This document shows, one piece after another, positions 1 through 64,000 of a stretch of 64,000 bases of DNA. The translations under genes were made by a program, and so were the position numbers. Location of the stretch: sequence record NC_006883.2; one strand, written 5' to 3'. Below the pieces are notes generated by a model that saw nothing but the letters and a program-made list of their open reading frames with translations, was not told the origin of the DNA and did not search any database. How positions within the stretch are numbered: position 1 is the stretch's first letter; each line of letters opens with the position of its first letter.

Positions 1-957
1 ATGGAAACTATTAGAATTGCAGGTGCTCAAATACCTATTAATGATCATGATATTGATTTTAATAAAAAGGAGATACTTAAGGCAATTGATTGGGCAAAGG
101 AAAATGAGGTTGATGAATTATTAACTCCTGAATGTAGTCTTTCTGGATATGGTCCTTCTTGGACTCGTAGAATGCCGCAATTATTTGATGCATTGAAAGA
201 GGTTGAAGAGCATCAAAAAAAATGTGGGGTTGGTCTGCATTTGGGGACTCAACTTTTAAATCATGAAGCTTCTGGTTCAATACAAAGAAATCAAATTAGA
301 CATTATTCTAGCAAGGGTAAACTATATCATTTAACTAATAAAACATTAGTAATTTCAGCAGACGGAGATTGTTTACCTTCCTTTAGACCTACACAACCAT
401 TTGAATTGCCTTCTTGCACTACTCTAGAGAAACCTTATCTTGGTGTGGGTATGGTATGTAATGATATGTGGGGATGTGTTCAGGAACAGGGAATAGATTT
501 TAAACCAGTTAAGTCTTTAAATGAGATTCTAACAACACAGAACGCTGATATTGTATTTCATGCAACAAATGGATATAAAATTTCTGAAGGTATTGCAACA
601 GAAAAGGATTTAATTATTAGAGATACTTTTGATATGTTTCATGAGGGTTTTTTAAGAATGACTGCTTTTAGAGCTCTTGCTACAATAATAACTGTGGATT
701 GTTGCACAGCTTGGAATTGGGAACCTTCATTTGAAGATGGTGGACCAGATGGGGAAAAAGAACCAATGGACAGTCATAAAACAGCAACTCCCAGTGGTGT
801 GATCAATCAATTAGGAGAATGGGTTGTTCAGGCTCCTAGATATGGTCGCCAATATTTTCATTATGACTTACCACTTAACAATAAACTAAAATATAAGGAT
901 TTGGTTTATAGTGGTGGATTGAATGTTATGAATCTATTCAAATATGGTGATAAATGA
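1..957 (+). CDS. Carbon-nitrogen hydrolase (nitrilase superfamily) protein
   Basis: N-terminal IRIAGAQ strand and candidate E-K-C triad: LLTPECSLSGY (Glu), TNKTL (Lys), GMVCNDMW (Cys). Starts at base 1, so the true start could lie upstream. Confidence 0.8.
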   Translation: METIRIAGAQIPINDHDIDFNKKEILKAIDWAKENEVDELLTPECSLSGYGPSWTRRMPQLFDALKEVEEHQKKCGVGLHLGTQLLNHEASGSIQRNQIRHYSSKGKLYHLTNKTLVISADGDCLPSFRPTQPFELPSCTTLEKPYLGVGMVCNDMWGCVQEQGIDFKPVKSLNEILTTQNADIVFHATNGYKISEGIATEKDLIIRDTFDMFHEGFLRMTAFRALATIITVDCCTAWNWEPSFEDGGPDGEKEPMDSHKTATPSGVINQLGEWVVQAPRYGRQYFHYDLPLNNKLKYKDLVYSGGLNVMNLFKYGDK

Positions 958-1550
958 AAGTGACTCCATTTGAGACCTATCAGGCATATCTTGGAATGAA
1001 AAGTCATTTTACTAATCCTAAGTATGACTTTATTAAGTATGGTGGTAAATCTCGTGCTACAATGACATCATTCAATAAAAGGAAAGATAAGTATTGGTTT
1101 GAGAAAACTTCTAGGAAGTATTCAGATCAAGAGGTAATAGATTTTCTTTTATCAAATTTCGTAAACGCTACTAACCCACAAAATTTATGGATTGGAGAAA
1201 TTATCAATTCTGGCGAAAGAACATACGCAGAATGGAAAATGAGGCAACAGAGTTTGACGTATATGTTCACGGAACAATCAGAGAACTTACTCTCAGAGAA
1301 CGACTTAGAGAAAGTATTCAATTGCTCCAAGGGTCACCCTATAGTTCTAAAGAAGTATCTGGGTGGAGAGATCTCACTAGAAACATTATCAATACTGGAA
1401 AAAGTTTTTTCTTTCAAAGGTAAGTTTGATAAAAAACTAAAAGATCCAGTGTGGGAAACCGTAAGTATGAAATTAAAAAAGTATTTACCTTTCCTAAATA
1501 TAAATGTATTCCAATTTAAAAAAATACTAAGGGACATAGTAAATGAGTGA
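954..1550 (+). CDS. gp59: Helicase loader
   Basis: MKVTPFETYQAYLGMKSHFTNPKYDFIKYGGK N-terminus typical of cyanophage gp59; two genes upstream of gp32. Confidence 0.9.
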   Translation: MKVTPFETYQAYLGMKSHFTNPKYDFIKYGGKSRATMTSFNKRKDKYWFEKTSRKYSDQEVIDFLLSNFVNATNPQNLWIGEIINSGERTYAEWKMRQQSLTYMFTEQSENLLSENDLEKVFNCSKGHPIVLKKYLGGEISLETLSILEKVFSFKGKFDKKLKDPVWETVSMKLKKYLPFLNINVFQFKKILRDIVNE

Positions 1551-1875
1551 ATTTTTCAACTCTGATATTATTAAAGATGAATTGATGAAAATCAATCAAC
1601 TACAGGAAGAGGTATATAAACATGCTTTTACCTTTGAAACAATGTCTCGTGATGATCAATTGGATCATATTGAAGATCTAACAGAATTGTTAGATATGCA
1701 AAGGGTTATGTATACAAGGTTATCCTTGTCTGATGATCCTCAAGCAAAGAAAATGAAAGGTGAATTAGAGAAATCGGTTCAATTACTGGGATTCCCAGAA
1801 GGAACTGACATATCAGTATTATTTTCTGGTATGACTCAAACTATTGAAAAACTAAAGCAAATTGCTAAAGGTTGA
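1543..1875 (+). CDS. Conserved cyanophage/cyanobacterial helical protein (DUF1825-like)
   Basis: FFNSDIIKDEL...QRVMYTRLSLSDDPQA pattern; usual position between gp59 and gp32. Confidence 0.7.
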   Translation: MSEFFNSDIIKDELMKINQLQEEVYKHAFTFETMSRDDQLDHIEDLTELLDMQRVMYTRLSLSDDPQAKKMKGELEKSVQLLGFPEGTDISVLFSGMTQTIEKLKQIAKG

Positions 1876-1900
1876 CACTCAATAGTAACTTTGTTATAAT
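1872..1900 (+). promoter_or_regulatory. Sigma70-type promoter for gp32
   Basis: TTGACA (1872-1877), 17 bp, TATAAT (1895-1900). Confidence 0.9.
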
Positions 1901-1942
1901 AAAACCAATCAAATTAAATCCAAATTAATCCGAGGAAATCCA
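1901..1942 (+). promoter_or_regulatory. Candidate gp32 translational autorepression operator
   Basis: G-free A/T/C tract 1894-1931 with tandem CAAATTAAATC / CAAATTAATC repeats just before the GAGG SD. Confidence 0.5.
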
Positions 1943-2836
1943 ATGTCGTTTGCTAAACTCAAAAAGCAATCAAAACTAGGCTCTCTTACACAAAAACTTG
2001 TGAAGGAAGTCGAAAAGATGAATAACACAGGTGGTCAAGGTGATGACCGTCTATGGAAACTAGAAGTAGATAAAGGTGGTAACGGTTATGACGTTATTCG
2101 TTTCCTTCCTGCTCCTGATGGTGAAGATCTACCATTTGTAAAGTTATACTCCCACGCCTTCCAAGGTCCTGGTGGATGGTATATCGAGAACTCTCTAACT
2201 ACATTAGGGCAGAAAGATCCAGTATCTGAGTTCAACTCACAACTCTGGAACAATGGAACGGACGCAGGTAAAGATACTGCTCGTAAGCAAAAGCGTAAAC
2301 TTACTTATATCAGCAACATTTATGTTGTAAAAGATCCAGCAAATCCTGAGAACGAAGGTAAGACATTCTTATACAAGTATGGTAAGAAAATCTTTGACAA
2401 ACTAACTGCAGCAATGCAGCCTGAGTTTGAGGATGAGGAAGCAATTGATCCATTCGATTTCTGGCAAGGTGCTAACTTCAAGTTGAAGGCAAAGAACGTT
2501 GCTGGTTATCGTAATTATGACTCTTCTGAGTTCGCTGCCACTAGTGCATTACTAGATGATGACGATGCTATGGAAGCAATCTGGAAAAAGGAGTATTCCT
2601 TAGCAGAATTAGTTGCTACTGATCAGTTTAAGTCATATGATGAACTCAAGACTCGTCTTGGTTATGTTCTTGGCAATAAGCCAGTTCGTAATGATGCTGA
2701 AACTGTAGAGCAAGAAGTTGAAGATGTGAGAGCATCTGCTCCTGTTGTTGAGACAGTAGAATCTGTATCTAGATCTTCTGCTACAGAAGATGAAGATGAT
2801 ACACTATCATACTTTGCTAAACTAGCAGAATCGTGA
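1943..2836 (+). CDS. gp32: Single-stranded DNA-binding protein
   Basis: IRFLPAP, YSHAFQGPGGWYIENSLTTLG, KYGKKIFDK, FDFWQGANFKLK motifs and acidic C-tail (EDEDDTLSYFAKLAES). Confidence 0.97.
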   Translation: MSFAKLKKQSKLGSLTQKLVKEVEKMNNTGGQGDDRLWKLEVDKGGNGYDVIRFLPAPDGEDLPFVKLYSHAFQGPGGWYIENSLTTLGQKDPVSEFNSQLWNNGTDAGKDTARKQKRKLTYISNIYVVKDPANPENEGKTFLYKYGKKIFDKLTAAMQPEFEDEEAIDPFDFWQGANFKLKAKNVAGYRNYDSSEFAATSALLDDDDAMEAIWKKEYSLAELVATDQFKSYDELKTRLGYVLGNKPVRNDAETVEQEVEDVRASAPVVETVESVSRSSATEDEDDTLSYFAKLAES

Positions 2837-2862
2837 TATAATCATATTTTCTAGTTCTTATA

Positions 2863-2885
2863 AGACCCCTTCGGGGGTCTTTTTT
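2863..2885 (+). terminator. Rho-independent terminator between convergent gp32 and gp53
   Basis: AGACCCC-TTCG-GGGGTCT followed by TTTTT. Confidence 0.9.
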
Positions 2886-3609
2886 ATTGCACTAAATTAT
2901 TATTTTCTGTTGATATAAGAGTTTCTGAAATATATTGAGTATTTCTATCATACTTCATGATTCTATTGAAATCATTTATAAACATTTGAACAAACTCTCT
3001 TTTTAGAGGTCTTATCTTTCTTTTTGTTTCATTCTTTAAAGTTTCATATTCATAGTTAGATATTCCAACTACAGGTGAGATTGTTTGTCCTGTATAGGAT
3101 GTTCTCATTCCTCCATTCTCAGAATACCAACTATTAGCAGATCCACCTAATCGTGCGGCAGGTCCATCAATTTTAAAAGGTCTACCGCCAGATACATCAT
3201 GTTCTACTATTTGACCTGCTGGTAATATTAATCGATCATTCTGATCTCTTATTTCTAGAGTTTCATAATGATGAATTGCATTTAATCCTGCAAGACCATA
3301 TTTGTCTTCAGCATATTCATATACCTCTTTATTTGATAGTGGCCACTCATCTCTGATATTGGTTATGCCACAAGAGATAATAACAATATAATCTAAGTTT
3401 GGATCTCCGTAGATATCTTCAGCAACAGTATCAGGTCTAGCACCATCAGCAACTAGAAATACATTAAAAACTGTTGTTTCTTTAGTTAACCAGTCTAATA
3501 TCTTATTTTTACGAAATAGATTTTTTATTAGAACATAATCGGTTGATGATTTTTTATCTAATAATGGTGATGGATACCTTACATTAGGTAAATGTTTTAA
3601 ATATGCCAT
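2884..3609 (-). CDS. gp53: Baseplate wedge subunit
   Basis: MAYLKHLPNVRY, GARPDTVAEDIYGDPNLDYIV (LysM-like), EWPLSN, IHHYET, SNYEYE..KNETKRKI motifs. Confidence 0.9.
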   Translation of the reverse strand: MAYLKHLPNVRYPSPLLDKKSSTDYVLIKNLFRKNKILDWLTKETTVFNVFLVADGARPDTVAEDIYGDPNLDYIVIISCGITNIRDEWPLSNKEVYEYAEDKYGLAGLNAIHHYETLEIRDQNDRLILPAGQIVEHDVSGGRPFKIDGPAARLGGSANSWYSENGGMRTSYTGQTISPVVGISNYEYETLKNETKRKIRPLKREFVQMFINDFNRIMKYDRNTQYISETLISTENNNLVQ

Positions 3610-4769
3610 TAGTATCCAACTCCTCCAGGTACTTTTTTGTAATCTTCTTCGTATATTGGATTTGTTTCTTTAAATGACATACCAACTTTCATATGAACTG
3701 GAGTTGAGTCATCTCCTCCAGTACCATAAGAAGCATAAGTTCCTGCACCTGTATAGTTAACTGAGAATGATGTTAATGCACAAGGTTTAAATGAATTTAA
3801 GAACGGGTGTTTTTTCCCACCACTTCTATATTCTAGTAAAAATAAATCTGGTGAATTTATAAGAGCACCACCAGCACCAGTTTCTTCACCCTTTTTAGGA
3901 GCCATTGCCATTTTTAATGATCTAATGATTGTCATTGCTCTTTTACCTTCATCAGCACTTCTGGGTGTAAATGTAAAGTCAAATTTAAATTCTCTTAGGT
4001 TAACACCATCAAATAATAATTCTTTATTTTCATTTAGTATCTTCCCCATTCCTCTTGACATTACACTATTGGGTGTAACATTACCACCAAATTGATTAAC
4101 TGCAAGACCAGCTAGAGATGATCTGATAGCACCTTGCATTTCTTCAGTACCACCAATTTCTGAAAGGTCTGAACCTTTAACTAAATTATCTAATATTTTT
4201 TGAATATTACCCATAGTATCAATTGGTTGTGACATAAGACCTGTAGCTAAATCTAAACCTGCTAAGGTGAATAGATTCATAGAATTACCAGACCAGATGC
4301 AAGAATTACCATCATTAACTTGTTTTGGTATTGGTAGTTCTACATAAAATTTTGTCTTCTTCTTCATCTCATCTGTACGGGCATCCATGCCAGTATTAGT
4401 CATTCTGAATGTCTTGCCATCAAATAGGTTTAGTCCTTTACCTTTACTATTATCAATGCTACCATCTTCTTTAGTTGCTAAACCTACAAATTTTCCATCA
4501 TCACCTTTTGCACCAATTTCATTTGTTAATTGACCTTGTTGCTTTTCATTTAACTTAAGTTGAAGTCCCTCTCCTTCAGCAGGTGGGAGGTATTTTACAC
4601 ATTGTATTAAAAAAGTATCTTCACTCTTTGGATTAGTCGCTCTAGCTAATGGATAACTAAGAAAAAATTCTTTATTTGGTTTAAATTTACCAACTTCGGG
4701 TGGTTTAGGTTCTCCAGTTTCATACTGACGAGATCCATCTACTCCTGAATATATTGCACCTGGTAGCAT
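3609..4769 (-). CDS. gp48: Baseplate tail tube cap
   Basis: VELPIPKQVND, ILNENKELLFDGVNLREFKFDFTFTPRS, SFKPCALTSFSVNYT, SFKETNPIY motifs. Confidence 0.85.
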   Translation of the reverse strand: MLPGAIYSGVDGSRQYETGEPKPPEVGKFKPNKEFFLSYPLARATNPKSEDTFLIQCVKYLPPAEGEGLQLKLNEKQQGQLTNEIGAKGDDGKFVGLATKEDGSIDNSKGKGLNLFDGKTFRMTNTGMDARTDEMKKKTKFYVELPIPKQVNDGNSCIWSGNSMNLFTLAGLDLATGLMSQPIDTMGNIQKILDNLVKGSDLSEIGGTEEMQGAIRSSLAGLAVNQFGGNVTPNSVMSRGMGKILNENKELLFDGVNLREFKFDFTFTPRSADEGKRAMTIIRSLKMAMAPKKGEETGAGGALINSPDLFLLEYRSGGKKHPFLNSFKPCALTSFSVNYTGAGTYASYGTGGDDSTPVHMKVGMSFKETNPIYEEDYKKVPGGVGY

Positions 4770-4791
4770 TTATCGACCTATTTAAGTATTA

Positions 4792-5139
4792 TCAGCTATT
4801 TATACGGAATCTTGCGAAAGGAATACCATCAAGGTCAGATAGTTCATCATTAGATATTTCATATAGACCACCAGGTACTTCATTCCAAGTATAATTTCTA
4901 TGATCGTTCCAATGAAAGTTAATTCCTTTGAATCCCCATTCATATACTCCAGTTACACCAACTAGAGGATTTTGGTCATACCTTATATTAGGGGTTTTTG
5001 GATTATATACAAAGACATAGAACTTTCCTACTTCAGGTGTTTTACCACCTTCTTGTAAGACACCCATAATTTCCATCATTAAATCATCAGCATCTTCCGT
5101 GCCGATTAAGTTATCACGTATGTCTTTAACTCTACTCAT
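4792..5139 (-). CDS. Short gp2 (DNA end protector)-like protein
   Basis: FYVFVYNPKT..RYDQNPLV...GFKGINFH resembles the gp2 core motif; directly downstream of gp4. Confidence 0.55.
   Translation of the reverse strand: MSRVKDIRDNLIGTEDADDLMMEIMGVLQEGGKTPEVGKFYVFVYNPKTPNIRYDQNPLVGVTGVYEWGFKGINFHWNDHRNYTWNEVPGGLYEISNDELSDLDGIPFARFRINS
4797..4804 (-). promoter_or_regulatory. T4-type late promoter for gp48-gp53
   Basis: TATTTATA on plus = TATAAATA on minus, about 28 nt upstream of the gp48 start. Confidence 0.7.
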
Positions 5140-5573
5140 TTAATTCCTAGTTCTTTTTCAGTAATCACTTTGAATTCCCATTGTCTATCAGCACAATATT
5201 CTCTTGCTTCTTTCCATTTTGTTTGATTTGTAGCATACGTATATGCTTCTTTTATATAACGTGGTGTTTGGCGTTTTGGTTTTTTAGGTGGACTACATTG
5301 CTTTAAAGGTTTAACCTCTATTACATATTTTTTTATACTACCATCAGTTTCTTTTACCTTCATATAGAAATCTGGAAAGTATCTGTGTTGACGATTATCA
5401 ACTGGAGATATGTAAGGTATTACAATTTCTTCACTTGCCCATTCTAATACATTTGCATTCTTATCACAGTAAACCATAAATTTTCTTTCCCACAATGATC
5501 TAAAAGTTATATTTGTAGGATCACCTTTATACTTGTGAGGAAAAGTTGGATAATACTTTCCTTTATAAGCCAT
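5136..5573 (-). CDS. gp4: Head completion protein (TnsA-like nuclease fold)
   Basis: MAYKGKY, RSLWERKFMVYCD, LEWASEE, RYFPDFY, IEVKP, NQTKWKEA motifs. Confidence 0.93.
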   Translation of the reverse strand: MAYKGKYYPTFPHKYKGDPTNITFRSLWERKFMVYCDKNANVLEWASEEIVIPYISPVDNRQHRYFPDFYMKVKETDGSIKKYVIEVKPLKQCSPPKKPKRQTPRYIKEAYTYATNQTKWKEAREYCADRQWEFKVITEKELGIK

Positions 5574-5605
5574 CTAAATAGAAATGATATAATACATTTA
5601 TTTAG
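5574..5605. promoter_or_regulatory. Face-to-face pair of late promoters (gp4 / gp54)
   Basis: CTAAATA on plus (5574-5580) and CTAAATA on minus (5605-5599) in a 33-bp intergenic inverted repeat. Confidence 0.6.
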
Positions 5606-5606
5606 A

Positions 5607-6440
5607 GTGTCAAGACCAAGACCAAAGAAAATATCTCAAATATTACCTAAGTTCCAGAATGTTGCTCAAACTTCTCATTACTTAGTTCAGTTTGGTCTTC
5701 CGAGTTCTGGTAGACTGCGAAGACATTTACAAACTAGAGGTATAGATTCTAGATTCCATTCAGAGGATATAGGATTACTTTGTAATGCTGCTGTTTTACC
5801 TGGATCTAGTTTTGCTACAGAGGTGGTTAATGGTGAATATCAAGGTGTAACTGAAACAGTACCTCATACTAGGAATTTTACAAGAATTAAGTTAGAGTTT
5901 TATGTTGATAATGAATATAAATCTCTTAAGTTCTTAGAACATTGGATGGAGTTTATTACTGGGGCATCATTGACAAGTCCAATGGAAACTGCATATAATT
6001 TTAGATTAAACTATCCAGAACATTATAGATCACAGTCAACAAAAATTATAAAATTTGAAAAAAATTATAGACAAACTCTTGAATATAATTTTAGAGGTTT
6101 ATTTCCCGTTGCATTGGATTCTGTTAGGGTGCAGTATCAAAATTCAACTGTTCTAAAAGCATCTTGTTCTTTTGCCTATGAAAGATATATTTGTGGAAAG
6201 GCAAGTTCTTTCGCTAAAGATCAAGGAAGTGATCAGAATAAAAAATCTATCGATTCTCATAAATTTAATCCTGGTAAATCTGCTAGTATTTTAAATCCAG
6301 GTGTTGCTGGTAATGATCAGAGATTACAAGAATTAAAAGATCCTAACGTATTTAATACTAAATCTAATCTTGCTGCTGGTGCTTATTTTGGAGCTGATCC
6401 TAATATAGGAAATCTTATTAGTGAGGGATATTACGGATGA
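5607..6440 (+). CDS. gp54: Tail tube initiator / baseplate subunit
   Basis: LLCNAAVLPGSSFAT, IKLEFYVD, FLEHWMEFI, FRGLFPVAL..V (gp19/gp54 tube fold). Start moved to GTG 5607; the track start at 5535 overlaps gp4. Confidence 0.7.
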   Translation: MSRPRPKKISQILPKFQNVAQTSHYLVQFGLPSSGRLRRHLQTRGIDSRFHSEDIGLLCNAAVLPGSSFATEVVNGEYQGVTETVPHTRNFTRIKLEFYVDNEYKSLKFLEHWMEFITGASLTSPMETAYNFRLNYPEHYRSQSTKIIKFEKNYRQTLEYNFRGLFPVALDSVRVQYQNSTVLKASCSFAYERYICGKASSFAKDQGSDQNKKSIDSHKFNPGKSASILNPGVAGNDQRLQELKDPNVFNTKSNLAAGAYFGADPNIGNLISEGYYG

Positions 6441-6463
6441 TAAATTAAACTTCAAATTACCCC

Positions 6464-6471
6464 TATAAATA
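6464..6471 (+). promoter_or_regulatory. T4 late promoter
   Basis: Exact TATAAATA 23 nt before the gp26 ATG. Confidence 0.85.
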
Positions 6472-6494
6472 AAACTACTTGAACTGAGCTTATT

Positions 6495-7214
6495 ATGCCT
6501 TTACCAAAAATTTCGACTCCTTCTTATGAATTAGTTATTCCTTCTAATAAGAAGAAAATTAAATTTAGACCTTTTTTAGTTAAAGAAGAAAAGGTTTTAA
6601 TTATTGCTATGGAGAGTCAGGATAACAAACAAATAGCAAATGCTATTAAAGATGTTCTTTCTGCTTGTATTTTGACTAGAGGTGTTAAAATTAATGATCT
6701 CTCTACATTTGATATTGAATATCTCTTCCTTAACATTCGTGGTAAGTCTGTTGGAGAAGAAGTTGAAGTTATGGTTACTTGTCCTGATGATGGGGAAACC
6801 CAAGTTCCTACAGTCATTAATTTAGATGATATAAAGGTTCAGGTAAATGATAAACATAGTCAGGATATTGTATTAGATGGTGAGTATACTTTGAGAATGA
6901 AATATCCATCAATGGAAGAGTTTATTAAAACTAATTTCTCTTCTGATGGTGAAGTGGCTGTTGATGATACATTTAAATTGATTGCATCTTGTGTGGAGCA
7001 AGTTTATTCTGAAGAAGAATCTTGGGCTGGTGCTGATTGTACAAAGAAAGAATTGTCTGATTTTGTAGAATCACTTAATTCAAAGCAATTCAAAGATATT
7101 GAAAGATTCTTTGATACTATGCCTAAATTGTCACATACTGTTAAGGTGACTAATCCGAAAACAAAAAAGGAAAATGAAGTTGTGTTGGAGGGATTGCAGA
7201 GTTTTTTCGTATAA
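6495..7214 (+). CDS. gp26: Baseplate hub subunit / assembly chaperone
   Basis: MPLPKISTPSYEL, KFRPFLVKEEKVL, FDIEYLFLNIRGKSVGE, LEGLQSFF motifs. Confidence 0.92.
   Translation: MPLPKISTPSYELVIPSNKKKIKFRPFLVKEEKVLIIAMESQDNKQIANAIKDVLSACILTRGVKINDLSTFDIEYLFLNIRGKSVGEEVEVMVTCPDDGETQVPTVINLDDIKVQVNDKHSQDIVLDGEYTLRMKYPSMEEFIKTNFSSDGEVAVDDTFKLIASCVEQVYSEEESWAGADCTKKELSDFVESLNSKQFKDIERFFDTMPKLSHTVKVTNPKTKKENEVVLEGLQSFFV
7202..7208 (+). other. Candidate -1 ribosomal frameshift heptamer T TTT TTC
   Basis: In X XXY YYZ register with the gp26 frame; the -1 frame is open straight into the gp51 ATG at 7217. Confidence 0.45.
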
Positions 7215-7216
7215 GT

Positions 7217-7390
7217 ATGGCTCATGAAGATCTTGAGTCATACTATAAGATTAATTTTGCATTGATGCAACACCATAAATATAGCTTAACAGAGTTAGAA
7301 AATATGATGCCGTGGGAGAGAGAAATCTATCTCGCTCTTTTACAGCAATATATTGAAGAAGAAAACTTAAAGCAGCAACAAAATGGCTGA
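7217..7390 (+). CDS. gp51: Baseplate hub assembly catalyst (57 aa; not in ORF track)
   Basis: MAHEDLESYYKINFALMQHHKYSLTELENMMPWEREIYLALLQQYIEEENLKQQQNG, read directly from the DNA. Confidence 0.9.
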   Translation: MAHEDLESYYKINFALMQHHKYSLTELENMMPWEREIYLALLQQYIEEENLKQQQNG

Positions 7391-8972
7391 GATAAATTCA
7401 CCAATATCAGGAGGGATACGTGCAGTAAGACGTAACGTTTCTTCTAACATCTTTACGGGTGGTGGTGTCATAAAACAGAAGCAAGATTCTGTAGCATCTA
7501 ATGCGACTTTTAGAAATTCTGTATTGTTGGGAAATATTTCTAAGCAAGTTGATAATGTAAGTGTACAAACTGGTATATTAAATAAGGCATTACAAGTAAT
7601 ATCAGCAAATTTAGCAACTAGTTCTGCTTTAGATAGGAAAAGACAAGAAGCAAATGCTAGGAGAGAGCAACAGTTAATAGAAGGTGGATTAAGGGACGGA
7701 AAAGAAAGAGCGATAGAAAATAATATTCAAAAAGCTCTTATGGCTCCTATTAAGAAAATAGGTGCTAAAGTTCAATTAGGATTGGGTAAATTAATTAATG
7801 TATTCTTTATATTAACTGGTGGTTGGTTAATAAACAAAACTATTGATATGCTTAGAGCTCTAAGTGGTGATAATCAAGAAAAGTTTGTAAAGATAAGGAA
7901 TGATTTAATAAAAGGATTGTTAATTATAACTGGAACAGTTGCACTCTTTACTGCGGCTTTTGGTGGATTAGGTCTAGGTTTAGGTAAACTTGGAATAGCA
8001 TTAGCGACAGTTGCCCTTGGGGGTATGCTTGGAAATCCGTTAATGAAGTTGAAAAATGCCATATTTGGAACGGCTAATAAAGCAAAGGATATGGTTGGTG
8101 GTGCTGCTCCTTCTACAACGGGCGGTTCTAAATCTACGACAACAACACCTGGTAAAGGAAATACTAAGAGTGGAATTAAACCTAAAGGTGGTGGATTAGC
8201 TGCTCCTAGTAAGTTTTCATTATTCATTACTACTATGTTCGGAGCAAAGAACGTATTAGAAGGAAAACCATTTCAATATGAAGTTGTAGATCAAGGATTG
8301 GGGTATGGTGCGGCTAGTGTTGGTGGTATGCTTGGTAGTAAAGTTCCTGGACCTGCTTGGTTTAAGGCACTAGCAGGTGTAGTTACTAGTATAATTTTCT
8401 TTAATGAAGGTTACAAATTTAGGGGTGGAGCTCAAGATGCAATAGGCGAAAAGAAATTAACAGAACTTCAGGAAGATTTGGAATCAGGTGGTATTTCGCC
8501 TGGAATGATGAGTCCTATAACGGATGAAGATTTACTTTATGATCTTGTAGATCAGAGACCACGAAGAGAAGATTTTAAGATAGGTGGAAGTGGAACACGG
8601 GAATATAAGAGAGCTTTAGAAGAATTTGAAGCAGCTAATGGTGCTAGGATATTAGAATTAAAGGGTAGAGTTGACGCACAGAAAAATGAAACTAATATTG
8701 ATCCAGTAGAAAAGCAAGAAGCAAAGATTGAACCATCAACTACTAAAAAGGAACAAACTAAGAATTTATCTAAAGAATTAGGTTCTTTAGAAGAACCTTC
8801 TCCTAGTATAATTCCATTTCCCAGTGGGGGTGAAGGTGCTGATCCTAATGCAGTAGGAGGAAATGTTGCTGCTGGTGGTGTTGGTGGAGGTGTTCCTGTT
8901 ATACCTGCATCAAACAAAGATAATAGTTATGTATTTCTTGCATTCAAAAACTATCAGGTAGTTCCAGGTTAA
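7383..8972 (+). CDS. Tape-measure/baseplate hub-like protein 1
   Basis: Coiled-coil N-half, hydrophobic Gly/Ala helices, low-complexity tail; follows gp26-gp51. Confidence 0.5.
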   Translation: MAEINSPISGGIRAVRRNVSSNIFTGGGVIKQKQDSVASNATFRNSVLLGNISKQVDNVSVQTGILNKALQVISANLATSSALDRKRQEANARREQQLIEGGLRDGKERAIENNIQKALMAPIKKIGAKVQLGLGKLINVFFILTGGWLINKTIDMLRALSGDNQEKFVKIRNDLIKGLLIITGTVALFTAAFGGLGLGLGKLGIALATVALGGMLGNPLMKLKNAIFGTANKAKDMVGGAAPSTTGGSKSTTTTPGKGNTKSGIKPKGGGLAAPSKFSLFITTMFGAKNVLEGKPFQYEVVDQGLGYGAASVGGMLGSKVPGPAWFKALAGVVTSIIFFNEGYKFRGGAQDAIGEKKLTELQEDLESGGISPGMMSPITDEDLLYDLVDQRPRREDFKIGGSGTREYKRALEEFEAANGARILELKGRVDAQKNETNIDPVEKQEAKIEPSTTKKEQTKNLSKELGSLEEPSPSIIPFPSGGEGADPNAVGGNVAAGGVGGGVPVIPASNKDNSYVFLAFKNYQVVPG

Positions 8973-8973
8973 T

Positions 8974-10524
8974 ATGGATCCAACTTCTTTAATTAAATCG
9001 ACTTCTAGTCTTAATAAAATAAGTAGATCCTTTAATGGACTTTCTGCTAGTATTACTCGTTCTAGTTTTTTAACTAGATCTATTGCTAAGACTATTAATG
9101 AAGATAATAGGAGTAAAAAGATTGCTATATCTACTGATGGATCATTCTTTAGAAAAAGAAGAGAGTCTATTCTAAGGAGAAAACGGGAAGAACAGGTGGA
9201 AGCAACTGGAGTATCAGGTGTTCTCAAACAAAAAGGAAAAATTTTAAAAGATACTGGAAAAGGATTTTTAGGTAGAGTACTTAGCTTTATTGGAATAATT
9301 TTATTAGGATTCTTAGTTACTAAACTACCTGCTATTTTAAAAGGTGTTCAGGCACTAATTAAGAGGATTCAACAAGTAGTTGGTATTCTTACTGGTTTTG
9401 TAAATGGAGTAATTGATATATTTGAGGGAATGGGTAAGAAGTTGGATCAGATAATTAGTTTTTTAAATCCTTTTGATAAACTGGGAGAGCAAAAAGAAAG
9501 GACACAGAAGACTGTTGAAGATGTTCAAAGGAAGCAAGCTGGATTGACTAATGGTTTCATTAGTAGTGTTAATAGGTATAAAGATGATTCTGATTTAGAT
9601 GAAATAATAAAAGAAATTGAGGAGAAAAGAAATAGACCTTGGTGGGATCCATTTGGAGTTTTTGATCCTAAAGAAGGAGAGTTAACCGAAAATGATCAAG
9701 AAGATATATATAATTCTTCTAAATCTAATGAAGATAAAGCATGGAATGATTTAAGTCCGAAAGAACAAGAAGAATTTATAAAGAAGAATACCCAAGTAAA
9801 AACGGCAGAAGATATGGGTGTCCTGTCTATGAATAAAGGTGGGGAACTTAAGAAGGGTGAATCAGCAATCGTTGGTGATGATGCCAAAGGTAAGGGTAAA
9901 GATAGGGAATTATTTGTTCCTAATCAAGATGGAATTATTTTTCCAAATAATATAACTGAAAAATTTCTTGAAGCATCTAGTTTCTTAGAATCTAATAAAT
10001 TGAAATCTTCTTTGAAATCAACTGCAGATGAATTTGATCCTACCAATATGATGAAGGGATTTGGTGGTATCATAGGAACTTTGAAAACTGTTAAAGATCC
10101 ATCTAAAGGTCTTTTAAATTTTGGTGAAGAATTAAAAGAATCTCTTAACTCTCAAATGAGTCAGGCAGTAGGTAGTGATGAGAGTCAAAGTTTAATTGAA
10201 TCTTTAAAGGGTATTGGTGATTCACTAATGCCTGAGATGGAATCAGTTGCTAATGAGTTGAAAGGTGTTATTGATACACCAGAAATGCAAGAGACTTTTA
10301 CGAATGTAAAGAAAAGTATGCAAGGTGTTCTTAAAGAGATAACACCAAAGAGAAAGGGTCAAACAATTATGATGCCAGCTCCACAAGGAGGTCAATCTAA
10401 ATCTTCTGGTGGCGGTGGTGGTGCTGCTCTTCCTCCTCCTTCTACATCAGGAGCCGTAAGTGGTGGTGTAAATATAAAGGAATATCATAAACATTTAACA
10501 ACGTTAGTTACATCATATACTTAA
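8974..10524 (+). CDS. Tape-measure/baseplate hub-like protein 2
   Basis: Helical protein with NKGG...AIVGD...RELFVPNQDGIIFPN, a motif common near tape-measure C-termini. Confidence 0.55.
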   Translation: MDPTSLIKSTSSLNKISRSFNGLSASITRSSFLTRSIAKTINEDNRSKKIAISTDGSFFRKRRESILRRKREEQVEATGVSGVLKQKGKILKDTGKGFLGRVLSFIGIILLGFLVTKLPAILKGVQALIKRIQQVVGILTGFVNGVIDIFEGMGKKLDQIISFLNPFDKLGEQKERTQKTVEDVQRKQAGLTNGFISSVNRYKDDSDLDEIIKEIEEKRNRPWWDPFGVFDPKEGELTENDQEDIYNSSKSNEDKAWNDLSPKEQEEFIKKNTQVKTAEDMGVLSMNKGGELKKGESAIVGDDAKGKGKDRELFVPNQDGIIFPNNITEKFLEASSFLESNKLKSSLKSTADEFDPTNMMKGFGGIIGTLKTVKDPSKGLLNFGEELKESLNSQMSQAVGSDESQSLIESLKGIGDSLMPEMESVANELKGVIDTPEMQETFTNVKKSMQGVLKEITPKRKGQTIMMPAPQGGQSKSSGGGGGAALPPPSTSGAVSGGVNIKEYHKHLTTLVTSYT

Positions 10525-11787
10525 ATGGAAGCATTAAAAAGATCGGTATACGAAGAAATTATAATTGAATCGACAGACGGTTCAAAGACGGTTGATATTG
10601 CTCCTGGTACTGTGATGATTGATTACTATGAGGATATATTTTCACCAACTCTTACTGCTAAATTGCAAGTTACTAATGATGGTGCTAGTATAAAAGGTGA
10701 AGATGGTACGCTTCAATCAATTTACAATGGTTTACCTTTAAGGGGTGGAGAAACAGTTACTTTAAAGATTAAGGGTAATAATGAACAGAATCCAGGAATG
10801 GATTTATCGTTTTTTGTATCCAGTATCAGTAATGTACTTACAAAGAAAAAAACAGAATCCTTTACATTAAATTTAGTTTCTATTGGTGCAATAACCAATG
10901 AAACATCTAGAGTTGGTAGAAAGTATCCAACATCTAATAAGATATCAGAATCGGTTAAAGATATAGTTAAAAACTATTTGATGGATCAGCGTAAGGTTGA
11001 TGTAGATCCAACACAAAACCCATATGGATTTATTGGTAATATGAGGAAACCATTTACCCTTTTAATGTGGTTAGCATCAAAATCTGTACCTGAAAAATCT
11101 AAAGATGATGCTACTGCAGGATATCTATTTTATGAAACTGTAACTGGATTTCATTTTAGATCTCTTGATAGTATAATAGATGGCAAACCAGTAGCAAAAT
11201 ATTATTCAAGTGAAATTATAAAGCAAGGAAATAATGACTATAAAATTATAAGGTATAGTACGTCTTTAAATGCGGATGTATTGGGTAAACTTCAAAGAGG
11301 TGCTTATTGTAGTTATAGAATATTTTTTGATCCATTAACTTTTAATTATACAGACCCAACTAAAGGTCCATTTAAATTAGAAGATTACAAAAGTGCTGCA
11401 ACTTTAGGTAAAGATGTTGTTCTACCAGGTAATCTTGGTAATGCTCCTAGTAGATATGTTACTGCTATTATGGATAGAGGAACTATGGAGAAAGGTGCAT
11501 CTAAGAAAGAAAATGCTGATCCAACTCTCAGTCAATCTCAAGCATTAATGAGATATAATTCTGTATTTTCTCAGAAACTTAGTATGACAATACCTTCTAA
11601 TACTAATTTGGAAGCTGGTGATATTATTGAATGTGAATTTGCTCTTGCTACACAAGAAAAAAATACAATTGATACTGAGCAAAGTGGTCTATATATGATT
11701 AAAGAATTGTGCCATCATTTTGATGTAAGTGGTTCATATACTTCATTAACACTAATTAAAGATACATTCGGAACTAAAGCGAAATGA
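10525..11787 (+). CDS. gp27-like baseplate hub protein
   Basis: YLFYETVTGFHFRSLD and C-terminal TIPSNTNLEAGDII...SGLYMIKELCHHF...TSLTLIKD, typical of gp27/late-control-D hubs; precedes gp5. Confidence 0.65.
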   Translation: MEALKRSVYEEIIIESTDGSKTVDIAPGTVMIDYYEDIFSPTLTAKLQVTNDGASIKGEDGTLQSIYNGLPLRGGETVTLKIKGNNEQNPGMDLSFFVSSISNVLTKKKTESFTLNLVSIGAITNETSRVGRKYPTSNKISESVKDIVKNYLMDQRKVDVDPTQNPYGFIGNMRKPFTLLMWLASKSVPEKSKDDATAGYLFYETVTGFHFRSLDSIIDGKPVAKYYSSEIIKQGNNDYKIIRYSTSLNADVLGKLQRGAYCSYRIFFDPLTFNYTDPTKGPFKLEDYKSAATLGKDVVLPGNLGNAPSRYVTAIMDRGTMEKGASKKENADPTLSQSQALMRYNSVFSQKLSMTIPSNTNLEAGDIIECEFALATQEKNTIDTEQSGLYMIKELCHHFDVSGSYTSLTLIKDTFGTKAK

Positions 11788-14042
11788 TAGAAGAATCAAT
11801 ATTAAAAAGTAATTTTGTAGGAAGGGATGGATTTAAGTGGTGGATCGGTCAGATTGGACCTGAAGATTGTCAAGGTGATCAGATCAATCAAACTGGTGAT
11901 GCATGGGGAAATAGGATTAAAGTAAGGATTATGGGTTATCATCCCCAAGATCCAATTGAATTGCCTGATAAGGATTTACCTTGGGCTCAGATTTTATTAC
12001 CAGCAACCGCAGGATCTGGTGGTGCAGGTGTATATCGATCAACTAGACTAACACCAGGAGATAGTGTATTTGGTTTCTTCCTTGATGGTGATGATGCACA
12101 ATTACCTGTAATATTAGGAATATTTGGTAGACCTTCAAGTCCAACTCCACTTGGTCCTTATACACGTCCATTTGTACCTTATACTGGATATACGAAAGAA
12201 AATCCACCAAGTGCTTATTTCTTAAATAAGGAAATTGGTGCTCAAGAGGGTGCTAAATCTACACCATTACCTATTGATTTACCTAAAGATATTGCAGATA
12301 AGGTAAACACGGCTAAACTTAGTCAATTAGTTGGTAAGTTGGGTGAGGAACTAGGTGAAATTGAATTTGATAAGGAAAAGATAAAATCTTCTTTTACTGC
12401 TTTGGGTAGTATAATTGATACTCCTACGGTATCTTCTATGATACCAACTATGAAACTTGCCAGTAGGCAAATGAAGACTGAAATGAAAAATATGCAGAAG
12501 GATTTAAAAATATTAACAGATTCGATTGATAAGGATGCGATTAAAGCTCAGTTTGCTGATGTTCTTGGTGGAATTGATACTGATGCATTCAAAGCAAAAT
12601 CAAAAGAACTTCAAGGTATAGTAAAATTAAAAATAAAAGAGAGAACTGCGAATGCGAAGGAGCAAATAAAATCTTTAGGTGGTGGAATGGCTAAAGATAT
12701 GATGGGTAAATTGCAAACTGAAGTTGCTAAGAATGCTAATAAAGGAATAAAGAAAACATATAATAAGGTATTTGGTGCTGTTTTTGCAGCAACTAAGAGT
12801 AGAGGTAAAGCAAAACAAGCTGGTATAGCAGCACAAGCAGCATTTATTAAACCACTTAAGTCCTTTCATGAAGGTATTCCTTGTGTAATGCAGAATGTTT
12901 TAGGTGGTCTTGGAGATGCTATCGATGGAATAATTGATCAGTTAGTAGATAATGTGACTAATTTTACTGATTGTATTATGGATCAGGCGATTGGTGGTAT
13001 GATGAATAGTGTGATTGGAGGTCTTACAAAAGGTATTATGCCATCTTTAGGTGGGATATCTAAAATTTTAGGTGGATTTAGTCCTGGTGATTTCCTCAGA
13101 GGTAAAGCAGAGAATTTACAGGCAATTGCAAGTATGTTTGATTGTTTACCACAATCAAAATTAGACTCTGAAGAAGTTCAACAGTATATTATTGGTGGAG
13201 GAGCAGCACAGTCATTTGATTCTCTTGTAGATAATATATTATCTGTAGCAAATACAGCAGATTCTTTAACTGACGGATTGCTTGATGCTGTTCAAGGATT
13301 AAATATTGGAGGTATATCTGGTAGTTTAGGTGTATTTGACTTTATGAATCCAAGCGTATCTGTTCCTGGATTTAAGAGTCCACTTGGAAAATGTTATAGT
13401 GGACCTCCATTAGGATGTGCTGGTGTTAAACTTAATATATTTGGTGGCGGTGGTGTAGGTGCTAGTGCTAGAGCGATATTTGGTGACGTAATTGGTTCTG
13501 GTGTAGAAGCAGTTGGTAGTATAATTGGTGTAGATTTAAAGAGTGGTGGATCTGGTTATAATGCAGCACCTTTTATTGAGATTGTTGATACTTGTAATAA
13601 GGGATATGGTGCTGTTGCTAGAACAGTAATAGATCCCGATCCTGAATCACCGACTTATCAGCAAGTAGTTGATGTTATTATTCTTACTCCAGGTGAGAAT
13701 TATCCAGTTAAAAATGAGGATGGTGAAAAGAATGAACCTGTTATAGTTGATCATGTAACTGTTATTACTCCTGGTGAAGATTATGATAAGGATGATAAGG
13801 TAATTGATTCTGATGGTAATGAATATACTACGTTTATAGATGACTTTGGTAGAATTGTTAATGTGGTTGCACCAGATAGTACTATAATTAATGTTAAAGA
13901 AGTAACTGAGTTCCCTGAACTTACAGTGGTATCTAAAGATGGTTTACCATCTACTGGTTTTGGAGCAATACTAAGAGCACAGTTGAAACCAAGACCTCCA
14001 TATCAAGGAGAAGTCAAGCAAGTTATCGACTGTATTGGTTGA
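11784..14042 (+). CDS. gp5: Baseplate central spike, N-terminal OB-fold part (no lysozyme domain seen)
   Basis: FVGRDGFKWWIGQI, RIKVRIMGYHP, DLPWAQ, VFGFFLDGDDAQLPVILG. Confidence 0.88.
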   Translation: MIEESILKSNFVGRDGFKWWIGQIGPEDCQGDQINQTGDAWGNRIKVRIMGYHPQDPIELPDKDLPWAQILLPATAGSGGAGVYRSTRLTPGDSVFGFFLDGDDAQLPVILGIFGRPSSPTPLGPYTRPFVPYTGYTKENPPSAYFLNKEIGAQEGAKSTPLPIDLPKDIADKVNTAKLSQLVGKLGEELGEIEFDKEKIKSSFTALGSIIDTPTVSSMIPTMKLASRQMKTEMKNMQKDLKILTDSIDKDAIKAQFADVLGGIDTDAFKAKSKELQGIVKLKIKERTANAKEQIKSLGGGMAKDMMGKLQTEVAKNANKGIKKTYNKVFGAVFAATKSRGKAKQAGIAAQAAFIKPLKSFHEGIPCVMQNVLGGLGDAIDGIIDQLVDNVTNFTDCIMDQAIGGMMNSVIGGLTKGIMPSLGGISKILGGFSPGDFLRGKAENLQAIASMFDCLPQSKLDSEEVQQYIIGGGAAQSFDSLVDNILSVANTADSLTDGLLDAVQGLNIGGISGSLGVFDFMNPSVSVPGFKSPLGKCYSGPPLGCAGVKLNIFGGGGVGASARAIFGDVIGSGVEAVGSIIGVDLKSGGSGYNAAPFIEIVDTCNKGYGAVARTVIDPDPESPTYQQVVDVIILTPGENYPVKNEDGEKNEPVIVDHVTVITPGEDYDKDDKVIDSDGNEYTTFIDDFGRIVNVVAPDSTIINVKEVTEFPELTVVSKDGLPSTGFGAILRAQLKPRPPYQGEVKQVIDCIG

Positions 14043-14043
14043 A

Positions 14044-14050
14044 ATAAATA
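14044..14050 (+). promoter_or_regulatory. Late promoter
   Basis: ATAAATA 20 nt before ATG 14071. Confidence 0.55.
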
Positions 14051-14070
14051 GAATGGTAAGGTATTAAAAT

Positions 14071-14595
14071 ATGACAAAACAACCAAGTTGGCAAAAGAGA
14101 CAGGTTGATTCGTTTGGTAATTTTAAGGTTGAATATGGTAATCCATCAAATCATTTGGGTGGACCTGCTGTTTTCAGTCTGATCGGCAATGGTGCTGGTG
14201 GGACTGGTAAACTTGGACTGAGAGAAAGTGGAACTTTTGATATTATCGTTGATCAGACTGTAAAGATTACTGGTGCTGCTAATAATCAGAGACCTGATGG
14301 TGGTAATGGAGTTGAGATTATCTCAATGGAAGGTGGAATTGCTATTAATTGTCAGAAAGGAACTCTTAAGATAAATGCTAAGAACATAGAAATTAATTCA
14401 AATACTAATATAACCTTCAAAGCATCAGAGAAGATTACTCACGATGCTGATCACGTTCATTTTCACGTTAGGGATTTGGATGTAGATCCTGGTAGATTTA
14501 ATGGAAATGTTAAGAGAGGTGATGTTATGGTGAGAGAAATAGGATTCTTATTTACTGCTTACAGTGGTAGCGAAGTTAAGGAGTGGGGAACCTAA
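14071..14595 (+). CDS. Probable gp5 C-terminal beta-helix-like spike piece
   Basis: Alternating beta pattern (IAINCQKGTLKINAKNIEINSNTNITFKASEKITH); directly after gp5. Confidence 0.5.
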   Translation: MTKQPSWQKRQVDSFGNFKVEYGNPSNHLGGPAVFSLIGNGAGGTGKLGLRESGTFDIIVDQTVKITGAANNQRPDGGNGVEIISMEGGIAINCQKGTLKINAKNIEINSNTNITFKASEKITHDADHVHFHVRDLDVDPGRFNGNVKRGDVMVREIGFLFTAYSGSEVKEWGT

Positions 14596-17500
14596 TGACA
14601 CAAGAGCAGAATTTTGATATAAATGATGGACAGAATTTCGGTGTCAGTAATGTTGCCGAATTTTATAATGATGTCCATGTTTATGGAAAATTATATGCTG
14701 ACCTAGTTGGTGGATTGAGTGGTGATGGTGGTTCTTTAACTGTTGATGCTTTAATTGTTAATAATAATTCTAGTTTTTTTGGTGATGTATCAATAGAAGG
14801 ACTCCTTGATACTGATTATCTTACAGTCTTTCAGAGATTAGATGTTGGTGCTGGTGGAACAGTTTTTACTGCTATATCTACCACTAACGGAAGAGATGGT
14901 GAAGGACAGATAGGAGGTCGGGTTGGAATTGGTAGTACACGACCAGACGCTTTACTGCAAGTTGGTGAACAACTTAATTCTCTTGTTGTTACTGATGGTG
15001 GTAACGTAGGATTGGGATCTACGACACCTGGAGCACGTTTCCAGGTTGGAACTGAGTGTTTAATTGTTAATACTGATCCTTGTTCGGTTGGAATAGGAAC
15101 AACTTTACCTCAACAAAAGTTTCAAGTTAAAACTGGAACTCTTGGTGCAGTCATAAGTGATGCTGGACAAGTTGGTGTAAGAACATCAACATTCCAAGGG
15201 ACAGAAGTCTTTAAAGTAAATTCAACAGATAATTCATTTGTTATTACTGATACTGGTAATGTTGGTATTGGTAGTTTAGATCCTACTGCGATTCCTGGTT
15301 ATAATGTTGCTGATGGAATTATAAAATTAAATGTAGAAGGAACAGTTAAGATTGATCGAAATATAATTGACTCTGCGGATTCTTCTGGTGCGAATGGATA
15401 TTACTTGGCGAGAGATGGAAATGGTATCAGATGGCAACAAGCATCTCCCGTTTCTTTGGATGGAATGTATGTTCAGGATGAAGGTGCTAATTTACCTGTA
15501 AGTGGAACTGCACAGTTATTCCAATATTTAAATTTTGTAGAAATAGAGAGTCAAGGTCTTGGAGTAGATACATTACTTCCAATCCCAGATCCAGTAAACC
15601 CAACTGCGGTTGCAAAGATTCAAACACAGGCTTTATGGGGTCATACTAATAGTGCTAATAATTCTCCACTCTATAGGATGAGTAAGATTGGTATTCTTAA
15701 TAATAGTCCTAGCACAGAATTAGATGTAACTGGAGAAGTTCATGCAACTGGTAATGTTGATTTTGATTCACAATTAAATGTTGATGGTGAAACCTTCTTA
15801 AATGCTGCTTTAGATGTTGATGGTCTTACTACCTTTAATAATACTACTGATGCAACATCAACTACAAGTGCATCTGTTCAATTGGATGGTGGTTTAGGAG
15901 TAGTAAAACAAATTTATATTGGTGGAATTGCAAGAGTACAAGATTCAACTGATTCTTCAAGTTGTACTACAGGTGCTTTAACGGTTGCTGGTGGTGTTGG
16001 TATTTCTAAGAATTTGAATATTTGTGGTGATCAAAAGATTGAATCCTCAACAGAATCTGTAAACTGTACTACAGGTGCTTTGATAGTTACTGGTGGTGTA
16101 GGTATTTCTAAGAACTTAAATGTTTGTGGTGATGCAGATATTTACGGTACAACACAATCAGTAGATAAGAATAGTGGTGCTTTAGTTGTTGATGGTGGTG
16201 TTGGAATTGAGAAGAACCTGAATGTAGGACAGAATACAAAATTAACGGGTAGTTTAGAATTAGAAAGTAGAATAATTGATAAGTTTGATAGTAATGGTGT
16301 TGGTATATGTAAGACAGATTATAGGTTATCTTCCTTTGATGTATCTGGTGTTGGTGTTGGTGTATCTTGGAGACCACCTGGCGTTCAAACTAAGAAAACT
16401 ATTTGGGTTACTAAGAATGGATGTGATACTAATAGCGGATTACTAGAAGGTGATGCAAAATATACTATAGCGGCTGCAGCAGTAGTAGCACAAATGGGAG
16501 ATACGATTAAAGTTCGTTCTGGTGTTTACTATGAGAACAACCCAATTGGATTAAGAACTGATGTTGCAATCTCAGGTGAAGATTTGAGATTAGTTACTCT
16601 AGTGCCTGAGAACACAAGTAAGGATTTCTTCCACGTTAGAAATGGTTGCTTAGTTGAGAATGTTAGTTTCAAAGGGTCTGCTGGAACAGAAACACTTCAT
16701 CATGGTTTAGCTGCAGTTGCCTTCCCACCTACCGATGCTGCTGATCAAGCGGTTACTGGATATATTGAACTTGGTCCTTCCAACGAAGGTCCTAGAGGAA
16801 GATATCAAAGTCCTTATGTTAGAAACTGTACTAACTTTATGACGGGTAGTATTGGAATGAAGATTGATGGAAACCACGTAGGTGCTGCCTATACTGGAAC
16901 CAATAATCTAGGACAGGATCTAAAGAGTATGGTTTGTGATGCCTTCACTCAATATAATGAGGCTGGTATCGGTGTTTCGATTACTAATAAAGGATATGCA
17001 CAGTTAGTTTCTATCTTTACTATTGGATGTGAGAAAGCAATCTATTGTGATAGTGGTGGACAGTGTGATCTTACAAACTCTAACTCATCATTCGGTAAGT
17101 TTGGATTAGTTGCTGATGGTACTAGTGGTGTTGAGTTTGATGGAACTTTAAACACTAAGATGGAAGCGGAAGCTGATAAGATAGATGTTACTAATTGCCA
17201 AGATCAAAGCAATAATAATAGAACTCCTTTTGATGGACAGGGTGCATACTTCCACTTAGATATGAATGATTACCCAGATACAATCTCAACTGCTTCTATA
17301 ACTGAACCGATGCAAACTATTAGATCTATTGTAGTTGTGAATGGTGGTAATGCTGGTGATTATTCTGCATCTGCACCTCCTCTTGTTACTGCTACTCTTC
17401 CACAAGGACCAGAATCTATTATTGCTGAGTTCTCACCAAACGTAAGTGCTGCTGGAACAATTACTTCTGTTGATGTGATTGCTAGTGGTAGAAACTTCTT

Positions 17501-17966
17501 ACCTACACAGAATATTGTAATGAGTATCTCTGGTAGTGGTAATGCTCAGTTGACAGCAGATATGGATCCGATTCTATATACTGTGGATGAGGCAACCGAA
17601 GTTACTTCTAGTGGTGGAACCACAGTAACCTTTAACGAATTTATTCCTTATGAAGTAAAAGCTACTGCAAAGGTTGAATTTGTACGGTTAAGTCGGATTA
17701 TAACCAGTTCACATTCATTTGAATATGTGGGTTCGGGTCAGGATATAAATACAGCTAACCCATTCCAGGCTGGAAAACCAATACCAGAAAATGAAGTTGT
17801 TGCCATTAACGGTGGTCAAGTTCCTTTCACAAGTACGGATCAAAAAGGTAATTTTAGAATTGGTGATGGATTGACTATTGATCAGACAACGTCTACAATA
17901 CGAGGTAGAGATTTCAATAGAGCAATACAAGCACAATTAACACCACTTATATTAGCGTTAAGATAA
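14583..17966 (+). CDS. Large virion fibre/spike protein
   Basis: G(N/R)VGIG(S/T)T.P shaft repeats, three to four GAL.V.GGVGI.KNL.V repeats, and a beta-helix-like C-half (IKVRSGVY.E..P, FTQYNE.GIGV). Start may be ATG 14595. Confidence 0.75.
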   Translation: MGNLMTQEQNFDINDGQNFGVSNVAEFYNDVHVYGKLYADLVGGLSGDGGSLTVDALIVNNNSSFFGDVSIEGLLDTDYLTVFQRLDVGAGGTVFTAISTTNGRDGEGQIGGRVGIGSTRPDALLQVGEQLNSLVVTDGGNVGLGSTTPGARFQVGTECLIVNTDPCSVGIGTTLPQQKFQVKTGTLGAVISDAGQVGVRTSTFQGTEVFKVNSTDNSFVITDTGNVGIGSLDPTAIPGYNVADGIIKLNVEGTVKIDRNIIDSADSSGANGYYLARDGNGIRWQQASPVSLDGMYVQDEGANLPVSGTAQLFQYLNFVEIESQGLGVDTLLPIPDPVNPTAVAKIQTQALWGHTNSANNSPLYRMSKIGILNNSPSTELDVTGEVHATGNVDFDSQLNVDGETFLNAALDVDGLTTFNNTTDATSTTSASVQLDGGLGVVKQIYIGGIARVQDSTDSSSCTTGALTVAGGVGISKNLNICGDQKIESSTESVNCTTGALIVTGGVGISKNLNVCGDADIYGTTQSVDKNSGALVVDGGVGIEKNLNVGQNTKLTGSLELESRIIDKFDSNGVGICKTDYRLSSFDVSGVGVGVSWRPPGVQTKKTIWVTKNGCDTNSGLLEGDAKYTIAAAAVVAQMGDTIKVRSGVYYENNPIGLRTDVAISGEDLRLVTLVPENTSKDFFHVRNGCLVENVSFKGSAGTETLHHGLAAVAFPPTDAADQAVTGYIELGPSNEGPRGRYQSPYVRNCTNFMTGSIGMKIDGNHVGAAYTGTNNLGQDLKSMVCDAFTQYNEAGIGVSITNKGYAQLVSIFTIGCEKAIYCDSGGQCDLTNSNSSFGKFGLVADGTSGVEFDGTLNTKMEAEADKIDVTNCQDQSNNNRTPFDGQGAYFHLDMNDYPDTISTASITEPMQTIRSIVVVNGGNAGDYSASAPPLVTATLPQGPESIIAEFSPNVSAAGTITSVDVIASGRNFLPTQNIVMSISGSGNAQLTADMDPILYTVDEATEVTSSGGTTVTFNEFIPYEVKATAKVEFVRLSRIITSSHSFEYVGSGQDINTANPFQAGKPIPENEVVAINGGQVPFTSTDQKGNFRIGDGLTIDQTTSTIRGRDFNRAIQAQLTPLILALR

Positions 17967-17967
17967 T

Positions 17968-18960
17968 ATGGCAATAGCACCAGTAAATAAGTTTATTAAT
18001 ATTGCCGTTCCTGTTGCACCAGGCGTACAGAAACTTTATGAGGTTCCTACAGGAACTTCTGCTCTATTATTGTATGCACAAGTATCTAATGTTGCTGTTG
18101 GAACAACTTATCCTACAACTACATTTTGGCAGAGAAGAACTCAGAGAAGTACTGGTAGTGAAAGAGATATACGAGTAATAAAATCAGCAGAGATACCACC
18201 ACAAGACGCATTAATAATGGTGGATGGTAGAATAGTATTAGAAAAAACTCCGATTGTAGTTGATAGTTTATACATTCGTGGAACTCAGCAAGGCGTTGGT
18301 ATTATTACTGATGTTCAATATGATGAACCAAGTGGAATTGCTACAGTTGTTACGAAGATAAAGCATGGATTTAATGCTGGTGATCAGATTAGTATGGGTG
18401 GAATGTATTTCACTTGCCCAAGTTATTCTGGTATAACAACTAATATTTTCCCAGATCCTCAGAGATCTTATACTGTAGATACTGTTGATGGTAATGTTGG
18501 AACATCTAAGACATTTTCAATTGATATTGGTGGTGCTAGTGGAAACGAACACGTTTATAGTACAGCAATTCATAGATTTGTTAGAGCAGTTCCTCAGTGT
18601 ATAGAGGTAGTTTCTAGTTCAGGTGTGGCAGTTGGAACAAAGTTTAGTGTAAGTACTGCAACTTATACTGGATCAACTGGAGAAATAACTTTAAATATTG
18701 GAAATAATGGTTTAGCAAATGGAGATACAATTAAGATAGCAGATAATTCTATAATAATGACTTGTACTATGGATAATCATTATAGTGAACATTCTTATCC
18801 TAGAGCAACAGATCCAGCATCTAATACTGCATTAACTCTTGCTGTTGCTGTTGCAAACGAATCAATTCGAGTAAATGTTGGTAAGTCTTATTCTGGTGGA
18901 TACGTTGCTCCATTAGAAATGGAACTAATAGCAAGTATCCTAGAGAATAGTAATGTCTAA
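17968..18960 (+). CDS. Virion structural protein
   Basis: Translationally coupled in the late operon; beta-rich; ITMTCTMD...YPRATDPA repeat-type domain. Confidence 0.6.
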
Positions 18961-20746
18961 GAGATACTTAAGTGGGCGGGTCAAACGATTACCCCAAGAT
19001 CAATTAAAAGATGATAGGTATAAGTATCTTGGTCTAGAACAGGCAGAACCAAACCTTGCCGATCCAATTACTAGTCCAGCAGTTCCTTCTGGTCAACAGT
19101 ATCAGTTGGTTGCTATTCCTGGTTTTGAAGGTAAGAGATATTGGGTTCCTGTTGGTGGTGGATTAATTCCAGGTGCGATTAGTGTATATGATGAAGGAAC
19201 TCTTGTTAGTGCTGCGAGTAGTGTAACTCAACTTAATTTTGTTGGTGCAGCAGTAACAGCACAAGTAGATGTTCAAAATCCTTCGGGACATCCAGGCATC
19301 GCTGCAACAATTACAGTTGTACCTGTTACTATTGGTTCTAATCCTCCAGTTAGTCCTATTCATGGAGAATTATGGTGGGAAGATGATATTGGAGACTTAT
19401 GTATTTACTATGATGATGGTGATACTAGTCAGTGGGTTACTGTAGTTGCTAGTGGAAACGGTGGTGGTCCTACTGGTCCTGCTGGTCCTCCAGGTCCAAC
19501 TGGAATAACTGGTCCTTCTGGTCCTCCAGGTCCTTCTGGTCCAGGTGGCGGTCCTGGTCCTGCTGGCCCTCAAGGTGATGTTGGTCCGAGTGGTGGTCCT
19601 GGTCCTACTGGACCTGCTGGTCCTCCTGGTCCTGCTGGTGGTCCTCCAGGTCCGCAAGGTCCGCAAGGTGATGCTGGTCCAACAGGTCCAACTGGTCCTC
19701 CTGGTACTGGATCTCCTGGTCCTGCAGGTCCTCCTGGTCCAAGTGGAGGTCCTGGTCCAACTGGTCCTGCTGGTCCTACGGGTCCAGACGGTCCTACAGG
19801 TCCAACTGGTCCTGCTGGTGGTCCTCCAGGTCCTCCTGGTCCAAGTGGTCCTCCAGGTCCGAGTGGTGGAGATGGTCCTGCTGGTCCAAGTGGTTCACCT
19901 GGTCCTCCAGGTCCTAGTGGTGGTCCTCCAGGTCCTAGTGGTGGTCCTGGTCCTGCTGGTCCTCCAGGTCCAGATGGTCCAAGTGGTCCTCCTGGTCCTG
20001 CTGGATCTGCTGGTGCGATACCTGCTGGTGTTGTTGTTATGTGGTCTGGTGCTCAGAATGCTATTCCTAGTGGATGGGTACTTTGCGATGGTAACAATAG
20101 CAGTCCAGATTTAAGAGATAAATTTGTTATTGGTGCTGGTAGTAACTACGCTGTAGATAATACAGGTGGTAGTGCTGATGCTGTAGTTGTAGATCACTCT
20201 CACTCTGCAAGTACTTCTGTTAGTGGTGCTGGTGCTCATACACACTCCTTCTCTGCTTCTGATTCTCACACTCACTCATTCTCAGGTTCGGGTTCAGATA
20301 CATTCTCTGGTTCTGGTTCTCATACACACTCCTTCTCTGGTTCTGGTTCTCACGGACACTCTTTGAGTTTAAGTGACTCTGCTCACCAACACACATCTGC
20401 TATTCCAGCACAGAATCAAGTCGCTGGTAATTCAGGTTCTCAAACAATTTGGGGTAGTGTTACTAACTCTCCAACTTGGGGTGCAACTGCTAATGTTAGT
20501 GGTTCTGCTGATAGTGCAAGTGTTAGTATTTCAGGTACTACAGGATCGGGTACTGCAAGTATATCTGGTTCAGTATCAATCTCAATCTCAGGTACAACTG
20601 GTAGTGGAACTGCAAGTATATCTGGTACAACTGGATCTGGTGGATCAGGTGTAAGTGGTAGCACTACAATTAGTTCGACAGGTGTTACAGGAACGAATAA
20701 GAATCTTCCTCCTTATTATGCACTATGTTACATTATGAAGTCTTAA
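18953..20746 (+). CDS. Collagen-like fibre with tail-collar domain and HxH needle
   Basis: Long G-P-x tract; collar [11 protein letters not shown]...GWVLCDG...[12 protein letters not shown]; six HxH motifs; C-terminal [13 protein letters not shown]. Confidence 0.85.
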
Positions 20747-20747
20747 A

Positions 20748-20754
20748 ATAAATA
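20748..20754 (+). promoter_or_regulatory. Late promoter
   Basis: ATAAATA, then GAGG SD, before ATG 20775. Confidence 0.6.
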
Positions 20755-20774
20755 AAGAGGTATATTAATACAGT

Positions 20775-22142
20775 ATGTCAAGAATTGATTTTCCAGCTAA
20801 TCCTAATGTAGGTCAAGATTATACCTACAATAATTCCGTTTGGAGATGGGATGGATACGTTTGGAGAAGAATTCCCGATCCAGGTGCTCCAGGTCCAACT
20901 GGTCCTGCTGGTGCTCCAGGTTTAACTGGACCTGCTGGTCCTGATGGTCCAAGTGGTCCTCCTGGTCCTCCTGGTCCTGCTGGTGGTCCTCCAGGTCCAA
21001 CTGGTCCTGCTGGTGATGATGGTGCTCCTGGTCCTCAAGGTCCTCCAGGTATCGGTGGTCCAACTGGTCCTCAAGGTCCTGCTGGTTCTCCAGGTCCAAC
21101 TGGTCCTGTAGGTCCTTCAAATCCAGGTCCAACTGGTCCCACAGGTCCCACAGGTCCAACTGGACCAGATGGTCCTACAGGTCCACCAGGTCCAGGTAAT
21201 ACAGGAACGATTGATAGTGTAAAGCAATATAGAACTCCTGGTGTAGAGAGAAGTTGTGAAAGTCCGATCTTTGTAGTTAATAACAATACAATTGGTATTG
21301 GATCGACAAGTAACGCTTTCGGAAATAGATTTGCTCAGAATGATGATCCTACTACTGCTAATGGTGGTAGTTGGACTGTATGTGATGGAGATTTATGGTA
21401 TGATATGGACTCTGGTGCTGGTGGTGGACCTGGTCCTGCTGGTCCTCCAGGTCCATCTGGTCCAGCAGGTCCTCCAGGTCCAGCAGGTCCTCCTGGATCT
21501 GGTGGTGGTGCAAATGTAGAAACATCTGATACTGCACCAAGTAATCCTAGTGATGGTGATCTCTGGTGGGATTCTATTAATGGACGATTAAATGTTTATT
21601 ACCAAGATGCTGATAGTTCACAGTGGGTTAGTTCTAATGGTGTAGGTGTTGGATCAACAGGTCCAGCAGGTCCTACAGGTCCAACTGGTCCAACTGGTCC
21701 GACTGGTTCTGCTGGTATTGGATCTACATCTATAATATCTCAGGGTGATAGTTTCGTTCAAGTACTTGATGGTAGTAATGCCTCTGGTATTGGATCAATT
21801 GCATTTGAAACACAAGGAACTAGAAGATGGCACGTTACTAATCAAGGACATATAATTCCTGCATTAAATTGTAGTTATGATCTTGGTAATGCAGAACAAA
21901 AAGTAAGACATCTATTCTTATGTGACAATAGTTTAAAGTTTGTAGGTGCGGATGATGTTGAACGGGCAGTTGGTATTACTAATGGTAATTTAACCTTTAT
22001 GGGTTCTCAATTACTAACAGTTAGTCTTACAACTCCTTCCGAAGGTGAAGTTTTAGAGTATAATGGAACAGTATGGGCAAACAAGGCTAAAACTCCAGTT
22101 GCTGGATTATTCCAAACAAAAAATTGGAATATGCCTTTCTAA
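20775..22142 (+). CDS. Collagen-like fibre protein
   Basis: N-terminal FPANP...WRWDG..W module, three G-P-x tracts, GDLWW...QWV module. Confidence 0.8.
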
Positions 22143-22145
22143 ATA
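22139..22145 (+). promoter_or_regulatory. Late promoter
   Basis: CTAAATA overlapping the upstream stop codon. Confidence 0.5.
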
Positions 22146-22166
22146 GTAAACAGGTAATTTAAAATT

Positions 22167-22589
22167 ATGGCAGCAACAGTATATAATGGAGTATTACAGG
22201 GAACTGGAGCAATTCACACTCAAGTCCTTTATACCAACAGTACTGGTAAAAATGTAAGGATAGTATGGAATTACTTTGGAGTAGGAAATACTCATCCTTC
22301 TGAACTTGGGATAGCTGTTGGTCCATCCTCTAATCCTAATCATAATGGTGGACAAGACCTTGATACAATGTATTTGTCATCACAAGCAAATTTCGCTGCA
22401 GGTAAATATCTTGCAGTGCAGAGGAATGATGATAATACATCAAACAATGCATATGGTTCTTATGGAGGTTCTTTTCCAACGGAACTTATGATACTTAATG
22501 GATCAAAAATTAGTATACTGATTCCTGCACAAATAGGTTCAAATACTAATGCTCTTACATATAATTTTGTAGCGATAACGGAAGATTAA
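22167..22589 (+). CDS. Small virion-associated beta protein (possible fibre tip/adhesin)
   Basis: Beta-rich, 140 aa, inside the fibre operon. Confidence 0.55.
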   Translation: MAATVYNGVLQGTGAIHTQVLYTNSTGKNVRIVWNYFGVGNTHPSELGIAVGPSSNPNHNGGQDLDTMYLSSQANFAAGKYLAVQRNDDNTSNNAYGSYGGSFPTELMILNGSKISILIPAQIGSNTNALTYNFVAITED

Positions 22590-22590
22590 T

Positions 22591-24237
22591 ATGGCAGTAA
22601 ATTTTCCAAATAGTCCTTCAACTAACGATACCCACACCGAGAACGGTTATACATGGAAGTGGGATGGAACTACTTGGATAATTCAATCTCTTGCTCCTCC
22701 AGGTCCTACAGGTCCAAGTGGTCCATCAGGTCCAAGTGGTCCAAGTGGTCCTAGCGGTCCTCCAGGTCCTCCAGGTCCAACAGGAGGTTCTGGGTCTTCT
22801 ACTTTTGTAGGTTTAACAGATACACCATCTACCTTTACTGCTGATAAGTTTGTAAAAGTAAATTCTAGTGGTAATGCTTTAGAATGGACTGATGCTCCTA
22901 CTAATGGATTACCTATAGTTAATGTTGCAGATTTTGGAGCACTTCCAGGTGCTAGTGGAGCAACAAATAGAACTAGTATTGAAGCAGCAATTAACTCATT
23001 AGCATCTACGGGAGGATTGGTTTATATTCCTACAGGAACTTATGATATAACAGGAACTATATTAATAGATCAAGGTGTTATGGGTGATGGTGGTGGTGTA
23101 AGTATCATCGGTCCAACTCAGAATTATAGAATTACTGCTGCTGATACTGAAGGAGTTTGTTTGAGATCTACTGATGCTGGTAGTGATATAATAAAAGTAA
23201 ATAATGTAAGAAATGTAACTTTTGCCAATCTAGCATTTGATCATAAAGAAGGCACATCTAGAACTGGTGGAAATGCTGTTCATTTTTATTCTAATGTGAA
23301 TACTCAACAGATTAGAATGGATAGGATTTATATCCGAAGACAATTTGGTGCTATTAAAGTAGATGGGCATTCAATCGCAACATTTAGAGATATAGAGATT
23401 AGAGATATTGTAAATGAAGGTGGTTCCTTTGGAATGTTATTCTCTGCTTCTGCTGGTGGATCAGAAAGACAAGATCAGATAAGATGTGAGAATGTTATTA
23501 TTGATGGTGTGATTAGTGGAAGTCCACATACATCGGCAGTAGGATTATGGGTTAAAGATTTTGTAAATTCAATATGGTTCCTTAATTGTGCTGTTCTTAG
23601 ATGTAATAAAGGATTCTTAATGGATTCAACTGTTCCTAGTGGATCAACAGGTAATCCTGGTTCATTCTTTAGAATAAATGATTGTGATTTTGATACAAAT
23701 AATTCATATGGTATTGAGATTGCTGGTGGTAGTTTCATTTGGATTAATAACCCATATATAAGTAGCAATTTCGTTAATGGTTTGAGGGTTAGTAGTACTT
23801 TTACGGGTGTATTAAGAGTAAATGCTGCTGACTGTAGAGGTAATAGACAGCACGGAATTTATATTGATTCACAAGATCATAAGAAGATCTTTATAAGAGA
23901 TTCGCAGTGCTCTAATAATTCTGCAACTAATACTAATCAATATGATGGTCTTGCTTTTTATGATTCTAATGGAACTAATCAATCAGATATTCATATTGAT
24001 GGTGGACAGTATGGTGGAGATATAATGGGATCAACTGATGGTGGTAATAGTACTAGCACACCTCAAAGATATGGTATAGCAGCAGTTAATAACTCAAAAT
24101 ATGATAGAGTTACTATTAATAATGTAGATTGTACTGGAAATAGAACTGGTACAGTTCAATTTAACCCTAATAATGGATCTGATAATTACATTCATAATGT
24201 TATCGGATTCCACGGAACACATTCAGGTGCTCACTAA
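22591..24237 (+). CDS. Tailspike-like protein with pectate-lyase-3-type beta-helix
   Basis: [10 protein letters not shown]......AIEAAI....[13 protein letters not shown] followed by parallel beta-helix repeats; N-terminal FPNSP module and short collagen. Confidence 0.8.
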
Positions 24238-25106
24238 TGGCAGTTAAGATACGAAAAGGTGGTCAATGGGTAACTATAGTAGGTAATGGTCCAGCAGGTC
24301 CTACAGGTCCAGCAGGTCCTCCTGGAAATGATGGAGCAGACGGTGCAGATGGAAATGATGGTGCAACAGGTCCAACTGGTCCTGCTGGTCCCACAGGTGG
24401 AACTGGTCCAACTGGTCCAGACGGTCCTCCAGGTCCAGGTGGTGGAACTGGTACTCCAGGTCCAGCAGGTCCTCCTGGAAATGATGGAGCAGATGGAAGT
24501 AATGGTCCTGCTGGTGCAACTGGTCCTGCAGGTCCAACTGGTCCTGCTGGTCCACCAGGTCCAACTGGTCCTGCTGGTCCCCAAGGTGTTGCTGGTCTAG
24601 ATATTGGAACTTCAGCTCCATCTGGTCCTTCAACTGCTGGTGATTTATGGTGGGAATCTGATACAGGAAATCTATACGTCTATTATAATGATAGTAATAG
24701 TGATCAGTGGGTATCAGTTTCACAAGGTCCTGCTGGTTCTCCAGGTCCTCCTGGTTCTGGTTTTCAAACAGTTACTAACCATACAACATCTTATACTTTA
24801 CAGGCAAGTGATATGGGAAATACTGTTAAAATTACATCTCCAGGTGGATCTGTTAATTTACAACTTACAATTCCTAATTTATCTTCTTCTTTAAGTTTTG
24901 GTGATGAAGTTAGAATTTTAAATGGTGCTAATGAATCTATAAATGTTAATGCTAGTGCTACTACTCTTTATTGGGCTCAATCAAAAGCAGGTAATCAGAA
25001 TGGTGGATACTCTACAGGTAATAGAGAAATATATGGATATGCTTTGATTACATTAACTTATACTGGTAGTAATTCATGGAACATTCATGGTGATGGGATC
25101 TTCTAA
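24237..25106 (+). CDS. Collagen-like fibre protein
   Basis: G-P-x tract with GNDGADG inserts, GDLWW...QWV module, C-terminal YTLQASDMG domain. Confidence 0.8.
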
Positions 25107-25109
25107 ATA
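25103..25109 (+). promoter_or_regulatory. Late promoter, possibly giving a leaderless mRNA
   Basis: CTAAATA ends 5 nt before ATG 25115. Confidence 0.45.
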
Positions 25110-25114
25110 GCAAA

Positions 25115-26794
25115 ATGGCAGCATTCGATTTTCCAAACAGTCCGTCCCTTAATGATACCCATACAGAAAATGGGGTAATTTGGAAGTGGAATGGATACGC
25201 TTGGGATAGAGTTCCAAGTAGTGGTCCGCAAGGTGCTCCTGGTCCTACAGGTCCAGCAGGTCCTACAGGTCCATCAGGTCCTACAGGTGGAGATGGTCCT
25301 CCAGGTCCAGGTGGTCCAGGTGGTGGCACAGGTCCAGCAGGTCCTCCAGGTCCTCCTGGAAATGATGGTGCTGATGGTTCTGATGGTGGAACTGGTACTC
25401 CAGGTCCAGCAGGTCCTCCAGGTCCTCCTGGAAATGATGGTGCTGATGGAAATGATGGTGGATCAGGTCCTACTGGTCCGACAGGTCCCACAGGACCAAC
25501 TGGTCCCACAGGTCCAACTGGTCCTGCTGGAGCAAGAAATTATACTATAACAAATAGTGGATCTGGTTCTTACTGTGTTGATAGTGTATGCAGTAATCCA
25601 ACAATAACTTTATTAAGAGGTTTAAGTTATACTTTTACTGTAAATGCAAGTGGACATCCATTCTATATTAAGACCTCTCAAACTACTGGAACGGCTAATC
25701 AATATAATACGGGAGTAACAAATAACGGTACTCAATCAGGAACTATAACTTGGAATGTTGCATCTGACGCACCAAGTACTCTTTATTATATTTGTCAATA
25801 TCATAGTGCTATGACAGGCACTATTTCTATATCAGATTTAGGTCCTGCTGGTCCTCCAGGTCCAACTGGTCCTACAGGACCTACAGGTCCAACTGGTCCA
25901 ACTGGTCCTTCAGGTGGAACTGGTCCAACTGGTCCTGCTGGTGCTGACGGAAGTGATGGTGCTGATGGTGGAACTGGTCCGACTGGTCCTGCTGGTCCTA
26001 CTGGTGGAGATGGTCCTCCAGGTCCAACTGGTCCAGGCGGAACTGGTCCAACTGGTCCTACTGGTGATGATGGTCCTCCAGGTCCTCCAGGTCCAGGCGG
26101 AACTGGTCCTGCTGGTCCTCCAGGACCTCCTGGTGCTGACGGTGATGATGGGGGAAGTGGTCCTCCAGGTCCTCCAGGTTCTGATGGTTCTGATGGAGGA
26201 AGTGGTCCTCCAGGACCTCCAGGTCCTACTGGTGGAGATGGTCCTCCTGGTCCAGGTGGAACTGGTCCGACTGGTCCAACTGGTCCAACAGGTCCTTCAG
26301 GTGGAAGTGGTCCTCCAGGTCCACCAGGAACTTCAGGTGCTACAGTAATTCCTTCAGGCACTGTTATGGTATTCATGCAAAGTTCTGCTCCTACTGGATG
26401 GTCTAGAACTTCATCTTATGATGGTAGGGCGATAAGAATTTCAAGTTCTGGTGGTGGTACTGGTGGTAGTAGATCTTGGGATAATACTTTTGATTATATA
26501 ACTAAGTGGCATAGTAATGTACTTACTGGTAGAGTTACTGATGGACATACATTAACATCATCTCAAGGTCCAGTTCACAACCACTCTTATGATGTTCCTC
26601 GTGGATCTTGGGGTGGACAGTATGGTTTCCAAGATACAGCAAACTCTGGTTCTTCTGGAACTCAAGCAGTTGCTGGTAATACACCAGGAGGTGGAAGTCA
26701 CAGTCACGATCTTAATAACATATCTCTTAATATTGGAACATATGTAGATAGACGACTTGTGTATGCTACTGCTATAATATGCAGTAAGAACTAG
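25115..26794 (+). CDS. Collagen-like fibre with cupredoxin-like domain and collar-type tip
   Basis: FPNSP module; collagen; [10 protein letters not shown]...GHPFY...[15 protein letters not shown]; [17 protein letters not shown] tip domain. Confidence 0.8.
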
Positions 26795-26800
26795 ATTTAT

Positions 26801-27124
26801 ATGAAACTTGAACAAGGAAAATTTTGTCCTCTGATTGGAAAAGATTGTATTGGATTACAATGTGCTTGGTTTACACAGGTAAGAGGGATGCATCCTCAGA
26901 CTGGTGAAGATATTGATGAGTGGGATTGTGCTATTCAATGGATGCCAGTTTTATTAATTGAAAATTCTAGAAAACAAAATGAAACTAGTGCAGCAGTCGA
27001 ATCATTCCGAAACGAAATGGTAATTAATAATGAGAATGCAAAGAAAATGTATCTTGAAACTATACAGGAGAAATTAAGCAAACCCAGACAAATACATAAC
27101 ATAAGTGAGGCTGTAGAAGAATGA
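26801..27124 (+). CDS. Cys-rich fibre-associated protein
   Basis: CPLIGKDC...CAWF...WDCAIQW then a coiled coil; follows the fibre gene. Confidence 0.6.
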   Translation: MKLEQGKFCPLIGKDCIGLQCAWFTQVRGMHPQTGEDIDEWDCAIQWMPVLLIENSRKQNETSAAVESFRNEMVINNENAKKMYLETIQEKLSKPRQIHNISEAVEE

Positions 27125-27642
27125 AATTATCAATTATTCCAGGAGATAAAATTATTGCTTTAAATAATCAATCTTTAGTGGGAATTAAAACAGATCTTTC
27201 TTGGATTCCAACAAATGTTTATGCAGTTCAGTGGAATGATAATTGGGAAGCAAATTGTGGGTTATCTTCAGAATGTACTGGAATATCCACAGGATTTATT
27301 CAGTATAATGATTCAACTCCACCATTAGGTATATCAACAACTGGAATATATTGGCAAGGAGTAACTGCTTTTGAAAATGAGAAATCTACTTTAGAAAATG
27401 AAAGAGAAGCAGCAAGAGATCATTTGGCAGAAGTAAAAAGATTTAGAATGAATTTACTTTATGATAGTGATTGGACTCAAGGTAATGATTCCCCATTTAA
27501 TGATAGTAAGAAATCTGAGTGGGCAACGTATCGTCAGCAATTAAGAGATCTTCCAGCAACGATAGCAGCAGATTCCAACATAACTGCTAAAGCAATGATG
27601 GATGATATTAATCATTCTGCTTGGCCGACAAGACCATCATAA
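27121..27642 (+). CDS. Tail fibre assembly chaperone-like protein
   Basis: C-terminal LLYDSDWTQ..D......EWATYRQQLRDLP...WP motif. Confidence 0.75.
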   Translation: MKLSIIPGDKIIALNNQSLVGIKTDLSWIPTNVYAVQWNDNWEANCGLSSECTGISTGFIQYNDSTPPLGISTTGIYWQGVTAFENEKSTLENEREAARDHLAEVKRFRMNLLYDSDWTQGNDSPFNDSKKSEWATYRQQLRDLPATIAADSNITAKAMMDDINHSAWPTRPS

Positions 27643-27644
27643 TG

Positions 27645-27653
27645 TGCTATAAT
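27645..27653 (+). promoter_or_regulatory. Extended -10 promoter
   Basis: TGcTATAAT 23 nt upstream of the oxygenase ATG; weak CCGACA at -35 spacing. Confidence 0.5.
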
Positions 27654-27676
27654 AATTGAACTAGATGGATAACTAG

Positions 27677-28270
27677 ATGAATGATCTGATACAAGTAATT
27701 AAAATTCTTAATGGTACTGATCTTAAAAAGGTAAATCAATATGTTGATACTTTAGATTTTGAAGATAATACTGTGTTTGGCAAACCTGGTGAGGAATGTC
27801 AAACTAATACTGATATTAGATCTAGTACTGGGGTATCTTTAGATGATGCACACGAAATAACTAATGTTATTCATACCAGTATGAATAATGGATTGGATGA
27901 ATATAAGAGAAGAGTGCAAAAGATTCATCCGAATTTTAGTTATTATCCTGTACCTGGTGCTGTGGGAACTAGATCTTGGAGAGAAGGAATACAGATATTA
28001 GATTATAAAAAAGGACAAGAATATAAATTTCATCATGATGCAGCAACAGAACCTAGATTAGGTGAGTATCATAGAAAGATTTCTGTTATATTATATTTAA
28101 AGGAAGCAACTAAAGGTGGTGGGACTGCATTTTCCCATCTATCAGTAAAACCAAAACCAGGTTATGCTCTTATATTTCCATCTAATTGGTGTTATCCTCA
28201 TGCAGGTGAACCTGTAAGTGCAGGTAAAAAACGAGTTGCAGTTACTTGGTATTACGTTGAGAATATATAG
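27677..28270 (+). CDS. 2OG-Fe(II) oxygenase, prolyl-4-hydroxylase-like
   Basis: YKKGQEYKFHHD (HxD), ISVILYL, GGGTAF, LIFPS...YPHAG (distal His), KKRVAVTW. Confidence 0.88.
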   Translation: MNDLIQVIKILNGTDLKKVNQYVDTLDFEDNTVFGKPGEECQTNTDIRSSTGVSLDDAHEITNVIHTSMNNGLDEYKRRVQKIHPNFSYYPVPGAVGTRSWREGIQILDYKKGQEYKFHHDAATEPRLGEYHRKISVILYLKEATKGGGTAFSHLSVKPKPGYALIFPSNWCYPHAGEPVSAGKKRVAVTWYYVENI

Positions 28271-28286
28271 ATATTATGCGATACAT

Positions 28287-28499
28287 ATGATTATGAATGA
28301 TGAAACTGTACAAGACATCATAGTTGATGTCTGCAAAAGAAGAATTACGTTAATTAGTAATGAAGGTGAAACTAGATTTGTTAAGTGTGAAGACACGGAA
28401 CAGTTCATGGGTGTAATGGATGTTATCAAGGAACATGCTGATCCAGAATTGATTACTTATGTTGAACCAAAATTAACGACAGATAGCAAAGCTAAATAA
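28287..28499 (+). CDS. Hypothetical protein
   Basis: Start moved from 28218 to avoid the overlap; conserved-looking IVDVCKRRITLISNEG. Confidence 0.55.
   Translation: MIMNDETVQDIIVDVCKRRITLISNEGETRFVKCEDTEQFMGVMDVIKEHADPELITYVEPKLTTDSKAK
28492..28498 (+). promoter_or_regulatory. Late promoter
   Basis: CTAAATA 38 nt before ATG 28537. Confidence 0.55.
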
Positions 28500-28536
28500 A
28501 GTATAGAAATACCAACTGGACTAGTAGTATAAAAAG

Positions 28537-31500
28537 ATGCCACTTAATAAGTTAGAGAATTTCATAAAGAATAGTGAGGGTCGCATTCTTTATGTTAATC
28601 CAAATGATCTTGATGCCACTGATGGAATAGAAAATCAGGGTAACTCATTAACAAAACCATTTAAGACCTTACAAAGAGCACTTATCGAATCCGCTAGATT
28701 TTCATATCTAAGGGGAAATGATAATGATTTAGTAGAGAAGACAACAATATTACTGTTTCCAGGTGAACACTTAATAGATAACCGTCCAGGTTTTGGTATA
28801 AAAAGTGTTAGTGGAACTGCTACTGCTATTAGTCCAAGTAGTGCAGAATCAGGTGCTCAAAATACACTTACATTAACTCTTAATTCTAACTTTGATTTAA
28901 CGCAAGAAGATAATATACTTTATAAGTTCAATAGTACTGAAGGTGGTGTTATAGTTCCTAGAGGAACTTCTATTGTTGGATTAGACCTAAGAAAAACAAA
29001 GGTTCGTCCTAAGTATGTTCCAAATCCTACTGATGATAATGTAAAATCTACTGCTATCTTTAGGGTTACTGGTGCTTGTTATTTCTGGCAGTTCTCTATT
29101 TTTGATGGGGATGAATCTACAACAGTATATACAGACCCTACTAACTTTAGTAGTAGTAACAGATCAAAACCAGTATTCTCTCATCATAAGGTAACTTGCT
29201 TTGCGTATGCTGATGGTGTTAATAAGTTAGATCAATTTGATGGATTGACTGATCTAGATGTCTATTATAGTAAATTATCAAATGCATATAATAGAGCATC
29301 GATTAGAGATATTGATGAAAAGTATCCTGCTACTCCAGGTGGATTTTCAAAGCAAAGACCTGAGTATGAAATAGTTGGTGCATTTAATTCTGATAGACTT
29401 CAAGTTACAAGTATTATTTCAGGTGATGGTGCAACACCAGGTCAGGTTGTTACTGTAACTACATCTGTTCCTCATGAACTGACTGGTGGCACACCAATTA
29501 AGATTGAAGGTGTAAATGAATTAACTTATAATATTTCAACTAAAGTTAGTAGTGTTTTAAGTGATACTCAATTTACATATTTACTTCCATATGTTCCACC
29601 TAATCTAAAAGCTGGTCCTGCTGGTGGATTAAGTGCTGGTAGTGCAGAAGTAAGTGTAGAAGTTGATACTGTTACTGGTGCATCTCCTTATATCTTTAAC
29701 TGTTCATTAAGATCAGTTTATGGTATGCAGGGTATGAACGCTGATGGTGCTAAGGCAACTGGATTTAGATCTATGGTTGTTGCTCAGTTTACTGGTATAT
29801 CACTACAGAAAGATGATCGTGCATTTGTAAAATATAATAAGAATAGTAGATCTTATGATGGTATTAGTTATCAGAGACAAACTGGTGAATTGCTATCATC
29901 AGAATCATCATCTTTAAATGCTGCTACTGTCTATCACTTAGATAAAGATGCTGTTTATAGGGATGGGTGGAAGACAGCACATATTACAATTCAGAATGAT
30001 GCAATCTTACAGATTGTTTCTGTGTTCGCTATTGGTTATCATATTCATTTCTTAGGTAAATCTGGTGGTGACGCATCGATTACAAACTCTAACTCTAACT
30101 TCGGTCAGTTTGCTCTTGCTGCTGATGGATTTAAGAAAGAATCCTTTGATAAAGATAATAAAGGATTTATATCTGCTATTATCGCACCTAAAGCAGTTGT
30201 CAGTACAGAGGCTAATATTGAGTTGAATCAGCTTGATACTTCCGTTCATACTGCATATAAAACTGCTGATACTTCAACAAATAAGATTCTTAGTAGAAGT
30301 AAGTTATTCTTATTAGGTCAAACTAATGAGAACTTAGTACCATCTGAAATTGCACAGGGATATAGAATCGGTGCGAGAGTTGGTGAGAAGTTTTATATAG
30401 ATTTAGCAAATGGAACTAAGGTTCAGGCTACCATTTGTATGTCCAATAAGGAAATTGTTGGTGGCAATGCTTCAACAGTAACTTCATCTGTACAAGTTAC
30501 TTCAGAGAAGGAGTATGAAGGTACTCATAATGATACTACTCAAGGAAGTGCATCTATAGAACATAAGATAGTTCTTAATAATTTACGCTCTATTGGTGCT
30601 AAACATGATCTTAATAATGGTGAGTCTATAAGAATTATTGCTGAAGATGCTGACTTACCAGAAGGTTTAGATCCTCATAGAATTTATTATGCGATTACTA
30701 ATGAGAAAAACTCTTCAAGACAAGATGGTATTAGTTTAGATGATTATACAATCCAGATTGCATCATCAAAAACTAACGCTGATAGAACTACACCACAATA
30801 TATTAAGACTGTTTCTAATCCTGCTGCTGGTAAATTAAAAATTATTAGTAGAGTTTCTGATAAAAAACCAGGTGACTTAGGACACCCAATGCAGTTTGAT
30901 TCTACAGTAACAGTTCAACTAGAAGGTGGTGGTACTTCAACAGGTAACTGGTTTATTCATGTTGATGGTACTTCTGATAATACTGCTGCAACTTATAATA
31001 CTGTATGGGATAATTTTGCTAATCTAGATGCTGATGATGAGGATATTCCTTACATCCAAAGATTAAATGATAGTAGAAGTTTAGATGATAAACTCTATAA
31101 GTTTAGATATGTAATTCCAAAAGAATTAGAAAATGCTAGAGACCCTAACGATAGTTTCATCATTCAAGATTCTAGTTCTACTAATGTAAGAGCATTAGCA
31201 GATTTTACTAGAACCTCTCTAGAGGCAAAAGATTATGATTTTAATAGGAATACACGATTTATTTCTTATCTTGATTACAATAGTACTACTAAGATAGTTA
31301 CTATTAGATCTGATAAGTCACATAACTTAAATGCTGGTGAACAAATTATCCTTAAGAATATAATTTGTACTGTTAATGCTAGTGGTGCAGCAGATAAAGG
31401 ATATAATGGAACATTCTTAGTTAATAGTATTATTAACGATAAAGTTTTTACCTATAAGACAACTGATATTTTAGGTAATGTTCATAATGTAGGAACTTAT

Positions 31501-34263
31501 GGTAATGATACCCATACTAGGACTCTTTCATTACCTAGATTTGAGAGGAATAATAACCAAGAAAACTTATTCATCTATAGAACCGAAACAATTTTACCGT
31601 ATGTTGAGGGAGCACAAGACGGTGTTTACCATATGTACGTTCTGAATGGTAGTAATACTATAGAAGAAGAATTTGCTGCTGGTAAGTACAATCAAAATGT
31701 TGTTAATCTTTATCCAGAATTAGATCGAGATAATGTAAATGACAATCCACAGGAAGCATCTAGTTACGCTAAGAGATTCCCTATTGGTGATGTAGTTACT
31801 AATGATCTTAAGAAGAGTATCACTAGAGAAACTGCCAATAAACTAATTAATAGTTTTGGTGTTGCAAATACAATTAGTGATGTAACTGATAATACTACTT
31901 CTGCTGTTCTAACACTTACAAGAGAACATGATCTCGGTGGTTTGAAGTATGGTGGAACATTAGCAGGTGGAGGTGGACATACTGATGGAACTTACTATAA
32001 CGTAAAATTATTTGATGATGCTTCTGCTCCTGCTTCTGCTGTATGGAAAGGTGCTACTGCTAAAGTTGTTGTTAGTGGTGGAGCAGTTACCGAGTATGAG
32101 ATAACTGAACCAGGATCAGCATATAAGAGTACATTATCCCCACTATACTTTGACTCTTCATTAGTAGCTCAAGGTGGTATTGGTGGAGCTCCTAGTTCTA
32201 ATATTGCTATTACTGATGCAAACATTAGTTTAGCAAATAGCGGATATGTTCAAGTAACTGGTATTAGTACAGGAACAGATCAATACTTCAGGGTTAATGA
32301 TGCTACGGATATTAATAAAATCAATATTAATAAGACTGCAAGTGAAACAATTCTGAATGGTCAAACTGTTGTTAGTGTAGGACCTATTGTTGAAGTTAGT
32401 ACTTCTAGTGGAACTGATACAACTACATTTAATTGTAGTACAGCACACGGATTACTTAAAGGAAATCGTTTCAGAGTATTAAATGCTTCTGATGCTAATC
32501 TTGGAGACTTTATTGTTACTGAAGTTGTGGATGTAGATAGTTTTACTGCATTAACTCCAGGTGGATTAACATCTCCTAAGTATATTCTTAAGCATGGATT
32601 ATCTGCTAATGATGGTAACTCTGGTAAGCAAGGTGAAAGTTTAGGAGTAAGAGGAGTTGCTTTCTATGATAATGAATCTCTAGTTCTGAATGATACTATT
32701 ACTTCAGTTACGGATGAAATTAAAGTTACTCTACCTGGTGGAGGTACGACTGCTGCATCTATTCAGGCAAGATTCCCATTAGGTTCATTCATTCAAGTTG
32801 ATAGTGAAATAATGAGAGTTGTTGATGAAACTATTGGTAGTGGAACAACACTTAAAGTTATTCGTGGTGCATTAGGTACTATTGTTGATAACCACGTTCT
32901 TAATTCTCAGATTAAGAAGATTAAACCTCTTTCTGTTGAACTAAGAAGACCATCTATTCTAAGAGCATCTGGTCATACATTTGAATACCTTGGTTATGGT
33001 CCAGGTAACTACTCAACTGGTTTACCTCAAGTTCAACTTAAATCTCTAACTGAGAGAGAAGAGTTCTTATCACAATCACAAGAAACTTCTTGTGGTACTG
33101 TTGTTTACACAGGTATGAATGATAAGGGTGATTTCTATATTGGAAACACTAAGATTTCATCTGACTCTGGTGAACAGATAACATTTGATATTCCAATTCC
33201 AACTGTAACAGGTGAAGATCCAAGTACGCTTAGTGTTGTATTTGATGAAGTAATCATTAAAGATAGACTACTTGTTGAGGGTGGAAGTTCTAATACAATT
33301 CTATCTCAGTTTAATGGACCTGTAACATTCAACGGTAATGTAAGATTCAACAAGGATCTTAAAGTTGCAACCAACTTAACTGTTGATGGTATAGTTAAAT
33401 TTAATAATGAAACAGTAGCATCATCTACTTGTGGTGTGACTCCTACAGGATCATTAGTGGTTAAAGGTGGAGTTTCTATTGGTGATAAGGTAAGTGCTAC
33501 TGGTGCAGTATCCTTAAATGTACTAGATGGTATTGTTAGAATTTGTGAAAATGCTGCATCAACTAGTTCTACTACAGGTGCTTTAATAGTTGGTGGTGGT
33601 GTTGGTATTGCTGGTCAACTTTCTCTTGGTGGTGTTTTAGATGTTACTGGCAGCATAAATGCTGGTGGTGGTTTACATTTACCTGATAATGTTAAATTAA
33701 CTGCTGGTGGAACTACTTCTGGACCATATTTCTCTATTGAACATGATGTTGTTGGTGGTGTTCGCAATAATATTATTAAAGATGAATCACTCTCTAACAT
33801 ATACTTGCGAAGTGATGCGAATATTGAAATAGGTAATAAGGATGGCACAGAGCAAGGTTTAATTTATACTGCTGGAGCAGGTATTAAATTACGTCATGGC
33901 ACTACCTTAAGGTTTGAGACTAATACTTCTGGTGCTAAAGTTCATGGTGCTTTAGAAGTAACTGATGATATTACTGCATACTCAACTTCTGATGCAAGAT
34001 TGAAGAATGATGTTAAACCAATACAAGATTCTCTTGCTAAGGTTAATTCAATTTCAGGTAATACCTTTACTTGGAATGAGGCATCTAAGAAAGAGGGACA
34101 GGAAGATACTGGTGTGATCGCACAAGAAATTTCTGCTATCGGATTACCTGGCACAGTAACCATCAGAGAAGATGGAACCTATGCTGTTGATTATGAGAAG
34201 TTAGTTCCACTTCTATTGGAAGCAATCAAGGAATTATCTAATAAGGTTGATACTTTATCATAA
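28537..34263 (+). CDS. 1908-aa virion structural/fibre protein with C-terminal S74 intramolecular chaperone
   Basis: MPLNKLENFIKNSEGRILYVNP cyanophage structural N-terminus; repeated VT.T...HEL/HNL/HGL beta domains; SDARLK...FTWN...GVIAQE...VDYEKLVPLLLEAIKEL from about 33988. Confidence 0.85.
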   Translation: MPLNKLENFIKNSEGRILYVNPNDLDATDGIENQGNSLTKPFKTLQRALIESARFSYLRGNDNDLVEKTTILLFPGEHLIDNRPGFGIKSVSGTATAISPSSAESGAQNTLTLTLNSNFDLTQEDNILYKFNSTEGGVIVPRGTSIVGLDLRKTKVRPKYVPNPTDDNVKSTAIFRVTGACYFWQFSIFDGDESTTVYTDPTNFSSSNRSKPVFSHHKVTCFAYADGVNKLDQFDGLTDLDVYYSKLSNAYNRASIRDIDEKYPATPGGFSKQRPEYEIVGAFNSDRLQVTSIISGDGATPGQVVTVTTSVPHELTGGTPIKIEGVNELTYNISTKVSSVLSDTQFTYLLPYVPPNLKAGPAGGLSAGSAEVSVEVDTVTGASPYIFNCSLRSVYGMQGMNADGAKATGFRSMVVAQFTGISLQKDDRAFVKYNKNSRSYDGISYQRQTGELLSSESSSLNAATVYHLDKDAVYRDGWKTAHITIQNDAILQIVSVFAIGYHIHFLGKSGGDASITNSNSNFGQFALAADGFKKESFDKDNKGFISAIIAPKAVVSTEANIELNQLDTSVHTAYKTADTSTNKILSRSKLFLLGQTNENLVPSEIAQGYRIGARVGEKFYIDLANGTKVQATICMSNKEIVGGNASTVTSSVQVTSEKEYEGTHNDTTQGSASIEHKIVLNNLRSIGAKHDLNNGESIRIIAEDADLPEGLDPHRIYYAITNEKNSSRQDGISLDDYTIQIASSKTNADRTTPQYIKTVSNPAAGKLKIISRVSDKKPGDLGHPMQFDSTVTVQLEGGGTSTGNWFIHVDGTSDNTAATYNTVWDNFANLDADDEDIPYIQRLNDSRSLDDKLYKFRYVIPKELENARDPNDSFIIQDSSSTNVRALADFTRTSLEAKDYDFNRNTRFISYLDYNSTTKIVTIRSDKSHNLNAGEQIILKNIICTVNASGAADKGYNGTFLVNSIINDKVFTYKTTDILGNVHNVGTYGNDTHTRTLSLPRFERNNNQENLFIYRTETILPYVEGAQDGVYHMYVLNGSNTIEEEFAAGKYNQNVVNLYPELDRDNVNDNPQEASSYAKRFPIGDVVTNDLKKSITRETANKLINSFGVANTISDVTDNTTSAVLTLTREHDLGGLKYGGTLAGGGGHTDGTYYNVKLFDDASAPASAVWKGATAKVVVSGGAVTEYEITEPGSAYKSTLSPLYFDSSLVAQGGIGGAPSSNIAITDANISLANSGYVQVTGISTGTDQYFRVNDATDINKININKTASETILNGQTVVSVGPIVEVSTSSGTDTTTFNCSTAHGLLKGNRFRVLNASDANLGDFIVTEVVDVDSFTALTPGGLTSPKYILKHGLSANDGNSGKQGESLGVRGVAFYDNESLVLNDTITSVTDEIKVTLPGGGTTAASIQARFPLGSFIQVDSEIMRVVDETIGSGTTLKVIRGALGTIVDNHVLNSQIKKIKPLSVELRRPSILRASGHTFEYLGYGPGNYSTGLPQVQLKSLTEREEFLSQSQETSCGTVVYTGMNDKGDFYIGNTKISSDSGEQITFDIPIPTVTGEDPSTLSVVFDEVIIKDRLLVEGGSSNTILSQFNGPVTFNGNVRFNKDLKVATNLTVDGIVKFNNETVASSTCGVTPTGSLVVKGGVSIGDKVSATGAVSLNVLDGIVRICENAASTSSTTGALIVGGGVGIAGQLSLGGVLDVTGSINAGGGLHLPDNVKLTAGGTTSGPYFSIEHDVVGGVRNNIIKDESLSNIYLRSDANIEIGNKDGTEQGLIYTAGAGIKLRHGTTLRFETNTSGAKVHGALEVTDDITAYSTSDARLKNDVKPIQDSLAKVNSISGNTFTWNEASKKEGQEDTGVIAQEISAIGLPGTVTIREDGTYAVDYEKLVPLLLEAIKELSNKVDTLS

Positions 34264-34269
34264 TAAATA
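34263..34269 (+). promoter_or_regulatory. Late promoter
   Basis: ATAAATA 16 nt before ATG 34286. Confidence 0.55.
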
Positions 34270-34285
34270 ACTAAAAATAATATTA

Positions 34286-36307
34286 ATGGCTAATATTAAG
34301 AAGACATTTAATTTCCGTAATGGTGTTCAGGTTGATGATGATAATCTGATCGTAAACCAAACGGGTCTGGTTGGTATCGGAACTACTGTTCCAACTGAGG
34401 CTTTGGATGTCCGAGGAAAAGTTAAAGTTATTGCAGATCCTAATGTTACTGGATCTGGAGAGATTAATGCAACTACAGGTATAATTACATCTTTAACTGT
34501 AACCAATTTAACCGTTAGTGGAAATAATTATTCTGGTGGTGTAATTGGTGTTGGTATTAGTGTTGGAACAGCAGGTATTATAACTGCAACAGAACCAACT
34601 GGTATTGTTACTTATTATGGTGATGGTAAAGAATTATTGAATCTTCCCACATCACAGTGGTTAGATAAAGACGTAGGATTAGGATATACAAGTATATACG
34701 CTCAAGGTGGCGTAGGTGTGGGGACAGTAGATCCTCGATTTACCTTCCAAGTTAGTGGAAATAATGACTTAACTAACTTTGAAGAAGGTGTAGGTATTAA
34801 TGATAAGGGTGGTATTGTAGCGACAGGTGTTATTACTGCTACTACCTTTAAAGGACATGTTGATGGATCTGTATCTAGTGGATTATCAACCATTACACAG
34901 TTACAGTCTACAAATGCAAATGTTACTGGTGTAGTTACTGCTACTGAATTTAAAGGAGATGTTACTGGTGATGTAGTTAGTGGTGTATCAACAATCACTA
35001 CCTTACAATCAACCACGATAAATGCAGGTCTTATAAACGCTACTGGTGCAGGATTTACTGGTGCTTTATCGGGTGATGTTACTGGTAATGTTACTGGTAA
35101 TGTTAATGGTAATATTAATGCGGTAACAGGTATTTCAACACTTAATATACTTAAGATACTTGGAACTATTGATGGTGATACTGTTTCTGGTATTCTTACT
35201 ACTGGAAGATTAACTGCTGCTACTTCAACTATAGGTGTGGCAACAGCAGCATCATTAAATGTTCAAGGTAAATTGGGAGTTGGTATCAATAACCCAATAG
35301 GTGATATTCAGGTATATAAGTCAGGAATTTCTACTGTTAATGTTGTTGGTGAAGAGTTTGCTGTTCTACAATTAGGTCAGAGAGATTCGATTGGTATTGG
35401 AGCAAGCACAGCACAGTTTAAGTTTGGTGAAACTAGTCAAGAACTTGATATTATTAATGGAGATCCTGGTAGCATCAATAGTATTATTCATGGTGGTGGA
35501 TCTGCTGGTATTAATACTGGATCATTTAACTGGATATATGGTGTAAATAACAGCACACTAATGTCACTAGACTATACTGGAAAGTTGGGTGTTAATAAAC
35601 CTGATCCAGAATATCCTTTAGATGTAAGTGGTATTGGAACATTCTCAAGTGATGTTTATGTAAGAAATTCTTTAGATGTTGGTGTTTTACTGACTGTTGG
35701 TGGTAATGCAACTGTTGCTGGAACATTAGGAGTTACTAGTAGTGTGACTGTTGGTGGAGATTTAAATGTTACTGGAGTATTTAATTATCCTTCAGACGTT
35801 CCTGCTGATAAATTGCCAGATCAAATTGATGTTAGAATAAATTCTGCTGGAGTATCTACATTCTTAGGTGGTGTTAACCTTGGAGCAGTTCAAGTTGGTG
35901 GATTAAATGGAGTTATCTCTGGTGTATCCACGATTGGAATCTTAACTTCTGCGGAAAATATTCCATTAGCTATGGGTGTTTATTCACCAACAGCAAAGGC
36001 AGTTTTCAATAGACTGGGTGTTGGTAATACTGATCCTATAAATGCGTTGGATGTTACTGGTACTATTCAAGCAACTCAATATCTTGGAGTTGGTAATCAA
36101 CCAATAGGTGCTGCGGTTGACTTCTCTAATGCTGGTAGGGGACTTACTGTACCATCTTTACAGAATAGAAACTTTATGCTCCCACCAAAAGTTACTACAA
36201 CTGAGAGAAGTAACTTAGCAGGATTAGCTGCTGGTGCAATAATATACAATACTACTACAAACAAACTTCAAGTTTATAATGGATCTTCGTGGCAGAACCT
36301 TCACTAA
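34286..36307 (+). CDS. Tail fibre-like protein
   Basis: MANIKKTFNFRNGVQVD N-terminus; VGIGT..P..LDV and GIITAT.F.G repeats; GDVTGNVTG; C-terminal GAIIYNTTTNKLQVYNGSSW. Confidence 0.8.
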   Translation: MANIKKTFNFRNGVQVDDDNLIVNQTGLVGIGTTVPTEALDVRGKVKVIADPNVTGSGEINATTGIITSLTVTNLTVSGNNYSGGVIGVGISVGTAGIITATEPTGIVTYYGDGKELLNLPTSQWLDKDVGLGYTSIYAQGGVGVGTVDPRFTFQVSGNNDLTNFEEGVGINDKGGIVATGVITATTFKGHVDGSVSSGLSTITQLQSTNANVTGVVTATEFKGDVTGDVVSGVSTITTLQSTTINAGLINATGAGFTGALSGDVTGNVTGNVNGNINAVTGISTLNILKILGTIDGDTVSGILTTGRLTAATSTIGVATAASLNVQGKLGVGINNPIGDIQVYKSGISTVNVVGEEFAVLQLGQRDSIGIGASTAQFKFGETSQELDIINGDPGSINSIIHGGGSAGINTGSFNWIYGVNNSTLMSLDYTGKLGVNKPDPEYPLDVSGIGTFSSDVYVRNSLDVGVLLTVGGNATVAGTLGVTSSVTVGGDLNVTGVFNYPSDVPADKLPDQIDVRINSAGVSTFLGGVNLGAVQVGGLNGVISGVSTIGILTSAENIPLAMGVYSPTAKAVFNRLGVGNTDPINALDVTGTIQATQYLGVGNQPIGAAVDFSNAGRGLTVPSLQNRNFMLPPKVTTTERSNLAGLAAGAIIYNTTTNKLQVYNGSSWQNLH

Positions 36308-36317
36308 GGAATAATTA

Positions 36318-39300
36318 ATGGGAATTAGTGTAACCAAGGCAGGACCATATTTCGGTTCAGGTGAAATAAAGTTTAGTCAATTAAGATCTAACTTTAAGGA
36401 AACTAGTAGTGGATCTATTTCTGCTTCAGAACTTTTTAGAAATACAAATCTCTATGATAGAGAACCTATAACACCAGATTCTACTGAGAATGATCAAATA
36501 GCATCTGATCCATTTCCAGTAAGTGTATCTTGGGATACAACTTATGGACCAGCATATGTTGCTGGACAAAATTATGTGGAGGCGATGCCATATAGTACAA
36601 ATTATCCTAGAGGTTCTTTTGACTATTATTTTGGTGGTGTTAAAGTAGGAACACTTGATCTTGATACTGCTACACAGACTTACATAGAACTTGGTGATAT
36701 TAGGTATGATTCACATACTCAACAGCCAGCAGAATGGACTGTTATTGATCCTATGAGTCATATCTCTGGTCAAAATTATGTAGAACTTACAACACCTACT
36801 CAACAATTTCCTGCAGGAACCTTTAAATATTATTGGGATAGTGTTCTTCAAGGAACTCTTAATATTCAAGGTGCTACTGTTGATTATGTTGAGGTCACTA
36901 ATCAATATGGTAGTTTTAGATTTAAAGGTGGAACATTACAAGCGGATGGAACCTATTCAATCGAAAGATCTAAATTAACACAAAATTTTTATTCAATATC
37001 AAAAGTAGAACGCACGATTGGTACTGGTGGTAGTGGTCCTTTCAGATATTCTGGTGTAGGTAAGAATTTAAAAGCATCACAATTTAGAAATTCTATTAAG
37101 AGATATACTGCTAATCAATCTGGTAATGATCAATTCTTAGATATGGGTCTGAAGAGTGGTTCAGGTGGAATTGATTGGGATGGTACTAATAACTTAGATG
37201 CTTCTGGTGTTGGTGGAAATTATCAAAGAAATGTACAGAAGATAATTAATATAACAGGAATAGCGTATTCTGATGATGAAGGAACTAATGGTTCTGTAGG
37301 TGGTGGTGGAAGAGGACATACTAAAAAGGCTGCTGCTAAGTTGGTTATGCCTAATCCATTAAAAGCTTTGAATACAAGGCTTCATGTTAGTGGTGGAATA
37401 TATGGTGCTGGTGGTAAAGGTGGTTTCTTTGGTGCTAGTCATACTCCTCAAGATGAAGGTGATCCAGGTAAAGATGGTGGACCAGCATTATCAATATCAC
37501 ATGGAGGAATAGAAAGTATAACTTATATTCATGTTGAAGGTGGTAAGATATATGGTGGCGGTGGCGGTGGAGAACAGGGAATACAAGGAGAGTGGCCTGT
37601 TGCTGCTGGTGTATGTGATTTAGGTGGATATACAAGTTGTTCTGGTGGTGGAACAGTTTGTACTACTGGTGGTGGATATGTAGCTGGATATAATGAAGGA
37701 TGTCATGGTAGTGGTAGTGGTGGAAGTTGTGGACCAGGAGAAATAAGTGCTAGTTTACACATAGCAACATTACCTTGTCCTGATGGCAGTGGATATGGAA
37801 CCATTTCTGCTACTTATTGCTATACACAAACTTGTGTTACAACTCCACGTACTTGTAGTTACACTTCATATGGTAGTTATACCTCAACTTTACCAATTCA
37901 AGGTAGAGGTGGTGCTGGTGGTAATGGTGCTGCTGGTGTTCCTGGATCACCTAATTATCAAGCTCAAAGTAGTGGAAGTGCTGGAACACAAGATGTAGAT
38001 GCTAAATGTAATTCTGGTGGAACATTAGGAGGTGCTAAGAACTCAAGTCCAGGTGGTACTGGTGAAGATGGTGGACAGCATGGTTCTCCTGGTGGTTCTA
38101 ACGCTGGTAAGAGTCCTGCTGCTAGTGGATTATCACAAGGAGAAGGTGGTGGTAAAGGTGGAGCTGCTGTATGTGGACAATACTTTAAGACACCATTATT
38201 AGGCAATACTGGATCAAGTAATGTTAGAGGTACTATTGGAAATCAGTGTGATGGAACAACTTCACCACCTATTATCGTTCCTAATGCACCAACTGTTACT
38301 ATGGGTGATGTTAATTACATTAGGTTTAACTATCCTGATTTAGATGGTACACAGACTCAAACTCTAAATGTAACTGGTACTGTATCTGCTAAGTTTGCTC
38401 ATATGTGGAATGATAAGAATGATTATGGACGTGGGATGGATGGAATAAAGATATACAAACCAGACGGATCAGTTTTATGGAGTAGTGTTTTTAATGTTGA
38501 TTTCTCAGACCCAGGAAGTTCGATACCACAAACATATTACTCTCCTCAACTTACTATAACTGAAGGGATATATCCTGTTGAATTTATTAACTTAAATTCA
38601 AGAAATCAAGGTGGAACTGATTCAAATGGAAAACCTTATCTTAAAGCAGGTCATTTATTAGAAATAGGTCAGAAGATGTTTTTCGTAGATGATCATGAAA
38701 ATGATAGAAACCAAGAGGTTTATATATTACCTAATGGAACTGATACTATTTGGCAGAAATCTTATATAACAGGAACTCATGGTTCTGCTAGTGACGCTAA
38801 TGGTTGGGCAGGAGATACTTCATCCGAGTATGTTGGTATGAACCAATATTGGTCAGCATTTATGCGTAGATTAGCATACTGGGAAAATAATAGTGATCCA
38901 AAGACTCAAAGTGGTGCTGAACCTAGTTTCTTCCAAGCTTGGTCTTTCAATCCACCAATAACTAGGGGTGTTAATGAATATAGACTCAGAGCTCAATCTG
39001 ATAATGACTGTAAATTCTTCATAGATCAGACATTTCAAATTGCAGAGACTTCAAAATACGATAACAGTGGAGTTGACGTATTAGATGTACCTATAAATTA
39101 TAGTTTTGTAAATGGTGTTAACGCATCAGTTAGGGTGCAGTGTTTCAATAGACAACCAAATAATATAAGTTGGAATACGATTAATGCTCCAGGATATGTT
39201 GCTGGACAAAATTATGTAGTGTTCACAACAGCTACTACACAATATCCTAGAGGAACTTTTGAATATTATTGGGGTGGTGTTAAAGTAGGAACACTTAATA

Positions 39301-39761
39301 TTGAAGGTGCTAGTGTTACTTACATAGAAACTGAGGATGGAAATTATAGATATGATTCTCACACCCAAGTTGATCCAAATCAAAACTTCTATACAATATC
39401 AAGGATAAAGCGTAGTCCTCAAATAAACTGGAAGGAAAACCCTGCTGGTGTTGCATTTGAAATTTATTGTTATGATGATTCTGGAAATAAAGTAGTTGCA
39501 GTTGATTCTAGTCCTCTTGGTTCTGAAGGTACTGTATGGGGTGCTGCCCAATTTAGCTATTCTGTTGATAATGTTAATTTAGCAGATCCACTTCACAACG
39601 TAGATGGATTCTCCAGTCCAGTTGATCCTAGTTACAATGTTCCTAGAGCATTATCTTCTTCTGGTTATGAGATAATAGGACAACCAACAGTACCAACAAC
39701 TTATTCAGTAAGAGCTAAGAATGGTGGAGGAAGCACCACAGCAAGCAAACAACTTAAATAA
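36318..39761 (+). CDS. Gly-rich adhesin-like structural protein with repeated inserted modules
   Basis: SGEIKFSQLRSNF...ISASELF N-terminus; polyglycine motifs (GGIYGAGGKGG, GGKIYGGGGGG); Cys-rich loop; three copies of a ~60-aa module. Confidence 0.65.
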   Translation: MGISVTKAGPYFGSGEIKFSQLRSNFKETSSGSISASELFRNTNLYDREPITPDSTENDQIASDPFPVSVSWDTTYGPAYVAGQNYVEAMPYSTNYPRGSFDYYFGGVKVGTLDLDTATQTYIELGDIRYDSHTQQPAEWTVIDPMSHISGQNYVELTTPTQQFPAGTFKYYWDSVLQGTLNIQGATVDYVEVTNQYGSFRFKGGTLQADGTYSIERSKLTQNFYSISKVERTIGTGGSGPFRYSGVGKNLKASQFRNSIKRYTANQSGNDQFLDMGLKSGSGGIDWDGTNNLDASGVGGNYQRNVQKIINITGIAYSDDEGTNGSVGGGGRGHTKKAAAKLVMPNPLKALNTRLHVSGGIYGAGGKGGFFGASHTPQDEGDPGKDGGPALSISHGGIESITYIHVEGGKIYGGGGGGEQGIQGEWPVAAGVCDLGGYTSCSGGGTVCTTGGGYVAGYNEGCHGSGSGGSCGPGEISASLHIATLPCPDGSGYGTISATYCYTQTCVTTPRTCSYTSYGSYTSTLPIQGRGGAGGNGAAGVPGSPNYQAQSSGSAGTQDVDAKCNSGGTLGGAKNSSPGGTGEDGGQHGSPGGSNAGKSPAASGLSQGEGGGKGGAAVCGQYFKTPLLGNTGSSNVRGTIGNQCDGTTSPPIIVPNAPTVTMGDVNYIRFNYPDLDGTQTQTLNVTGTVSAKFAHMWNDKNDYGRGMDGIKIYKPDGSVLWSSVFNVDFSDPGSSIPQTYYSPQLTITEGIYPVEFINLNSRNQGGTDSNGKPYLKAGHLLEIGQKMFFVDDHENDRNQEVYILPNGTDTIWQKSYITGTHGSASDANGWAGDTSSEYVGMNQYWSAFMRRLAYWENNSDPKTQSGAEPSFFQAWSFNPPITRGVNEYRLRAQSDNDCKFFIDQTFQIAETSKYDNSGVDVLDVPINYSFVNGVNASVRVQCFNRQPNNISWNTINAPGYVAGQNYVVFTTATTQYPRGTFEYYWGGVKVGTLNIEGASVTYIETEDGNYRYDSHTQVDPNQNFYTISRIKRSPQINWKENPAGVAFEIYCYDDSGNKVVAVDSSPLGSEGTVWGAAQFSYSVDNVNLADPLHNVDGFSSPVDPSYNVPRALSSSGYEIIGQPTVPTTYSVRAKNGGGSTTASKQLK
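36554..39296 (+). repeat. Dispersed direct repeat inside the 1147-aa gene
   Basis: Exact 24-mers ATATGTTGCTGGACAAAATTATGT (36554 and 39194) and GGTGGTGTTAAAGTAGGAACACTT (36633 and 39273). Confidence 0.9.
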
Positions 39762-39764
39762 TAC

Positions 39765-39793
39765 TTGACACTGTTCGAGATTTCTGTTATACT
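39765..39793 (+). promoter_or_regulatory. Sigma70-type promoter
   Basis: TTGACA, 17 bp, TATACT, ending 6 nt before ATG 39800. Confidence 0.8.
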
Positions 39794-39799
39794 TTTATT

Positions 39800-40381
39800 A
39801 TGAAATTTACTCTTGCTATAGGAAACCCTCCTTATGGTGTAGGAGGGAATCTTGCTATAAAGATATTAAATAAAACTTCTGAGATCACAGATGATATTAG
39901 GTTTGTATTACCTACATCTATGAGGAAACCTTCTTGTCAGAATAAGATCAAGTCATATCTTCATTGTGAAGTTGATGATGATCTAGATGCTGCTACTTTT
40001 CCTGGTGGAATAAGTGCAGTAAAACAGTATTGGAAAGTAAAAAACACATCGAGATTTGCAAAAGGGGTGAACGAGATTCCTATGCACAGGGAGCATCCTG
40101 ATTTTGAATTTCTAGATTACAAAGATAGATTTGAGGCAGATGTTTTTATTGGTGAGTATGGATGTGGTCCTAGTGGAGTAGTAAAGACTGAGGATTTTAC
40201 ACACTACGCTAAAGGACATCACTTTCTAAGTGTTAAATCACCAGAAGTAATTAAGAATCTACTAGAGTTTGCTCCTAAGTTTAGAGAAGTAGCAACAGTA
40301 ACTAATGGTCGATACCATTTCGGTAAGAATGATTTGATTACCACTTATATTAAATGTTTAGATGAAAAAGAACAAGCATAA
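39800..40381 (+). CDS. Amino-DNA methyltransferase, catalytic/TRD half (motif IV NPPY)
   Basis: Begins MKFTLAIGNPPY, then IRFVLPTS; no SAM-binding motif I. Confidence 0.75.
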   Translation: MKFTLAIGNPPYGVGGNLAIKILNKTSEITDDIRFVLPTSMRKPSCQNKIKSYLHCEVDDDLDAATFPGGISAVKQYWKVKNTSRFAKGVNEIPMHREHPDFEFLDYKDRFEADVFIGEYGCGPSGVVKTEDFTHYAKGHHFLSVKSPEVIKNLLEFAPKFREVATVTNGRYHFGKNDLITTYIKCLDEKEQA

Positions 40382-40760
40382 TATACAAACTGGATCTAAT
40401 ATTGAGCGATCTGATGAAAGAATAAAAGAAACCCAAGAGGTATTCACTCCTCGTGAGTTGGTAGAATTGATGATAGATGAGATTGCGGTTTCGTTATTGA
40501 AAGATCCTAGCAGCAAATTTATTGATAATTGTGCTGGTAGTGGCAATTTCTTAATTGGACTAAAGGAACGACTCTGCTTGTATCATAGTGAGAAGCACGT
40601 TTTAAATCACATGCTTTACGCAGTAGAATTGCTAGAGGACAACCATAAGGAACTCTGTGGTCGTTTGGGTGTGACAACTCATCATCCGCACTATGTTTGT
40701 GCAGATGCCTTAGAATACGACTATAGTTTTGGTGAACCGATAGGAGTGTTGAAATTTTAA
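40362..40760 (+). CDS. Amino-DNA methyltransferase, SAM-binding half (motifs X, I, II, III)
   Basis: EVFTPRELV, FIDNCAGSGNFL, LYAVEL, CADAL; no motif IV. Confidence 0.78.
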   Translation: MKKNKHNIQTGSNIERSDERIKETQEVFTPRELVELMIDEIAVSLLKDPSSKFIDNCAGSGNFLIGLKERLCLYHSEKHVLNHMLYAVELLEDNHKELCGRLGVTTHHPHYVCADALEYDYSFGEPIGVLKF

Positions 40761-40824
40761 TTTATATAACTAACTCTGTTAGGATTGTAGGACAGGCTTT
40801 ATAATTTTTTAAGAACCAAGGGGG

Positions 40825-40853
40825 TTGCACACCCTCTTTTTTTATGCTACAAT
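40825..40853 (+). promoter_or_regulatory. Sigma70-type promoter
   Basis: TTGCAC, 17 bp, TACAAT with extended TG. Confidence 0.7.
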
Positions 40854-40904
40854 GAAATTGTTGAGAAGGATTTCTCGCAAATTGGACAATTAATTTATTA
40901 CAAA

Positions 40905-42293
40905 ATGACAAACAAAGGTAATTTCTTAAGAACCTTCGGGGTCTTAGAAACAGTTTCAGATGTAAAAGCTGTTGAATCTAATTATTTTCCTCATCCTAGA
41001 TGTAAGGATGGAATGAACGCTCTAAGAGAAAAAGTAAGTTTTATTCCTCGCAAAGAATTTAATAGTTGCTCGTTTATAGACACTAGAATTGTTCGTGTTG
41101 GTGATTTTAGTCTTCGTAAAAATGTAGGACGTAAGAAAGGTAACAATCCTGAAATTCTTGGTAGAGTTGCTCGTAGTTTAGAAAAGGGATATAACACAGT
41201 TAAACTTCCACCAATAGTTCTTTATAATGAAGAGATTGATGACATTAATGATTGGTTAGTAAATGGTAATCACCGTTGGTTGTGGTATGTGGAGAATGGA
41301 ATTGAATGGATGTTGGTGGATGTTTATGTTGTAAAAGATGGTTATGATGTAGAGGATGTTTGTGATGAGGTTGGTTTATTACATCAACCACAACCCGATG
41401 GAACAGAATCTAATTACTACGATTACAAGGCAAGAGGGTTGGCATTTGTTAAACGTCAGGAAGAAAAGAACATTAAGGTCACTCAGGATATTGTTAATAA
41501 GTGGGTTGATACTTATGCTATAAATGAAATTGCTGTCAATCGCACAAATCTCAAAAAATATATTTTCCAAGAGGAAACTAATAGTTCTGATTTAATAAAC
41601 TATTCCTCTAGAAATAGTAAAGGTGCTAGAAAAAAGGGTGGTATTCTTTATGAATTTTTGATGCACAATATTCATATTTACGATTCTGATGTGCAACTTC
41701 CAAATCACATTAAAGTTGTAGATCGTCTTTATGAAGGAAGTCAAAAGGTTTGGGTAAGAGATTTTCTGTATCCTTTTTTAATTAATATGTCTCAAGGTAG
41801 GAAGACTCGCATTAATTTTTATATTAATACAAGCTCAAAAAATGTTAATGATGGTAGTGATGTTTTAAAGTGCATTTCTAACCGCATTAAGGAACTTGAG
41901 AATATATTGATTGGTCATGAACTTGCATTTTCTGATAGTGATTATAATGCTAGAGATTATGTGATACTTGGTAAGAGACCCTATCAAATTGAAAAAGTTG
42001 ATAAGGAGGGTGAACTTCAAGATCTTACGTTTGCTACAAAACCAGAGAATACTCCTGATATTACCCTTAGAAAGGGTACTAAAAACCATACTAAGTTTCT
42101 ACTACAGAAAAAATTTGGTTTTGATGCCTTTACATTAGATCAAGCGTATAATGCAGTACGTGATGAGCGTTATGCACTTACTAATTTTAAGAATGAGGCA
42201 AGTTTTAAAGGAACTATTCGTGGCGAATTGCAATCTCTTCGTGATGATGGTGTTTTATATCCTTACGGAACTGGTGCTTATCAATTTAACTAA
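40905..42293 (+). CDS. ParB/Srx-like protein with C-terminal DpnI-type winged helix
   Basis: LPPIVL...LVNGNHR (ParB-like); FTLDQAY...KN...FKGTIRGELQSLRDDGVL...GTGAY (DpnI-C wH pattern). Confidence 0.65.
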   Translation: MTNKGNFLRTFGVLETVSDVKAVESNYFPHPRCKDGMNALREKVSFIPRKEFNSCSFIDTRIVRVGDFSLRKNVGRKKGNNPEILGRVARSLEKGYNTVKLPPIVLYNEEIDDINDWLVNGNHRWLWYVENGIEWMLVDVYVVKDGYDVEDVCDEVGLLHQPQPDGTESNYYDYKARGLAFVKRQEEKNIKVTQDIVNKWVDTYAINEIAVNRTNLKKYIFQEETNSSDLINYSSRNSKGARKKGGILYEFLMHNIHIYDSDVQLPNHIKVVDRLYEGSQKVWVRDFLYPFLINMSQGRKTRINFYINTSSKNVNDGSDVLKCISNRIKELENILIGHELAFSDSDYNARDYVILGKRPYQIEKVDKEGELQDLTFATKPENTPDITLRKGTKNHTKFLLQKKFGFDAFTLDQAYNAVRDERYALTNFKNEASFKGTIRGELQSLRDDGVLYPYGTGAYQFN

Positions 42294-42347
42294 CCAATAG
42301 TCAAACTGTCACAAGACCCCCGAAAGGGGGTTTTCTTGTGCTATAAT
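42290..42347 (+). promoter_or_regulatory. Palindrome-type early promoter, copy 1 (degenerate)
   Basis: ctaaCCAatagtcAAACTGTCACA (42290-42313), 28 nt, TATAAT (42342). Confidence 0.6.
42316..42334 (+). terminator. Terminator-like hairpin inside the promoter spacer
   Basis: ACCCCC-GAAA-GGGGGT-TTT. Confidence 0.7.
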
Positions 42348-42368
42348 ATATTCAACTGAGAAACATTA

Positions 42369-43559
42369 ATGCCATTACGTCCACATCAATCTCTTGCTTT
42401 GGGTGCTATGGCAAACCATACCAAGGGGCAAATCATAGTACCTACTGGAGGTGGTAAAACAAAATGCATGATACAGGATGCTAAAAGAGTATTTCTTACG
42501 CAAGATATTGCAACTATCGTTGTAGTTGCTCCACGCATCCTATTGGCAGAGCAACTATGCTCTGAGTTTATGGAAGAAATAAATGTAAAGGGACGCATTA
42601 AAATAATGCACGTTCATAGTGGTGAGACTAGGCATTTTTCTACGACTAATGTCGATGATATTAGATACCATAATATGTTTTGCTATGATAATAATAAGCA
42701 TCAGTTAATTTTTACTACATATCACTCACTTCATAGAATACAAGAGAGTAATATTGTAGTGGATACTGTTTACTTTGATGAGGCACACAATAGTGTTAAT
42801 AGGAACTTCTTCCCTTCTACTAAATTTTTTGGAACTGGAGGTGCTAGTAGGAACTTTTTCTTTACTGCTACTCCTAAGCACAGTCTTACTCCTTTCAAAG
42901 CTGGAATGAATGATAGAGAGGTATATGGTGATGTAATTATTAATGTTCCAGCACCTAAGTTAGTTAAAGAGGGTTACATCCTACCACCTAAAGTTCATGT
43001 ATATAAGAGTCGTTTACTTAGAAAAGATGAGATCTATTCTGAAGTAGAGTCAGATCAAATGATTAGTGCTATTGATAATTTAGAAGTGGATAAGGTTCTT
43101 ATCTGTGCTAAATCTACTAAGCAAATCATTGGTCTTCTATCTCAATCTGAGTTCTGCTATGAGTTGAATATGCGTGGTTATTCTTGGATGACTATCACAT
43201 CAAGGACAGGTGCTATTATTAATGGACAGAAGGTAGGTAGAGATGAGTTCTTTAGAACTCTTAATGCTTGGGGTAAGGATGATGAGAAGAAATTTGTGGT
43301 ATTGCATCACAGTATATTGGCAGAAGGTATAAATGTTAAAGGATTAGAAGCAGCGTTGTTTATGCGTAATATGGATTTCATTACCATTTCTCAAACGATT
43401 GGTAGAGTAATTCGTTTGGGTAATGATAAGAAGACACATGGTAAAGTATGTGTTCCTGTGTATAATAATGTAGGAATCTCTACTGCCAGAAGAGTTGAAG
43501 CAGTTGTAGATACAGTATTCAATCAAGGTCAACCAGCAATTTCAGTAATTACAAGATGA
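42369..43559 (+). CDS. Superfamily 2 helicase (type III Res-like)
   Basis: VPTGGGKT (Walker A), FDEAHN (motif II), FTATP (III), ILAEGINV (V), QTIGRVIR (VI). Confidence 0.92.
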   Translation: MPLRPHQSLALGAMANHTKGQIIVPTGGGKTKCMIQDAKRVFLTQDIATIVVVAPRILLAEQLCSEFMEEINVKGRIKIMHVHSGETRHFSTTNVDDIRYHNMFCYDNNKHQLIFTTYHSLHRIQESNIVVDTVYFDEAHNSVNRNFFPSTKFFGTGGASRNFFFTATPKHSLTPFKAGMNDREVYGDVIINVPAPKLVKEGYILPPKVHVYKSRLLRKDEIYSEVESDQMISAIDNLEVDKVLICAKSTKQIIGLLSQSEFCYELNMRGYSWMTITSRTGAIINGQKVGRDEFFRTLNAWGKDDEKKFVVLHHSILAEGINVKGLEAALFMRNMDFITISQTIGRVIRLGNDKKTHGKVCVPVYNNVGISTARRVEAVVDTVFNQGQPAISVITR

Positions 43560-43732
43560 ACATTAAAGAAGATGAATACATGTCTAGTGATGTGTGGAAA
43601 AGAAATATTCCACCAGTTACTAATTTTAAAAGAGGAAGTGCCTACAATCAATTTGGTATGTGGGTTATGTGGATTTACTATCTTATAATTCCTACGATGA
43701 TAATAAGATTAATTTGGGATTTAAACAAATGA
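43556..43732 (+). CDS. Small membrane protein (58 aa; not in ORF track)
   Basis: MNIKEDEYMSSDVWKRNIPP...GMWVMWIYYLIIPTMIIRLIWDLNK; ATGA-coupled at both ends. Confidence 0.55.
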   Translation: MNIKEDEYMSSDVWKRNIPPVTNFKRGSAYNQFGMWVMWIYYLIIPTMIIRLIWDLNK

Positions 43733-44697
43733 GAGACACTATTCTATTTGGAGATTGTAGAGATACACTCAAAGAGTTTGATGAGAAAGCAAGGATGTGT
43801 GTTACATCCCCACCTTACTATGGTCTGAGAGACTATGGTGGTGAAGAATCACAGATAGGACAAGAGCAAAGTCCTGAAGAGTTTATTGATGAGTTGGTCA
43901 AAGTATTCAGAGAAGTAAGGAATGTGCTTACTGATGATGGAACTTGTTGGGTAAACTTGGGTGATAGTTATTACAATTACAGGAAGGATGGATGTATTCC
44001 TAAACAAACATTTGCAAAGAATAGACAAGATCTACCTGAAACAACACCCAGAAGATCTAATAAGTTAAAAGGATTGAAAGAGAAGGATCTTATTGGTATT
44101 CCTTGGATGTTTGCGTTTGCTATGAGGGCAGATGGATGGCATTTGAGACAGGATATTATATGGCACAAACCTAATCCTATGCCTGAGAGTGTGAGAGATA
44201 GATGCACTAAGGCACATGAATATATCTTCTTGTTCAGTAAGCAGAAGAATTACTTCTATGATAATGAAGCAATCAAGGAGGATGCTAAAGATTGGGGAAC
44301 CAGAGATAGGAGTAAAGGTAAGTACACAAGTAATAATGATTATGGACAGACTCCACACTCAGGTTTAACTAAGAGTTATGCTAAGAAGAACAAAAGATCA
44401 GTATGGAGTGTAACAAAGAAACCATACAAGGGAGCTCACTTTGCAACATATCCACCCGATCTGATTGAACCCTGTATCCTCGCAGGAAGCGAGAAAGGAG
44501 ATATTGTGCTTGATCCATTTATGGGTAGTGGAACTACTGCTGCGGTGGCAAAATCGCTAGGTAGAGATTATATTGGATGTGAATTGCACGAAGACTATGG
44601 TGATCTTATACGCAAAAGAGTAGGTGAGTATGAACGATCTGTGCCAGTTATGGAAGTGACACAGTCACCTTTACTTGATGCTATAAATGGGTTATAA
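43729..44697 (+). CDS. Beta-class DNA methyltransferase, probably N4-cytosine
   Basis: VTSPPY (motif IV), IIWHKPN, HFATYPPDL, VLDPFMGSGTT (motif I). Start moved to ATG 43729. Confidence 0.92.
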   Translation: MRDTILFGDCRDTLKEFDEKARMCVTSPPYYGLRDYGGEESQIGQEQSPEEFIDELVKVFREVRNVLTDDGTCWVNLGDSYYNYRKDGCIPKQTFAKNRQDLPETTPRRSNKLKGLKEKDLIGIPWMFAFAMRADGWHLRQDIIWHKPNPMPESVRDRCTKAHEYIFLFSKQKNYFYDNEAIKEDAKDWGTRDRSKGKYTSNNDYGQTPHSGLTKSYAKKNKRSVWSVTKKPYKGAHFATYPPDLIEPCILAGSEKGDIVLDPFMGSGTTAAVAKSLGRDYIGCELHEDYGDLIRKRVGEYERSVPVMEVTQSPLLDAINGL

Positions 44698-44698
44698 T
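44640..44698 (+). promoter_or_regulatory. Palindrome-type early promoter, copy 2 (inside MTase 3' end)
   Basis: TGTGCCAGTTatggAAGTGACACA, 29 nt, TATAAT (44693). Confidence 0.75.
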
Positions 44699-44720
44699 AA
44701 GTACATTAACAGGGAAACCC

Positions 44721-44870
44721 ATGCAAGTTAAAGTCAAACTCCATATCAACGGACACATCTTTACTGAGTCTGTTGCTACTGATGATGTTTTTGTAGCAGA
44801 AGATATTGCTCTTGCAAGAAATCCTGGTGCAGAGATTATTAGTTCAAATTTAAGTAATGGTTGGTGGTAA
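44721..44870 (+). CDS. Small early protein (49 aa; not in ORF track)
   Basis: MQVKVKLHINGHIFTESV...ALARNPGAEI, the common cyanophage ARNP family; first gene after the promoter. Confidence 0.65.
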   Translation: MQVKVKLHINGHIFTESVATDDVFVAEDIALARNPGAEIISSNLSNGWW

Positions 44871-45515
44871 ATGGTAGTAGAGTTTATTCAAGACACTTAC
44901 GATTGGAAACCTTTAGCATTAAGGTATCTCAAAGAGGATGCTTATAAGCAAGGTGATTATACACTTTCTTCTGGTCGTAAGAGTGAACATTATGTTAATT
45001 GCAAACCTGTAACACTTACAGGTAGAGGAATCGGTCCGATTTGTGCTTTAATGTTAGAGCATATTGATCCTGATGTTCAAGCAGTTGGCGGTCTTACGTT
45101 AGGTGCTGATCCCTTAGTTAGTGGATTGTCTACTTTAATATGGGGTGGATCAGGTGGTAATATTCGTGTGGATGCTCTAATTGTTCGTAAGAAACAAAAG
45201 GGTTACGGTGCTAATGCTTGGATTGAAGGCAAACTACCTATGAAAGGTGCAAAGGTAGTTGTGCTTGAAGATGTAACTACCACAGGTGGATCTGCTCTTA
45301 TAGCAGTAGAGAAACTGCGTGATGCTGGTTATGTTGTAGAGAAGATCATTACTGTTGTTGATCGACAGGTAGATGGTGAGGCAGATGCTAAGATGAAGGA
45401 GGCAAACATAGAACTTATAAGTTTGTTTACCCTACAGGAAATTATTGATTTTGAGATCCCAGAAGAACCACCTAAACCATTTGACCCAATACCAGTACCA
45501 GAGGAAGAAGAATGA
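44871..45515 (+). CDS. pyrE: Orotate phosphoribosyltransferase
   Basis: TLSSGRKSEHYVNCK, GGLTLGADPL, VRKKQKGYG, PRPP motif VVVLEDVTTTGGS. Confidence 0.93.
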   Translation: MVVEFIQDTYDWKPLALRYLKEDAYKQGDYTLSSGRKSEHYVNCKPVTLTGRGIGPICALMLEHIDPDVQAVGGLTLGADPLVSGLSTLIWGGSGGNIRVDALIVRKKQKGYGANAWIEGKLPMKGAKVVVLEDVTTTGGSALIAVEKLRDAGYVVEKIITVVDRQVDGEADAKMKEANIELISLFTLQEIIDFEIPEEPPKPFDPIPVPEEEE

Positions 45516-45691
45516 GACTAACTGAAGATGTAATTAACAAGATTGCAGTATTAATGCAACACACCAAAATGAATGGTGAAGTTAATTGGAAAGATGGTGA
45601 TGAGATTGATGTATGTCTTGGAGGTACATTTGCTGGAGATAAGTTTATCTCTATTATAAACAGAACTCGCAGTAATACAACAAAAAGATGA
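45512..45691 (+). CDS. Hypothetical protein (59 aa; not in ORF track)
   Basis: MRLTEDVINKIAV...; ATGA-coupled at both ends. Confidence 0.6.
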   Translation: MRLTEDVINKIAVLMQHTKMNGEVNWKDGDEIDVCLGGTFAGDKFISIINRTRSNTTKR

Positions 45692-45963
45692 GTGGAGTTC
45701 CTTCAGACTATCGTAAGTTTTATCCTTGCCCTAATTCAAAAAAACTATCTCCTGATGGTGGACAACCTGAAGGATATGTTACTAAAGATGGATCTTGGGC
45801 AGCGATTCCATACCATACTAACCATAAAAGATTGATGGTTATTCACAACGGTGAACACATGTATCTTGCCCCAAACTACGAAAAGGCAGTAGCATACATA
45901 AAGAAACAAATTGCACTTGAGAAGAAACTCAAAAAGAAAGGATCATTGGAGAAGTTTTTATGA
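45688..45963 (+). CDS. Hypothetical protein
   Basis: Coupled ORF; GYVTKDGSWAAIPY motif. Confidence 0.6.
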   Translation: MSGVPSDYRKFYPCPNSKKLSPDGGQPEGYVTKDGSWAAIPYHTNHKRLMVIHNGEHMYLAPNYEKAVAYIKKQIALEKKLKKKGSLEKFL

Positions 45964-46262
45964 CCGAGCAAGAAAGATGGGATTGTGGTAGAACTCTACT
46001 ATTAGAATCCTTGTATAAACCTGATGATAAACTGAGAGGATGTGCCTTTAATCAAGGATGTAAGGATGAATTACTTGAGATTAGAGATCAAGTAATTGAA
46101 ATGGTAAGAGATATGAAGAATCCTCACAGTCCAAAATTAGAATTTGGTAAGAAGAATGATCATGTAGAACCAACAATTAGCACTCCTAATGGTGACATTA
46201 GTGAAACCCTAATGAGTGGAACTCTAGGTGATTATTATATGTCAGAGAAGAGGGAGTATTAA
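45960..46262 (+). CDS. Hypothetical protein
   Basis: Coupled ORF; ERWDCGRTLLLESL. Confidence 0.6.
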   Translation: MTEQERWDCGRTLLLESLYKPDDKLRGCAFNQGCKDELLEIRDQVIEMVRDMKNPHSPKLEFGKKNDHVEPTISTPNGDISETLMSGTLGDYYMSEKREY

Positions 46263-46264
46263 TT

Positions 46265-46510
46265 ATGAACAATGAAGAACTTAGAAAAGAGATTAATGAG
46301 ATCATAGAAGCAGATATTCAAATCGCTCTTAATGATTATATACAAGCTAATGGTGGTGGTGAAAAGGGTGAGAAACTTACTGCTAAAGTATCTCAAGCTG
46401 AAGTAGATAAGATCATTAAAGAATATAAAAAAATCAAAAAGAGAGAGAACTCTCCTTTAGGTGTGGTGAAGAAGATGGGATTACTTGATAAGGATGGTAG
46501 ACCGCTATGA
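46265..46510 (+). CDS. Hypothetical protein
   Basis: Tandem ORF with normal spacing. Confidence 0.55.
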   Translation: MNNEELRKEINEIIEADIQIALNDYIQANGGGEKGEKLTAKVSQAEVDKIIKEYKKIKKRENSPLGVVKKMGLLDKDGRPL

Positions 46511-46782
46511 GTAAGATTGATACTCAGGGAATGAGTGGTGAAGCAACTGAAGGATGTAGGGATAACATATACCCTCATGATGAGAATGGAGAACCAATTC
46601 TTCCTCGTATGGTTATTCAACCTCGTAGGATACACACTCCTGAAATGGTTAAAGAGTTGAAGATACTTATCAATGAAGTATTGGATGAGAGAGATGGTAA
46701 GAGAGGTAGATCATACTTTGATACTGAGAAGTTTAAACATCTTATTGGCGACCCTGAACCACCTTACGAAAAATGGGAATGA
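46507..46782 (+). CDS. Hypothetical protein
   Basis: Coupled ORF; MSKIDTQGMSG. Confidence 0.55.
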   Translation: MSKIDTQGMSGEATEGCRDNIYPHDENGEPILPRMVIQPRRIHTPEMVKELKILINEVLDERDGKRGRSYFDTEKFKHLIGDPEPPYEKWE

Positions 46783-46943
46783 TTAGAAATTGGATCAAAG
46801 AGATCATTAAAGAGGCACTTGTTGAGTGGGAATCTGAAGTTTCTTATCTTGGAAGACCAGGATATGAGTGGAACGGTGAGAACTGGGTTCCTAAAAAGGA
46901 AGATAAACATCCTACTTGGACATTAGATCAGTTTCAAGAATGA
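46779..46943 (+). CDS. Hypothetical protein (54 aa; not in ORF track)
   Basis: MIRNWIKEIIKEAL...; ATGA overlaps at both ends. Confidence 0.5.
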   Translation: MIRNWIKEIIKEALVEWESEVSYLGRPGYEWNGENWVPKKEDKHPTWTLDQFQE

Positions 46944-47209
46944 CTAAGAAACATAGTTATAAGAACCCTTCTAAAGCAAGACATGATCTTGCTAAAGTAG
47001 AGGCACAAGTTACTGAAGGTAAGAAGTATTATGATGAGCAAGGGTGGGAGATCTCTCCACCCATAAGTGATAGAGAATGTATCTATCGCTGTTTAGAAAA
47101 CTGTGAAAACCTTGCTGGACTTGATAAGAAACAGGTACAGAGATTGATGGAAGACTTTAAGACTAAGAAAACAGAGTTTGTAAGAAACGAGGAGTATCCA
47201 GTATTATGA
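46940..47209 (+). CDS. Hypothetical protein
   Basis: MTKKHSYKNPS...GWEISPPISDRECIY; start moved to the coupled ATG. Confidence 0.6.
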   Translation: MTKKHSYKNPSKARHDLAKVEAQVTEGKKYYDEQGWEISPPISDRECIYRCLENCENLAGLDKKQVQRLMEDFKTKKTEFVRNEEYPVL

Positions 47210-47730
47210 GATTAGGAATTATGTGTTCTGGCAACGGAACCAACTTCGAGAACATAGTTACAAATCCATTATGCAGTAAACATGAAGTTGTATTGATGAT
47301 ACACAATACAAAGAAGTGTGGTGCTGTGGCAAGAGCAGCAAAGTATGGTATTCCTCATATAAGAATACCACATAAAGATGAAGATAAGATGATAGAACTC
47401 TTTAAAACTTGGAGAGTTGATCTTATCATACTAGCAGGTTATATGAGAGTGATTAAGAATCCTTCTGATTTTCCTTGTCCTATTATTAATATTCATCCAT
47501 CACTACTTCCAAAGTATAAAGGATTAAATGTAGTTCAGAGAGCGATGGAGGCAGGAGAACTTGTTACTGGATGTACTGTTCATTATGTTAATGAAGAATT
47601 GGATGGTGGTGAGATAATAATGCAAGGTGAGGTTCCTATATTACCAAATGATGATGTAGATTCATTAACTAAAGCTATACAACGGAAAGAATATGCTATA
47701 CTACCAGCAGCGATTGATTCATTAGGATAA
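47206..47730 (+). CDS. purN: Phosphoribosylglycinamide formyltransferase
   Basis: MCSGNGTNF, LAGYMRV, NIHPSLLPKYKG, GCTVHYV.EELDGGEII.Q. Confidence 0.96.
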   Translation: MRLGIMCSGNGTNFENIVTNPLCSKHEVVLMIHNTKKCGAVARAAKYGIPHIRIPHKDEDKMIELFKTWRVDLIILAGYMRVIKNPSDFPCPIINIHPSLLPKYKGLNVVQRAMEAGELVTGCTVHYVNEELDGGEIIMQGEVPILPNDDVDSLTKAIQRKEYAILPAAIDSLG

Positions 47731-47755
47731 ATAATTTCACTTATAAAGTTAATTT

Positions 47756-48055
47756 ATGCTATCCACTCAATACCGTTTAAGGTTGGAAGGAATATGTAAA
47801 GATATTGCTTCAGGGACAGAAGTTAGTTTAACAGATATGATCTGGGCTAACAAATTAGCAAAAGCAAATACAGCAGCAAGAGGTATGATGAATACCGCAA
47901 GAAGAATGAGTACAAACCCTACTGATTCTTTTCTGAATAGTTTGGATTTAGGAGACCCCGATTCAAACAATCACCGTAGGGGTTTTGGAGATCCACAAGA
48001 TGTTGTGGACTGGTTTCATCAAGAAAGATCGGACGATTGGAGGCAACGTGACTAA
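47756..48055 (+). CDS. Conserved cyanophage hypothetical protein
   Basis: MLSTQYRLRLEGIC...DWFHQERSDDWRQRD. Confidence 0.7.
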   Translation: MLSTQYRLRLEGICKDIASGTEVSLTDMIWANKLAKANTAARGMMNTARRMSTNPTDSFLNSLDLGDPDSNNHRRGFGDPQDVVDWFHQERSDDWRQRD

Positions 48056-48251
48056 AATGGCAAGAGGACAAAAATTAAAATTGACAGACATCATTTGTAG
48101 AATCATATCAACTGATGGTGAGGTTGACTTGAGTGAAAGAATATGGATGCACAACTTATGTGAGAGTAATGATGAAGCAAAAACAATGGCAGGTCAGATG
48201 CTATGCCCTGATTTCTATGACCCTGATGGGATAGATCCTGCCTTCTACTAG
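48048..48251 (+). CDS. Hypothetical protein
   Basis: GTG 48048 (or ATG 48057) coupled to the previous stop; DIICRIISTDGEVDL. Confidence 0.5.
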   Translation: MTKMARGQKLKLTDIICRIISTDGEVDLSERIWMHNLCESNDEAKTMAGQMLCPDFYDPDGIDPAFY

Positions 48252-48381
48252 GCATAAATTTTTGTTAAGTGTAGTTGATGATACGGACACATTTACCATA
48301 AATAATGATAGAATTAGAGGTAACAAGATGACCTGAACATTCTACATCATGGTCTATTAATTGTCGTTCAAGGAGTTTTTT

Positions 48382-48522
48382 ATGCACAACTTAATATCTT
48401 ATAATCAACTGTCATCTGAGGATGACCATGATGATTTACTAGCAGAATACTACGAGTGCTTAATCGACTGCGAAGACACTCATTCAACTTGTAAACGTAT
48501 ATGTAAGGAGGTTTTAGTTTAG
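48382..48522 (+). CDS. 46-aa four-cysteine microprotein (not in ORF track)
   Basis: MHNLISYNQLSSEDDHDDLLAEYYECLIDCEDTHSTCKRICKEVLV with AGGAG SD at 48371-48375. Confidence 0.75.
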   Translation: MHNLISYNQLSSEDDHDDLLAEYYECLIDCEDTHSTCKRICKEVLV

Positions 48523-48603
48523 AGGTTCAAGTAAACATTTCTATTCTAACATGACTATACACACACATCCACCTTAAGTAATTTCAAACAACCAAATATT
48601 CAG

Positions 48604-48639
48604 AAAACCCTTGACATATTATGTCAGGGGTTTTATAAT
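48604..48639 (+). promoter_or_regulatory. Sigma70-type promoter embedded in a 31-bp palindrome
   Basis: TTGACA (48611), 17 bp, TATAAT (48634); arms AAAACCCTTGACATA / TATGTCAGGGGTTTT. Confidence 0.8.
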
Positions 48640-48664
48640 GTTTATATTATAACTTCGACTTATA

Positions 48665-49213
48665 ATGCAATATCCAAAAGGCATAAATGTATATGATAAT
48701 TTTTTGAAAGAAGATGAATATGAACCTATAAGACAATATTTTCTTGATTATAGGAATGGATTTCGTGGGCATAAATGTCCTTGGTATTTGAATAATGGTG
48801 TTATCAAGAAGAATGATGGGTTAATGCAACTTATCAGTATGGCATATTTTAGATCTAGGATTATTAATCATGATATGTATGAGTTATTATCACCAATTTA
48901 TGACATAATAGATCCTATGGCATTGTATAGAATTAAAGCAAATTTAACTCTGAGTAATAAAATACAGGAAACAAATCCAGAAGATATGTTTCATACTGAT
49001 TCTGATAAGTGTATTGAAGGTGGTGAGTGTAATATGGTTACTGGAATATATTACATTAATACTAATGATGGATATACATTATTTAAAACTGGTGATAAAG
49101 TAGAGAGCGTAGCTAATAGATTTGTTACCTTTCCTTGTCATTATAAACATACTGGTGTTCCTGCCAGCACTAATGGTAGAATGGTTATAAATTATAATTG
49201 GTATATGAATTGA
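48665..49213 (+). CDS. 2OG-Fe(II) oxygenase-like protein
   Basis: RIKANL, FHTD (HxD), TGIYYINTNDGYT, SVANRFVTF...KHTG, RMVINYN. Confidence 0.8.
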   Translation: MQYPKGINVYDNFLKEDEYEPIRQYFLDYRNGFRGHKCPWYLNNGVIKKNDGLMQLISMAYFRSRIINHDMYELLSPIYDIIDPMALYRIKANLTLSNKIQETNPEDMFHTDSDKCIEGGECNMVTGIYYINTNDGYTLFKTGDKVESVANRFVTFPCHYKHTGVPASTNGRMVINYNWYMN

Positions 49214-49241
49214 GTTGTATTTTATTGAAGACTATAGTATA

Positions 49242-49451
49242 ATGTATGAACAAGCAACAGCAGAAATGAACAATCCCTTAAGTCCAGTTAAGATGGTAAG
49301 AGAGAGTTATTCAAGGTACTTACAAAAAAACTTTACTGAAGTTCAAGTACAGTTTAGAGATGAGGAACCAGCGTGGATACCTTATGATACATTATTAGCA
49401 ATTAAGGAGAATGAAGTTGAGTTTCAAAGGAGAGTAAAAAATGGTAGATGA
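49242..49451 (+). CDS. Hypothetical protein
   Basis: TEVQVQFRDEEPAWIPYDTL; start uncertain because a TATAAT lies at 49238. Confidence 0.55.
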   Translation: MYEQATAEMNNPLSPVKMVRESYSRYLQKNFTEVQVQFRDEEPAWIPYDTLLAIKENEVEFQRRVKNGR

Positions 49452-50160
49452 TTTCTTACCACCACAAGTACAGTTACCACCACCTAAAGAATTTTTCTTT
49501 AGAAATGCAATGTGGCTTGAACCACGGACTGGTGTATATTTTGAATTTGATATTGTTAAGTATGTTTCAAAACAAGAAATTTTCAATGACCAACCTCATT
49601 TCTGGGAAAAACTATGGAAAATTAGATTCTTAGGTTGCACAGATGAACAATTATCCAATCAACATCCTATTTTTGCAAAGAATATTAATGATATACTTGT
49701 TGTTGGACAACAATATAGTTTAAAAGATCATGCTAAGTTTTATTTTGATAAAGAATCTCAAAAAAATATTATAGGTCTTGAATTATATGGTTTAGAATTC
49801 TGTGGTTTATTTAATCCAGAATTTTTTGAAACTCTACACGAACCAAGTGTGTGTGTAGACAATCCATTTGAGATTATCTTGAAAAACCCACCAGATAAGT
49901 ATCCTGAATATGGGTCGGAAGAGTATTTGCAATTATTCAAAGAAACTGCTGGTAATTCTGTCGGTACTCATGGAGATAAAGAAATTGGTGGACATTTTGA
50001 TTATGTGAGTCATATAAGAGTGACAAGGAAACCAGAGGAATATCCTGAATGGTTGAAAGAGGAGGGTAAACCGTCCAAAGCAGTTAGGAGAAATAAACCT
50101 AAATCTATAGGTATTACAGATTATTTTAATCAACCCAAAAACAAAAATCCATTTAATTAA
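49441..50160 (+). CDS. Hypothetical protein
   Basis: 239-aa ORF with no recognised motif. Confidence 0.6.
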   Translation: MVDDFLPPQVQLPPPKEFFFRNAMWLEPRTGVYFEFDIVKYVSKQEIFNDQPHFWEKLWKIRFLGCTDEQLSNQHPIFAKNINDILVVGQQYSLKDHAKFYFDKESQKNIIGLELYGLEFCGLFNPEFFETLHEPSVCVDNPFEIILKNPPDKYPEYGSEEYLQLFKETAGNSVGTHGDKEIGGHFDYVSHIRVTRKPEEYPEWLKEEGKPSKAVRRNKPKSIGITDYFNQPKNKNPFN

Positions 50161-50172
50161 TATAGAACAAAA

Positions 50173-51876
<1,704 letters not shown>

Positions 51877-51880
<4 letters not shown>

Positions 51881-52194
51881 AACCACTATTTAAAGTTAGA
51901 GAGTTTGCTTGGGCAATAGTGTCTGAGGTTGAGGAATTGTTATATCCTTATCGAACTGATGATACAGAACCATTATGGGCAGAGAAAGATGTTGATGATG
52001 ATAGTGTAGTAACCTATATGAAAGCACAAATGGATGCTAACAACGATAGGATAGATCGACTACAATCTGAGATGCTTTATGTTACTTCCCAGATAAATGA
52101 TATAAATACTCACTTGGGAAAAAGTAAGAATAGTTCTAATGAAGGACAAGAAGGCAGCAAAACTATTACTGAAGAGGGCAAAGAAACATCCTGA
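51877..52194 (+). CDS. Hypothetical protein with coiled coil
   Basis: Coupled ORF. Confidence 0.55.
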
Positions 52195-52285
52195 ATGGTA
52201 TAGTAAGGATGAGATCAGGTATGCTAAAATAGTGAAGAGAAGAATTAAACTTGGAGAACATAATGAAGGACAGTTTGAGGATTAA
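52139..52285 (+). CDS. Small basic protein (48 aa; not in ORF track)
   Basis: MKDKKAAKLLLKRAKKHPEWYSKDEIRYAKIVK. Confidence 0.55.
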   Translation: MKDKKAAKLLLKRAKKHPEWYSKDEIRYAKIVKRRIKLGEHNEGQFED

Positions 52286-52451
52286 TAGAAGAGATGATGG
52301 TTCATTTGAGGTTGAGTGGGATAAAAATGATCCTAACTGGAAGTTTATGAACGGCTTGACATCCGAGGAGATAGAGAGTATAGTGCAAGAAGCAATCAAG
52401 CACGATCAGAATGAGCGACAGAGGCAACAACCGCAGTTATTCGTTGACTAA
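52263..52451 (+). CDS. Hypothetical protein
   Basis: DSLRINRRDDGSFEVEWDKNDPNW. Confidence 0.6.
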   Translation: MKDSLRINRRDDGSFEVEWDKNDPNWKFMNGLTSEEIESIVQEAIKHDQNERQRQQPQLFVD

Positions 52452-52899
52452 TTTGGAGGATGCAATAGAAGATGCTTTAACATCTGACTGCACCCCAGAA
52501 GAGATATATGATACTATAAGAACTACTCTTAGGAGGAATTTAACATATCATAGAATATGCGTAAGAACTGCTAATGAAGTGTTGCGTCTTGTTCATGGAA
52601 CTGAGCATAAGGATAAGGTTATTAATCTCCACGAAAGGGAATTAGATGATCTTTATGCTGGTGATTGTTTGGATGATCCTAATCGTTGGCCAGATTATAC
52701 AGAACTACCTGATGATAAGAGAACTAATACTTATCGTGAAGGAAAGGAAATGTCTTATCAAGATATGATTGATGCTGGTTATGAAATGACTGGTGACGGT
52801 ATCTGGTGGCCAAAGCAACAAGAAGAGGAGACACCCGACTATGACAATCCTTATGTTTGTGCTAAAATAGATGAACTCGCTGGAGACAACAGAAACTAA
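52411..52899 (+). CDS. Hypothetical protein
   Basis: 162-aa acidic ORF; MIDAGYEMTGDGIWWP. Confidence 0.6.
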   Translation: MSDRGNNRSYSLTNLEDAIEDALTSDCTPEEIYDTIRTTLRRNLTYHRICVRTANEVLRLVHGTEHKDKVINLHERELDDLYAGDCLDDPNRWPDYTELPDDKRTNTYREGKEMSYQDMIDAGYEMTGDGIWWPKQQEEETPDYDNPYVCAKIDELAGDNRN

Positions 52900-53087
52900 T
52901 GCTAGAAATTAACACTACCAAGAACAAAGAACTTGGTCTATGGGACATAACTGCTACCCTTACACTTCCACCAATTACGGTAACTAGATTAAAGAAAGAC
53001 AAGAATGATGTTGAGTATGAATTGCGTAATGCTTTCAGTGAAGTCATTCAAGAGATCGTAGAAAAGCATTGTGAGGAGGAACTGTAA
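52899..53087 (+). CDS. Hypothetical protein
   Basis: TAATG-coupled ORF. Confidence 0.55.
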   Translation: MLEINTTKNKELGLWDITATLTLPPITVTRLKKDKNDVEYELRNAFSEVIQEIVEKHCEEEL

Positions 53088-53323
53088 TGGCATTATCAAA
53101 TCAAGTTGAATATTCTCTACGAGAAGCACAGGAGGCATTGAGAAATTCTCTTGCCTTCTCTGCTAGAAATGAGAAACCCTATGTTAGTAAGCATATTGCT
53201 GATATGCTGGCAAATATAGAAAATCTTTTAGATGCTGTCGAGATTGTGGAAAAGATTGAGAACCGCAAGGATGGTGACAGTGGATTCTTTGGCACATACT
53301 TCGAGAAACCCGAAGAAGATTAA
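53087..53323 (+). CDS. Conserved cyanophage hypothetical protein
   Basis: MALSNQVEYSLREAQEALRNSLAFSARNEKP. Confidence 0.65.
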   Translation: MALSNQVEYSLREAQEALRNSLAFSARNEKPYVSKHIADMLANIENLLDAVEIVEKIENRKDGDSGFFGTYFEKPEED

Positions 53324-53393
53324 ATAAATATTAAGCATAACTAGATTTCCTAAGTAGTTATGTTATAATACCAACACAATCACTTTAGGGGCA

Positions 53394-53600
53394 ATGATTA
53401 ATCTCGATGAACGATACCTAGAGTATCTACACACCGATAAGAAGTTTAGTATAGATGGAACCAACGAGAAAGTTATTAACTACGGTTGGCATTGTGATGG
53501 AAACGAGATAAAGGGACACTACGTTACCACTAATAACCATAAATTATACTATAATATGAGTGGTGATTTCGTTAGAAAAGAGCAACTACAACTTGCTTGA
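53394..53600 (+). CDS. Conserved cyanophage hypothetical protein
   Basis: MINLDERYLEYL...YGWHCDG. Confidence 0.6.
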   Translation: MINLDERYLEYLHTDKKFSIDGTNEKVINYGWHCDGNEIKGHYVTTNNHKLYYNMSGDFVRKEQLQLA

Positions 53601-53635
53601 ACTAGAGATTACTCAAACGCAAATTCTGTTGGATT

Positions 53636-53902
53636 ATGACACACCCAAAACACGATTTAGAACACGAGGTCTATATTGACCCTAAAGATGGTAAAGAGCA
53701 TACTAATCATGGTATGCACGAATATACCAGAGAGGATTTAGAAAATGTTCACGCAGAGTATGATGAGTATCATAAAAGTGATGTAGTTGATCCTAATGAG
53801 GGAAAGATCAACGATTATCATACAAGGCACGAAGATTCCCATCTTGAAATCTACTGTGATAATCACCCTGATGCTGACGAGTGTAAAGTATATGACGACT
53901 AA
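53636..53902 (+). CDS. cp12: Calvin-cycle inhibitor CP12
   Basis: C-terminal LEIYCDNHPDADECKVYDD (C-x8-C GAPDH-binding loop); His/acid-rich N-terminus. Confidence 0.9.
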   Translation: MTHPKHDLEHEVYIDPKDGKEHTNHGMHEYTREDLENVHAEYDEYHKSDVVDPNEGKINDYHTRHEDSHLEIYCDNHPDADECKVYDD

Positions 53903-53914
53903 GTGGTTATAGCT

Positions 53915-53973
53915 TATGACACTTGTTAGAGTGGCACACAACCCCCTTTCAGGGGGTTTTTTATTGCTATAAT
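53915..53973 (+). promoter_or_regulatory. Palindrome-type early promoter, copy 3
   Basis: taTGACACTTgttaGAGTGGCACA, 29 nt, TATAAT (53968). Confidence 0.75.
53940..53962 (+). terminator. Terminator hairpin inside the promoter spacer
   Basis: AACCCCCT-TTC-AGGGGGTT-TTTT. Confidence 0.75.
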
Positions 53974-53998
53974 ATTAATATAGTTAAGCACTAAACCA

Positions 53999-54880
53999 AT
54001 GCCATTTGTTACTGAGGAATTGAGAAGTGCTATTACTGAAGCACGTCAATTTGAAGAGAATGAGAAGTATAATGATTCTGTTTGCATGAAGGAATGTAGT
54101 GGTGGAGTTAAGGAAAGCACCTTTAACAAATCACTAGAGAACATTGCTGAGTATGCTAGTGAGGATGATATAGCATTTTATAAGTTTGTCTATTCTCTAT
54201 TCTCAAAACCTAAGTGTTGCTTACCTAAAGGTCATAAAGGTAAGTGCAAAAGTAGTTACACTTCTTACTTTGCAAAAGCATTTGCAAATAAGATAAAAGA
54301 CTGTGATACTACGCCTGGCGATGATGATATTTTATTTAAGAATAGAGCAAGAAGAACTTATCCAGTTCAAGTTACAAAAGAAAATTATACTAAGTTAAAT
54401 GCAAAGTATAAGTGGAAAGGTAACAATGTTAAACTTAAAGCAGGTACACCAGTAGAGAATGGTGGAACTCCTTATACAATAGCAACAGCACATTTCGATT
54501 TTGCAGCAATACTAATGCTACAAAAAGATATTGAGCATAACTTACCTGAAGATGTAGAAGAGAAGTTAAAGGCAAGAGCAAAGGAGATTGTAAAGGAATT
54601 TGAGGATCAGCAAATTTATATTGTTGGCAAGGATGGTTACTTATGTGATCCAGTTTTAGGATTGACAATAGAAGCGAACTGGTATAATATAGATGATAAA
54701 CGTGATCCTAATCAAATACAATTTGGACACGTTAATCCGTTAAAATCTAACAAGTATATGACTAGGGGTGGTAATGTTTTACCAATTACAAGAAGAGGTA
54801 ATTTAATACAATCAGACACACCACTATCTAAAGTTAATGAGTTTATTAAAGATGCAGCAGCACACACTTCTCCAAGGTGA
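53999..54880 (+). CDS. Candidate HNH (beta-beta-alpha-Me) type II restriction endonuclease
   Basis: C-terminal QFGHVNP...GGNVLPITRRGNLIQSD; Zn-type CCLPKGHKGKC; stop overlaps the downstream MTase start. Confidence 0.55.
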   Translation: MPFVTEELRSAITEARQFEENEKYNDSVCMKECSGGVKESTFNKSLENIAEYASEDDIAFYKFVYSLFSKPKCCLPKGHKGKCKSSYTSYFAKAFANKIKDCDTTPGDDDILFKNRARRTYPVQVTKENYTKLNAKYKWKGNNVKLKAGTPVENGGTPYTIATAHFDFAAILMLQKDIEHNLPEDVEEKLKARAKEIVKEFEDQQIYIVGKDGYLCDPVLGLTIEANWYNIDDKRDPNQIQFGHVNPLKSNKYMTRGGNVLPITRRGNLIQSDTPLSKVNEFIKDAAAHTSPR

Positions 54881-55814
54881 TTGTTTAATTAGAATGAGGG
54901 AAGTTGAGGACAAGTCTGTTGATCTTGTTCTCATTGATCCACCATATAACATTGCTAAAGATGATTGGGATAACTTTGGTGTGACCAAAAAAGGTTATCA
55001 ACCAAAAGAATATTCTGGTGTATCTTATTATGAGTGGATGCAAGAAGTATTCATTGAAATTGATAGAGTATTAAAGGATAGTGGTTCATTCTGGTTCTTT
55101 CATAATGACTTCAGAATGATGGCAGAGTTGGATAGAAGGATAACTGACAATACTAATTTGGAATATAGAAACTTTATTGTATGGAATAAGTTATTCTCTG
55201 GATGTAAGCAAGAAGGTTTCTTAAATGGATTTGTTCAGGTTGAGGGACTTAATAACTTCCAAAAGATGGCAGAGTATATTCTATTCTACACTAAGAAGAA
55301 CTTACATTTGAAGTTGAGAGAACGTAGATTAGAGTTGGGTGTTAAATCTTCTGACATCAGTAAGGAGATACTAAGTAAAACTGGTAATGTGACTGGGTGG
55401 TATAGTAACATTGAAACTGGTAAGAACTATCCCACTAAAGAAACAATAAAACCAATTACAAAGCATCTTGGATTTACCTTAGATGATTTGGTTCCTAAGT
55501 TTTATAATCAAAGAACTCATCACTCAGTATGGCAGTATGATTTTGATTCTAAAAAGATGGGACATTTAACACCTAAACCGATAGAACTATTAAAGAATGT
55601 CATTCTACATTGTACTGATGAAGGGGATACTGTCCTTGATTGTTTTGGTGGTAGTGGAAGTACGGCAGTAGCATGTATAGAAACTAATAGAGATTACATT
55701 CTTATTGAGAGAGAAGAAAAGTATGTTAATATATCAAAGGAGAGAATCCAAAATGCTGTGCCAGTTGAGGAGGTGGCACACACCCAGTTGAATCCACTTG
55801 AACAGGTACTATAA
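54852..55814 (+). CDS. Beta-class N6-adenine DNA methyltransferase with an inserted Cro/C1 HTH
   Basis: LIDPPY (IV), FIVWNK, HLTPKPIEL, VLDCFGGSGST (I); LRERRLELG...YSNIETGKNYPT...ITKHLG HTH at about 55311-55490. Confidence 0.9.
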   Translation: MQQHTLLQGDCLIRMREVEDKSVDLVLIDPPYNIAKDDWDNFGVTKKGYQPKEYSGVSYYEWMQEVFIEIDRVLKDSGSFWFFHNDFRMMAELDRRITDNTNLEYRNFIVWNKLFSGCKQEGFLNGFVQVEGLNNFQKMAEYILFYTKKNLHLKLRERRLELGVKSSDISKEILSKTGNVTGWYSNIETGKNYPTKETIKPITKHLGFTLDDLVPKFYNQRTHHSVWQYDFDSKKMGHLTPKPIELLKNVILHCTDEGDTVLDCFGGSGSTAVACIETNRDYILIEREEKYVNISKERIQNAVPVEEVAHTQLNPLEQVL

Positions 55815-55815
55815 T
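55757..55815 (+). promoter_or_regulatory. Palindrome-type early promoter, copy 4 (inside MTase 3' end)
   Basis: TGTGCCAGTTgaggAGGTGGCACA, 29 nt, TATAAT (55810). Confidence 0.8.
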
Positions 55816-55822
55816 AGCAGTA

Positions 55823-55964
55823 TGGGAAACAAAAGAGGTTCCTAACTACCTGACAAGGTGGTGCAAGTTGTACGGTTTACCGAGAAATACACAAGCACCA
55901 ATAAGAAGCAGGACATTACCGTTGGGGTAAAAGAACACACAGTCACCTCTTTTTGTTTCTCTCA
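55823..55964 (+). ncRNA. Candidate structured RNA I (about 140 nt, 5' and 3' ends paired)
   Basis: GGAAACAAAAGAGGT pairs with ACCTCTTTTTGTTTCT; internal stems TGGTGC/GCACCA, CGG/CCG, TTACC/GGTAA; starts at the predicted TSS. Confidence 0.55.
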
Positions 55965-55991
55965 CCTTATCACTTTCTAGGCAAGGATCTA

Positions 55992-56095
55992 TGGTTGTCT
56001 CTGTTCAGCAGAGAAATTACGTCCTGTAAGTCCTTTACGAGGAGATGGATGTGCCTCTCGGTTCGCAACCGAAGAAAGAACTAACATCCCCATGG
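55992..56095 (+). ncRNA. Candidate structured RNA II / 5' leader
   Basis: Stems TCTCTG/CAGAGA, TCCTGTAA/TTAC-G-AGGA, GGATGT/ACATCC enclosing TCGGTT/AACCGA. Confidence 0.5.
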
Positions 56096-56116
56096 CTTTT
56101 TACTTTTTTATTACAA

Positions 56117-56566
56117 ATGGGAACTCGCTCACGCATAGGTCTACAACTTGAGGGACAGATCATTTCAGTATATCATCATTGGGATGGTTATCCTGAGTGG
56201 TTAGGAGTTACACTTAATAAGAAGTTTAACACAAGAGAGAAGGTTGAAGAGTTGATTGATGGAGGAGATATGTCCTCTTGTGACTCTGAGTATGGATGGG
56301 ATTACAATTATATTAATGGTGATGAAGTTAAGAGAGAAGTATCTGCACCCACATACTATTCAGAGAGAGGCGAGGACTGCCCACCAAAGATCTCTGAGTC
56401 AATCACAGAGTATCTTGACCAAACAGAGAGAACTGATGGTGAGTATGCTTACCTATTTGACAATGGTGAGTGGACTTGCTATGAGATAGGTCAGTATAAA
56501 CATGGTGGAGTGAAGGGTAAGATACTCGACATTCCAGCAGAGTTTCCAGCAAGAATGGCATTTTAG
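56117..56566 (+). CDS. Conserved phage early protein
   Basis: MGTRSRIG...SVYHHWDGYPEWLG...EYAYLF; start moved from 56045, which lies inside the RNA structure. Confidence 0.75.
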   Translation: MGTRSRIGLQLEGQIISVYHHWDGYPEWLGVTLNKKFNTREKVEELIDGGDMSSCDSEYGWDYNYINGDEVKREVSAPTYYSERGEDCPPKISESITEYLDQTERTDGEYAYLFDNGEWTCYEIGQYKHGGVKGKILDIPAEFPARMAF

Positions 56567-56626
56567 TATGCCACTTCAATAACTGGCACAAGGGTGGTTG
56601 ACCTACCACCCATAACACACTATAAT
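56567..56626 (+). promoter_or_regulatory. Palindrome-type early promoter, copy 5
   Basis: taTGCCACTTcaatAACTGGCACA, 30 nt (with hairpin GGGTGG/CCACCC and a TTGACC), TATAAT (56621). Confidence 0.8.
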
Positions 56627-56698
56627 AAGATCACTTGGCATTAAGCAATTCCTAGTCTTTTGACATAAATGGATACTCTTATGTAAGTCCAATACCCT

Positions 56699-56818
56699 AT
56701 TGAGAGATATGTGGTTCCATAGCCCCGATTAAGTTTGGGGGTTCAGGTGTAAGCGATTCCCTATGGGTAAATTTGGGCAGCATGGGTGAAACCCAGATCA
56801 TTGCCCCACTCTCTCAAT
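56699..56818 (+). ncRNA. Candidate structured RNA IIIa (multi-way junction)
   Basis: Closing stem ATTGAGAGA/TCTCTCAAT; internal TATG/CATA, GCCCCGA/TTGGGGG, GGGCA/TGCCC, TGGGT/ACCCA. Confidence 0.6.
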
Positions 56819-56825
56819 TTTTTCT

Positions 56826-56903
56826 TGTGGTATGACTTAGTACCTGTAATTAGACTCAGTAAATGGGTTAGGATCAGGTGAAGCACCTCTTGAGCATACC
56901 ACA
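56826..56903 (+). ncRNA. Candidate structured RNA IIIb (sister of IIIa)
   Basis: Closing stem TGTGGTATG/CATACCACA; AGGTG/CACCT hairpin; shares TGTAA, GAYTC, GTAAAT, GGG and GGTGAA with IIIa in the same order. Confidence 0.55.
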
Positions 56904-56932
56904 CCCCTTTGTAAACGACACTACTTTTTATT

Positions 56933-57061
56933 ATGTCACTTGATTCATCTAACGCAGTTTCTTACAACTTTGCGGAGTTCCTACTTGAGAACGCAGATAC
57001 AGCAGCAGATGTATTAGCAGTTCTTGATGATGTTGTGGAGGTGCAAGAGACCGCTTTATAA
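56933..57061 (+). CDS. Small acidic protein (42 aa; not in ORF track)
   Basis: MSLDSSNAVSYNFAEFLLENADTAADVLAVLDDVVEVQETAL; only ORF in this transcription unit. Confidence 0.55.
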   Translation: MSLDSSNAVSYNFAEFLLENADTAADVLAVLDDVVEVQETAL

Positions 57062-57105
57062 ACTGGCACACAAATGCCCCCATCTCCTGTTGGGGGCATT
57101 ATAAT
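57047..57105 (+). promoter_or_regulatory. Palindrome-type early promoter, copy 6
   Basis: gagaCCgcTTtatAAACTGGCACA, 29 nt (with hairpin AATGCCCCC/GGGGGCATT), TATAAT (57100). Confidence 0.7.
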
Positions 57106-57133
57106 AATTACATACACAACAAGGGAGATTCAA

Positions 57134-57622
57134 ATGCCTACGGTTCTTACAAGACAAGAGAGAGACAGAATCATTGGTAGTCTCCAAGATAATGTCCTTA
57201 GATGGACAGAGCAATTATGTGATTCGCTTGCTGAAAACTACAGGCAGTATCACAGAAGAATGATTGAATCTAATGCTGCAAGGTTTAATGCTGATGGAGA
57301 GAGACAAGATCTATCACGCTACGCACAACAGCAATTAGATGCCTTAAATGATGGTACATTCAAAGGAATGAGATTTACCATAGAAAGTGGTAGAAAGTAC
57401 CATAAGATCATTTCAAACGATTGGGATGACCGTAGAGAAGAGTGGAGAAGTGGTGGAGTTCACGCATTTGTCAACAAGCATACAGGTGAAGTTTACAAAG
57501 CAGCATCATGGAAATCTCCAGCAAAGCATGTTAGATACGATCTAAGACTTATTAAGGATCGTGAGTATGTGCTTGATCCACGCAACTGCGGATGGGCAGG
57601 TGGTTATCTTTACATGAGGTAA
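57134..57622 (+). CDS. Conserved phage early protein
   Basis: GRKYHKI...VHAFVNKHTGEVYKAASWKSPAKHVRYDL; start moved to the ATG after the AAGGGAG SD. Confidence 0.75.
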   Translation: MPTVLTRQERDRIIGSLQDNVLRWTEQLCDSLAENYRQYHRRMIESNAARFNADGERQDLSRYAQQQLDALNDGTFKGMRFTIESGRKYHKIISNDWDDRREEWRSGGVHAFVNKHTGEVYKAASWKSPAKHVRYDLRLIKDREYVLDPRNCGWAGGYLYMR

Positions 57623-57627
57623 TCACT

Positions 57628-57786
57628 ATGCTTGTAAATCTATCCAAAGAAGAACTCTGTCTCCTTTCGATTGCACTTAACGAATATCAAATGGAGACAG
57701 ATAATTATCATCTTGATGAAATGAAAGAAATTTCAACCAAGATTGATAACCTTTATAAAGTTTGTACCTGCAAGGGAGGAGATTAA
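57628..57786 (+). CDS. Hypothetical protein
   Basis: GAGGT SD before ATG 57628. Confidence 0.5.
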   Translation: MLVNLSKEELCLLSIALNEYQMETDNYHLDEMKEISTKIDNLYKVCTCKGGD

Positions 57787-57873
57787 ATGCTACATCTTAT
57801 TACATTAGCAGTAATATGTGCTATCGTATCTGCTATGATAGTTTTAACGGTTTACAATCCACATCACCATTAA
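57787..57873 (+). CDS. 28-aa membrane peptide (not in ORF track)
   Basis: MLHLITLAVICAIVSAMIVLTVYNPHHH with GGAGGA SD. Confidence 0.5.
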   Translation: MLHLITLAVICAIVSAMIVLTVYNPHHH

Positions 57874-57874
57874 A

Positions 57875-58045
57875 ATGAATTTCAAACCTATTACACCACG
57901 CACCCGATCAAGGGTAGATGGTAAGTGGATTAAGTGTCCACATTGCTCTCAAACTAACAAAGTATATCATTTTAGTTGGTCAGCATTAGTTTGTATGTGT
58001 TGTAGAGAGAGTGTAGAAAAGTATGAGTGGGGTGTAGAAGTATGA
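57875..58045 (+). CDS. Zinc-ribbon protein (56 aa; not in ORF track)
   Basis: IKCPHC...LVCMCC. Confidence 0.6.
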   Translation: MNFKPITPRTRSRVDGKWIKCPHCSQTNKVYHFSWSALVCMCCRESVEKYEWGVEV

Positions 58046-58188
58046 GTAATCAAATGACCAGTAAGGAAAAACTTCTATTCATTCTATCATTCTTATGGAC
58101 ACTACATTGGGGAACAAGAGTCGTATCTATCGTAGTGGATACGGTTATTCTAAACGCAGGTGTGAGAGCGTTACCAACTGGTTTCTAA
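58042..58188 (+). CDS. Small membrane protein overlapping the next gene (48 aa; not in ORF track)
   Basis: MSNQMTSKEKLLFILSFLWTLHWGTRVVSIVVDTVILNAGVRALPTGF; ATGA-coupled to the upstream gene. Confidence 0.45.
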   Translation: MSNQMTSKEKLLFILSFLWTLHWGTRVVSIVVDTVILNAGVRALPTGF

Positions 58189-58592
58189 ACAATTTCCTAC
58201 CCAGACATCATATTGATGTAACTATCACTCATAGAGGGTTAATTAGAGAGGATGCAATGGGTTTCTGTGACTGGATAGGAACGTCACATAACCCAAGAGA
58301 TTTTGAGATACAGATGCAGTCCAATATGGATGCTAAAATGTATATTGAAACTCTATTGCACGAACTTGTGCATCTTCGTCAATGGGTTCATGGAACTCTG
58401 AAGATGAAGAGTGGTAAGTTTGTATGGAAGGGTGAGGACATACATCATATTGATTATATGAATCAACCCCATGAAGTTGAAGCATTTAGAGAAGAAGGTA
58501 TTCTATACCGTAGATATATGAAAGAAGTGAAGGGTGTGACAGTTAAAGAACCTGCACACTACTTCCCCAATAGATTAATTCAGTCTCTATAA
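58095..58592 (+). CDS. Zinc metallopeptidase (SprT-like, HExxH)
   Basis: ETLLHELVHLRQW and PHEVEA third-ligand motif. Confidence 0.75.
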   Translation: MDTTLGNKSRIYRSGYGYSKRRCESVTNWFLNNFLPRHHIDVTITHRGLIREDAMGFCDWIGTSHNPRDFEIQMQSNMDAKMYIETLLHELVHLRQWVHGTLKMKSGKFVWKGEDIHHIDYMNQPHEVEAFREEGILYRRYMKEVKGVTVKEPAHYFPNRLIQSL

Positions 58593-58599
58593 TAAGAGT

Positions 58600-59490
58600 A
58601 TGAAAAACACCCACATTGAACACCCCGAAGATTCTATCCTTACAGGAGATCTATCGGTATTGGACTGGTTCTGTTCTATGAAGGGTGCAAAGGCATCACT
58701 TAAGATAGACGGAGCTCCAGCAGTAGTATGGGGAACAAATCCTGCTACTGGAAACTTTTTTGTTGGTACTAAGAGTGTATTCAACAAAGTAAAACTTAAG
58801 ATTAATGAGTCCCATGAGGACATTGATTTTCATTATGAAGGTAATGTAGCAAACATACTTCATGCTTGCTTTGAGTATCTACCACGCACTAATGATATTG
58901 TTCAGGGTGACTTTATAGGATTTGGTGGAGATCACACCTATCAACCCAATGTGCTTGTATATTCCTTCTCTGAAGTGATAGACCAAGAGATCATTATTGC
59001 ACCTCATACTGTATATGATACCCCTACAGGGTTGCTTAAGGATGCCATAGCGAGTGGATTAGATTATACTATACAATCTACTGATAAAGTTTTGTTTGTT
59101 ACTCCTAATGTAGAATTTGGTGTAACTCCTACCATTATTGAGAGATGTAAGTTTGCTAGACAGATGGCACAACTTGTTAAGTTTGTTAGCATTAAGGATG
59201 CAAGAGAACTTAAGAAGAAGTTGAACAAATGTATCAGAGAAGGTATTAATACTGGTGATGATGATGGACTTATTAGTTACTGGAAGTTAGTACAATCTAT
59301 CAAGCACGACTTCCTTAATCAGTTCTCTCATGATGCTGATTTTGGTACATTCCTTTATGATGGTGACACCATACAAGAAGTAGATGGTGAGGGTTATGTG
59401 ATGTGGAACAGTATAGGAACTTATAAATTAGTTGATAGAGAGGTGTTCTCTCACGCAAATTTTAACCAAACACAGTTTGGGAGGGTTTAA
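58600..59490 (+). CDS. Ligase-fold nucleotidyltransferase-like protein (DUF6267-like)
   Basis: SLKIDGAP (KxDG, I), VQGDF (III), GEGYV (IV), YKLVDR (V). Confidence 0.6.
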   Translation: MKNTHIEHPEDSILTGDLSVLDWFCSMKGAKASLKIDGAPAVVWGTNPATGNFFVGTKSVFNKVKLKINESHEDIDFHYEGNVANILHACFEYLPRTNDIVQGDFIGFGGDHTYQPNVLVYSFSEVIDQEIIIAPHTVYDTPTGLLKDAIASGLDYTIQSTDKVLFVTPNVEFGVTPTIIERCKFARQMAQLVKFVSIKDARELKKKLNKCIREGINTGDDDGLISYWKLVQSIKHDFLNQFSHDADFGTFLYDGDTIQEVDGEGYVMWNSIGTYKLVDREVFSHANFNQTQFGRV

Positions 59491-59687
59491 TGGAAAAGGA
59501 ACCAATTACACTCACAGTTAATCTTACTGAAGCAATAGCAGACCTTCAGTTAGGTATATGTGATGAACAAATAGAGGTCATTGCTAATGACATCAAACGA
59601 GGGTGGGACTTCTCTCACATATATGAGGAGATCGAAGCAAAGGTGGAGGAATCTGCCAGATATGCTAACATTACATTATCCAACTGA
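59490..59687 (+). CDS. Small acidic protein
   Basis: Coupled ORF. Confidence 0.55.
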   Translation: MEKEPITLTVNLTEAIADLQLGICDEQIEVIANDIKRGWDFSHIYEEIEAKVEESARYANITLSN

Positions 59688-59693
59688 TTTAAA

Positions 59694-59978
59694 ATGTCAC
59701 AACTATCTGAAAGCACAATCAACAAACTTGCAGACACACTTGTAAGTGATGTTATTGATTACATACAAGAGGATGATCGGTTAAGAGACTTCTACCTTGA
59801 GGTCATAGGTGATGCTGTATGCGAAAAGTTAGGTAACAAGAATGAGGATGGAACTTGTTCATTTGATAGTGGTCTATCTTCTGAATTGATTATGGCAATA
59901 GCAGATAGAATATTGATTACAACCATACCAAGTGACACTTCAGCAGATTTATTATCATACTTTAGGAATAAGAAATGA
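59694..59978 (+). CDS. Small acidic protein
   Basis: MSQLSESTINKLADTL... Confidence 0.6.
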   Translation: MSQLSESTINKLADTLVSDVIDYIQEDDRLRDFYLEVIGDAVCEKLGNKNEDGTCSFDSGLSSELIMAIADRILITTIPSDTSADLLSYFRNKK

Positions 59979-60127
59979 TACATGATAACGATCTAAAAGA
60001 ACTGCATAATCGTTTCTTTAAAATGATGGGATGTAAACCCAGACGTAAGAAGAAGTCTCATCAATGGTGGGAATCACCTTGGTTGGACTATGATGATCCA
60101 AGAAACTGTTATTATGAAGTTAGATAG
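59975..60127 (+). CDS. Hypothetical protein (50 aa; not in ORF track)
   Basis: MIHDNDLKELHNRFFKMMGCKP...; ATGA-coupled. Confidence 0.4.
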   Translation: MIHDNDLKELHNRFFKMMGCKPRRKKKSHQWWESPWLDYDDPRNCYYEVR

Positions 60128-60683
60128 TAGTAAGTTAATGTATTCAGGTGGTAGCAATGATGAGTGCTATACTCCTGACTATGGTGTTAAACCTATCCTT
60201 AAGTATATTCCGAAGGATGCAGTTGTATGGTGTCCTTTTGATACGCAAGAGAGTGAGTTTGTAAAGCAGATTAGAGAACAGAATGAGGTCATACACTCTC
60301 ATATTGGTACAGGAAAGAACTTCTTTGTATTTGAACCGCATGGATGGGATGTGATGGTATCAAATCCACCATTTACTAATAAACGTAAATACTTTGAGAG
60401 AGCATTATCATTCAATAAACCTTTTGCATTAATAATGACTAACACTTGGTTGAATGACTCAGCACCTAAGCAGTTGTTTAAGGATAGGGACTTACAGTTG
60501 CTTATGTTTGATAAGAGAATGAAGTTTATTAGTCCTGATGGTAGGGATAATGATAAGATCACGTTCAGTAGCAGTTATTATTGTTGGAATATGCTACCAA
60601 AGCAGATCGTAATGGAAACCCTTGATGTGCCAGCTAAGAAAGTGGCACAGAAGAGCAGCAGCGAGGCAGTTCTACCACTATAA
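60114..60683 (+). CDS. Minimal N6-adenine methyltransferase
   Basis: DECYTP, VVWCPFD (motif I-like), KNFF, VSNPPF (IV); no separate TRD. Confidence 0.75.
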   Translation: MKLDSSKLMYSGGSNDECYTPDYGVKPILKYIPKDAVVWCPFDTQESEFVKQIREQNEVIHSHIGTGKNFFVFEPHGWDVMVSNPPFTNKRKYFERALSFNKPFALIMTNTWLNDSAPKQLFKDRDLQLLMFDKRMKFISPDGRDNDKITFSSSYYCWNMLPKQIVMETLDVPAKKVAQKSSSEAVLPL

Positions 60684-60684
60684 T
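60626..60684 (+). promoter_or_regulatory. Palindrome-type early promoter, copy 7 (inside MTase 3' end)
   Basis: TGTGCCAGCTaagaAAGTGGCACA, 29 nt, TATAAT (60679). Confidence 0.8.
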
Positions 60685-60708
60685 AGAAAAGTAAACAAGG
60701 AGGACACT

Positions 60709-60876
60709 ATGCAAGTATTTGATTCTGTAGACCTCTTGGTTGATACCTATGAGAAGTATCTCACAGAACAAGGATTACCGTATGTTTCTGCTGATGAGCA
60801 GGACTTATCCGAACTTACCACCGATCAGGTAAGATGGATTGAATCATTTCAACAACTATGGGATCTTGCAACATGA
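60709..60876 (+). CDS. Small acidic early protein
   Basis: AGGAGG SD; MQVFDSVD... Confidence 0.65.
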   Translation: MQVFDSVDLLVDTYEKYLTEQGLPYVSADEQDLSELTTDQVRWIESFQQLWDLAT

Positions 60877-61100
60877 AACTAACTAAGTACCTAGTCACCG
60901 ACATTATGTTCGACTTTGAAGATTCACAAGGTGAGTTGGATAAGGAAGATCAAATTGATGTATGTCAAGATACGTTGGGTATCTGGGAGGCAGAAGACGA
61001 GGATGAGTTAGTTGATAAGATTTCTGATAGAATGGGATGGTGCGTACAATCAATAAACTACACTACTAATCTTTTACATCCACTTACTTCCTATCTTTAA
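60873..61100 (+). CDS. Small acidic early protein
   Basis: YLVTDIMFDFED...GIWEAEDEDELVDKIS..GWCV. Confidence 0.65.
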   Translation: MKLTKYLVTDIMFDFEDSQGELDKEDQIDVCQDTLGIWEAEDEDELVDKISDRMGWCVQSINYTTNLLHPLTSYL

Positions 61101-61101
61101 A

Positions 61102-61365
61102 ATGGCAAATTTAACTAATTTAACTTCAATCCAAAAAGATGAATTAATTCAAAAGTATATTGAGTTACAAGTTGATGGTATGGATCATAAAGATATGTAC
61201 CATTTTGTATATAATGTTCTTGCAGAAGACTTTGACAAGTTATCAGATCTTGAACTTGAAGATGAGATTAGATATACATTTGATGATGAAACATTTGATG
61301 ATTTGATTGAGAGTGTATCTAATGAAACTGTCCTTGACACTAACAATACTGGAGGTAAGTATTAA
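61102..61365 (+). CDS. Very acidic small protein, paralog A
   Basis: About 22 D/E vs 6 K/R in 87 aa; KYIELQVDGMD. Confidence 0.7.
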   Translation: MANLTNLTSIQKDELIQKYIELQVDGMDHKDMYHFVYNVLAEDFDKLSDLELEDEIRYTFDDETFDDLIESVSNETVLDTNNTGGKY

Positions 61366-61610
61366 TGCCAAACTTAAATGATTCTCAAATTTATGACATC
61401 ATTAAGCAGTATGTTGAGATCAAAGTTGATAGAATGGATACACAAGAATTAGTAGAACATGTTACTGAAAACCTTAAAGATTGGTACTCTGATTTCTCAT
61501 TAGAGGAGTTAGAATGTGTCATAAGTGGTGATGATGAAGATCTATTTGAAGAGTTGGTTGATAATGTAACTCAACAGTATCCTAAACAACTTAACACTTT
61601 TGGAGGTTAA
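61365..61610 (+). CDS. Very acidic small protein, paralog B
   Basis: About 20 D/E vs 5 K/R in 81 aa; QYVEIKVDRMD aligns with paralog A. Confidence 0.7.
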   Translation: MPNLNDSQIYDIIKQYVEIKVDRMDTQELVEHVTENLKDWYSDFSLEELECVISGDDEDLFEELVDNVTQQYPKQLNTFGG

Positions 61611-61614
61611 TCTA

Positions 61615-61848
61615 ATGGCAAGAGCATTACACATGACTCACGATGAACTCTATGAAATGGTCAAGTTGTATGATCTATTGAGAGATATGGATTTTGAGTT
61701 ATCATCTAAACAAGTTGATGTACTTGACCGCTTGCAAGAAATGGAGAGTGGATTTGGTGCAGAAGACGTAAAAGAGTGTATAATAGAAGGGAACGATTAT
61801 TCTGAGTGTGTTGACCGTATGGTTGAATCTATGGAGGTATCCCAATGA
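61615..61848 (+). CDS. Small acidic protein
   Basis: GGAGG SD. Confidence 0.6.
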   Translation: MARALHMTHDELYEMVKLYDLLRDMDFELSSKQVDVLDRLQEMESGFGAEDVKECIIEGNDYSECVDRMVESMEVSQ

Positions 61849-62045
61849 ACAAAGTATTTTTAACTCTAACTGAAGATGAGTACAGTTTAGTTGTATGGTC
61901 ACTTGAGCAAATGTGGTTAGACTTTAATCCACAAGAAGAACAGGATGCTCACAATGCTATATCAAAATTGAAAGAAATGACAGACTTTGTGCCAGCTAAG
62001 GAAGTGGCACACATACACAAGAAAAGGGATTTAGACTCGCTATAA
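61845..62045 (+). CDS. Small protein ending in the promoter-encoded tail
   Basis: GGAGG SD; ends VPAKEVAHIHKKRDLDSL. Confidence 0.6.
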   Translation: MNKVFLTLTEDEYSLVVWSLEQMWLDFNPQEEQDAHNAISKLKEMTDFVPAKEVAHIHKKRDLDSL

Positions 62046-62046
62046 T
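61988..62046 (+). promoter_or_regulatory. Palindrome-type early promoter, copy 8 (inside ORF 3' end)
   Basis: TGTGCCAGCTaaggAAGTGGCACA, 29 nt, TATAAT (62041). Confidence 0.8.
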
Positions 62047-62072
62047 AGAAGAGTAAACAAGGGAACCACCCA

Positions 62073-62315
62073 ATGCAAATTTCTTCTAAAGATGGGAATA
62101 TGGTTGTTGACTTCTATCCAACGAAAGATGCCAACAACAAGGTGTATTCCGATAAGATATTGAAAGTATTATCTTTCAGAGGTGATACACAGAAAAAGAT
62201 GGTGATCTCCAGAGATCATTTCTACTATCAAGTGAGAGAGTATATTCTCACTCACAAGTATAGAGTCACAGATGACGCTATGCTACCACAATTCATTTCC
62301 TCGGAGGCAGTTTAA
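62073..62315 (+). CDS. Conserved cyanophage early protein
   Basis: MQISSKDGNMVVDFYP. Confidence 0.65.
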   Translation: MQISSKDGNMVVDFYPTKDANNKVYSDKILKVLSFRGDTQKKMVISRDHFYYQVREYILTHKYRVTDDAMLPQFISSEAV

Positions 62316-62602
62316 TGTTACCAGAGTACAGACCAGTTAAAGCATTGAATGACTTTGTTGATTATGTTTGGTCATTCTACGGAGAGCATGAGGACACTCT
62401 TTACCCTATCAAGGGATTACAAAAGAGAGACATCTACAATGCCTTCTTTACCTACAAGGATAGAATAGAGAAGGGTGACATTGAGTACACCCATTACTCT
62501 TGGGGTTTTGGTGATAGTTTAGATCGTGAGAGAGTAAGAGACATCATACTTGAGAATCCAAAATTTAAACAAGTAAACCGTTTCGATCTTTTAAACCAAT
62601 GA
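62315..62602 (+). CDS. Hypothetical protein
   Basis: DFVDYVWSFYG...YPIKG...DSLDRERVRDI. Confidence 0.65.
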   Translation: MLPEYRPVKALNDFVDYVWSFYGEHEDTLYPIKGLQKRDIYNAFFTYKDRIEKGDIEYTHYSWGFGDSLDRERVRDIILENPKFKQVNRFDLLNQ

Positions 62603-62823
62603 GAACACCATCTAACCAACTCTTCGCAGACATCGACTTCTTAGTGGATGAACTGGGTATGAACGCTAATGAGTGTGATGATGTTTTACACGCTTGTGAT
62701 GAGTTAGGAGGCATTAGTGCTGAATACTTCTGTGAGGAGTTTATCTTTGAAACTGGTGATCCTGATGACATTGATAGATTACACGATCCAAACTACCTTA
62801 AAATCAACTGGGGTTTAAACTAA
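62599..62823 (+). CDS. Small acidic protein
   Basis: Coupled ORF; SAEYFCEEFI. Confidence 0.6.
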   Translation: MRTPSNQLFADIDFLVDELGMNANECDDVLHACDELGGISAEYFCEEFIFETGDPDDIDRLHDPNYLKINWGLN

Positions 62824-62865
62824 TCCCCCAGTAACCTTTTACATCCACTTACTAATTTTTTTAAA

Positions 62866-63075
62866 ATGACCGAACTATTAAACAGTTACACATTTGAAGC
62901 AAAGAAAATTGTTTACTATTCAGTAACAGTTGGTGCAGAAAATAAAACTGAAGCAAAGAGAATTGCATCTGATTTTGAACATTGCAAACATTATGAAGAG
63001 GTTGAGTATTGTGAAGGATATGAGTATAAGGTAGGTAAACTATTAGAAACAACTGATGAAAAATGGTTAACATGA
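62866..63075 (+). CDS. Hypothetical protein
   Basis: YTFEAKKIVYYSVTVGAENKTEAKRIA. Confidence 0.6.
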   Translation: MTELLNSYTFEAKKIVYYSVTVGAENKTEAKRIASDFEHCKHYEEVEYCEGYEYKVGKLLETTDEKWLT

Positions 63076-63150
63076 TGGAACCATTAGACTCTAAGGTGTA
63101 TGAAGAGTTAAAACAAGCAACACCAACAATCAAGTATTATTTCCTTTATA

Positions 63151-63360
63151 ATGAGAAGAACAATGACAGAAGAAACGAAACTGATCTGTGCATTAACCGA
63201 GGGTGAGATTAGTACAATCTTACATTCATTACAAGTGTATGCACATAGGCATCAAACAACTGATGAGATTGAGAGAGTATTTGAAGAGTTAGAAGGTGTA
63301 GTTGACGTACATTATGATAAAACTTGGCAACAGGAGTTTATACCAAACTTCCATGATTAA
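63151..63360 (+). CDS. Hypothetical protein
   Basis: Tandem ORF. Confidence 0.5.
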   Translation: MRRTMTEETKLICALTEGEISTILHSLQVYAHRHQTTDEIERVFEELEGVVDVHYDKTWQQEFIPNFHD

Positions 63361-63568
63361 GATTGATTCATTAAGTAGAGCAATCGGATCAGTATTGATT
63401 GTTATATCTTACTTTGTTGTTTTAAATGTCTCTGCAACAATCGGAGCAGCAATGTATTTGGTGAGTCATTTTCTAAGTATGCCTTACTTTGTAAGGACGA
63501 AGGGGTGGGATGTAGTGGTAATGTTATCATTTTTAATTGTGATTAGCATTGCCAAGTTAATAGCGTAA
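63353..63568 (+). CDS. Small three-helix membrane protein
   Basis: RAIGSVLIVISYFVVL...LSMPYFVRTKGWDVVVMLSFL; start moved to ATG 63353. Confidence 0.65.
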   Translation: MIKIDSLSRAIGSVLIVISYFVVLNVSATIGAAMYLVSHFLSMPYFVRTKGWDVVVMLSFLIVISIAKLIA

Positions 63569-63579
63569 ATGTTAAGAGA

Positions 63580-63608
63580 TTGACAAATAAGGGAAAAAGT
63601 ATTATAAT
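63580..63608 (+). promoter_or_regulatory. Sigma70-type promoter
   Basis: TTGACA, 17 bp, TATAAT. Confidence 0.85.
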
Positions 63609-63637
63609 TAGTATCAACCACCACCACCCTAAGTCCA

Positions 63638-63862
63638 ATGAAAGAAGTAACATTTACTAGCGAAGAGTTTGATTTAGTTTTTAATTTATTACAAGATCAT
63701 TTGGAAGACATAATGCAAGATGAGTTTTTCCATGTTGATAGTCATGAAGCAGCAGAGAAGGCAACACAATTAACTGTTGATAGTCTGCGAGCAATGAAGA
63801 ATTATATGAATGATAAGTTAGAGTCAGATTGTTTTGAGGGTGCAGCAGGTTTAACAGCATGA
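63638..63862 (+). CDS. Small acidic protein
   Basis: First ORF after the promoter. Confidence 0.55.
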   Translation: MKEVTFTSEEFDLVFNLLQDHLEDIMQDEFFHVDSHEAAEKATQLTVDSLRAMKNYMNDKLESDCFEGAAGLTA

Positions 63863-64000
63863 GTGAAGAAGAACTTGAGCAGTTTGAAAAGGCACTTGAA
63901 ACTTTTATGGAGTATGCAAGTGTCGAAGAACTTAATTATTTGAGAAGAGAATCAACCCGAAAGTATAATCAGTCTTATTATGCACATAAGGCAAAGAAAC
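63859..64000 (+). CDS. Hypothetical protein, truncated by the window end
   Basis: MSEEELEQFEKALETFMEY..., ATGA-coupled, no stop before 64000. Confidence 0.45.
   Translation, partial: MSEEELEQFEKALETFMEYASVEELNYLRRESTRKYNQSYYAHKAKK

Follow-up and report, generated by a model that had tools for sequence, protein, structure and literature searches.

The adjacent genes gp26 and gp51 of Prochlorococcus phage P-SSM2 (AY939844.2 / NC_006883.2) very probably constitute one recoded pair, from which two forms of a tail assembly chaperone are made by a −1 shift on the heptamer T TTT TTC. The sequence analysed here, referred to as the window, is a stretch of 64,000 nucleotides from this genome, and the finding spans 896 bases of it, which match the P-SSM2 record with 100 % identity and the same coordinates. 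At the comparative level, the interpretation of gp26 and gp51 as parts of a fusion is supported with high confidence by the sequences of relatives. The idea of a gp26/gp51 chaperone frameshift is in substance already known, having been published in 2022.

All of the features described are on the + strand. The upstream gene, gp26 (6495..7214), encodes 239 aa and would be the short chaperone form (TAC-N); in profile searches it matches PF12322 T4_baseplate (E 6e-77) and phrog_150 (E 3e-82). Its 3′ end reads CAG AGT TTT TTC GTA TAA (7197–7214), with a T run at 7202–7207. The heptamer T TTT TTC (7202..7208) is in the X XXY YYZ register and the TAA stop codon (7212..7214) is one codon past it, in agreement with the preliminary description of this DNA. 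Read in the −1 frame, the same region is TTT TTT CGT ATA AGT ATG GCT and continues directly into gp51, which GenBank and RefSeq annotate as a separate gene of 57 aa (7217..7390, stop codon at 7388–7390). This reading and the absence of an SD before the gp51 ATG had likewise been described, and both are confirmed by the sequence and the list of ORFs; there is no GGAG or GAGG within 15 nt of ATG 7217, the nearest such sequence being GGAGGG at 7186–7191. The −1 frame is open from 7178 onwards, through the heptamer and ATG 7217, and is closed upstream by a TGA (7175..7177), therefore a shift that yields the fusion must fall within 7178–7214. The −1-frame extension (7202..7390), made up of FF RIS and the gp51 domain, would be the C-terminal part of the long form (TAC-NC), which is predicted to have 238 + 60 = 298 aa and the junction ..LQSFF-RISMAHEDL.., the same length and junction as had been anticipated for a fusion of about 298 aa.

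T6Y heptamers are depleted in the window, with 27 observed against 57 ± 10 expected, and a T6Y heptamer is by itself unremarkable. Within the 64 kb, the T6Y site at 7202 stands alone in lying in register at a real gene's 3′ end and in giving access to a long −1 frame (62 codons). RefSeq labels the two genes as gp26 'baseplate hub' (6495–7214) and gp51 'baseplate hub assembly catalyst' (7217–7390). P-SSM2 gp51 matches phrog_634 (E 6e-28) and also the C-terminal positions 239–278 of phrog_150. That a protein of 57 aa matches the last 40 positions of the gp26 family was the first hint that there are fused versions.

Relatives were taken from 80 IMG/VR loci related to P-SSM2 gp26, from relatives of the Aeh1, ACP17, and pf16 proteins, and from annotated isolates; rows from annotated GenBank loci were left out of the alignment. 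Outside the T4 group, 173 loci gave 136 distinct junctions, with gp26 forming 22 clusters at 70 % identity and 12 at 50 %. It had been proposed that gp51 would stay in the −1 frame relative to gp26 among relatives and that the terminal FF codons of gp26 would stay as TTT TTY. For the frame, this is the case in 173/173 loci outside the T4 group, but not in Tevenvirinae proper, which have two separate genes and no frameshift. For the codons it is borne out, as TTC TTC is present in 0/136 junctions, the heptamer being T TTT TTC in 111, T TTT TTT in 24, and T TTT TTG in 1. With neither a variable frame outside the T4 group nor frequent TTC TTC codons among the relatives, the comparison supports the proposal that gp26 and gp51 are a chaperone pair joined by a −1 shift.

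The heptamer is present in 169/170 loci and T TTT TTY/G is kept in register in 136/136 distinct junctions, from 12 gp26 clusters below 50 % identity to one another; it is this retention of heptamer and frame across divergent relatives that is looked for in a frameshift of the lambda G/GT type. Carriers include cyanophages, Aeh1, nt-1, pf16, ACP17, PhiW-14, and a Rhizobium phage, and the arrangement is also found in the named isolates S-PM2, S-PRM1, 6E35-1b, RHph_I1_9, and RSP15. An intact heptamer and a gp51 in the −1 frame are seen in 78/78 close relatives, with variation at the adjacent wobble positions. The heptamer starts 10, 13 or 31 nt 5′ of the gp26 stop codon (10 nt in 115/136). The open part of the −1 frame begins 34 nt 5′ of the gp26 stop codon in most close relatives, and just 13–16 nt separate the −1 stop from the 0-frame stop in some relatives.

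The codon immediately 5′ of the heptamer is AGT, GAT, AAT, TCT, GCT or ACT, encoding Ser, Asp, Asn, Ala or Thr, and its third base is T throughout. At other FF dipeptides within gp26 the heptamer configuration is present in 8/154, compared with 136/136 at the junction, and 82 % of junctions have TTC at the Z position, compared with 24 % of Phe codons elsewhere. The constant third-base T across five amino acids, the rarity of the configuration at other FF dipeptides, and the excess of TTC together indicate selection at the nucleotide level. These figures bear on an alternative in which there is no recoding: a free 57 aa gp51 would be made from ATG 7217 by termination–reinitiation, and the heptamer would be a by-product of FF and AT-rich codons. 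There is a codon bias toward T that is in keeping with this (Phe is encoded by TTT in 76 % of cases, and Ser(AGY), Asp, and Asn by NNT in 73–87 %), however the scarcity of the heptamer at the other FF dipeptides argues against it, and overall this alternative is considered very improbable.

The start codon of gp51 is also informative in this regard. The −1 frame always encodes a gp51-like domain of 57–71 aa, with the motif NFALMQHHKYSL.E.E.M.PWER.IY. In the P-SSM2-like cluster, ATG heads the −1 ORF in 70/70 distinct junctions, and in 78/78 close relatives this ATG is 5 nt past the start of the gp26 stop codon, a shared spacing that would suit reinitiation, as would the fact that the databases currently keep gp51 as a gene of its own. 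However, across the relatives the −1 ORF begins without an ATG, GTG or TTG in 51/136 junctions, and four of the twelve clusters are wholly without one; other clades have Leu, Phe or Ile in place of gp51 Met1. The homology in pf16 reaches 5′ beyond the annotated ATG, and in P-SSM2 itself the ATG without an SD is inside a stable predicted hairpin. A further argument against a free gp51 is that in T4 the gp51 domain is encoded solely as part of a protein with a gp26-like domain. In Aeh1, ACP17, and S-PRM1 the downstream ORF has been left unannotated. The many relatives without a start codon for the downstream domain, taken with the in-frame equivalent in T4, add support to the reading of gp26 and gp51 as a fusion.

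In T4, gp26 and gp51 are transcribed divergently and there is no heptamer. Residues 1–201 of T4 gp51 (249 aa) fall, as gp26 does, in PF12322 (E 8e-55), and T4 gp26 and T4 gp51 align to one another with E 1e-5. Residues 207–246 match P-SSM2 gp51 (blastp, E 9e-6), with the P-SSM2 −1-frame extension aligning to residues of about 198–249. T4 gp51 therefore consists of a gp26-like domain (PF12322) followed by a gp51 domain, such that T4 encodes the predicted fusion directly and, on the basis of this homology, T4 gp51 is the in-frame equivalent of the predicted P-SSM2 product. T4 gp51 matches phrog_150 end to end (positions 13 to 280). Matches to phrog_634 start at profile position 56 for the −1 extensions of Aeh1, ACP17, pf16, nt-1, and the Rhizobium phage, and the Aeh1 extension also matches phrog_150 from position 231, from which it follows that the junction is colinear with T4 gp51. 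Membership of the P-SSM2 pair in the gp26/gp51 family is thus seen on both sides of the junction, in the PF12322 and phrog_150 matches upstream and in the homology to the T4 gp51 C-terminus downstream.

Long-form gp51 is found in about 1,375 records from Tevenvirinae and their neighbours. In a tree of the gp26 family that includes the N-domain of T4 gp51, T4 gp26 and T4 gp51 are sisters with weak support (78/88), both being on long branches. From this sequence comparison, the T4 gp26/gp51 pair is likely to have arisen by duplication within the T-even line.

For P-SSM2, we infer that the shift is made by the ribosome. The majority of ribosomes would stop at TAA 7212 and release gp26 (239 aa, TAC-N), and a minority would slip one base back while two Phe-tRNAs are on T TTT TTC (7202–7208); a tandem slip of these tRNAs on U UUU UUY would account for the shift most simply. 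The slipped ribosomes would then continue via CGT ATA AGT ATG to make the 298 aa gp26–gp51 fusion (TAC-NC).

The main rival to a ribosomal frameshift is transcriptional slippage, in which the polymerase adds one U on the T6–T7 run in some transcripts, leading to the same fusion. The homopolymeric T run is the one element that is universally conserved, a T 5′ of the run would lengthen the run in this model as well, and the downstream hairpins are not universal, all of which would be compatible with slippage by the polymerase. However, the run is 6 nt long in 112/136 junctions and 7 nt in 24, and bacterial slippage sites are usually 8–9 nt or longer. In addition, C is favoured at the seventh position against the codon bias, which shortens the run, and the one relative with T TTT TTG has the heptamer of the annotated ribosomal shift in phage P2. 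The flanking elements, an SD-like motif 10 nt away from the heptamer and a hairpin 5 nt away from it, are of the kind that stimulates ribosomal shifts, and synonymous change is suppressed at both. RNA contigs from four RNA-seq runs cross the junction without indels and contain no inserted U, although such contigs are uninformative for rare forms, being able neither to show rare slippage nor to prove that there is a single transcript. Transcriptional slippage is therefore regarded as improbable, and the ribosomal −1 frameshift is preferred.

In the −1 signal of E. coli dnaX there is an SD-like element ~10 nt 5′, the heptamer A AAA AAG, and a hairpin 5–6 nt 3′. P-SSM2 would have a comparable three-part layout, although with U UUU UUC as the heptamer, with stimulators that are candidates, and with a hairpin that is clade-specific. 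The SD-like GGAGGG (7186..7191) is separated from the heptamer by a spacer of 10 nt. Averaged over the 136 junctions, complementarity to the anti-SD has a sharp peak at −17 to −14 relative to the heptamer. The GAG codon at 7188 has a synonymous diversity of 0.09, although 71 % of the Glu codons elsewhere in gp26 are GAA; against this, the SD-like motif coincides with conserved Glu/Lys-Gly codons.

The predicted RNA hairpin (7214..7244) has 11 bp + 2 bp, starts 5 nt 3′ of the heptamer, contains ATG 7217, and has a folding energy of −15.6 kcal/mol (z −4.1). In 65 P-SSM2-like sequences the synonymous diversity has its minimum for the locus at 7200–7249 (0.14–0.22, compared with a mean of 0.33). 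In 31 close relatives, 93.5 % of cells in the hairpin are paired, and the covariation test on the same 31 counted a single compensated pair against 12 A.C mismatches, which gives no covariation support. As covariation is almost nil, the stimulators are put forward by inference. A hairpin with another sequence is present at the same place in S-PM2 (z −6.5), and hairpins are also present in S-PRM1, ACP17, and some marine clades; no significant downstream hairpin was found in nt-1, pf16, Aeh1, PhiW-14 or the Rhizobium phage. The search of Rfam returned only a sub-threshold miRNA-like match, which reflects the hairpin. Both the SD-like element and the hairpin are found in P-SSM2 and in the cyanophage clade, at places where synonymous change is suppressed, and it is probable that in P-SSM2 they aid the slip, the GGAGGG acting from 10 nt 5′ and the hairpin from 5 nt 3′. 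The same hairpin would bury the annotated gp51 ATG.

The AF2 model of gp26 (pLDDT 84.5) was compared with 48,161 chains in a structural search independent of Foldseek. Residues 1–90 matched the HK97 tail assembly chaperone 2ob9 with Z 7.6–7.9, 3fgx with 7.6, and 3klu with 7.3, the next match being at 4.7; these Z values are borderline by the tool's own calibration. The three best matches of gp26, to 2ob9, 3fgx, and 3klu (B. subtilis prophage protein YqbN), cover most of the target, and the model is suggestive of a TAC fold for the N-part of gp26. The AF2 model of a T4-type gp51 (pLDDT 87.6) has a gp26-like order of elements followed by three C-terminal helices. With this model the TAC-fold match was not reproduced, the best results being generic helical matches to the three C-terminal helices. 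Searches with Foldseek returned nothing at E ≤ 0.001 for either model (gp26, E 0.7), and a sequence-profile search of the PDB linked no solved structure. Comparison of the gp26 profile with lambda G and P2 E by hhalign found no detectable homology (probability of 0.18 for lambda G), therefore gp26 resembles these proteins in architecture and, tentatively, in fold.

The genes on either side of the pair are also relevant. Upstream, a gene annotated as hypothetical (5607..6440) encodes a tube-fold protein (gp54/gp19-like), which matches phrog_45 tail tube (E 2e-40) and PF23849 (E 1e-20); in nt-1, pf16, and Aeh1 the gene at this position carries a gp54 or tail tube annotation. A complex prediction for this protein with the gp51 domain scored 0.00 with low pLDDT, which is evidence neither way. 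Downstream, the preliminary description had regarded the next genes as tape-measure-like. This is weakly backed: a 516 aa ORF matches phrog_4372 at E 0.002, and a 529 aa ORF (7383..8972) has one weak Atlas lead, PF25671 T4_Tape_measure (score 0.88), however neither of these ORFs has a Pfam match and the 529 aa ORF is also without a PHROG match. No tape measure protein was identified when NCBIfam and Pfam were searched with loose thresholds. On position and these weak leads, the downstream ORFs are candidates for the tape measure.

A role for the two forms can be suggested by analogy with lambda G/GT and with T4 gp26/gp51 genetics. The N-part that is common to both forms would hold the tape measure or hub, the C-part with its three helices would bring in tube or hub proteins, and neither chaperone form would be retained in the virion. 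In T4, gp26 and gp51 have been described as hub assembly chaperones, with gp51 needed for assembly and absent from the particle (Leiman et al., 2010, PMC3004832).

The resemblance to lambda G/GT lies in there being a short and a long form with a common N-terminus and in the position of the P-SSM2 pair just 5′ of the presumed tape measure and beside the tube-fold gene. It differs in the heptamer, which is G GGA AAG in lambda, and in the length of gp26, which is about 100 aa longer than G. A parallel with P2 E/E+E′ had also been drawn and it holds, in that the RefSeq record of this myovirus gives gene E a −1 shift on T TTT TTG, directly 5′ of the tape measure gene T, and the relative with an identical T TTT TTG is the Rhizobium phage. 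In contrast to gp26, to which it has no detected homology, P2 E is only 91 aa. Replacement of the frameshift by two domain-sharing genes, as in T4, is seen in gp143/gp144 of Bacillus phage 0305phi8-36, a two-gene tail chaperone without a frameshift (Hardies et al., 2007, PMC2147016), although those proteins are unrelated and P-SSM2 keeps the frameshift layout.

The preliminary description knew of no account of a gp26/gp51 frameshift in T4-like phages, however the idea is preceded by the work of Vladimirov, Gautam and Davidson (Virology 2022, PMID 34826709), which is cited for the identification of gp26/gp51 as the T4-like tail assembly chaperones (in PMC12846349 and PMC10274946). As related in the PRFect paper, the 2022 work found that some T4-like phages use one short and one long fused gene with no frameshift, and a 2025 paper on Pseudomonas phage Adele speaks of poly-T as known −1 signals in the 'TAC-N genes of T4-like phages'. 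The T4-like chaperones of the 2022 work belong to the same families as those of P-SSM2 (PF12322, phrog_150, and phrog_634) and nothing essential differs; both the frameshift and the two-gene arrangements were observed among the relatives examined here.

For the biology, these results extend a known rule, that of conserved recoding in tail chaperone genes, and do not establish a new one. The gp26/gp51 pair, both members of which count as 'core' genes, would be the long-missing tail assembly chaperone of the T4-like cyanophages, and the gp51 'baseplate hub assembly catalyst' would be reread as the C-terminal domain of a recoded long gp26 instead of a free 57 aa protein. In public records, including the RefSeq record for P-SSM2, gp26 and gp51 are not linked to one another, and the second ORF is missing from the annotation of several genomes. 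As a consequence of the two-gene annotation, gene counts, core-genome tables, and proteomic searches would miss the 298 aa product. The residual value of the analysis is therefore in the correction of the annotation for P-SSM2 and several other genomes, and in two side leads.

These two leads may go beyond what has been published, which is put forward tentatively. The first is the dnaX-like three-part signal in the Kyanoviridae, in the order GGAGGG, 10 nt, T TTT TTC, 5 nt, hairpin, which would hide a pseudo-start for gp51. The second is a shift without a heptamer in the Ackermannviridae. In relatives from this family (Kuttervirus, Limestonevirus, and Taipeivirus) a −1 shift would have to fall within 10–13 nt, ..GAA ATT TTC ATT TAA, which contain no X XXY YYZ heptamer; if a fusion is made there, it would therefore have to be by a single-tRNA U UUC slip or by another non-canonical event. 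Among the existing annotations, the GenBank record of one Acinetobacter phage already names gp51 'tape measure protein assembly chaperone'.

Runs of the T6Y type, to which the T TTT TTC at the gp26 end (7202-7208) belongs, are depleted in the window: across both strands of its whole length 27 are observed, whereas dinucleotide shuffles predict 57 +/- 10. The count was at least 27 in all 100 of the 100 shuffles. A second heptamer, A AAA AAG (7163-7169, + strand), is in the gp26 register 39 nt 5′ of T TTT TTC. A AAA AAG is a classic slippery site of bacteria. A -1 shift here would give four codons, followed by the TGA at 7175-7177. This heptamer looks accidental, because its Lys codons are not kept in the relatives.

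The gp26 homologues of the Ackermannviridae loci examined, from Salmonella phage Maynard (L186), Dickeya phage Ds3CZ (L187), Klebsiella phage May (L188), and L180-L182, end in GAA ATT TTC ATT TAA, with the stop only 10-13 nt beyond the opening of the -1 frame. The product of that frame is a gp51-like domain (SMPWHLDLL), which in Maynard and May is without a start codon. As the gp26 end of these loci lacks an X XXY YYZ heptamer and carries only a run of four T residues, a non-canonical -1 event seems to be needed, for which a U UUC slip is a candidate. In contrast to these loci, Ralstonia phage RSP15, likewise of the Ackermannviridae, has a canonical T TTT TTT. The gp51-like domain is also absent from the annotation of Maynard and May.

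In T4, gp26 (2492-3118 of comparison locus L081) retains the FF pair in its C-terminus, EFFELL, and has no heptamer because these residues are encoded as TTC TTT (GAG TTC TTT GAG). The pattern is consistent with the slip site having been lost once the long form had its own gene.

Gp51-like -1 ORFs are absent from the deposited annotations of Aeh1 (L083, 2705-2887), ACP17 (L084, 2750-2923), and S-PRM1 (L173, 2199-2396), where the region 3′ of gp26 is shown as an intergenic gap.

Upstream of gp26, the ORF at 5607-6440 (+ strand) is, on its matches to phrog_45 (E 2e-40) and PF23849, a tail-tube-fold protein, despite being annotated ‘hypothetical protein’. In nt-1, pf16, and Aeh1, the corresponding position is occupied by the gene annotated as gp54 or as tail tube. 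From the cyanophages through the phages of Vibrio and Pseudomonas, the gene order remains tube-like gene, gp26, gp51 domain, large ORF. Directly 3′ of the gp26/gp51 pair, P-SSM2 has two adjoining ORFs of 529 and 516 aa (7383-10524), whereas S-PM2 has one far longer ORF (3,504 nt) at this position; either P-SSM2 ORF, or both jointly, are candidates for the tape measure. Located after the gp5-like hub/lysozyme gene, a 174-aa ORF (14071-14595) has weak, sub-threshold matches to DUF3540 and to DUF2345, a domain of the VgrG C-terminal type, and may encode a spike-tip accessory protein.

What the first reader, a model, noticed from the sequence alone, without database searches (positions are those of the whole stretch)
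18953..26794. Plug-and-socket modules suggest the collagen fibres assemble into a branched tree
Seen: three genes (20775, 22591, 25115) start with the same ~30-aa 'FPxxP...WxWxG..W' module. Three genes (18953, 20775, 24237) carry an internal 'P...G(D/E)LWW...L.(V/I)YY.D....QWV' module next to collagen. Gene 20775 has both, and the distal ends differ (beta-helix, cupredoxin, HxH needle). Established: branched receptor-binding complexes are built by docking N-terminal anchors onto other fibres (e.g. CBA120/G7C tailspikes). Inference: a 3-plug/3-socket code joins these fibres into one multi-receptor appendage.
Basis: partly seen in the sequence, partly recalled or inferred. Interest (0 to 1): 0.7.

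Follow-up and report, generated by a model that had tools for sequence, protein, structure and literature searches.

The report
Cyanophage fibre-joining modules, N-terminal and internal
Two short conserved protein modules in the tail-fibre genes of the ocean virus P-SSM2 are real and widespread. They probably mark where one fibre hangs on another, as in known branched phage receptor-binding complexes, but binding between them has not been shown.

Summary
The window is Prochlorococcus phage P-SSM2, bases 1-64000. A ~35-residue module opens genes 024, 026 and 028, and a ~45-residue internal module lies in 023, 024 and 027. A fourth copy of each lies outside the window, in 296 and 295. Along the genome they alternate strictly: I, N, I, N, I, N, and I, N.

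In about 150 viral contigs and several isolates, the N module starts at residue 10 or earlier in 211 of 212 genes. The I module is never N-terminal and occurs 1-5 times per gene. The two co-occur in 48 of 49 loci of 15 kb or more. N genes lie downstream of I genes far more often than other genes do (odds ratio 3.8).

In the T7-like phage S-TIP28, the I module follows the tail-anchor domain of the fibre, and the next gene is an N-headed tailspike. This is the layout of known anchor-branch systems. A model of gene 027 matches the assembly region of CBA120 TSP4.

There are limits. Syn5 has N without I, and a Bacillus phage has I without N nearby. Neither module matches Pfam or PDB. No binding was tested. 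I rate direct N-to-I docking at about 0.5. A single tree is less likely than three small assemblies.

The parts
18953..20746 (+). PSSM2_023, a fibre gene of 597 aa. It has an unassigned N-terminal 120 aa, the internal (I) module, a long collagen-like run (aa 172-356), and a His-rich tail-fibre tip.
   Evidence: The C-terminal 241 aa match solved tail-fibre tips 9nxk, 6ov6 and 9qgo (E 1e-6 to 3e-5), and T4 gp37 weakly (E 0.5).
19325..19465 (+). I module of 023 (aa about 125-171)
   Evidence: HMM E 9.5e-22; alignment.
20775..22142 (+). PSSM2_024, 455 aa, the only gene in the window with both modules. Layout: N, collagen, a 70-aa spacer, collagen, I, collagen, then a 140-aa C-terminal domain.
20775..20885 (+). 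N module of 024, the most divergent of the four N modules
   Evidence: HMM E 7e-19; 32-45% identity to the other N modules.
21516..21653 (+). I module of 024
   Evidence: HMM E 1.2e-21
22167..22589 (+). PSSM2_025, 140 aa, a small gene between 024 and 026. It has no module and no family match.
22591..24237 (+). PSSM2_026, 548 aa. Layout: N module, a short collagen run, then a right-handed beta-helix (tailspike-like).
   Evidence: AF2 mean pLDDT 81.7. Foldseek matches mannuronan epimerases, CBA120 TSP3, and the Sf6 and Pam1 tailspikes. Close relatives carry Pfam PF12708.
22591..22695 (+). N module of 026
   Evidence: HMM E 1.5e-19. AF2 predicts three short strands with pLDDT 80-88.
24237..25106 (+). 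PSSM2_027, 289 aa. Layout: a 17-aa N-terminus, collagen (aa 18-122), the I module, a flexible linker, then a C-terminal beta-sandwich.
   Evidence: AF2. Foldseek top hits are CBA120 TSP4 residues 1-335 (E 6e-7), then T4 gp9, CpaA, StcE and T4 gp10, which together are the XD1 fold set (PMC8825819).
24597..24737 (+). I module of 027
   Evidence: HMM E 3e-21. AF2 predicts four short strands with pLDDT 70-80, separated from the next domain by a disordered linker.
25115..26794 (+). PSSM2_028, 559 aa. Layout: N module, collagen, a cupredoxin-like stretch (aa 142-245), long collagen, then a 150-aa C-terminal domain.
25115..25225 (+). N module of 028
   Evidence: HMM E 6.9e-21
27121..27642 (+). PSSM2_030, a tail-fibre assembly chaperone. 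It is a neighbour, not part of the module pair.
   Evidence: Pfam PF16778, E 8e-12

Best explanation
The N module and the I module are the two ends of a modular system that joins one fibre or spike to another. The N module is a small, independently folding domain at the very start of a fibre or tailspike chain. It is the part by which that trimer is hung on another virion protein. The I module is a small beta-sheet unit inside the carrier protein, which can be another fibre or, in some phages, a baseplate wedge protein. It marks the node at or beside which an N-headed trimer is attached.

Gene order follows assembly order: the carrier gene comes first and the attached gene comes next. In P-SSM2 this predicts three assemblies:
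- 023 carries 024, which carries the beta-helix spike 026.
- 027 carries 028.
- The gp10-like 295 carries 296.

Each assembly would display two or three different receptor-binding ends. This is an anchor-branch arrangement of the G7C / CBA120 / KP32 type, built from different modules.

What is shown: the modules, their positions, their linkage and gene order, and the predicted folds.

What is inferred: that N binds at I, and whether each joint is a side branch or an end-to-end extension.
For: (1) Position. The N module starts at residue 10 or earlier in 211 of 212 unique complete genes. The I module never does. Among the 177 proteins returned by the database searches, 135 of 138 N modules start at residue 1-2.

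(2) Linkage. All 23 N-seeded loci of 15 kb or more contain an I module, and 25 of 26 I-seeded loci contain an N module. In 20-kb loci, the numbers of N genes and I genes track each other: (1,1) sixteen times, (2,2), (4,4), (5,6); Spearman 0.81.

(3) Gene order.
- P-SSM2 alternates I, N, I, N, I, N and I, N.
- The nearest upstream gene of 150 aa or more carries an I module for 80 of 191 N genes, against 104 of 651 other genes (odds ratio 3.8, p 4e-13).
- The same I-then-N order is seen in S-RSM4, S-B68, S-CREM2, MA01, actinophage DSL-LC01 and three MAG/SAG contigs.
- In MA01 a gene with three I modules is followed by three N genes.

(4) S-TIP28, a complete T7-like genome. The fibre runs Pfam T7-tail anchor (aa 6-103), I module (aa 133-177), then beta-helix. 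The next gene is an N module plus a pectate-lyase-like helix. Of 73 marine podovirus fibres sharing that anchor, only this one extends into an I module. This is the layout Latka et al. describe for anchor-branch systems (PMC6872550).

(5) Baseplate copies. MA01 and S-CREM2 carry three tandem I modules in a baseplate wedge protein, which could serve as a root. PSSM2_295 has a gp10-like N-terminus (PMC1079782).

(6) Fold. The I module plus the C-terminal domain of 027 match the CBA120 TSP4 assembly region.

(7) Co-divergence. Within P-SSM2, identity among the four I modules and identity among their four downstream N modules rank the same way (71/63/57/46-49 against 71/65/52/32-45). The stretches between each I and the next N are not homologous.
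Against: - No binding was predicted or measured. The tools give single-chain models only.
- Syn5, a complete genome, has one N module (gp52) and no I module.
- Bacillus phage PBC2 has an I module and no N module within 12 kb. S-CAM7 has N genes with only a marginal I module nearby.
- Counts are unequal: MA01 has 12 I and 9 N, and S-B68 has 7 I and 2 N.
- 111 of 191 N genes do not follow an I gene.
- Tandem I copies, and I copies at the very C-terminal end of giant fibres, look like shaft or knot repeats.
- The known docking domains, T4 gp10 XD2/XD3, were not found. The fold detected in 027 is XD1, which Chao et al. regard as a spacer (PMC8825819).
- In the S-CREM2 record, the N and I genes gp112-115 are not flagged as virion proteins.
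- The co-divergence rests on only four pairs. The cross-locus concordance is confounded by conserved synteny.
Confidence: 0.5

Rival explanations
1. The N module is a docking module, but the I module is not its socket. N-headed trimers attach to some other site, such as the baseplate, a beta-sandwich or jellyroll domain near the I module, or a horn or tail protein. The I module is a trimeric shaft or knot unit of fibres. The two travel together only because both belong to the same mosaic fibre-gene toolkit and the same gene clusters.
For: - Syn5 has N and no I.
- PBC2 has I and no N nearby.
- I occurs in tandem arrays of up to five copies and at the extreme C-terminal ends of proteins.
- I-to-N ratios are unequal.
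- The model of 027 aligns over 165 columns with the TSP4 region that runs from the anchor domain through XD1. In TSP4 these are fibre-like and spacer elements (PMC8825819).
Against: - In S-TIP28 the I module is the only unassigned conserved element between the tail anchor and the spike body, and it appears together with an N-headed second spike.
- N genes are enriched directly downstream of I genes compared with other genes in the same clusters.
- I and its downstream N co-diverge within P-SSM2 across non-homologous intervening sequence.
Confidence: 0.3
2. Both modules are folding nuclei that set the register for trimerisation of collagen-like and beta-structured fibre segments. They would work in the way the fibritin C-terminal domain or bacterial collagen V domains do, and no contact between proteins would be involved.
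For: - In the window, every module abuts a collagen run.
- 149 of 214 N modules are followed by collagen within 25 residues, and 141 of 256 I modules have collagen on one side or the other.
- Collagen-then-I architectures with nothing after the I module exist in 8 unique genes.
- Both modules are small beta units that AF2 folds on their own.
Against: - 33 of 214 N genes and 20 of 170 I genes have no collagen at all. PSSM2_295, the S-TIP28 fibre and the S-TIP28 spike are examples.
- This idea explains neither the strict N-terminal position of N, nor the I-then-N gene order, nor why the two co-occur in a podovirus with no collagen next to either.
- Profile searches of the PDB returned no fibritin or other registration domain.
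Confidence: 0.15

Closest known systems
CBA120 TSP1-4 branched tailspike complex and T4 gp10 (XD domains)
   Same: Several different receptor-binding trimers are encoded side by side. A carrier protein has assembly domains near its N-terminal part. The model of PSSM2_027 (I module plus C-terminal sandwich) matches TSP4 residues 1-335 best (E 6e-7). It also matches T4 gp9 and gp10, CpaA and StcE, which is the XD1 fold set (PMC8825819). PSSM2_295 was described as a gp10-like fusion (PMC1079782).
   Different: No XD2/XD3 jellyroll domain, the experimentally shown docking site, was detected. Neither the I nor the N module matches Pfam or PDB by sequence. The fibres here contain collagen-like stalks.
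G7C gp66/gp63.1 and the Klebsiella KP32/KP34-type anchor-branch RBP pairs (Latka et al. 2019, PMC6872550)
   Same: The first RBP has an N-terminal tail anchor followed by a branching element. The gene next door encodes a second RBP with a short conserved N-terminal peptide (7-29 aa there, about 30-35 aa here) and a different enzymatic or binding body. S-TIP28 reproduces this layout exactly.
   Different: The branching element there is a T4gp10-like fragment. Here it would be the unrelated I module. The pair here is shared across myoviruses, a podovirus, an actinophage and uncultured lineages, rather than being specific to one phage group.
T4 long tail fibre gp34-gp35-gp36-gp37 (end-to-end joints, gene order equals assembly order)
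   Same: Consecutive genes encode consecutive segments of one appendage. The His-rich tip of 023 is related to tail-fibre tips, including a weak match to gp37.
   Different: There is no hinge protein equivalent. The I module is usually internal, so the carrier continues beyond the joint. I recall the T4 comparison from general knowledge and did not test it beyond.
Trimerisation or registration domains flanking collagen-like helices (T4 fibritin C-terminal domain, bacterial and prophage collagen-like proteins)
   Same: These are small beta units directly beside Gly-X-Y runs in trimeric fibres.
   Different: No sequence match came back from the PDB. Many copies are not next to collagen.

Membership tests
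Anchor-branch / branched multi-RBP complexes (G7C, CBA120, KP32-type) | The carrier RBP has an N-terminal domain that anchors it to the virion | tested here: inconclusive
   Met in S-TIP28 (Pfam Phage_T7_tail, aa 6-103, E 3.5e-18). PSSM2_295 is reported as gp10-like (PMC1079782), although Pfam found nothing in it. The N-terminal parts of 023 and 027 in the window have no assignable anchor.
Anchor-branch / branched multi-RBP complexes (G7C, CBA120, KP32-type) | The carrier has a T4 gp10-like XD2/XD3 jellyroll docking domain | tested here: not met
   No Pfam, PHROG or PDB sequence match to gp10 domains. Foldseek finds the XD1-type sandwich in 027, not XD2/XD3.
Anchor-branch / branched multi-RBP complexes (G7C, CBA120, KP32-type) | Partner RBPs carry a short N-terminal peptide or domain conserved across otherwise different RBPs | tested here: met
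   The N module is at residue 1-10 in 211 of 212 genes. It sits in front of collagen fibres, beta-helix spikes and small proteins.
Anchor-branch / branched multi-RBP complexes (G7C, CBA120, KP32-type) | The partner gene lies next to the carrier gene | tested here: met
   4 of 4 in P-SSM2. 80 of 191 against 104 of 651 in the wider sample. Also seen in isolates.
Anchor-branch / branched multi-RBP complexes (G7C, CBA120, KP32-type) | A physical complex of carrier and partner trimers | not testable with these tools
   Only single-chain predictions are available, and model coordinates and contact maps are not returned.
Collagen registration / trimerisation domains (fibritin-type) | Always flanks the triple helix, and is related by sequence or fold to a known registration domain | tested here: not met
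   115 of 256 I modules and 65 of 214 N modules have no collagen within 25 aa. PDB profile searches returned no such domain.
WW domain (a lead from memory for the I module) | Match to Pfam WW (PF00397) or to solved WW domains | tested here: not met
   WW is not among the Pfam matches of 43 I modules at E up to 1. There is no WW chain in the PDB profile search. No fold search of the isolated module was possible.
Phage tailspike with right-handed beta-helix (for PSSM2_026) | A parallel beta-helix body similar to polysaccharide lyases, epimerases and tailspikes | tested here: met
   AF2 pLDDT is about 90 over aa 110-540. Foldseek E 5e-9 to 2e-4 against AlgE4/AlgE6, CBA120 TSP3, and the Sf6 and Pam1 tailspikes. 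Relatives carry Pfam PF12708. Catalytic residues were not examined.

The most novel reading that the evidence does not exclude
The N and I modules form a portable docking code with specific pairings, shared by marine cyanomyoviruses, at least one cyanopodovirus, freshwater actinophages and uncultured lineages. Cognate N-I pairs co-diverge. Tandem I arrays on baseplate wedge proteins and on fibres act as multi-socket roots. Whole receptor-binding fibres can then be exchanged between phages as units that still fit, building multi-level appendages with many receptor specificities.
Probability: 0.25. Interest if true: 0.8.

Novelty: new variant of a known kind. Interest (0 to 1): 0.62.

Why it matters
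How T4-like cyanophages build their fibres and choose hosts has been open since the first genomes were sequenced. Sullivan et al. 2005 could not find gp10, gp11, gp12, gp34-37 or wac in P-SSM2. They could only list candidate fibre genes.

A recurrent pair of modules that says which fibre gene hangs on which would do three things:
- It would turn a list of about a dozen unassigned fibre genes per genome into a wiring diagram that can be checked by structure.
- It would explain the mosaic exchange of fibre genes among abundant ocean viruses.
- It would add a second, unrelated solution to the branching problem, which so far is known to be solved only by T4 gp10-like domains.

Neither module is in Pfam or the PDB, so both are candidates for new family definitions.

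Tried and rejected
- **Are N and I two versions of one motif?** hhalign gives 2% probability with the three-sequence alignments and 8% with the 43- and 53-sequence alignments. Only the first nine columns align. Homology is not supported.
- **Likeness of N to the T4 fibritin C-terminal domain, and of I to WW domains.** No such hit appeared in PDB profile searches or in Pfam.
- **AF2 of the isolated I module with the 43-sequence alignment.** I did not send it by another route. The module was modelled only within 027.
- **The search for related loci with the 53-sequence N alignment.** The three-sequence alignment was used instead.
- **Cross-locus concordance of I and N partners.** The result was 331 of 370, against 42% when shuffled. 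It looks strong but is explained by conserved gene order among related phages, so I give it no weight.
- **tblastn counts per record with the P-SSM2 N module.** These understated the N module. S-B68 showed 0 copies, but the HMM finds 2. I therefore did not use the first impression that I is common and N is rare.
- **The borderline PDB hit of N to 8y6v_I gp184 (E 0.07).** Not followed up.
- **Virion proteomics for P-SSM2 genes 023-028.** None was found in the papers searched.


Full report
**Identity of the window.** The region is 100% identical to Prochlorococcus phage P-SSM2 at the same coordinates. The window is therefore bases 1-64000 of that 252-kb T4-like cyanomyovirus. The finding covers PSSM2_023 to PSSM2_028. 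All of these are on the + strand in a long run of fibre and baseplate-hub genes. They are followed by a tail-fibre assembly chaperone (Pfam PF16778) and a 2OG-Fe(II) oxygenase.

**Observation.**
- Genes 024, 026 and 028 begin with a shared module of about 35 residues, with ten invariant columns among the three.
- Genes 023, 024 and 027 hold a shared internal module of about 45 residues, with fifteen invariant columns.
- Regex and HMM scans of all six frames find no further copy in the window.

I fetched the rest of the genome. With iterated profiles there are exactly four of each. The extra I module is in PSSM2_295 and the extra N module is in PSSM2_296, the gene directly after it. Along the genome the order is I, N, I, N, I, N and I, N. 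PSSM2_295 has no collagen, so the I module is not tied to collagen.

**How widespread, and where in proteins.** Pattern scans of IMG/VR returned 152 loci. I used a simple gene caller that reproduces the window's annotation and iterated profile HMMs. This gave 254 N and 305 I domain hits.
- The N module starts at residue 10 or earlier in 211 of 212 unique complete genes.
- The I module never starts there. It occurs one to five times per gene, sometimes in tandem.
- Architectures are mosaic. N followed by collagen and a variable body is commonest. I is found between a body and collagen, between collagen runs, in tandem, or at the very C-terminal end. A few small proteins are N-collagen-I or N-I.
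- Among the 177 proteins returned by two database searches, 135 of 138 N modules start at residue 1 or 2.
- Neither module has a Pfam family or a relative in the PDB by profile search.
- PHROGs lumps the I module into the C-terminal end of phrog_3304 and others.
- The two modules are not detectably homologous to each other.

**Linkage of the two modules.**
- In loci of 15 kb or more, all 23 N-seeded loci contain I, and 25 of 26 I-seeded loci contain N. In 20-kb loci the numbers of N genes and I genes track each other (Spearman 0.81). Many of these loci are related, so this overstates independence.
- The nearest upstream gene of at least 150 aa carries I for 80 of 191 N genes, against 104 of 651 other genes in the same neighbourhoods (odds ratio 3.8, p 4e-13). 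At the level of N-gene clusters the figure is 64 of 154.
- The I-then-N order recurs in S-RSM4, S-B68 (twice), actinophage DSL-LC01, S-CREM2, MA01 and three MAG/SAG contigs.
- In MA01, a gene with three tandem I modules is followed by three N genes, and the third of these also carries an I module and is followed by two more N genes. In both MA01 and S-CREM2, a baseplate wedge protein carries three tandem I modules.

**The clearest case.** S-TIP28 is a complete 45.7-kb T7-like genome.
- Its tail fibre runs Pfam Phage_T7_tail anchor (aa 6-103), I module (aa 133-177), endosialidase-type N extension, then beta-helix.
- The next gene is an N module plus a pectate-lyase-like helix.
- Of 73 marine podovirus fibres sharing the anchor, only this one continues into an I module.

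**Structure.** AF2 was run on residues 120-289 of 027 with 42 relatives.
- The I module is predicted as four short strands (pLDDT 70-80).
- A disordered linker follows.
- Then comes a confident beta-sandwich.

Foldseek against the PDB puts CBA120 TSP4 residues 1-335 first (E 6e-7, 165 columns). It is followed by Klebsiella phage KP1 baseplate chains, T4 gp9, CpaA, StcE and T4 gp10. This is the XD1 fold set listed by Chao et al. They describe TSP4-N as the anchor and assembly region of a branched complex, but regard XD1 as a spacer and XD2/XD3 as the docking sites (PMC8825819). BFVD matches are mostly unnamed phage proteins and include a Gp9/Gp10-named one.

AF2 of 026 gives:
- the N module as a three-stranded unit (pLDDT 80-88);
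- a disordered collagen run, which is expected for a single chain;
- a beta-helix.

The helix matches alginate epimerases and phage tailspikes.

**Co-divergence.** Within P-SSM2, identities among the I modules are 71% (024-295), 63% (024-027), 57% (027-295) and 46-49% (023 against the rest). Identities among the N modules of the genes that follow them are 71% (026-296), 65% (026-028), 52% (028-296) and 32-45% (024 against the rest). These rank the same way, although the sequences between each I and the next N are unrelated. This is suggestive but rests on four pairs.

**Against a strict plug-and-socket code.**
- Syn5, a complete genome, has one N module (gp52, homologous to a small S-TIP28 protein) and no I module. 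S-CBP1 has neither.
- Bacillus phage PBC2 has I and no N within 12 kb.
- S-CAM7 has N genes and only a marginal I module.
- Counts differ: 12 to 9 in MA01 and 7 to 2 in S-B68.
- Tandem and C-terminal I copies look like shaft or knot repeats.
- In the S-CREM2 record the module-bearing genes gp112-115 lack the virion-protein flag that other structural genes carry.

**Verdict.**
- The reading as a fibre-joining system is the best-supported explanation (0.5), but it remains an inference from position, linkage, gene order and fold likeness.
- The main rival keeps N as a docking module and makes I a structural unit (0.3). A pure folding-nucleus role for both is less likely (0.15).
- Gene order argues for three small assemblies in P-SSM2 rather than one tree.
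- This is a new variant of a known kind: anchor-branch logic built from modules unrelated by sequence to T4 gp10 domains.

The likenesses were tested only through PDB and Pfam searches with the window's own modules, and they came back negative.
- They were not used as queries.
- One search printed far more raw alignment rows than needed.

Noticed in passing
window 25538-25849 (PSSM2_028 aa 142-245): A cupredoxin-like stretch sits between two collagen runs, in the middle of a fibre protein. Support is weak: a copper nitrite reductase chain at E 0.15, and PHROG families 677 and 9158. Copper ligands were not verified.
   Followed up: partly
window 27677-28270 (PSSM2_031): A 2OG-Fe(II) oxygenase gene lies directly after the collagen-fibre cluster and the fibre chaperone. 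The P-SSM2 record annotates more than fifteen such oxygenases genome-wide. A role in hydroxylating the collagen-like fibres is possible but untested.
   Followed up: no
window 18001-26000: GC content is about 0.44 in the collagen-bearing genes, against 0.33-0.37 around them. The same repeats generate long spurious ORFs in other frames and on the minus strand (for example 25801-26376).
   Followed up: no
window 21384-21416 and 24264-24290: Gene 024 has a cut-down copy of the start of the I module just before its second collagen run. The 17-residue N-terminus of 027 weakly resembles the last strand of the I module (tblastn E 0.3).
   Followed up: partly
L174 17639-17983 (Syn5 gp52) and L158 38268-38615 (STIP28_55): These are homologous 115-aa proteins that begin with the N module, just upstream of structural genes gp53/gp54. 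In Syn5 this is the only N module, and the genome has no I module.
   Followed up: partly
L164 18895-24723 (MA01) and L176 20839-26108 (S-CREM2 gp122): Large baseplate wedge proteins carry three tandem I modules at about residues 1140-1320. P-SSM2's own gp7-like giant protein has none.
   Followed up: partly
protein P0176 (382 aa, metagenomic): The N module is fused directly in front of a Pfam Phage_T7_tail anchor domain. One chain thus carries two attachment-type modules.
   Followed up: no
L163 18374-18478 (S-CAM7): The N module begins 48 nt upstream of the annotated start (18422) of the 'collagen triple helix repeat protein'. The annotated start is probably too late.
   Followed up: no
window 18953-18960 and 24234-24237: Start and stop codons overlap between 022 and 023, and between 026 and 027. 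This suggests translational coupling within the fibre cluster.
   Followed up: no

Follow-up and report, generated by a model that had tools for sequence, protein, structure and literature searches.

Two overlapping cyanophage genes likely to encode complementary halves of one adenine-type DNA methyltransferase

The window analysed here is a stretch of 64,000 nucleotides from sequence record NC_006883.2. Its interval 39700-40900 (1,201 nt) is 100% identical to the genome of Prochlorococcus phage P-SSM2, at the same coordinates; an independent second record of this phage is also 100% identical across the interval, and phage P-SSM5 is 99.4% identical. Two open reading frames lie there, ORF A (PSSM2_036) and ORF B (PSSM2_037), both annotated as hypothetical in GenBank and placed in PHROGs families 5172 (A) and 4376 (B), which are both listed as of unknown function. 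Each is a single-copy gene in P-SSM2, found by tblastn in one place per record. The features of the locus are as follows.

39765..39793, plus strand: near-consensus sigma-70-type promoter-like site (TTGACA, 17 nt, TATACT, with TG), matching 11 of 12 consensus positions
39800..40381, plus strand: ORF A (PSSM2_036, 193 aa), catalytic half (motifs IV-VIII) and C-terminal target-recognition domain, from the sequence, alignments of relatives and the model of a 76%-identical longer variant
39824..39835, plus strand: motif IV, NPPY, residues 9-12 of A, from the sequence and invariant in 58 relatives
40362..40760, plus strand: ORF B (PSSM2_037, 132 aa), SAM-binding half with motifs X, I, II and III, from a Pfam match, the model and fold matches
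40362..40381, plus strand: overlap of the last codons of A with the first codons of B, 20 nt, with B in the +1 frame, from the sequence
40443..40451, plus strand: motif X core, F28-T29-P30 of B, from the sequence and conservation in 57 relatives
40518..40550, plus strand: motif I, FIDNCAGSGNF, residues 53-63 of B, from the sequence and conservation in 57 relatives
40626..40706, plus strand: from the motif II acid E89 of B (40626-40628) to motif III D115 in ADAL (40704-40706), from the sequence and the model strands
40818..40846, plus strand: intrinsic-terminator-like hairpin and T run, 58 nt past the stop codon of B, from the sequence

The ORF coordinates and ends, the motif sets, the 20-nt overlap and the order of A then B given in the preliminary description are present in the sequence exactly as described there. 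ORF A starts with MKFTLAIGNPPY, from motif IV, and has no SAM-binding motifs; ORF B ends with ...YDYSFGEPIGVLKF and has no motif IV, and the motif content of the two is complementary. The letters KF, common to the end of B and the start of A, were considered as a scar of duplication and rejected as such: they are shared in P-SSM2 and P-SSM5 only, and in other relatives B ends with ...EQFF.

The pair is flanked by promoter-like and terminator-like sites of its own. The -10 element ends 6 nt before the ATG of A, which could leave the mRNA almost or entirely leaderless; despite this position, a contig from an RNA library begins some 100 nt farther upstream. In a marine metatranscriptome, one contig of 1,052 nt spans 39692-40738, that is, A plus B. 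This would fit a single transcript, though contigs do not prove one and DNA carry-over is possible. The long contigs of two culture RNA libraries stop at 40817/40818 and restart at 40837/40872, at the hairpin, and these breaks hint at a terminator there. One metagenome contig joins 39458 to 40797 and skips 1,338 nt that are exactly the unit of A and B with its promoter. It may represent a variant without the cassette, or the join is perhaps spurious, its shorter side having only 21 letters.

Two neighbours of the pair deserve mention. The ResIII/DEAD helicase gene PSSM2_039 (42369-43559) lies within two genes of it in P-SSM2, and in phage Bellamy and several metagenome lineages (loci L014, L017, L024 and L010) a helicase gene of this type is likewise adjacent to the pair or at most two genes away; in other relatives the gene directly before A or B encodes a large protein that is ResIII-like or a 'restriction subunit'. 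This neighbourhood could reflect a functional module or no more than synteny. The other neighbour, PSSM2_041 (43660-44697), is annotated as dam and has a strong match (2.7e-58) to PF01555 (N6_N4_Mtase), a family that matches neither A nor B. Its protein, AAX44419.1, is placed among methylases with cytosine-N4 motifs by Iyer et al. (2021, PMC7824862), so the label 'DNA adenine methylase' may be wrong. Farther along, near 54-56 kb, P-SSM2 has a restriction-modification pair with a methylase of its own.

ORF B has the characteristics of a SAM-binding half. The conserved columns in the alignment of its 57 relatives are the FTP of motif X (P30 invariant, F28 and T29 nearly so), the two glycines of motif I (G59 invariant, G61 nearly so) and a DN pair past motif II; motif III was assigned by reading the sequence and by aligning fused relatives. 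B matches the Pfam family N6_Mtase (PF02384) with 25.9 bits, the cut-off being 20.4, over profile positions 21-86 of 311, which represent the part from motif X to motif II. Its AlphaFold model (pLDDT 91) begins with the motif X helices and continues with three strands, the model strands including residues 85-89 and 111-113. The best matches of this model among solved folds are the SAM-binding halves of gamma-class N6-adenine methyltransferase domains: MmeI (Z 8.9, 108 residues aligned), HsdM of EcoKI (Z 7.7) and residues 26-156 of CamA (Z 7.2, rmsd 1.8), with a further match to residues 10-109 of M.BseCI. Searches of solved structures by sequence, with A or with B, gave no meaningful match.

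ORF A has no match in Pfam or NCBIfam. Over its whole length it is homologous to the last ~185 aa of phage adenine methyltransferases that consist of one chain of 267-278 aa (180 aa, E 1e-15) and are encoded by Pseudomonas phage KIL1, rV5-like coliphages and phage ph0011, and in the alignment of its 58 relatives some 70 positions are invariant in addition to NPPY. A 248-aa variant, 76% identical to A in the common part, was modelled with pLDDT 79. Residues 1-145 of this variant match complete class I methyltransferase folds with Z about 13, and its full length matches M.TaqI (Z 11.4, 232 residues), CamA and M.BseCI. The P-SSM2 protein corresponds to residues 62-248 of the variant model and thus has strands beta4-beta7 and the recognition domain, without beta1-beta3.

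The two halves can be laid end to end on single-chain relatives. On protein P0043, residues 15-126 of B fall on residues 14-126 and residues 3-135 of A on 128-287; on P0057, residues 21-130 of B fall on 6-111 and residues 1-52 of A on 106-156. The junction in P0057 reads ...FDYWGG followed by MKFDVVVGNPPY, so the start codon of A corresponds to an internal methionine of the fused forms. Of the features expected of a gamma N6-adenine methyltransferase, the SAM-binding motifs X, I, II and III are found on B, while motif IV, motifs V-VIII and the C-terminal recognition domain are found on A; the order X-I-II-III-IV-...-TRD on one chain is replaced by two ORFs with the catalytic half first. Each gene lacks what the other carries, as is characteristic of two-chain methyltransferases, and each genome in which an A-only gene was examined also holds a B. 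That A and B are complementary halves of one amino-methyltransferase, cut between motifs III and IV, is strongly supported by these sequence comparisons, and the two most likely work as a two-chain enzyme. We consider it likely that PSSM2_036 and PSSM2_037 are, more specifically, the two chains of one gamma-lineage (M.TaqI / Eco57I / MmeI-like) N6-adenine-type DNA methyltransferase. The preliminary description had proposed one gamma enzyme cut between motifs III and IV: the complementarity of the halves is borne out by the tiling and the folds, but a simple cut as their history is not, because the closest relatives of A have an N-terminal half of their own.

We infer from these features how the pair would assemble and act, on which base and sequence, and in what biological role. 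B would supply the SAM pocket, with motif X and strands beta1-beta3, and A would supply the pocket for the target adenine, with NPPY and strands beta4-beta7, together with the DNA-recognition domain. In the methyltransferase fold the SAM pocket and the target-adenine pocket lie at the ends of two neighbouring strands, beta1 and beta4 (PMC7544214). Both chains would be made from one short bicistronic message; the start of B inside the last codons of A suggests translational coupling, for which the 20-nt overlap is the likely site. Assembly would then pair beta1 of B with beta4 of A at the centre of the sheet and so rebuild the usual seven-stranded fold. The methylated base is probably adenine at N6, since NPPY favours this target, and the complex would methylate phage DNA, escape from host restriction being the most plausible use.

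The division into two genes is widely kept. Relatives of B are encoded in 194 stretches of IMG/VR, of which we surveyed the best 80, at 73-100% identity. An A homologue lies directly upstream on the same strand in 79 of the 80; the remaining locus begins within B at the end of a contig. A survey for a conserved A-B order or for fused forms had been suggested in the preliminary description, and relatives show both, the order in 79 of the best 80 loci and the fusions set out below; single-ORF relatives, which would have pointed to an assembly artefact or to decay, are not the pattern in a pair that is split in 79 of 80. The overlaps measure 14, 20, 26 or 38 nt, with B in the +1 frame at 79 of 79 loci from this set, and these lengths differ by multiples of 3, as expected when both reading frames are maintained. 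Across the same 79 loci the split is kept to an A identity as low as 68%, and the same layout recurs in P-SSM5, in S-SKS1, in several pairs of S-CAM7 and in four lineages from marine and freshwater metagenomes. In the comparison chosen as the least saturated, that of P-SSM2 with a marine contig 92% identical to it (dS about 0.35), A has a dN/dS of 0.119 and B one of 0.103, values by which both genes are judged to be under purifying selection. The junction is free of indels in the contigs of four data sets: two culture RNA libraries, a metatranscriptome and a metagenome. In S-SKS1 the annotated GTG start of B (L007:1988-2470) removes the conserved KNKHN N-terminus; the frame is open upstream, and an ATG near 2029 would give an overlap of ~84 nt with the 459-aa A-type gene that precedes it.

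Of the 67 B domains that are near-complete, the standalone form accounts for 49, B-A fusions for 9, A-B fusions for 4 and joins to other regions for 5. The permuted A-B fusions include the 415-aa protein of Aeromonas phage PX29, which starts with MRFDYMIANPPY and has motifs X-I-II-III at its C-terminus, and the proteins P0030, P0090 and P0155. The permutation of P0030 can be read in profile coordinates, positions 75-156 of Eco57I falling on residues 2-64 and positions 20-118 of N6_Mtase on residues 271-373; homologue searches with P0030 and P0090 gave too few full-length relatives for a good alignment of the fused A-B form. A split pair outside the cyanophages (L027) consists of a 294-aa protein starting with MKFDYIVGNPPY and, immediately after it, a 149-aa B that is the nearest neighbour of the B part of PX29 in the weakly supported B-domain tree. 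At another locus (L029, B'-A followed by B) the gene for a 371-aa enzyme in gamma order overlaps by 4 nt the standalone B gene that comes next, whose product is 31% identical (E 1e-15) to the enzyme's own N-terminal half, and this resident half has lost the FTP of motif X. In ACG-2014f the halves are unlinked: B lies near 36 kb and a 301-aa A-only gene starting with MKFDVVIGNPPYQ lies near 135 kb, a distance of ~100 kb, so B would act in trans there.

Some relatives depart from these arrangements. In six proteins (P0035, P0040, P0042, P0051, P0100 and P0154) a B-type half is fused to regions without motif IV or a recognisable catalytic half. The ACG-2014f isolate Syn7803C24 encodes a 337-aa A-type protein (L013:3321-4334) with the C-terminal recognition module twice in tandem, the repeated block being THPDFEF...TTYI. 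In Klebsiella phage KpV477 (L008:23-1926) the A-type half is broken into two ORFs, of which the first continues in frame a region whose N-terminus is GIY-YIG-like, and after them comes a B-type ORF of 158 aa; this locus may be a decayed or endonuclease-invaded copy. Phage Bellamy has a 187-aa ORF, gene 87 (L010:1939-2502), between the Eco57I-domain gene 86 and the B gene 88, and a search with gene 87 gave no family match.

The closest relatives of A tell us something of its history. They come in two lengths, about a fifth of them having an extra ~60 N-terminal residues with the pattern LLIVGDPxGxH, then PENIWVWED, then KINxVEDL, which models as beta1-alphaA-beta2-alphaB-beta3. An extension of this kind is also present in S-CAM7 gp056, in an ACG-2014f isolate and in a large restriction-like protein of phage MA01, each with a B gene nearby. 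It is without motif X and without the second glycine of motif I, and we would guess that it is a weak or relic site. In profile comparison the extension does not resemble B (hhalign probability 0.2%): B is a SAM-binding half from an Eco57I/MmeI-like lineage, different from the N-terminal half that relatives of A have of their own. The extension switches between present and absent at least 2-3 times among A proteins of 68% identity or more, from which the resident N-terminal half appears to have been lost at least 2-3 times among close relatives of A. Because this resident half is unlike B, P-SSM2 can be read as a case in which a resident SAM half was replaced by a trans-acting half encoded downstream. 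The P-SSM2 protein looks like an A that has lost its own SAM half, with an Eco57I/MmeI-type half encoded downstream, and not like the product of one gene cut in two. Recent duplication of the lost N-terminal half of A as the source of B was considered and rejected for the P-SSM2 lineage on the lack of profile similarity, while it holds for L029.

These data bear on whether A and B belong to one enzyme at all. B could instead be a small SAM-binding protein that acts independently, for instance as a partner of other proteins or as a factor that sequesters SAM, and A a DNA-binding remnant that does not methylate. The persistence of B beside A variants modelled as complete folds is in keeping with this, and where those longer variants have beta1-beta3 of their own B may do more than fill a gap, or something else; B domains are, moreover, also fused to non-methyltransferase regions, and the standalone form is the commonest architecture (49 of 67). 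However, NPPY and many residues of the catalytic half are invariant in A, with dN/dS of 0.12, though A has no SAM site, and its own N-terminal half has been lost repeatedly only where B is present. The adjacency of A and B at all 79 informative loci from the best 80 of 194, and the existence of fused relatives in both orders, also argue against two unconnected proteins, an explanation that we consider unlikely.

A programmed +1 ribosomal frameshift in the overlap would yield a single A-B chain with the motif order of the beta class, like that of PX29, instead of or besides two chains. The natural A-B fusions, an A-rich run within the P-SSM2 overlap and the +1 position of B at 79 of 79 surveyed loci (from the best 80 of 194) are what such a mechanism would lead one to look for, but the constant frame is expected anyway from overlap lengths that differ by multiples of 3, and the four different junction sequences have no common slippery sequence. 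Almost all B genes have an ATG of their own, conserved in position ahead of the conserved KNKHN, the 4-nt overlap of one S-CAM7 pair puts its B in the other frame, and the A and B of ACG-2014f are ~100 kb apart; we therefore rate frameshifting as very improbable. That the split is an artefact, or that a permuted single-chain methyltransferase has recently decayed into a frameshifted pseudogene, has next to no standing: the ORFs do differ by a single-base frame shift and fused relatives do exist, but two independent P-SSM2 sequences and P-SSM5 agree, contigs derived from reads have no indels, the split is kept in 79 IMG/VR loci down to an A identity of 68% and both ORFs are under purifying selection, which together exclude the artefact and pseudogene readings.

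Two complementary chains thus remain our preferred interpretation, and their relatives suggest a route by which a permuted order might arise. The pair had been described at first as a possible permutation intermediate. This idea survives in that B-A fusions, separate A and B genes, B'-A followed by B, and A-B fusions all occur within the B family; the relatives do not bear out its form as one gamma enzyme that was cut and swapped. We tentatively propose, with confidence a little short of an even chance, that B is a portable, trans-acting SAM-binding half that serves many unrelated phage catalytic/recognition subunits (the 193-aa, 301-317-aa and PX29 types and the C-termini of large restriction-like proteins) and that its family preserves every step to permutation. 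The gamma-order fusion (B-A) would come first; a full enzyme with an extra half (B'-A followed by B) would be the second state; the resident half would then decay and be lost, leaving A and B as in P-SSM2; and fusion into a beta-like order (A-B, as in PX29) would complete the series. This order of events is not drawn from the B-domain tree, which is poorly resolved (5 of 64 branches starred).

The pair can be compared with several known systems. Gamma N6-adenine methyltransferases (M.TaqI, CamA, M.BseCI, MmeI/Eco57I-type domains and HsdM) are like it in their motifs, the folds of their halves and their C-terminal recognition domain, but they are single chains in the order X-I-II-III-IV...TRD, whereas A and B are two polypeptides divided at the beta3/beta4 boundary with the catalytic half encoded first. 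In type I systems HsdM has the complete catalytic domain on one subunit and HsdS has recognition on the other; here the catalytic fold itself is divided, and A carries motif IV and the recognition domain together. At the level of gene order, A then B is simply the motif order of the beta class (PF01555: M.PvuII, CcrM and PSSM2_041 of P-SSM2), IV...TRD...X-I. However, A and B are similar to the gamma families PF02384 and PF07669 and are on two chains, the one-chain order being found only in relatives such as PX29 and P0030. The 415-aa PX29 protein and its relatives (phrog_11371) have the same halves in A-B order, with a B part 36% identical to that of P-SSM2, but they are single polypeptides with a different recognition domain; the PX29 protein is annotated as hypothetical.

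Natural two-chain methyltransferases are known among the C5-cytosine enzymes, M.EcoHK31I being one. In M.AquI, another, the cut lies between motif VIII and the recognition domain (PMC5944983). M.AquI and M.EcoHK31I resemble our pair in building one methyltransferase fold from two genes, both of which are needed in those enzymes; they differ in modifying cytosine at C5, in being cut between motif VIII and the recognition domain and in having the normal gene order, whereas A and B have amino-methyltransferase motifs (NPPY), a cut between III and IV and a permuted order. A model of duplication with subsequent truncation has been put forward to account for circularly permuted methyltransferases (Jeltsch 1999; Peisajovich, Rockah and Tawfik 2006; both cited from PMC5944983), and the same source describes circular permutants and split forms made in the laboratory from M.HaeIII, M.SssI and M.MpeI, the active permutants of M.HaeIII starting between motifs II and III, in III, or between III and IV. 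The last of these starts is the cut seen between A and B, and the intermediates with redundant segments resemble the natural loci with B'-A followed by B; the laboratory forms are, however, engineered C5 enzymes, while the states seen around A and B occur in nature, involve an amino-methyltransferase and lead through two separate genes instead of an in-frame tandem fusion. A literature search, of incomplete coverage and thus not proof, found no amino-methyltransferase in nature that is divided between motifs III and IV, and no mention of these cyanophage genes. To our knowledge, no two-chain amino-methyltransferase in nature has its cut at the central beta3/beta4 switch point.

If this interpretation is correct, the pair is possibly the first natural two-chain amino-methyltransferase that is cut at the beta3/beta4 switch point. 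Models of permutation have so far been tested only on engineered enzymes, and the B family gives natural examples of the split, redundant and fused states. Tools for targeted methylation have to date been made from artificially split C5 enzymes; natural adenine-methyltransferase halves that assemble by themselves would be a part type for such tools. PHROGs 5172 and 4376 are abundant 'hypothetical' families of marine T4-like cyanophages, occurring in hundreds of ocean and lake viral contigs, and a function can now be proposed for both. P-SSM2 itself, a model phage with other methyltransferases, would gain a further DNA-modification activity.

Follow-up and report, generated by a model that had tools for sequence, protein, structure and literature searches.

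The winged helix (wH) of DpnI (PF17726; 4ESJ, 4KYW) has the same fold as those of the wH-nucleases FcyTI, HhiV4I/HHPV4I, Ahi29725I and VchI. It is a portable module joined to varied partners, which in wH type IV enzymes are PD-(D/E)XK, HNH, GIY-YIG or PLD domains or a McrB-type NTPase. In DpnI, residues E228, K229, R231 and Q232 make up the two methyl pockets and recognise the GATC sequence (PMC3424567), and this contact motif is found in only about 10% of wH fusions (PMC11037411). The wH of VchI has V and R at the positions of K229 and Q232 and reads G6mAG; changes at these two positions can retune m6A reading instead of abolishing it (bioRxiv 10.1101/2025.05.22.655678).

The ParB/Srx fold followed by a helical region is present in the CTP clamps ParB, KorB, Noc and PadC, which carry a GERRxR CTP-binding box. 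ATP-dependent phosphotransferases such as SbnI, SerK and sulfiredoxin (Srx) have the same fold with a loop of the G-x-H-R type, and the loop motif of Srx is GCHR. In phage P1, a methyltransferase and a helicase are supplied by DarB. The ParB domain of that phage is supplied by DdrB, and polyvalent proteins, both of phages and of conjugative elements, repeatedly contain adenine methyltransferase, SF2/SNF2-type helicase and ParB domains (PMC5512222). For non-partition ParB domains, NTPase activity, non-specific nicking or both have been reported, and such domains are found alongside adenine methyltransferases and SNF2 helicases (PMC5512222).

T4-like cyanophages rank among the most numerous marine viruses, and no function has been assigned to the majority of their non-core genes. 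The gene described here, PSSM2_038, belongs to one of the marine cyanophages, Prochlorococcus phage P-SSM2, and lies in a stretch of 64,000 nucleotides (record NC_006883.2) which was analysed as a whole and is referred to as the window. Its wH is shared with DpnI and the wH-nucleases and is likewise a portable module. The partner is a ParB/Srx protein, by which the known partners of DpnI-family wH domains are extended beyond nucleases and McrB-type NTPases. Unlike wH type IV enzymes, PSSM2_038 is the product of a lytic phage, with an adenine methyltransferase encoded beside it, and across its family the wH frequently forms an ORF of its own or is missing. With the ParB-type clamps PSSM2_038 shares the N-terminal fold, the helical region behind it, the strand-loop-helix core PPIV...G..R and the invariant Gly and Arg of the phosphate-binding loop. 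It differs from them in that NGNHR replaces GERRxR, the ParA partner is absent, Pfam ParB_N is not matched at threshold, and an alpha/beta domain and the wH occupy the place of the C-terminal dimerisation domain. The three activities of the polyvalent and Dar proteins are found together in P-SSM2 as well, again without ParA and in a context of conflict or DNA modification (PMC5512222). They reside there in one giant protein, whereas the genes PSSM2_036/037, 038 and 039 encode separate polypeptides of a cassette. Other differences are that the Pfam results for PSSM2_038 include no DdrB-type ParB model and that it has no metallopeptidase domain.

Domain architecture of PSSM2_038

The ORF of PSSM2_038 was recovered exactly as delimited in the initial annotation (Table 1). 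The two strings quoted there were also found, KLPPIVL...LVNGNHRW at aa 100-125 and FTLDQAY...KGTIRGELQSLRDDGVL...GTGAY at aa 408-460. Homologues numbered 179 at E<=1e-3, with identities of 38-55%. Given this conservation in more than 170 proteins, a chance ORF or pseudogene was ruled out. A scan of the genomes of 185,579 species of bacteria and archaea gave no homologue, so that the family is without cellular context, and it amounts to no more than 51 clusters in a set of 1.84 billion proteins. PADLOC and NCBIfam gave no match for PSSM2_038, and a sequence search of the PDB with the family profile returned noise only (pyruvate oxidase, Psu, E>0.3).

Table 1. Features of the PSSM2_036-041 region, with positions in the window.
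Feature	Position	Strand	Description
Promoter-like site before PSSM2_036	39765..39793	+	sigma70-type; TTGACA-17-TATACT, 11/12 matches, with TG
PSSM2_036	39800..40381	+	catalytic half of split N6-adenine DNA methyltransferase; NPPY at aa 9-12, then ~180 aa
PSSM2_037	40362..40760	+	AdoMet-binding half of the methyltransferase; motif I ...DNCAGSGNF...
Terminator-like hairpin, then T7 run	40818..40838	+	loop contains the -35 box of the PSSM2_038 promoter
Promoter of PSSM2_038	40825..40853	+	sigma70-type; TTGCAC-17-TACAAT, homologous to GGGGTTGACA-N17-TATATT in relatives
PSSM2_038	40905..42293	+	462 aa, four-module protein; YP_214270.1, annotated 'hypothetical protein'
ParB/Srx-fold domain, then ParB/KorB-like helical region	40977..41594	+	aa 25-230; Foldseek, BFVD, conservation
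Alpha/beta middle domain	41598..42044	+	aa 232-380, ~150 aa; AF2 model, conservation
Accessory DpnI_C-family wH	42060..42290	+	aa 386-462; Pfam, Foldseek; recognition helix KGTIRGELQSLRD
PSSM2_039	42369..43559	+	SF2 helicase (ResIII + Helicase_C); Pfam ResIII E 7e-18, phrog_16 E 1e-60
PSSM2_041	43729..44697	+	beta-class N6_N4 methyltransferase, SPPY motif; Pfam N6_N4_Mtase E 3e-58

PSSM2_038 consists of four modules: (i) a ParB/Srx-fold domain; (ii) a ParB/KorB-like helical region; (iii) an alpha/beta middle domain; (iv) an optional wH of the DpnI_C family. Both end domains had been named in the initial annotation, which overlooked the domain between them and the conserved cassette of four genes to which this one belongs. 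Its remark that this architecture was undescribed in cyanophages holds, as no description was found in a search of the literature. The 'hypothetical protein' can now be placed as a defined four-module protein in a conserved methyltransferase/ParB-like/helicase cassette.

The N-terminal part has the ParB/Srx fold, as had been proposed initially. In Foldseek searches of the PDB its top matches were KorB (8qa9), ParB (7bm8), the N-terminal part of pNOB8 ParB (5k5d), Noc, PadC and Srx, together with Atu1540 and 1vk1, and the probability for ParB/Srx structures was 0.9-1.0. Neighbours in BFVD carry the name 'ParB/Sulfiredoxin domain-containing protein'. The best of them are proteins of 320-400 aa from T4-like cyanophages (MED4-213 M4QDH6, S-H9-1, S-T4, P-SSM3, P-SSM7, ACG-2014e), which matched over 315-395 columns with E values of 2e-12 to 1e-7. 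Like PSSM2_038 they combine a ParB/Srx domain with a helical and a middle region; they differ in being only 8-18% identical to it and in having no C-terminal wH.

The core of the fold is formed by the strand KLPPIVL and the loop and helix LVNGNHRW, a motif of the DGxxR type. The phosphate-binding loop itself reads NGNHR (aa 120-124). G121 and R124 are invariant in a broad alignment of 25 sequences, even in relatives of 15-20% identity, and in distant relatives the loop reads DGF(T/S)R or DGYNR. PSSM2_038 thus has the Gly-x-x-Arg phosphate-binding loop that in the ParB/Srx superfamily follows the second strand. The Pfam ParB models ParB_N, ParBc_2 and GmrSD_N did not match PSSM2_038; the distant relatives P0161 and P0139 reached E values of about 0.02 (15 bits) with Pfam ParB models, which is below the cut-offs. 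The GERRxR box is absent from PSSM2_038, and no ParA-like gene was annotated or detected within positions 35700-48800.

The middle domain was modelled with confidence by AF2 (pLDDT 87, pTM 0.83), and its invariant residues include R274, E277, Q280, R285, D286, F287, Y306, R358 and D366. When it was compared alone with the PDB by Foldseek, no credible neighbour was obtained; the best matches, fragments of LarE, were rejected as relatives (E 0.25, probability 0.3). PSSM2_038 thus holds a confidently modelled domain that has no structural relative in the PDB.

The DpnI-family winged helix

The C-terminal 75 aa or so of PSSM2_038 are a wH of the DpnI_C family. With Foldseek this part was superposed on DpnI (4kyw_A) over 72 columns with an rmsd of 2.1 Å, 26% identity and a probability of 1.0; DpnI ranked above every other wH structure, and 4esj was matched too. 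The P-SSM2 wH scored 16 bits (E 0.014) with Pfam DpnI_C, under the gathering threshold of 23 bits. The same model matched 14 of the 20 aligned family members that have the C-terminal block, with a best E of 1.8e-5. A stand-alone orthologous wH ORF of 73 aa (L007:9059-9277) exceeded the threshold with 33.8 bits (E 4e-8) and found DpnI by phmmer (E 0.0096), while DpnI was not reached by phmmer with the P-SSM2 C-terminus alone. The assignment to the DpnI C-terminal domain made at the outset was supported by the Foldseek match of PSSM2_038 and by the Pfam matches of its relatives.

The family shares with DpnI the scaffold residues I230, L234, Q235 (in all 83 copies), L237, R238 and D239 and the G.G.Y hairpin. 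The residues by which DpnI contacts its site are replaced. At the positions of E228, K229, R231 and Q232 the P-SSM2 wH has G, T, R and G. Most family members have G (77/83), T (71/83), L (64/83; R in 9/83) and A (52/83; R in 23/83), and stand-alone cyanophage copies have L and R at the positions of K229 and Q232. As the methyl-pocket and GATC residues are not kept, Gm6ATC specificity cannot be inferred for this wH, and the original claim that it binds Gm6ATC is weakened. From the comparison with VchI, the wH could possibly read m6A in a sequence context other than GATC.

The wH is dispensable for the family. It is fused in one clade, forms a separate ORF elsewhere (15 loci), is missing in about 13 loci and was lost at least six times; it is attached to or adjacent to PSSM2_038 in 41 of the 59 loci. 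In P0144 the same wH is joined to an unrelated N-terminus. The contigs of P0144 and of the distant relative P0139 are shorter than 2 kb, and their neighbourhood is uninformative. In two sister phages (L014 and L015) the PSSM2_038 proteins are 93% identical (wH 94%) and the PSSM2_036 proteins only 44%, which shows that the wH is not visibly tuned to the neighbouring methyltransferase.

A conserved cassette and its promoters

The gene order 036-037-038-039 is kept in about 55 cyanomyovirus contigs and, among the 59 loci, in essentially every one long enough to show it. The position of PSSM2_038 between a split methyltransferase and a unit of helicase and methyltransferase, as first described, was confirmed for P-SSM2 (036/037, 039 and 041), and its co-occurrence with methyltransferase genes holds for 036/037 in about 55 loci. 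In PSSM2_036 the motif-IV region is matched by PADLOC MTase_II models, and the protein matches phrog_5172 (E 9e-70). PSSM2_037 matches profile positions 21-86 of the 311 of Pfam N6_Mtase with 25.9 bits (cut-off 20.4) and phrog_4376 with E 3.5e-70. The AdoMet half is encoded downstream of the catalytic half, with which it overlaps by 20 nt. PSSM2_039 comes after PSSM2_038 in almost every locus of sufficient length. Genes of the 037 type occur without 038 in ACG-2014f and S-CAM7; the methyltransferase therefore does not need PSSM2_038.

PSSM2_041, annotated either as 'dam' or as 'cytosine methyltransferase', is only loosely linked to the cassette, as close homologues are near 038 in only a few loci. 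A true Dam unit was rejected because this protein is a beta-class SPPY enzyme outside the Dam family.

The promoter-like site before PSSM2_036 is one of only seven such sites in the window and is the probable start of the cassette. Directly upstream of 038, a TTGACA-N17-TATATT promoter is present in 24 of 24 aligned loci, with TTG invariant in its -35 box and TAnAnT in its -10 box, and the site is unique within each locus. In a plain scan, promoter-like sites were no commoner than expected by chance, and the claim therefore rests on conservation, by which the promoter ascribed to PSSM2_038 from the beginning was substantiated. The arrangement of a hairpin over the -35 box recurs in L028 and L057. 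Behind the promoter, at about +1, lies a conserved GTGGTTGAGG... element that contains local inverted repeats and within each locus occurs in the 038 upstream region only. RNAalifold predicted no common structure for the alignment of promoter and leader; the leader hairpins are thus reported as local features only. The sigma70-type promoters before 036 and 038 argue for early expression, and not for packaging into the virion as with the Dar proteins, which are late or virion-associated.

Possible functions of PSSM2_038

In the reading to which we tentatively lean, PSSM2_038 is a DNA-binding protein, gated by NTP, that acts as a partner of the methyltransferase and the helicase; its wH would be an optional tether and may sense methylation. 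The protein would bind or hydrolyse NTP as a DNA-associated subunit, that is, as a switch or clamp or as an NTP-regulated nickase, like other non-partition ParB/Srx proteins. Early in infection it would act on DNA jointly with the neighbouring methyltransferase (036/037) and helicase (039). The accessory wH may prefer adenine-methylated DNA without having the Gm6ATC specificity of DpnI. That it uses NTP, is targeted to DNA, cooperates with 036/037/039 and might prefer methylated DNA is inferred from fold and gene context. With NGNHR in place of GERRxR, the type of NTP and any clamp behaviour are probably not deducible from ParB. The middle domain counts against the partner reading, since it could be the real effector, and so do the NGNHR loop, the Pfam ParB results below threshold, the wH of L014 and L015, which is not visibly tuned to the methyltransferase, and the 037-type genes that occur without 038. 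In its favour are the N-terminal ParB/Srx fold, the DpnI-family wH and its modularity, the conserved cassette with its promoters, and the NTPase or nickase activity reported for other non-partition ParB domains. If the wH reads adenine methylation, a lytic phage would encode a reader beside its own writer in hosts that mostly have no DmtA, which would offer a testable route to the distinction of self from host DNA. If it only tethers the protein to DNA, the cassette remains a compact and so far unstudied unit of DNA modification or anti-restriction.

PSSM2_038 might instead be a type IV-like, modification-dependent effector in which the wH reads m6A and directs a ParB-type nuclease or nickase, either against co-infecting methylated phages (superinfection exclusion) or against a particular replication state of DNA. 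We consider this unlikely. DpnI-family wH domains have been shown experimentally to be m6A sensors in several nuclease fusions, and one such fusion, from an archaeal virus, serves against other viruses (PMC11037411, PMC10101028). Nicking of DNA is known for some ParB domains (PMC5512222), many cyanophages encode adenine methyltransferases, and the L and R of the stand-alone wH copies stand where VchI has V and R. Against an effector, no PD-(D/E)XK, HNH, GIY-YIG or PLD nuclease domain was detected in PSSM2_038 by Pfam, PADLOC and Foldseek, and neither a nuclease domain nor a McrB-type NTPase or McrC partner was found in it or in the cassette with these tools, PHROGs and NCBIfam. Of the 'reader-effector' envisaged in the initial annotation the wH fold stands, while the GATC residues of DpnI are absent and, as no nuclease domain was detected, the effector remains putative. 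Further points against it are the lack of conservation of the DpnI methyl-pocket residues, the adenine methyltransferase which the phage itself has next door, and the repeated loss of the wH from a protein whose remainder is retained. The phage shows no avoidance of GATC, with 291 sites observed and 297 expected. The host group is without Dam: picocyanobacteria generally have no GATC methyltransferase DmtA (PMC4390886). The suggestion that the protein tells host from phage DNA by m6A is therefore unlikely to apply by way of host Dam methylation. In literature searches on methylation in Prochlorococcus or cyanophages, no methylome was found for the hosts NATL1A or NATL2A or for P-SSM2.

A role as a ParB/KorB-like regulator or organiser of phage DNA, in transcriptional control or condensation, with a generic wH indifferent to methylation, appears improbable. 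It is favoured by the best PDB matches, which cover the N-terminal and DNA-binding regions of KorB and ParB (160-197 columns), and by wH specificity residues unlike those of DpnI. The conserved promoter and the GTGGTTGAGG... element behind it, unique as it is to the 038 upstream region, would also suit such a protein, which might autoregulate through this sequence just downstream of its own promoter. The missing ParA partner, the absence of the GERR CTP motif and a leader without common structure speak against it, and the strict linkage to methyltransferase and helicase would be left unexplained.

An extension of the partner reading is conceivable but would be something of a long shot. The cassette as a whole would be a phage epigenetic module, in which 036/037 marks the adenines of phage DNA as it replicates, the wH, retuned away from GATC, reads this mark, and the ParB/Srx domain, as an NTP-gated switch loading on marked DNA, recruits or licenses the helicase 039. 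If so, the phage would tell its own methylated DNA from that of its picocyanobacterial host, a distinction that could serve host-DNA degradation, replication or packaging.

A ParB/Srx kinase or phosphotransferase of the SbnI, SerK or sulfiredoxin kind, acting on a small molecule or protein and linked to DNA by regulation only, is very improbable: similarity to these enzymes ends beyond a core of 40 residues, the cassette partners are all DNA enzymes, a DNA-binding wH so often accompanies the protein, and the structural matches reach into the ParB DNA-binding region. The point in its favour is the loop, as NGNHR is of the G-x-H-R form and nearer to GCHR of Srx and DGVHR of SbnI than to GERR of ParB. 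The alignment of the core to the DGVHR motif of SbnI, itself a kinase and a DNA-binding regulator, was the best sequence trace in the PDB and was not significant.

Distribution of PSSM2_038 and its gene cassette

The window was identical to bases 1-64000 of NC_006883.2, the T4-like cyanomyovirus P-SSM2 (a Prochlorococcus phage), and the open reading frame under study is PSSM2_038 (hereafter 038), a 462-aa protein annotated as "hypothetical protein". Among 50,697 phage records, 038 was confined to P-SSM2, P-SSM5 and a marine viral contig of single-cell origin. Homologues in metagenomes numbered 179 at E ≤ 1e-3; most are 436-441 aa long, with 38-55% identity. When 1.84 billion cluster representatives were searched exhaustively with a profile, only 51 clusters were recovered, and no relative was found in bacteria or archaea when one genome per species was searched. 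Therefore, 038 is a real, conserved gene belonging to a narrow, phage-restricted family. When the 038 core was placed on a tree, the P-SSM2 protein had a terminal branch of 0.85 changes per site, far longer than is usual for its relatives (median 0.05). A lineage-specific insert is present at about aa 236-246 (...SRNSKGARKKGG...), where model confidence is low.

As stated in the initial annotation, 038 lies between a split methyltransferase (PSSM2_036/037) and a helicase (PSSM2_039, ResIII/SF2). When the window proteins were compared by tblastn with all fetched loci, the order 036-037-038-039 was found in essentially every long-enough locus, the exception being L058. At residues 9-12 the 036 product carries NPPY, which in N6-adenine methyltransferases is catalytic motif IV. 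The 037 product contains the AdoMet motif and aligns with the N-terminal portion of N6_Mtase; thus, the enzyme is split, with its halves in swapped order (catalytic NPPY half first). The arrangement of overlapping 036/037 ORFs is kept in more than 50 contigs (range L002-L060, L063, L064), and S-CAM7, S-SKS1 and Bellamy share it. The 036 homologues of two contigs (L002, L015) are 457-470 aa long and have only 35-44% identity with the short form. S-CAM7 possesses the 036/037 pair without 038. Synechococcus phage ACG-2014f (L063; NC_026927.1, 35896-39843) has a variant cassette, likewise without 038, in the order 037-like gene, 200-aa ORF gp052, Eco57I-type methyltransferase gp053 and helicase, the latter 34% identical to 039. 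The slot filled by gp052, an uncharacterised protein, is comparable to that of 038.

A further methyltransferase gene, PSSM2_041, is near 038 in just a few loci. Its annotations conflict: one record has 'dam: DNA adenine methylase', another 'cytosine methyltransferase'. Assignment to the Dam family (MethyltransfD12) was rejected as the protein is of the beta-class N6_N4 type with an SPPY motif.

Coordinates of features in and around the 038 cassette
Feature	Position in window	Strand	Remarks
sigma70-type site	39765-39793	+	near consensus, 5' of 036
036/037	39800-40760		overlapping ORFs
Terminator-like hairpin	40818-40838	+	between 037 and 038
038 promoter	40825-40853	+	TTGCAC-17-TACAAT; conserved homologous site in relatives
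038	40905-42293	+	462 aa
038 middle domain	41598-42044	+	aa 232-380; alpha/beta; modelled separately, pLDDT 87, pTM 0.83
PSSM2_041 methyltransferase	43729-44697	+	partial CcrM-like matches only

We tentatively favour the view that 038 would be an NTP-gated, DNA-associated protein working with methyltransferase 036/037 and helicase 039, its C-terminal winged helix (wH) serving as an optional tether. In P1, DarB comprises a methyltransferase and a helicase. Adenine methyltransferase, helicase and ParB domains recur in the polyvalent proteins that phages and conjugative elements encode, and P1 DdrB has a ParB domain (PMC5512222). The P-SSM2 cassette features the same three domains, but on separate polypeptides and with early-type promoters upstream.

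The winged helix and possible methyl-adenine reading

The DpnI-type wH (aa 386-462) proposed initially was confirmed by structure comparison, in which DpnI (4kyw_A) was the best wH match (72 columns, rmsd 2.1 Å, 26% identity). The C-terminus of P-SSM2 038 matches Pfam DpnI_C weakly (E 0.014; 16 bits, cut-off 23), and 14 of the 20 aligned family members with a wH region match this model (best E 1.8e-5). Downstream of "short" family members (345-384 aa) there is often a separate ORF of 72-83 aa, frequently overlapping the stop codon. One stand-alone wH ORF (L007:9059-9277) scored 33.8 bits with DpnI_C and matched DpnI itself in phmmer (E 0.0096). Of the 59 loci, about 25 have the wH fused and 15 encode it as a separate ORF; in about 13 it is missing from the 8 kb on either side. 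The fused forms constitute one clade of the core tree (support 92/91), outside of which the wH is a separate ORF with at least six losses. A cyanophage-type wH (hhalign probability 98.9) is also carried by the 483-aa metagenomic protein P0144 (L062:257-1708), whose N-terminal approximately 360 aa are unrelated to 038 and lack a Pfam match. Thus, the wH forms a discrete accessory module of 038 that is both portable and dispensable. In agreement with the initial annotation, the literature searched gave no account of ParB/Srx being joined to a DpnI-type wH.

The methyl pockets and base contacts of DpnI involve recognition-helix residues E228, K229, R231 and Q232 (PMC3424567). In 83 distinct cyanophage wH copies, aligned to the DpnI segment from the phmmer match, these positions are occupied mostly by G (77), T (71), L (64; R in nine, including P-SSM2) and A (52; R in 23), respectively, with scaffold residues I230, L234, Q235, L237, R238 and D239 retained. 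This pattern weakens the earlier claim of a Gm6ATC-reading wH. Just some 10% of proteins with a wH fusion are stated to carry the GATC/m6A motif, the others having no known specificity, and the partners given are nucleases and NTPases, with no mention of ParB (PMC11037411). As G6mAG is bound by the DpnI-like wH of VchI, in which V and R replace K229 and Q232 (bioRxiv 10.1101/2025.05.22.655678), the cyanophage wH may still read m6A in another sequence context. GATC methyltransferase DmtA occurs in almost all cyanobacteria except picocyanobacteria (PMC4390886), and the frequency of GATC in the window is as expected, with no avoidance or enrichment (291 observed vs 297 expected; 0.98). It is therefore unlikely that Dam methylation by the host serves as the signal, and a mark read by the wH, if any, is more likely phage-written. 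An m6A reader-effector telling host from phage DNA, as suggested initially, stands as only one reading of several, weakened in its GATC/Dam form. That 038 acts as a methylation-dependent nuclease in inter-phage conflict seems unlikely. In sister contigs L014 and L015, 038 is 93% identical (wH 94%) and 036 just 44%, a contrast that speaks against the wH being closely matched to the adjacent methyltransferase.

The palindromes CCGG, CGCG and GCGC are absent from the 64-kb window (Markov expectation 23, 7 and 16), and there is strong depletion of AGCT and CATG, which reach 0.33 and 0.42 of expectation; this looks like restriction-site avoidance.

The ParB/Srx part and the middle domain

The AF2 model of 038 (26 homologues in the input) had a mean pLDDT of 79 and a pTM of 0.45, a low value that is typical of several domains placed independently. 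In Foldseek searches against the PDB, the N-terminal part matched KorB, ParB, pNOB8 ParB-N, Noc, PadC, Atu1540, 1vk1 and sulfiredoxin (probability 0.9-1.0, best E 5e-4), the ParB/KorB matches spanning 160-197 aligned columns. Among predicted viral structures, other T4-like cyanophages supplied the best matches, proteins of 320-400 aa (E 2e-12 to 1e-7), and two of these proteins are named "ParB/Sulfiredoxin domain-containing protein". No Pfam ParB model reached threshold for 038 or the relatives checked. In an alignment including relatives at 13-21% identity, only G95, G121, R124 and D173 are invariant, and where P-SSM2 has LVNGNHRW, distant relatives have DGF(T/S)R or DGYNR, the DGxxR loop of the superfamily. 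Fold matches and loop together bear out the ParB/Srx domain recognized in the initial annotation. That 038 regulates or organises phage DNA in the manner of KorB/ParB is doubtful. A phosphotransferase of the Srx/SbnI type is highly improbable. SbnI was the best PDB sequence trace of a broad 038 profile, at a non-significant E of 0.15; the part aligned is precisely the PPIV...DGxxR...V.V core. The middle domain is rich in invariant residues in the family alignment, and no credible structural neighbour was found for it in the PDB (best E 0.25).

Expression signals upstream of 038

A promoter of its own had been claimed for 038, and a homologous site is indeed conserved in 24/24 aligned relatives (GGGGTTGACA-N17-TATATT; TTG and TAnAnT invariant), where it is unique, with one per locus. 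In the P-SSM2 stretch at 40818-40904, its -35 box lies within the loop of the terminator-like hairpin, such that terminator and promoter overlap. Just past the -10 box, at about +1, there is a conserved GTGGTTGAGG... leader element with local inverted repeats (GAGAA-GGAT-TTCTC in P-SSM2, GGGAA-GGAT-TTCCC in L028). RNAalifold found no common RNA structure in the promoter/leader alignment; the element might act as an operator or form a hairpin in the 5'-UTR.
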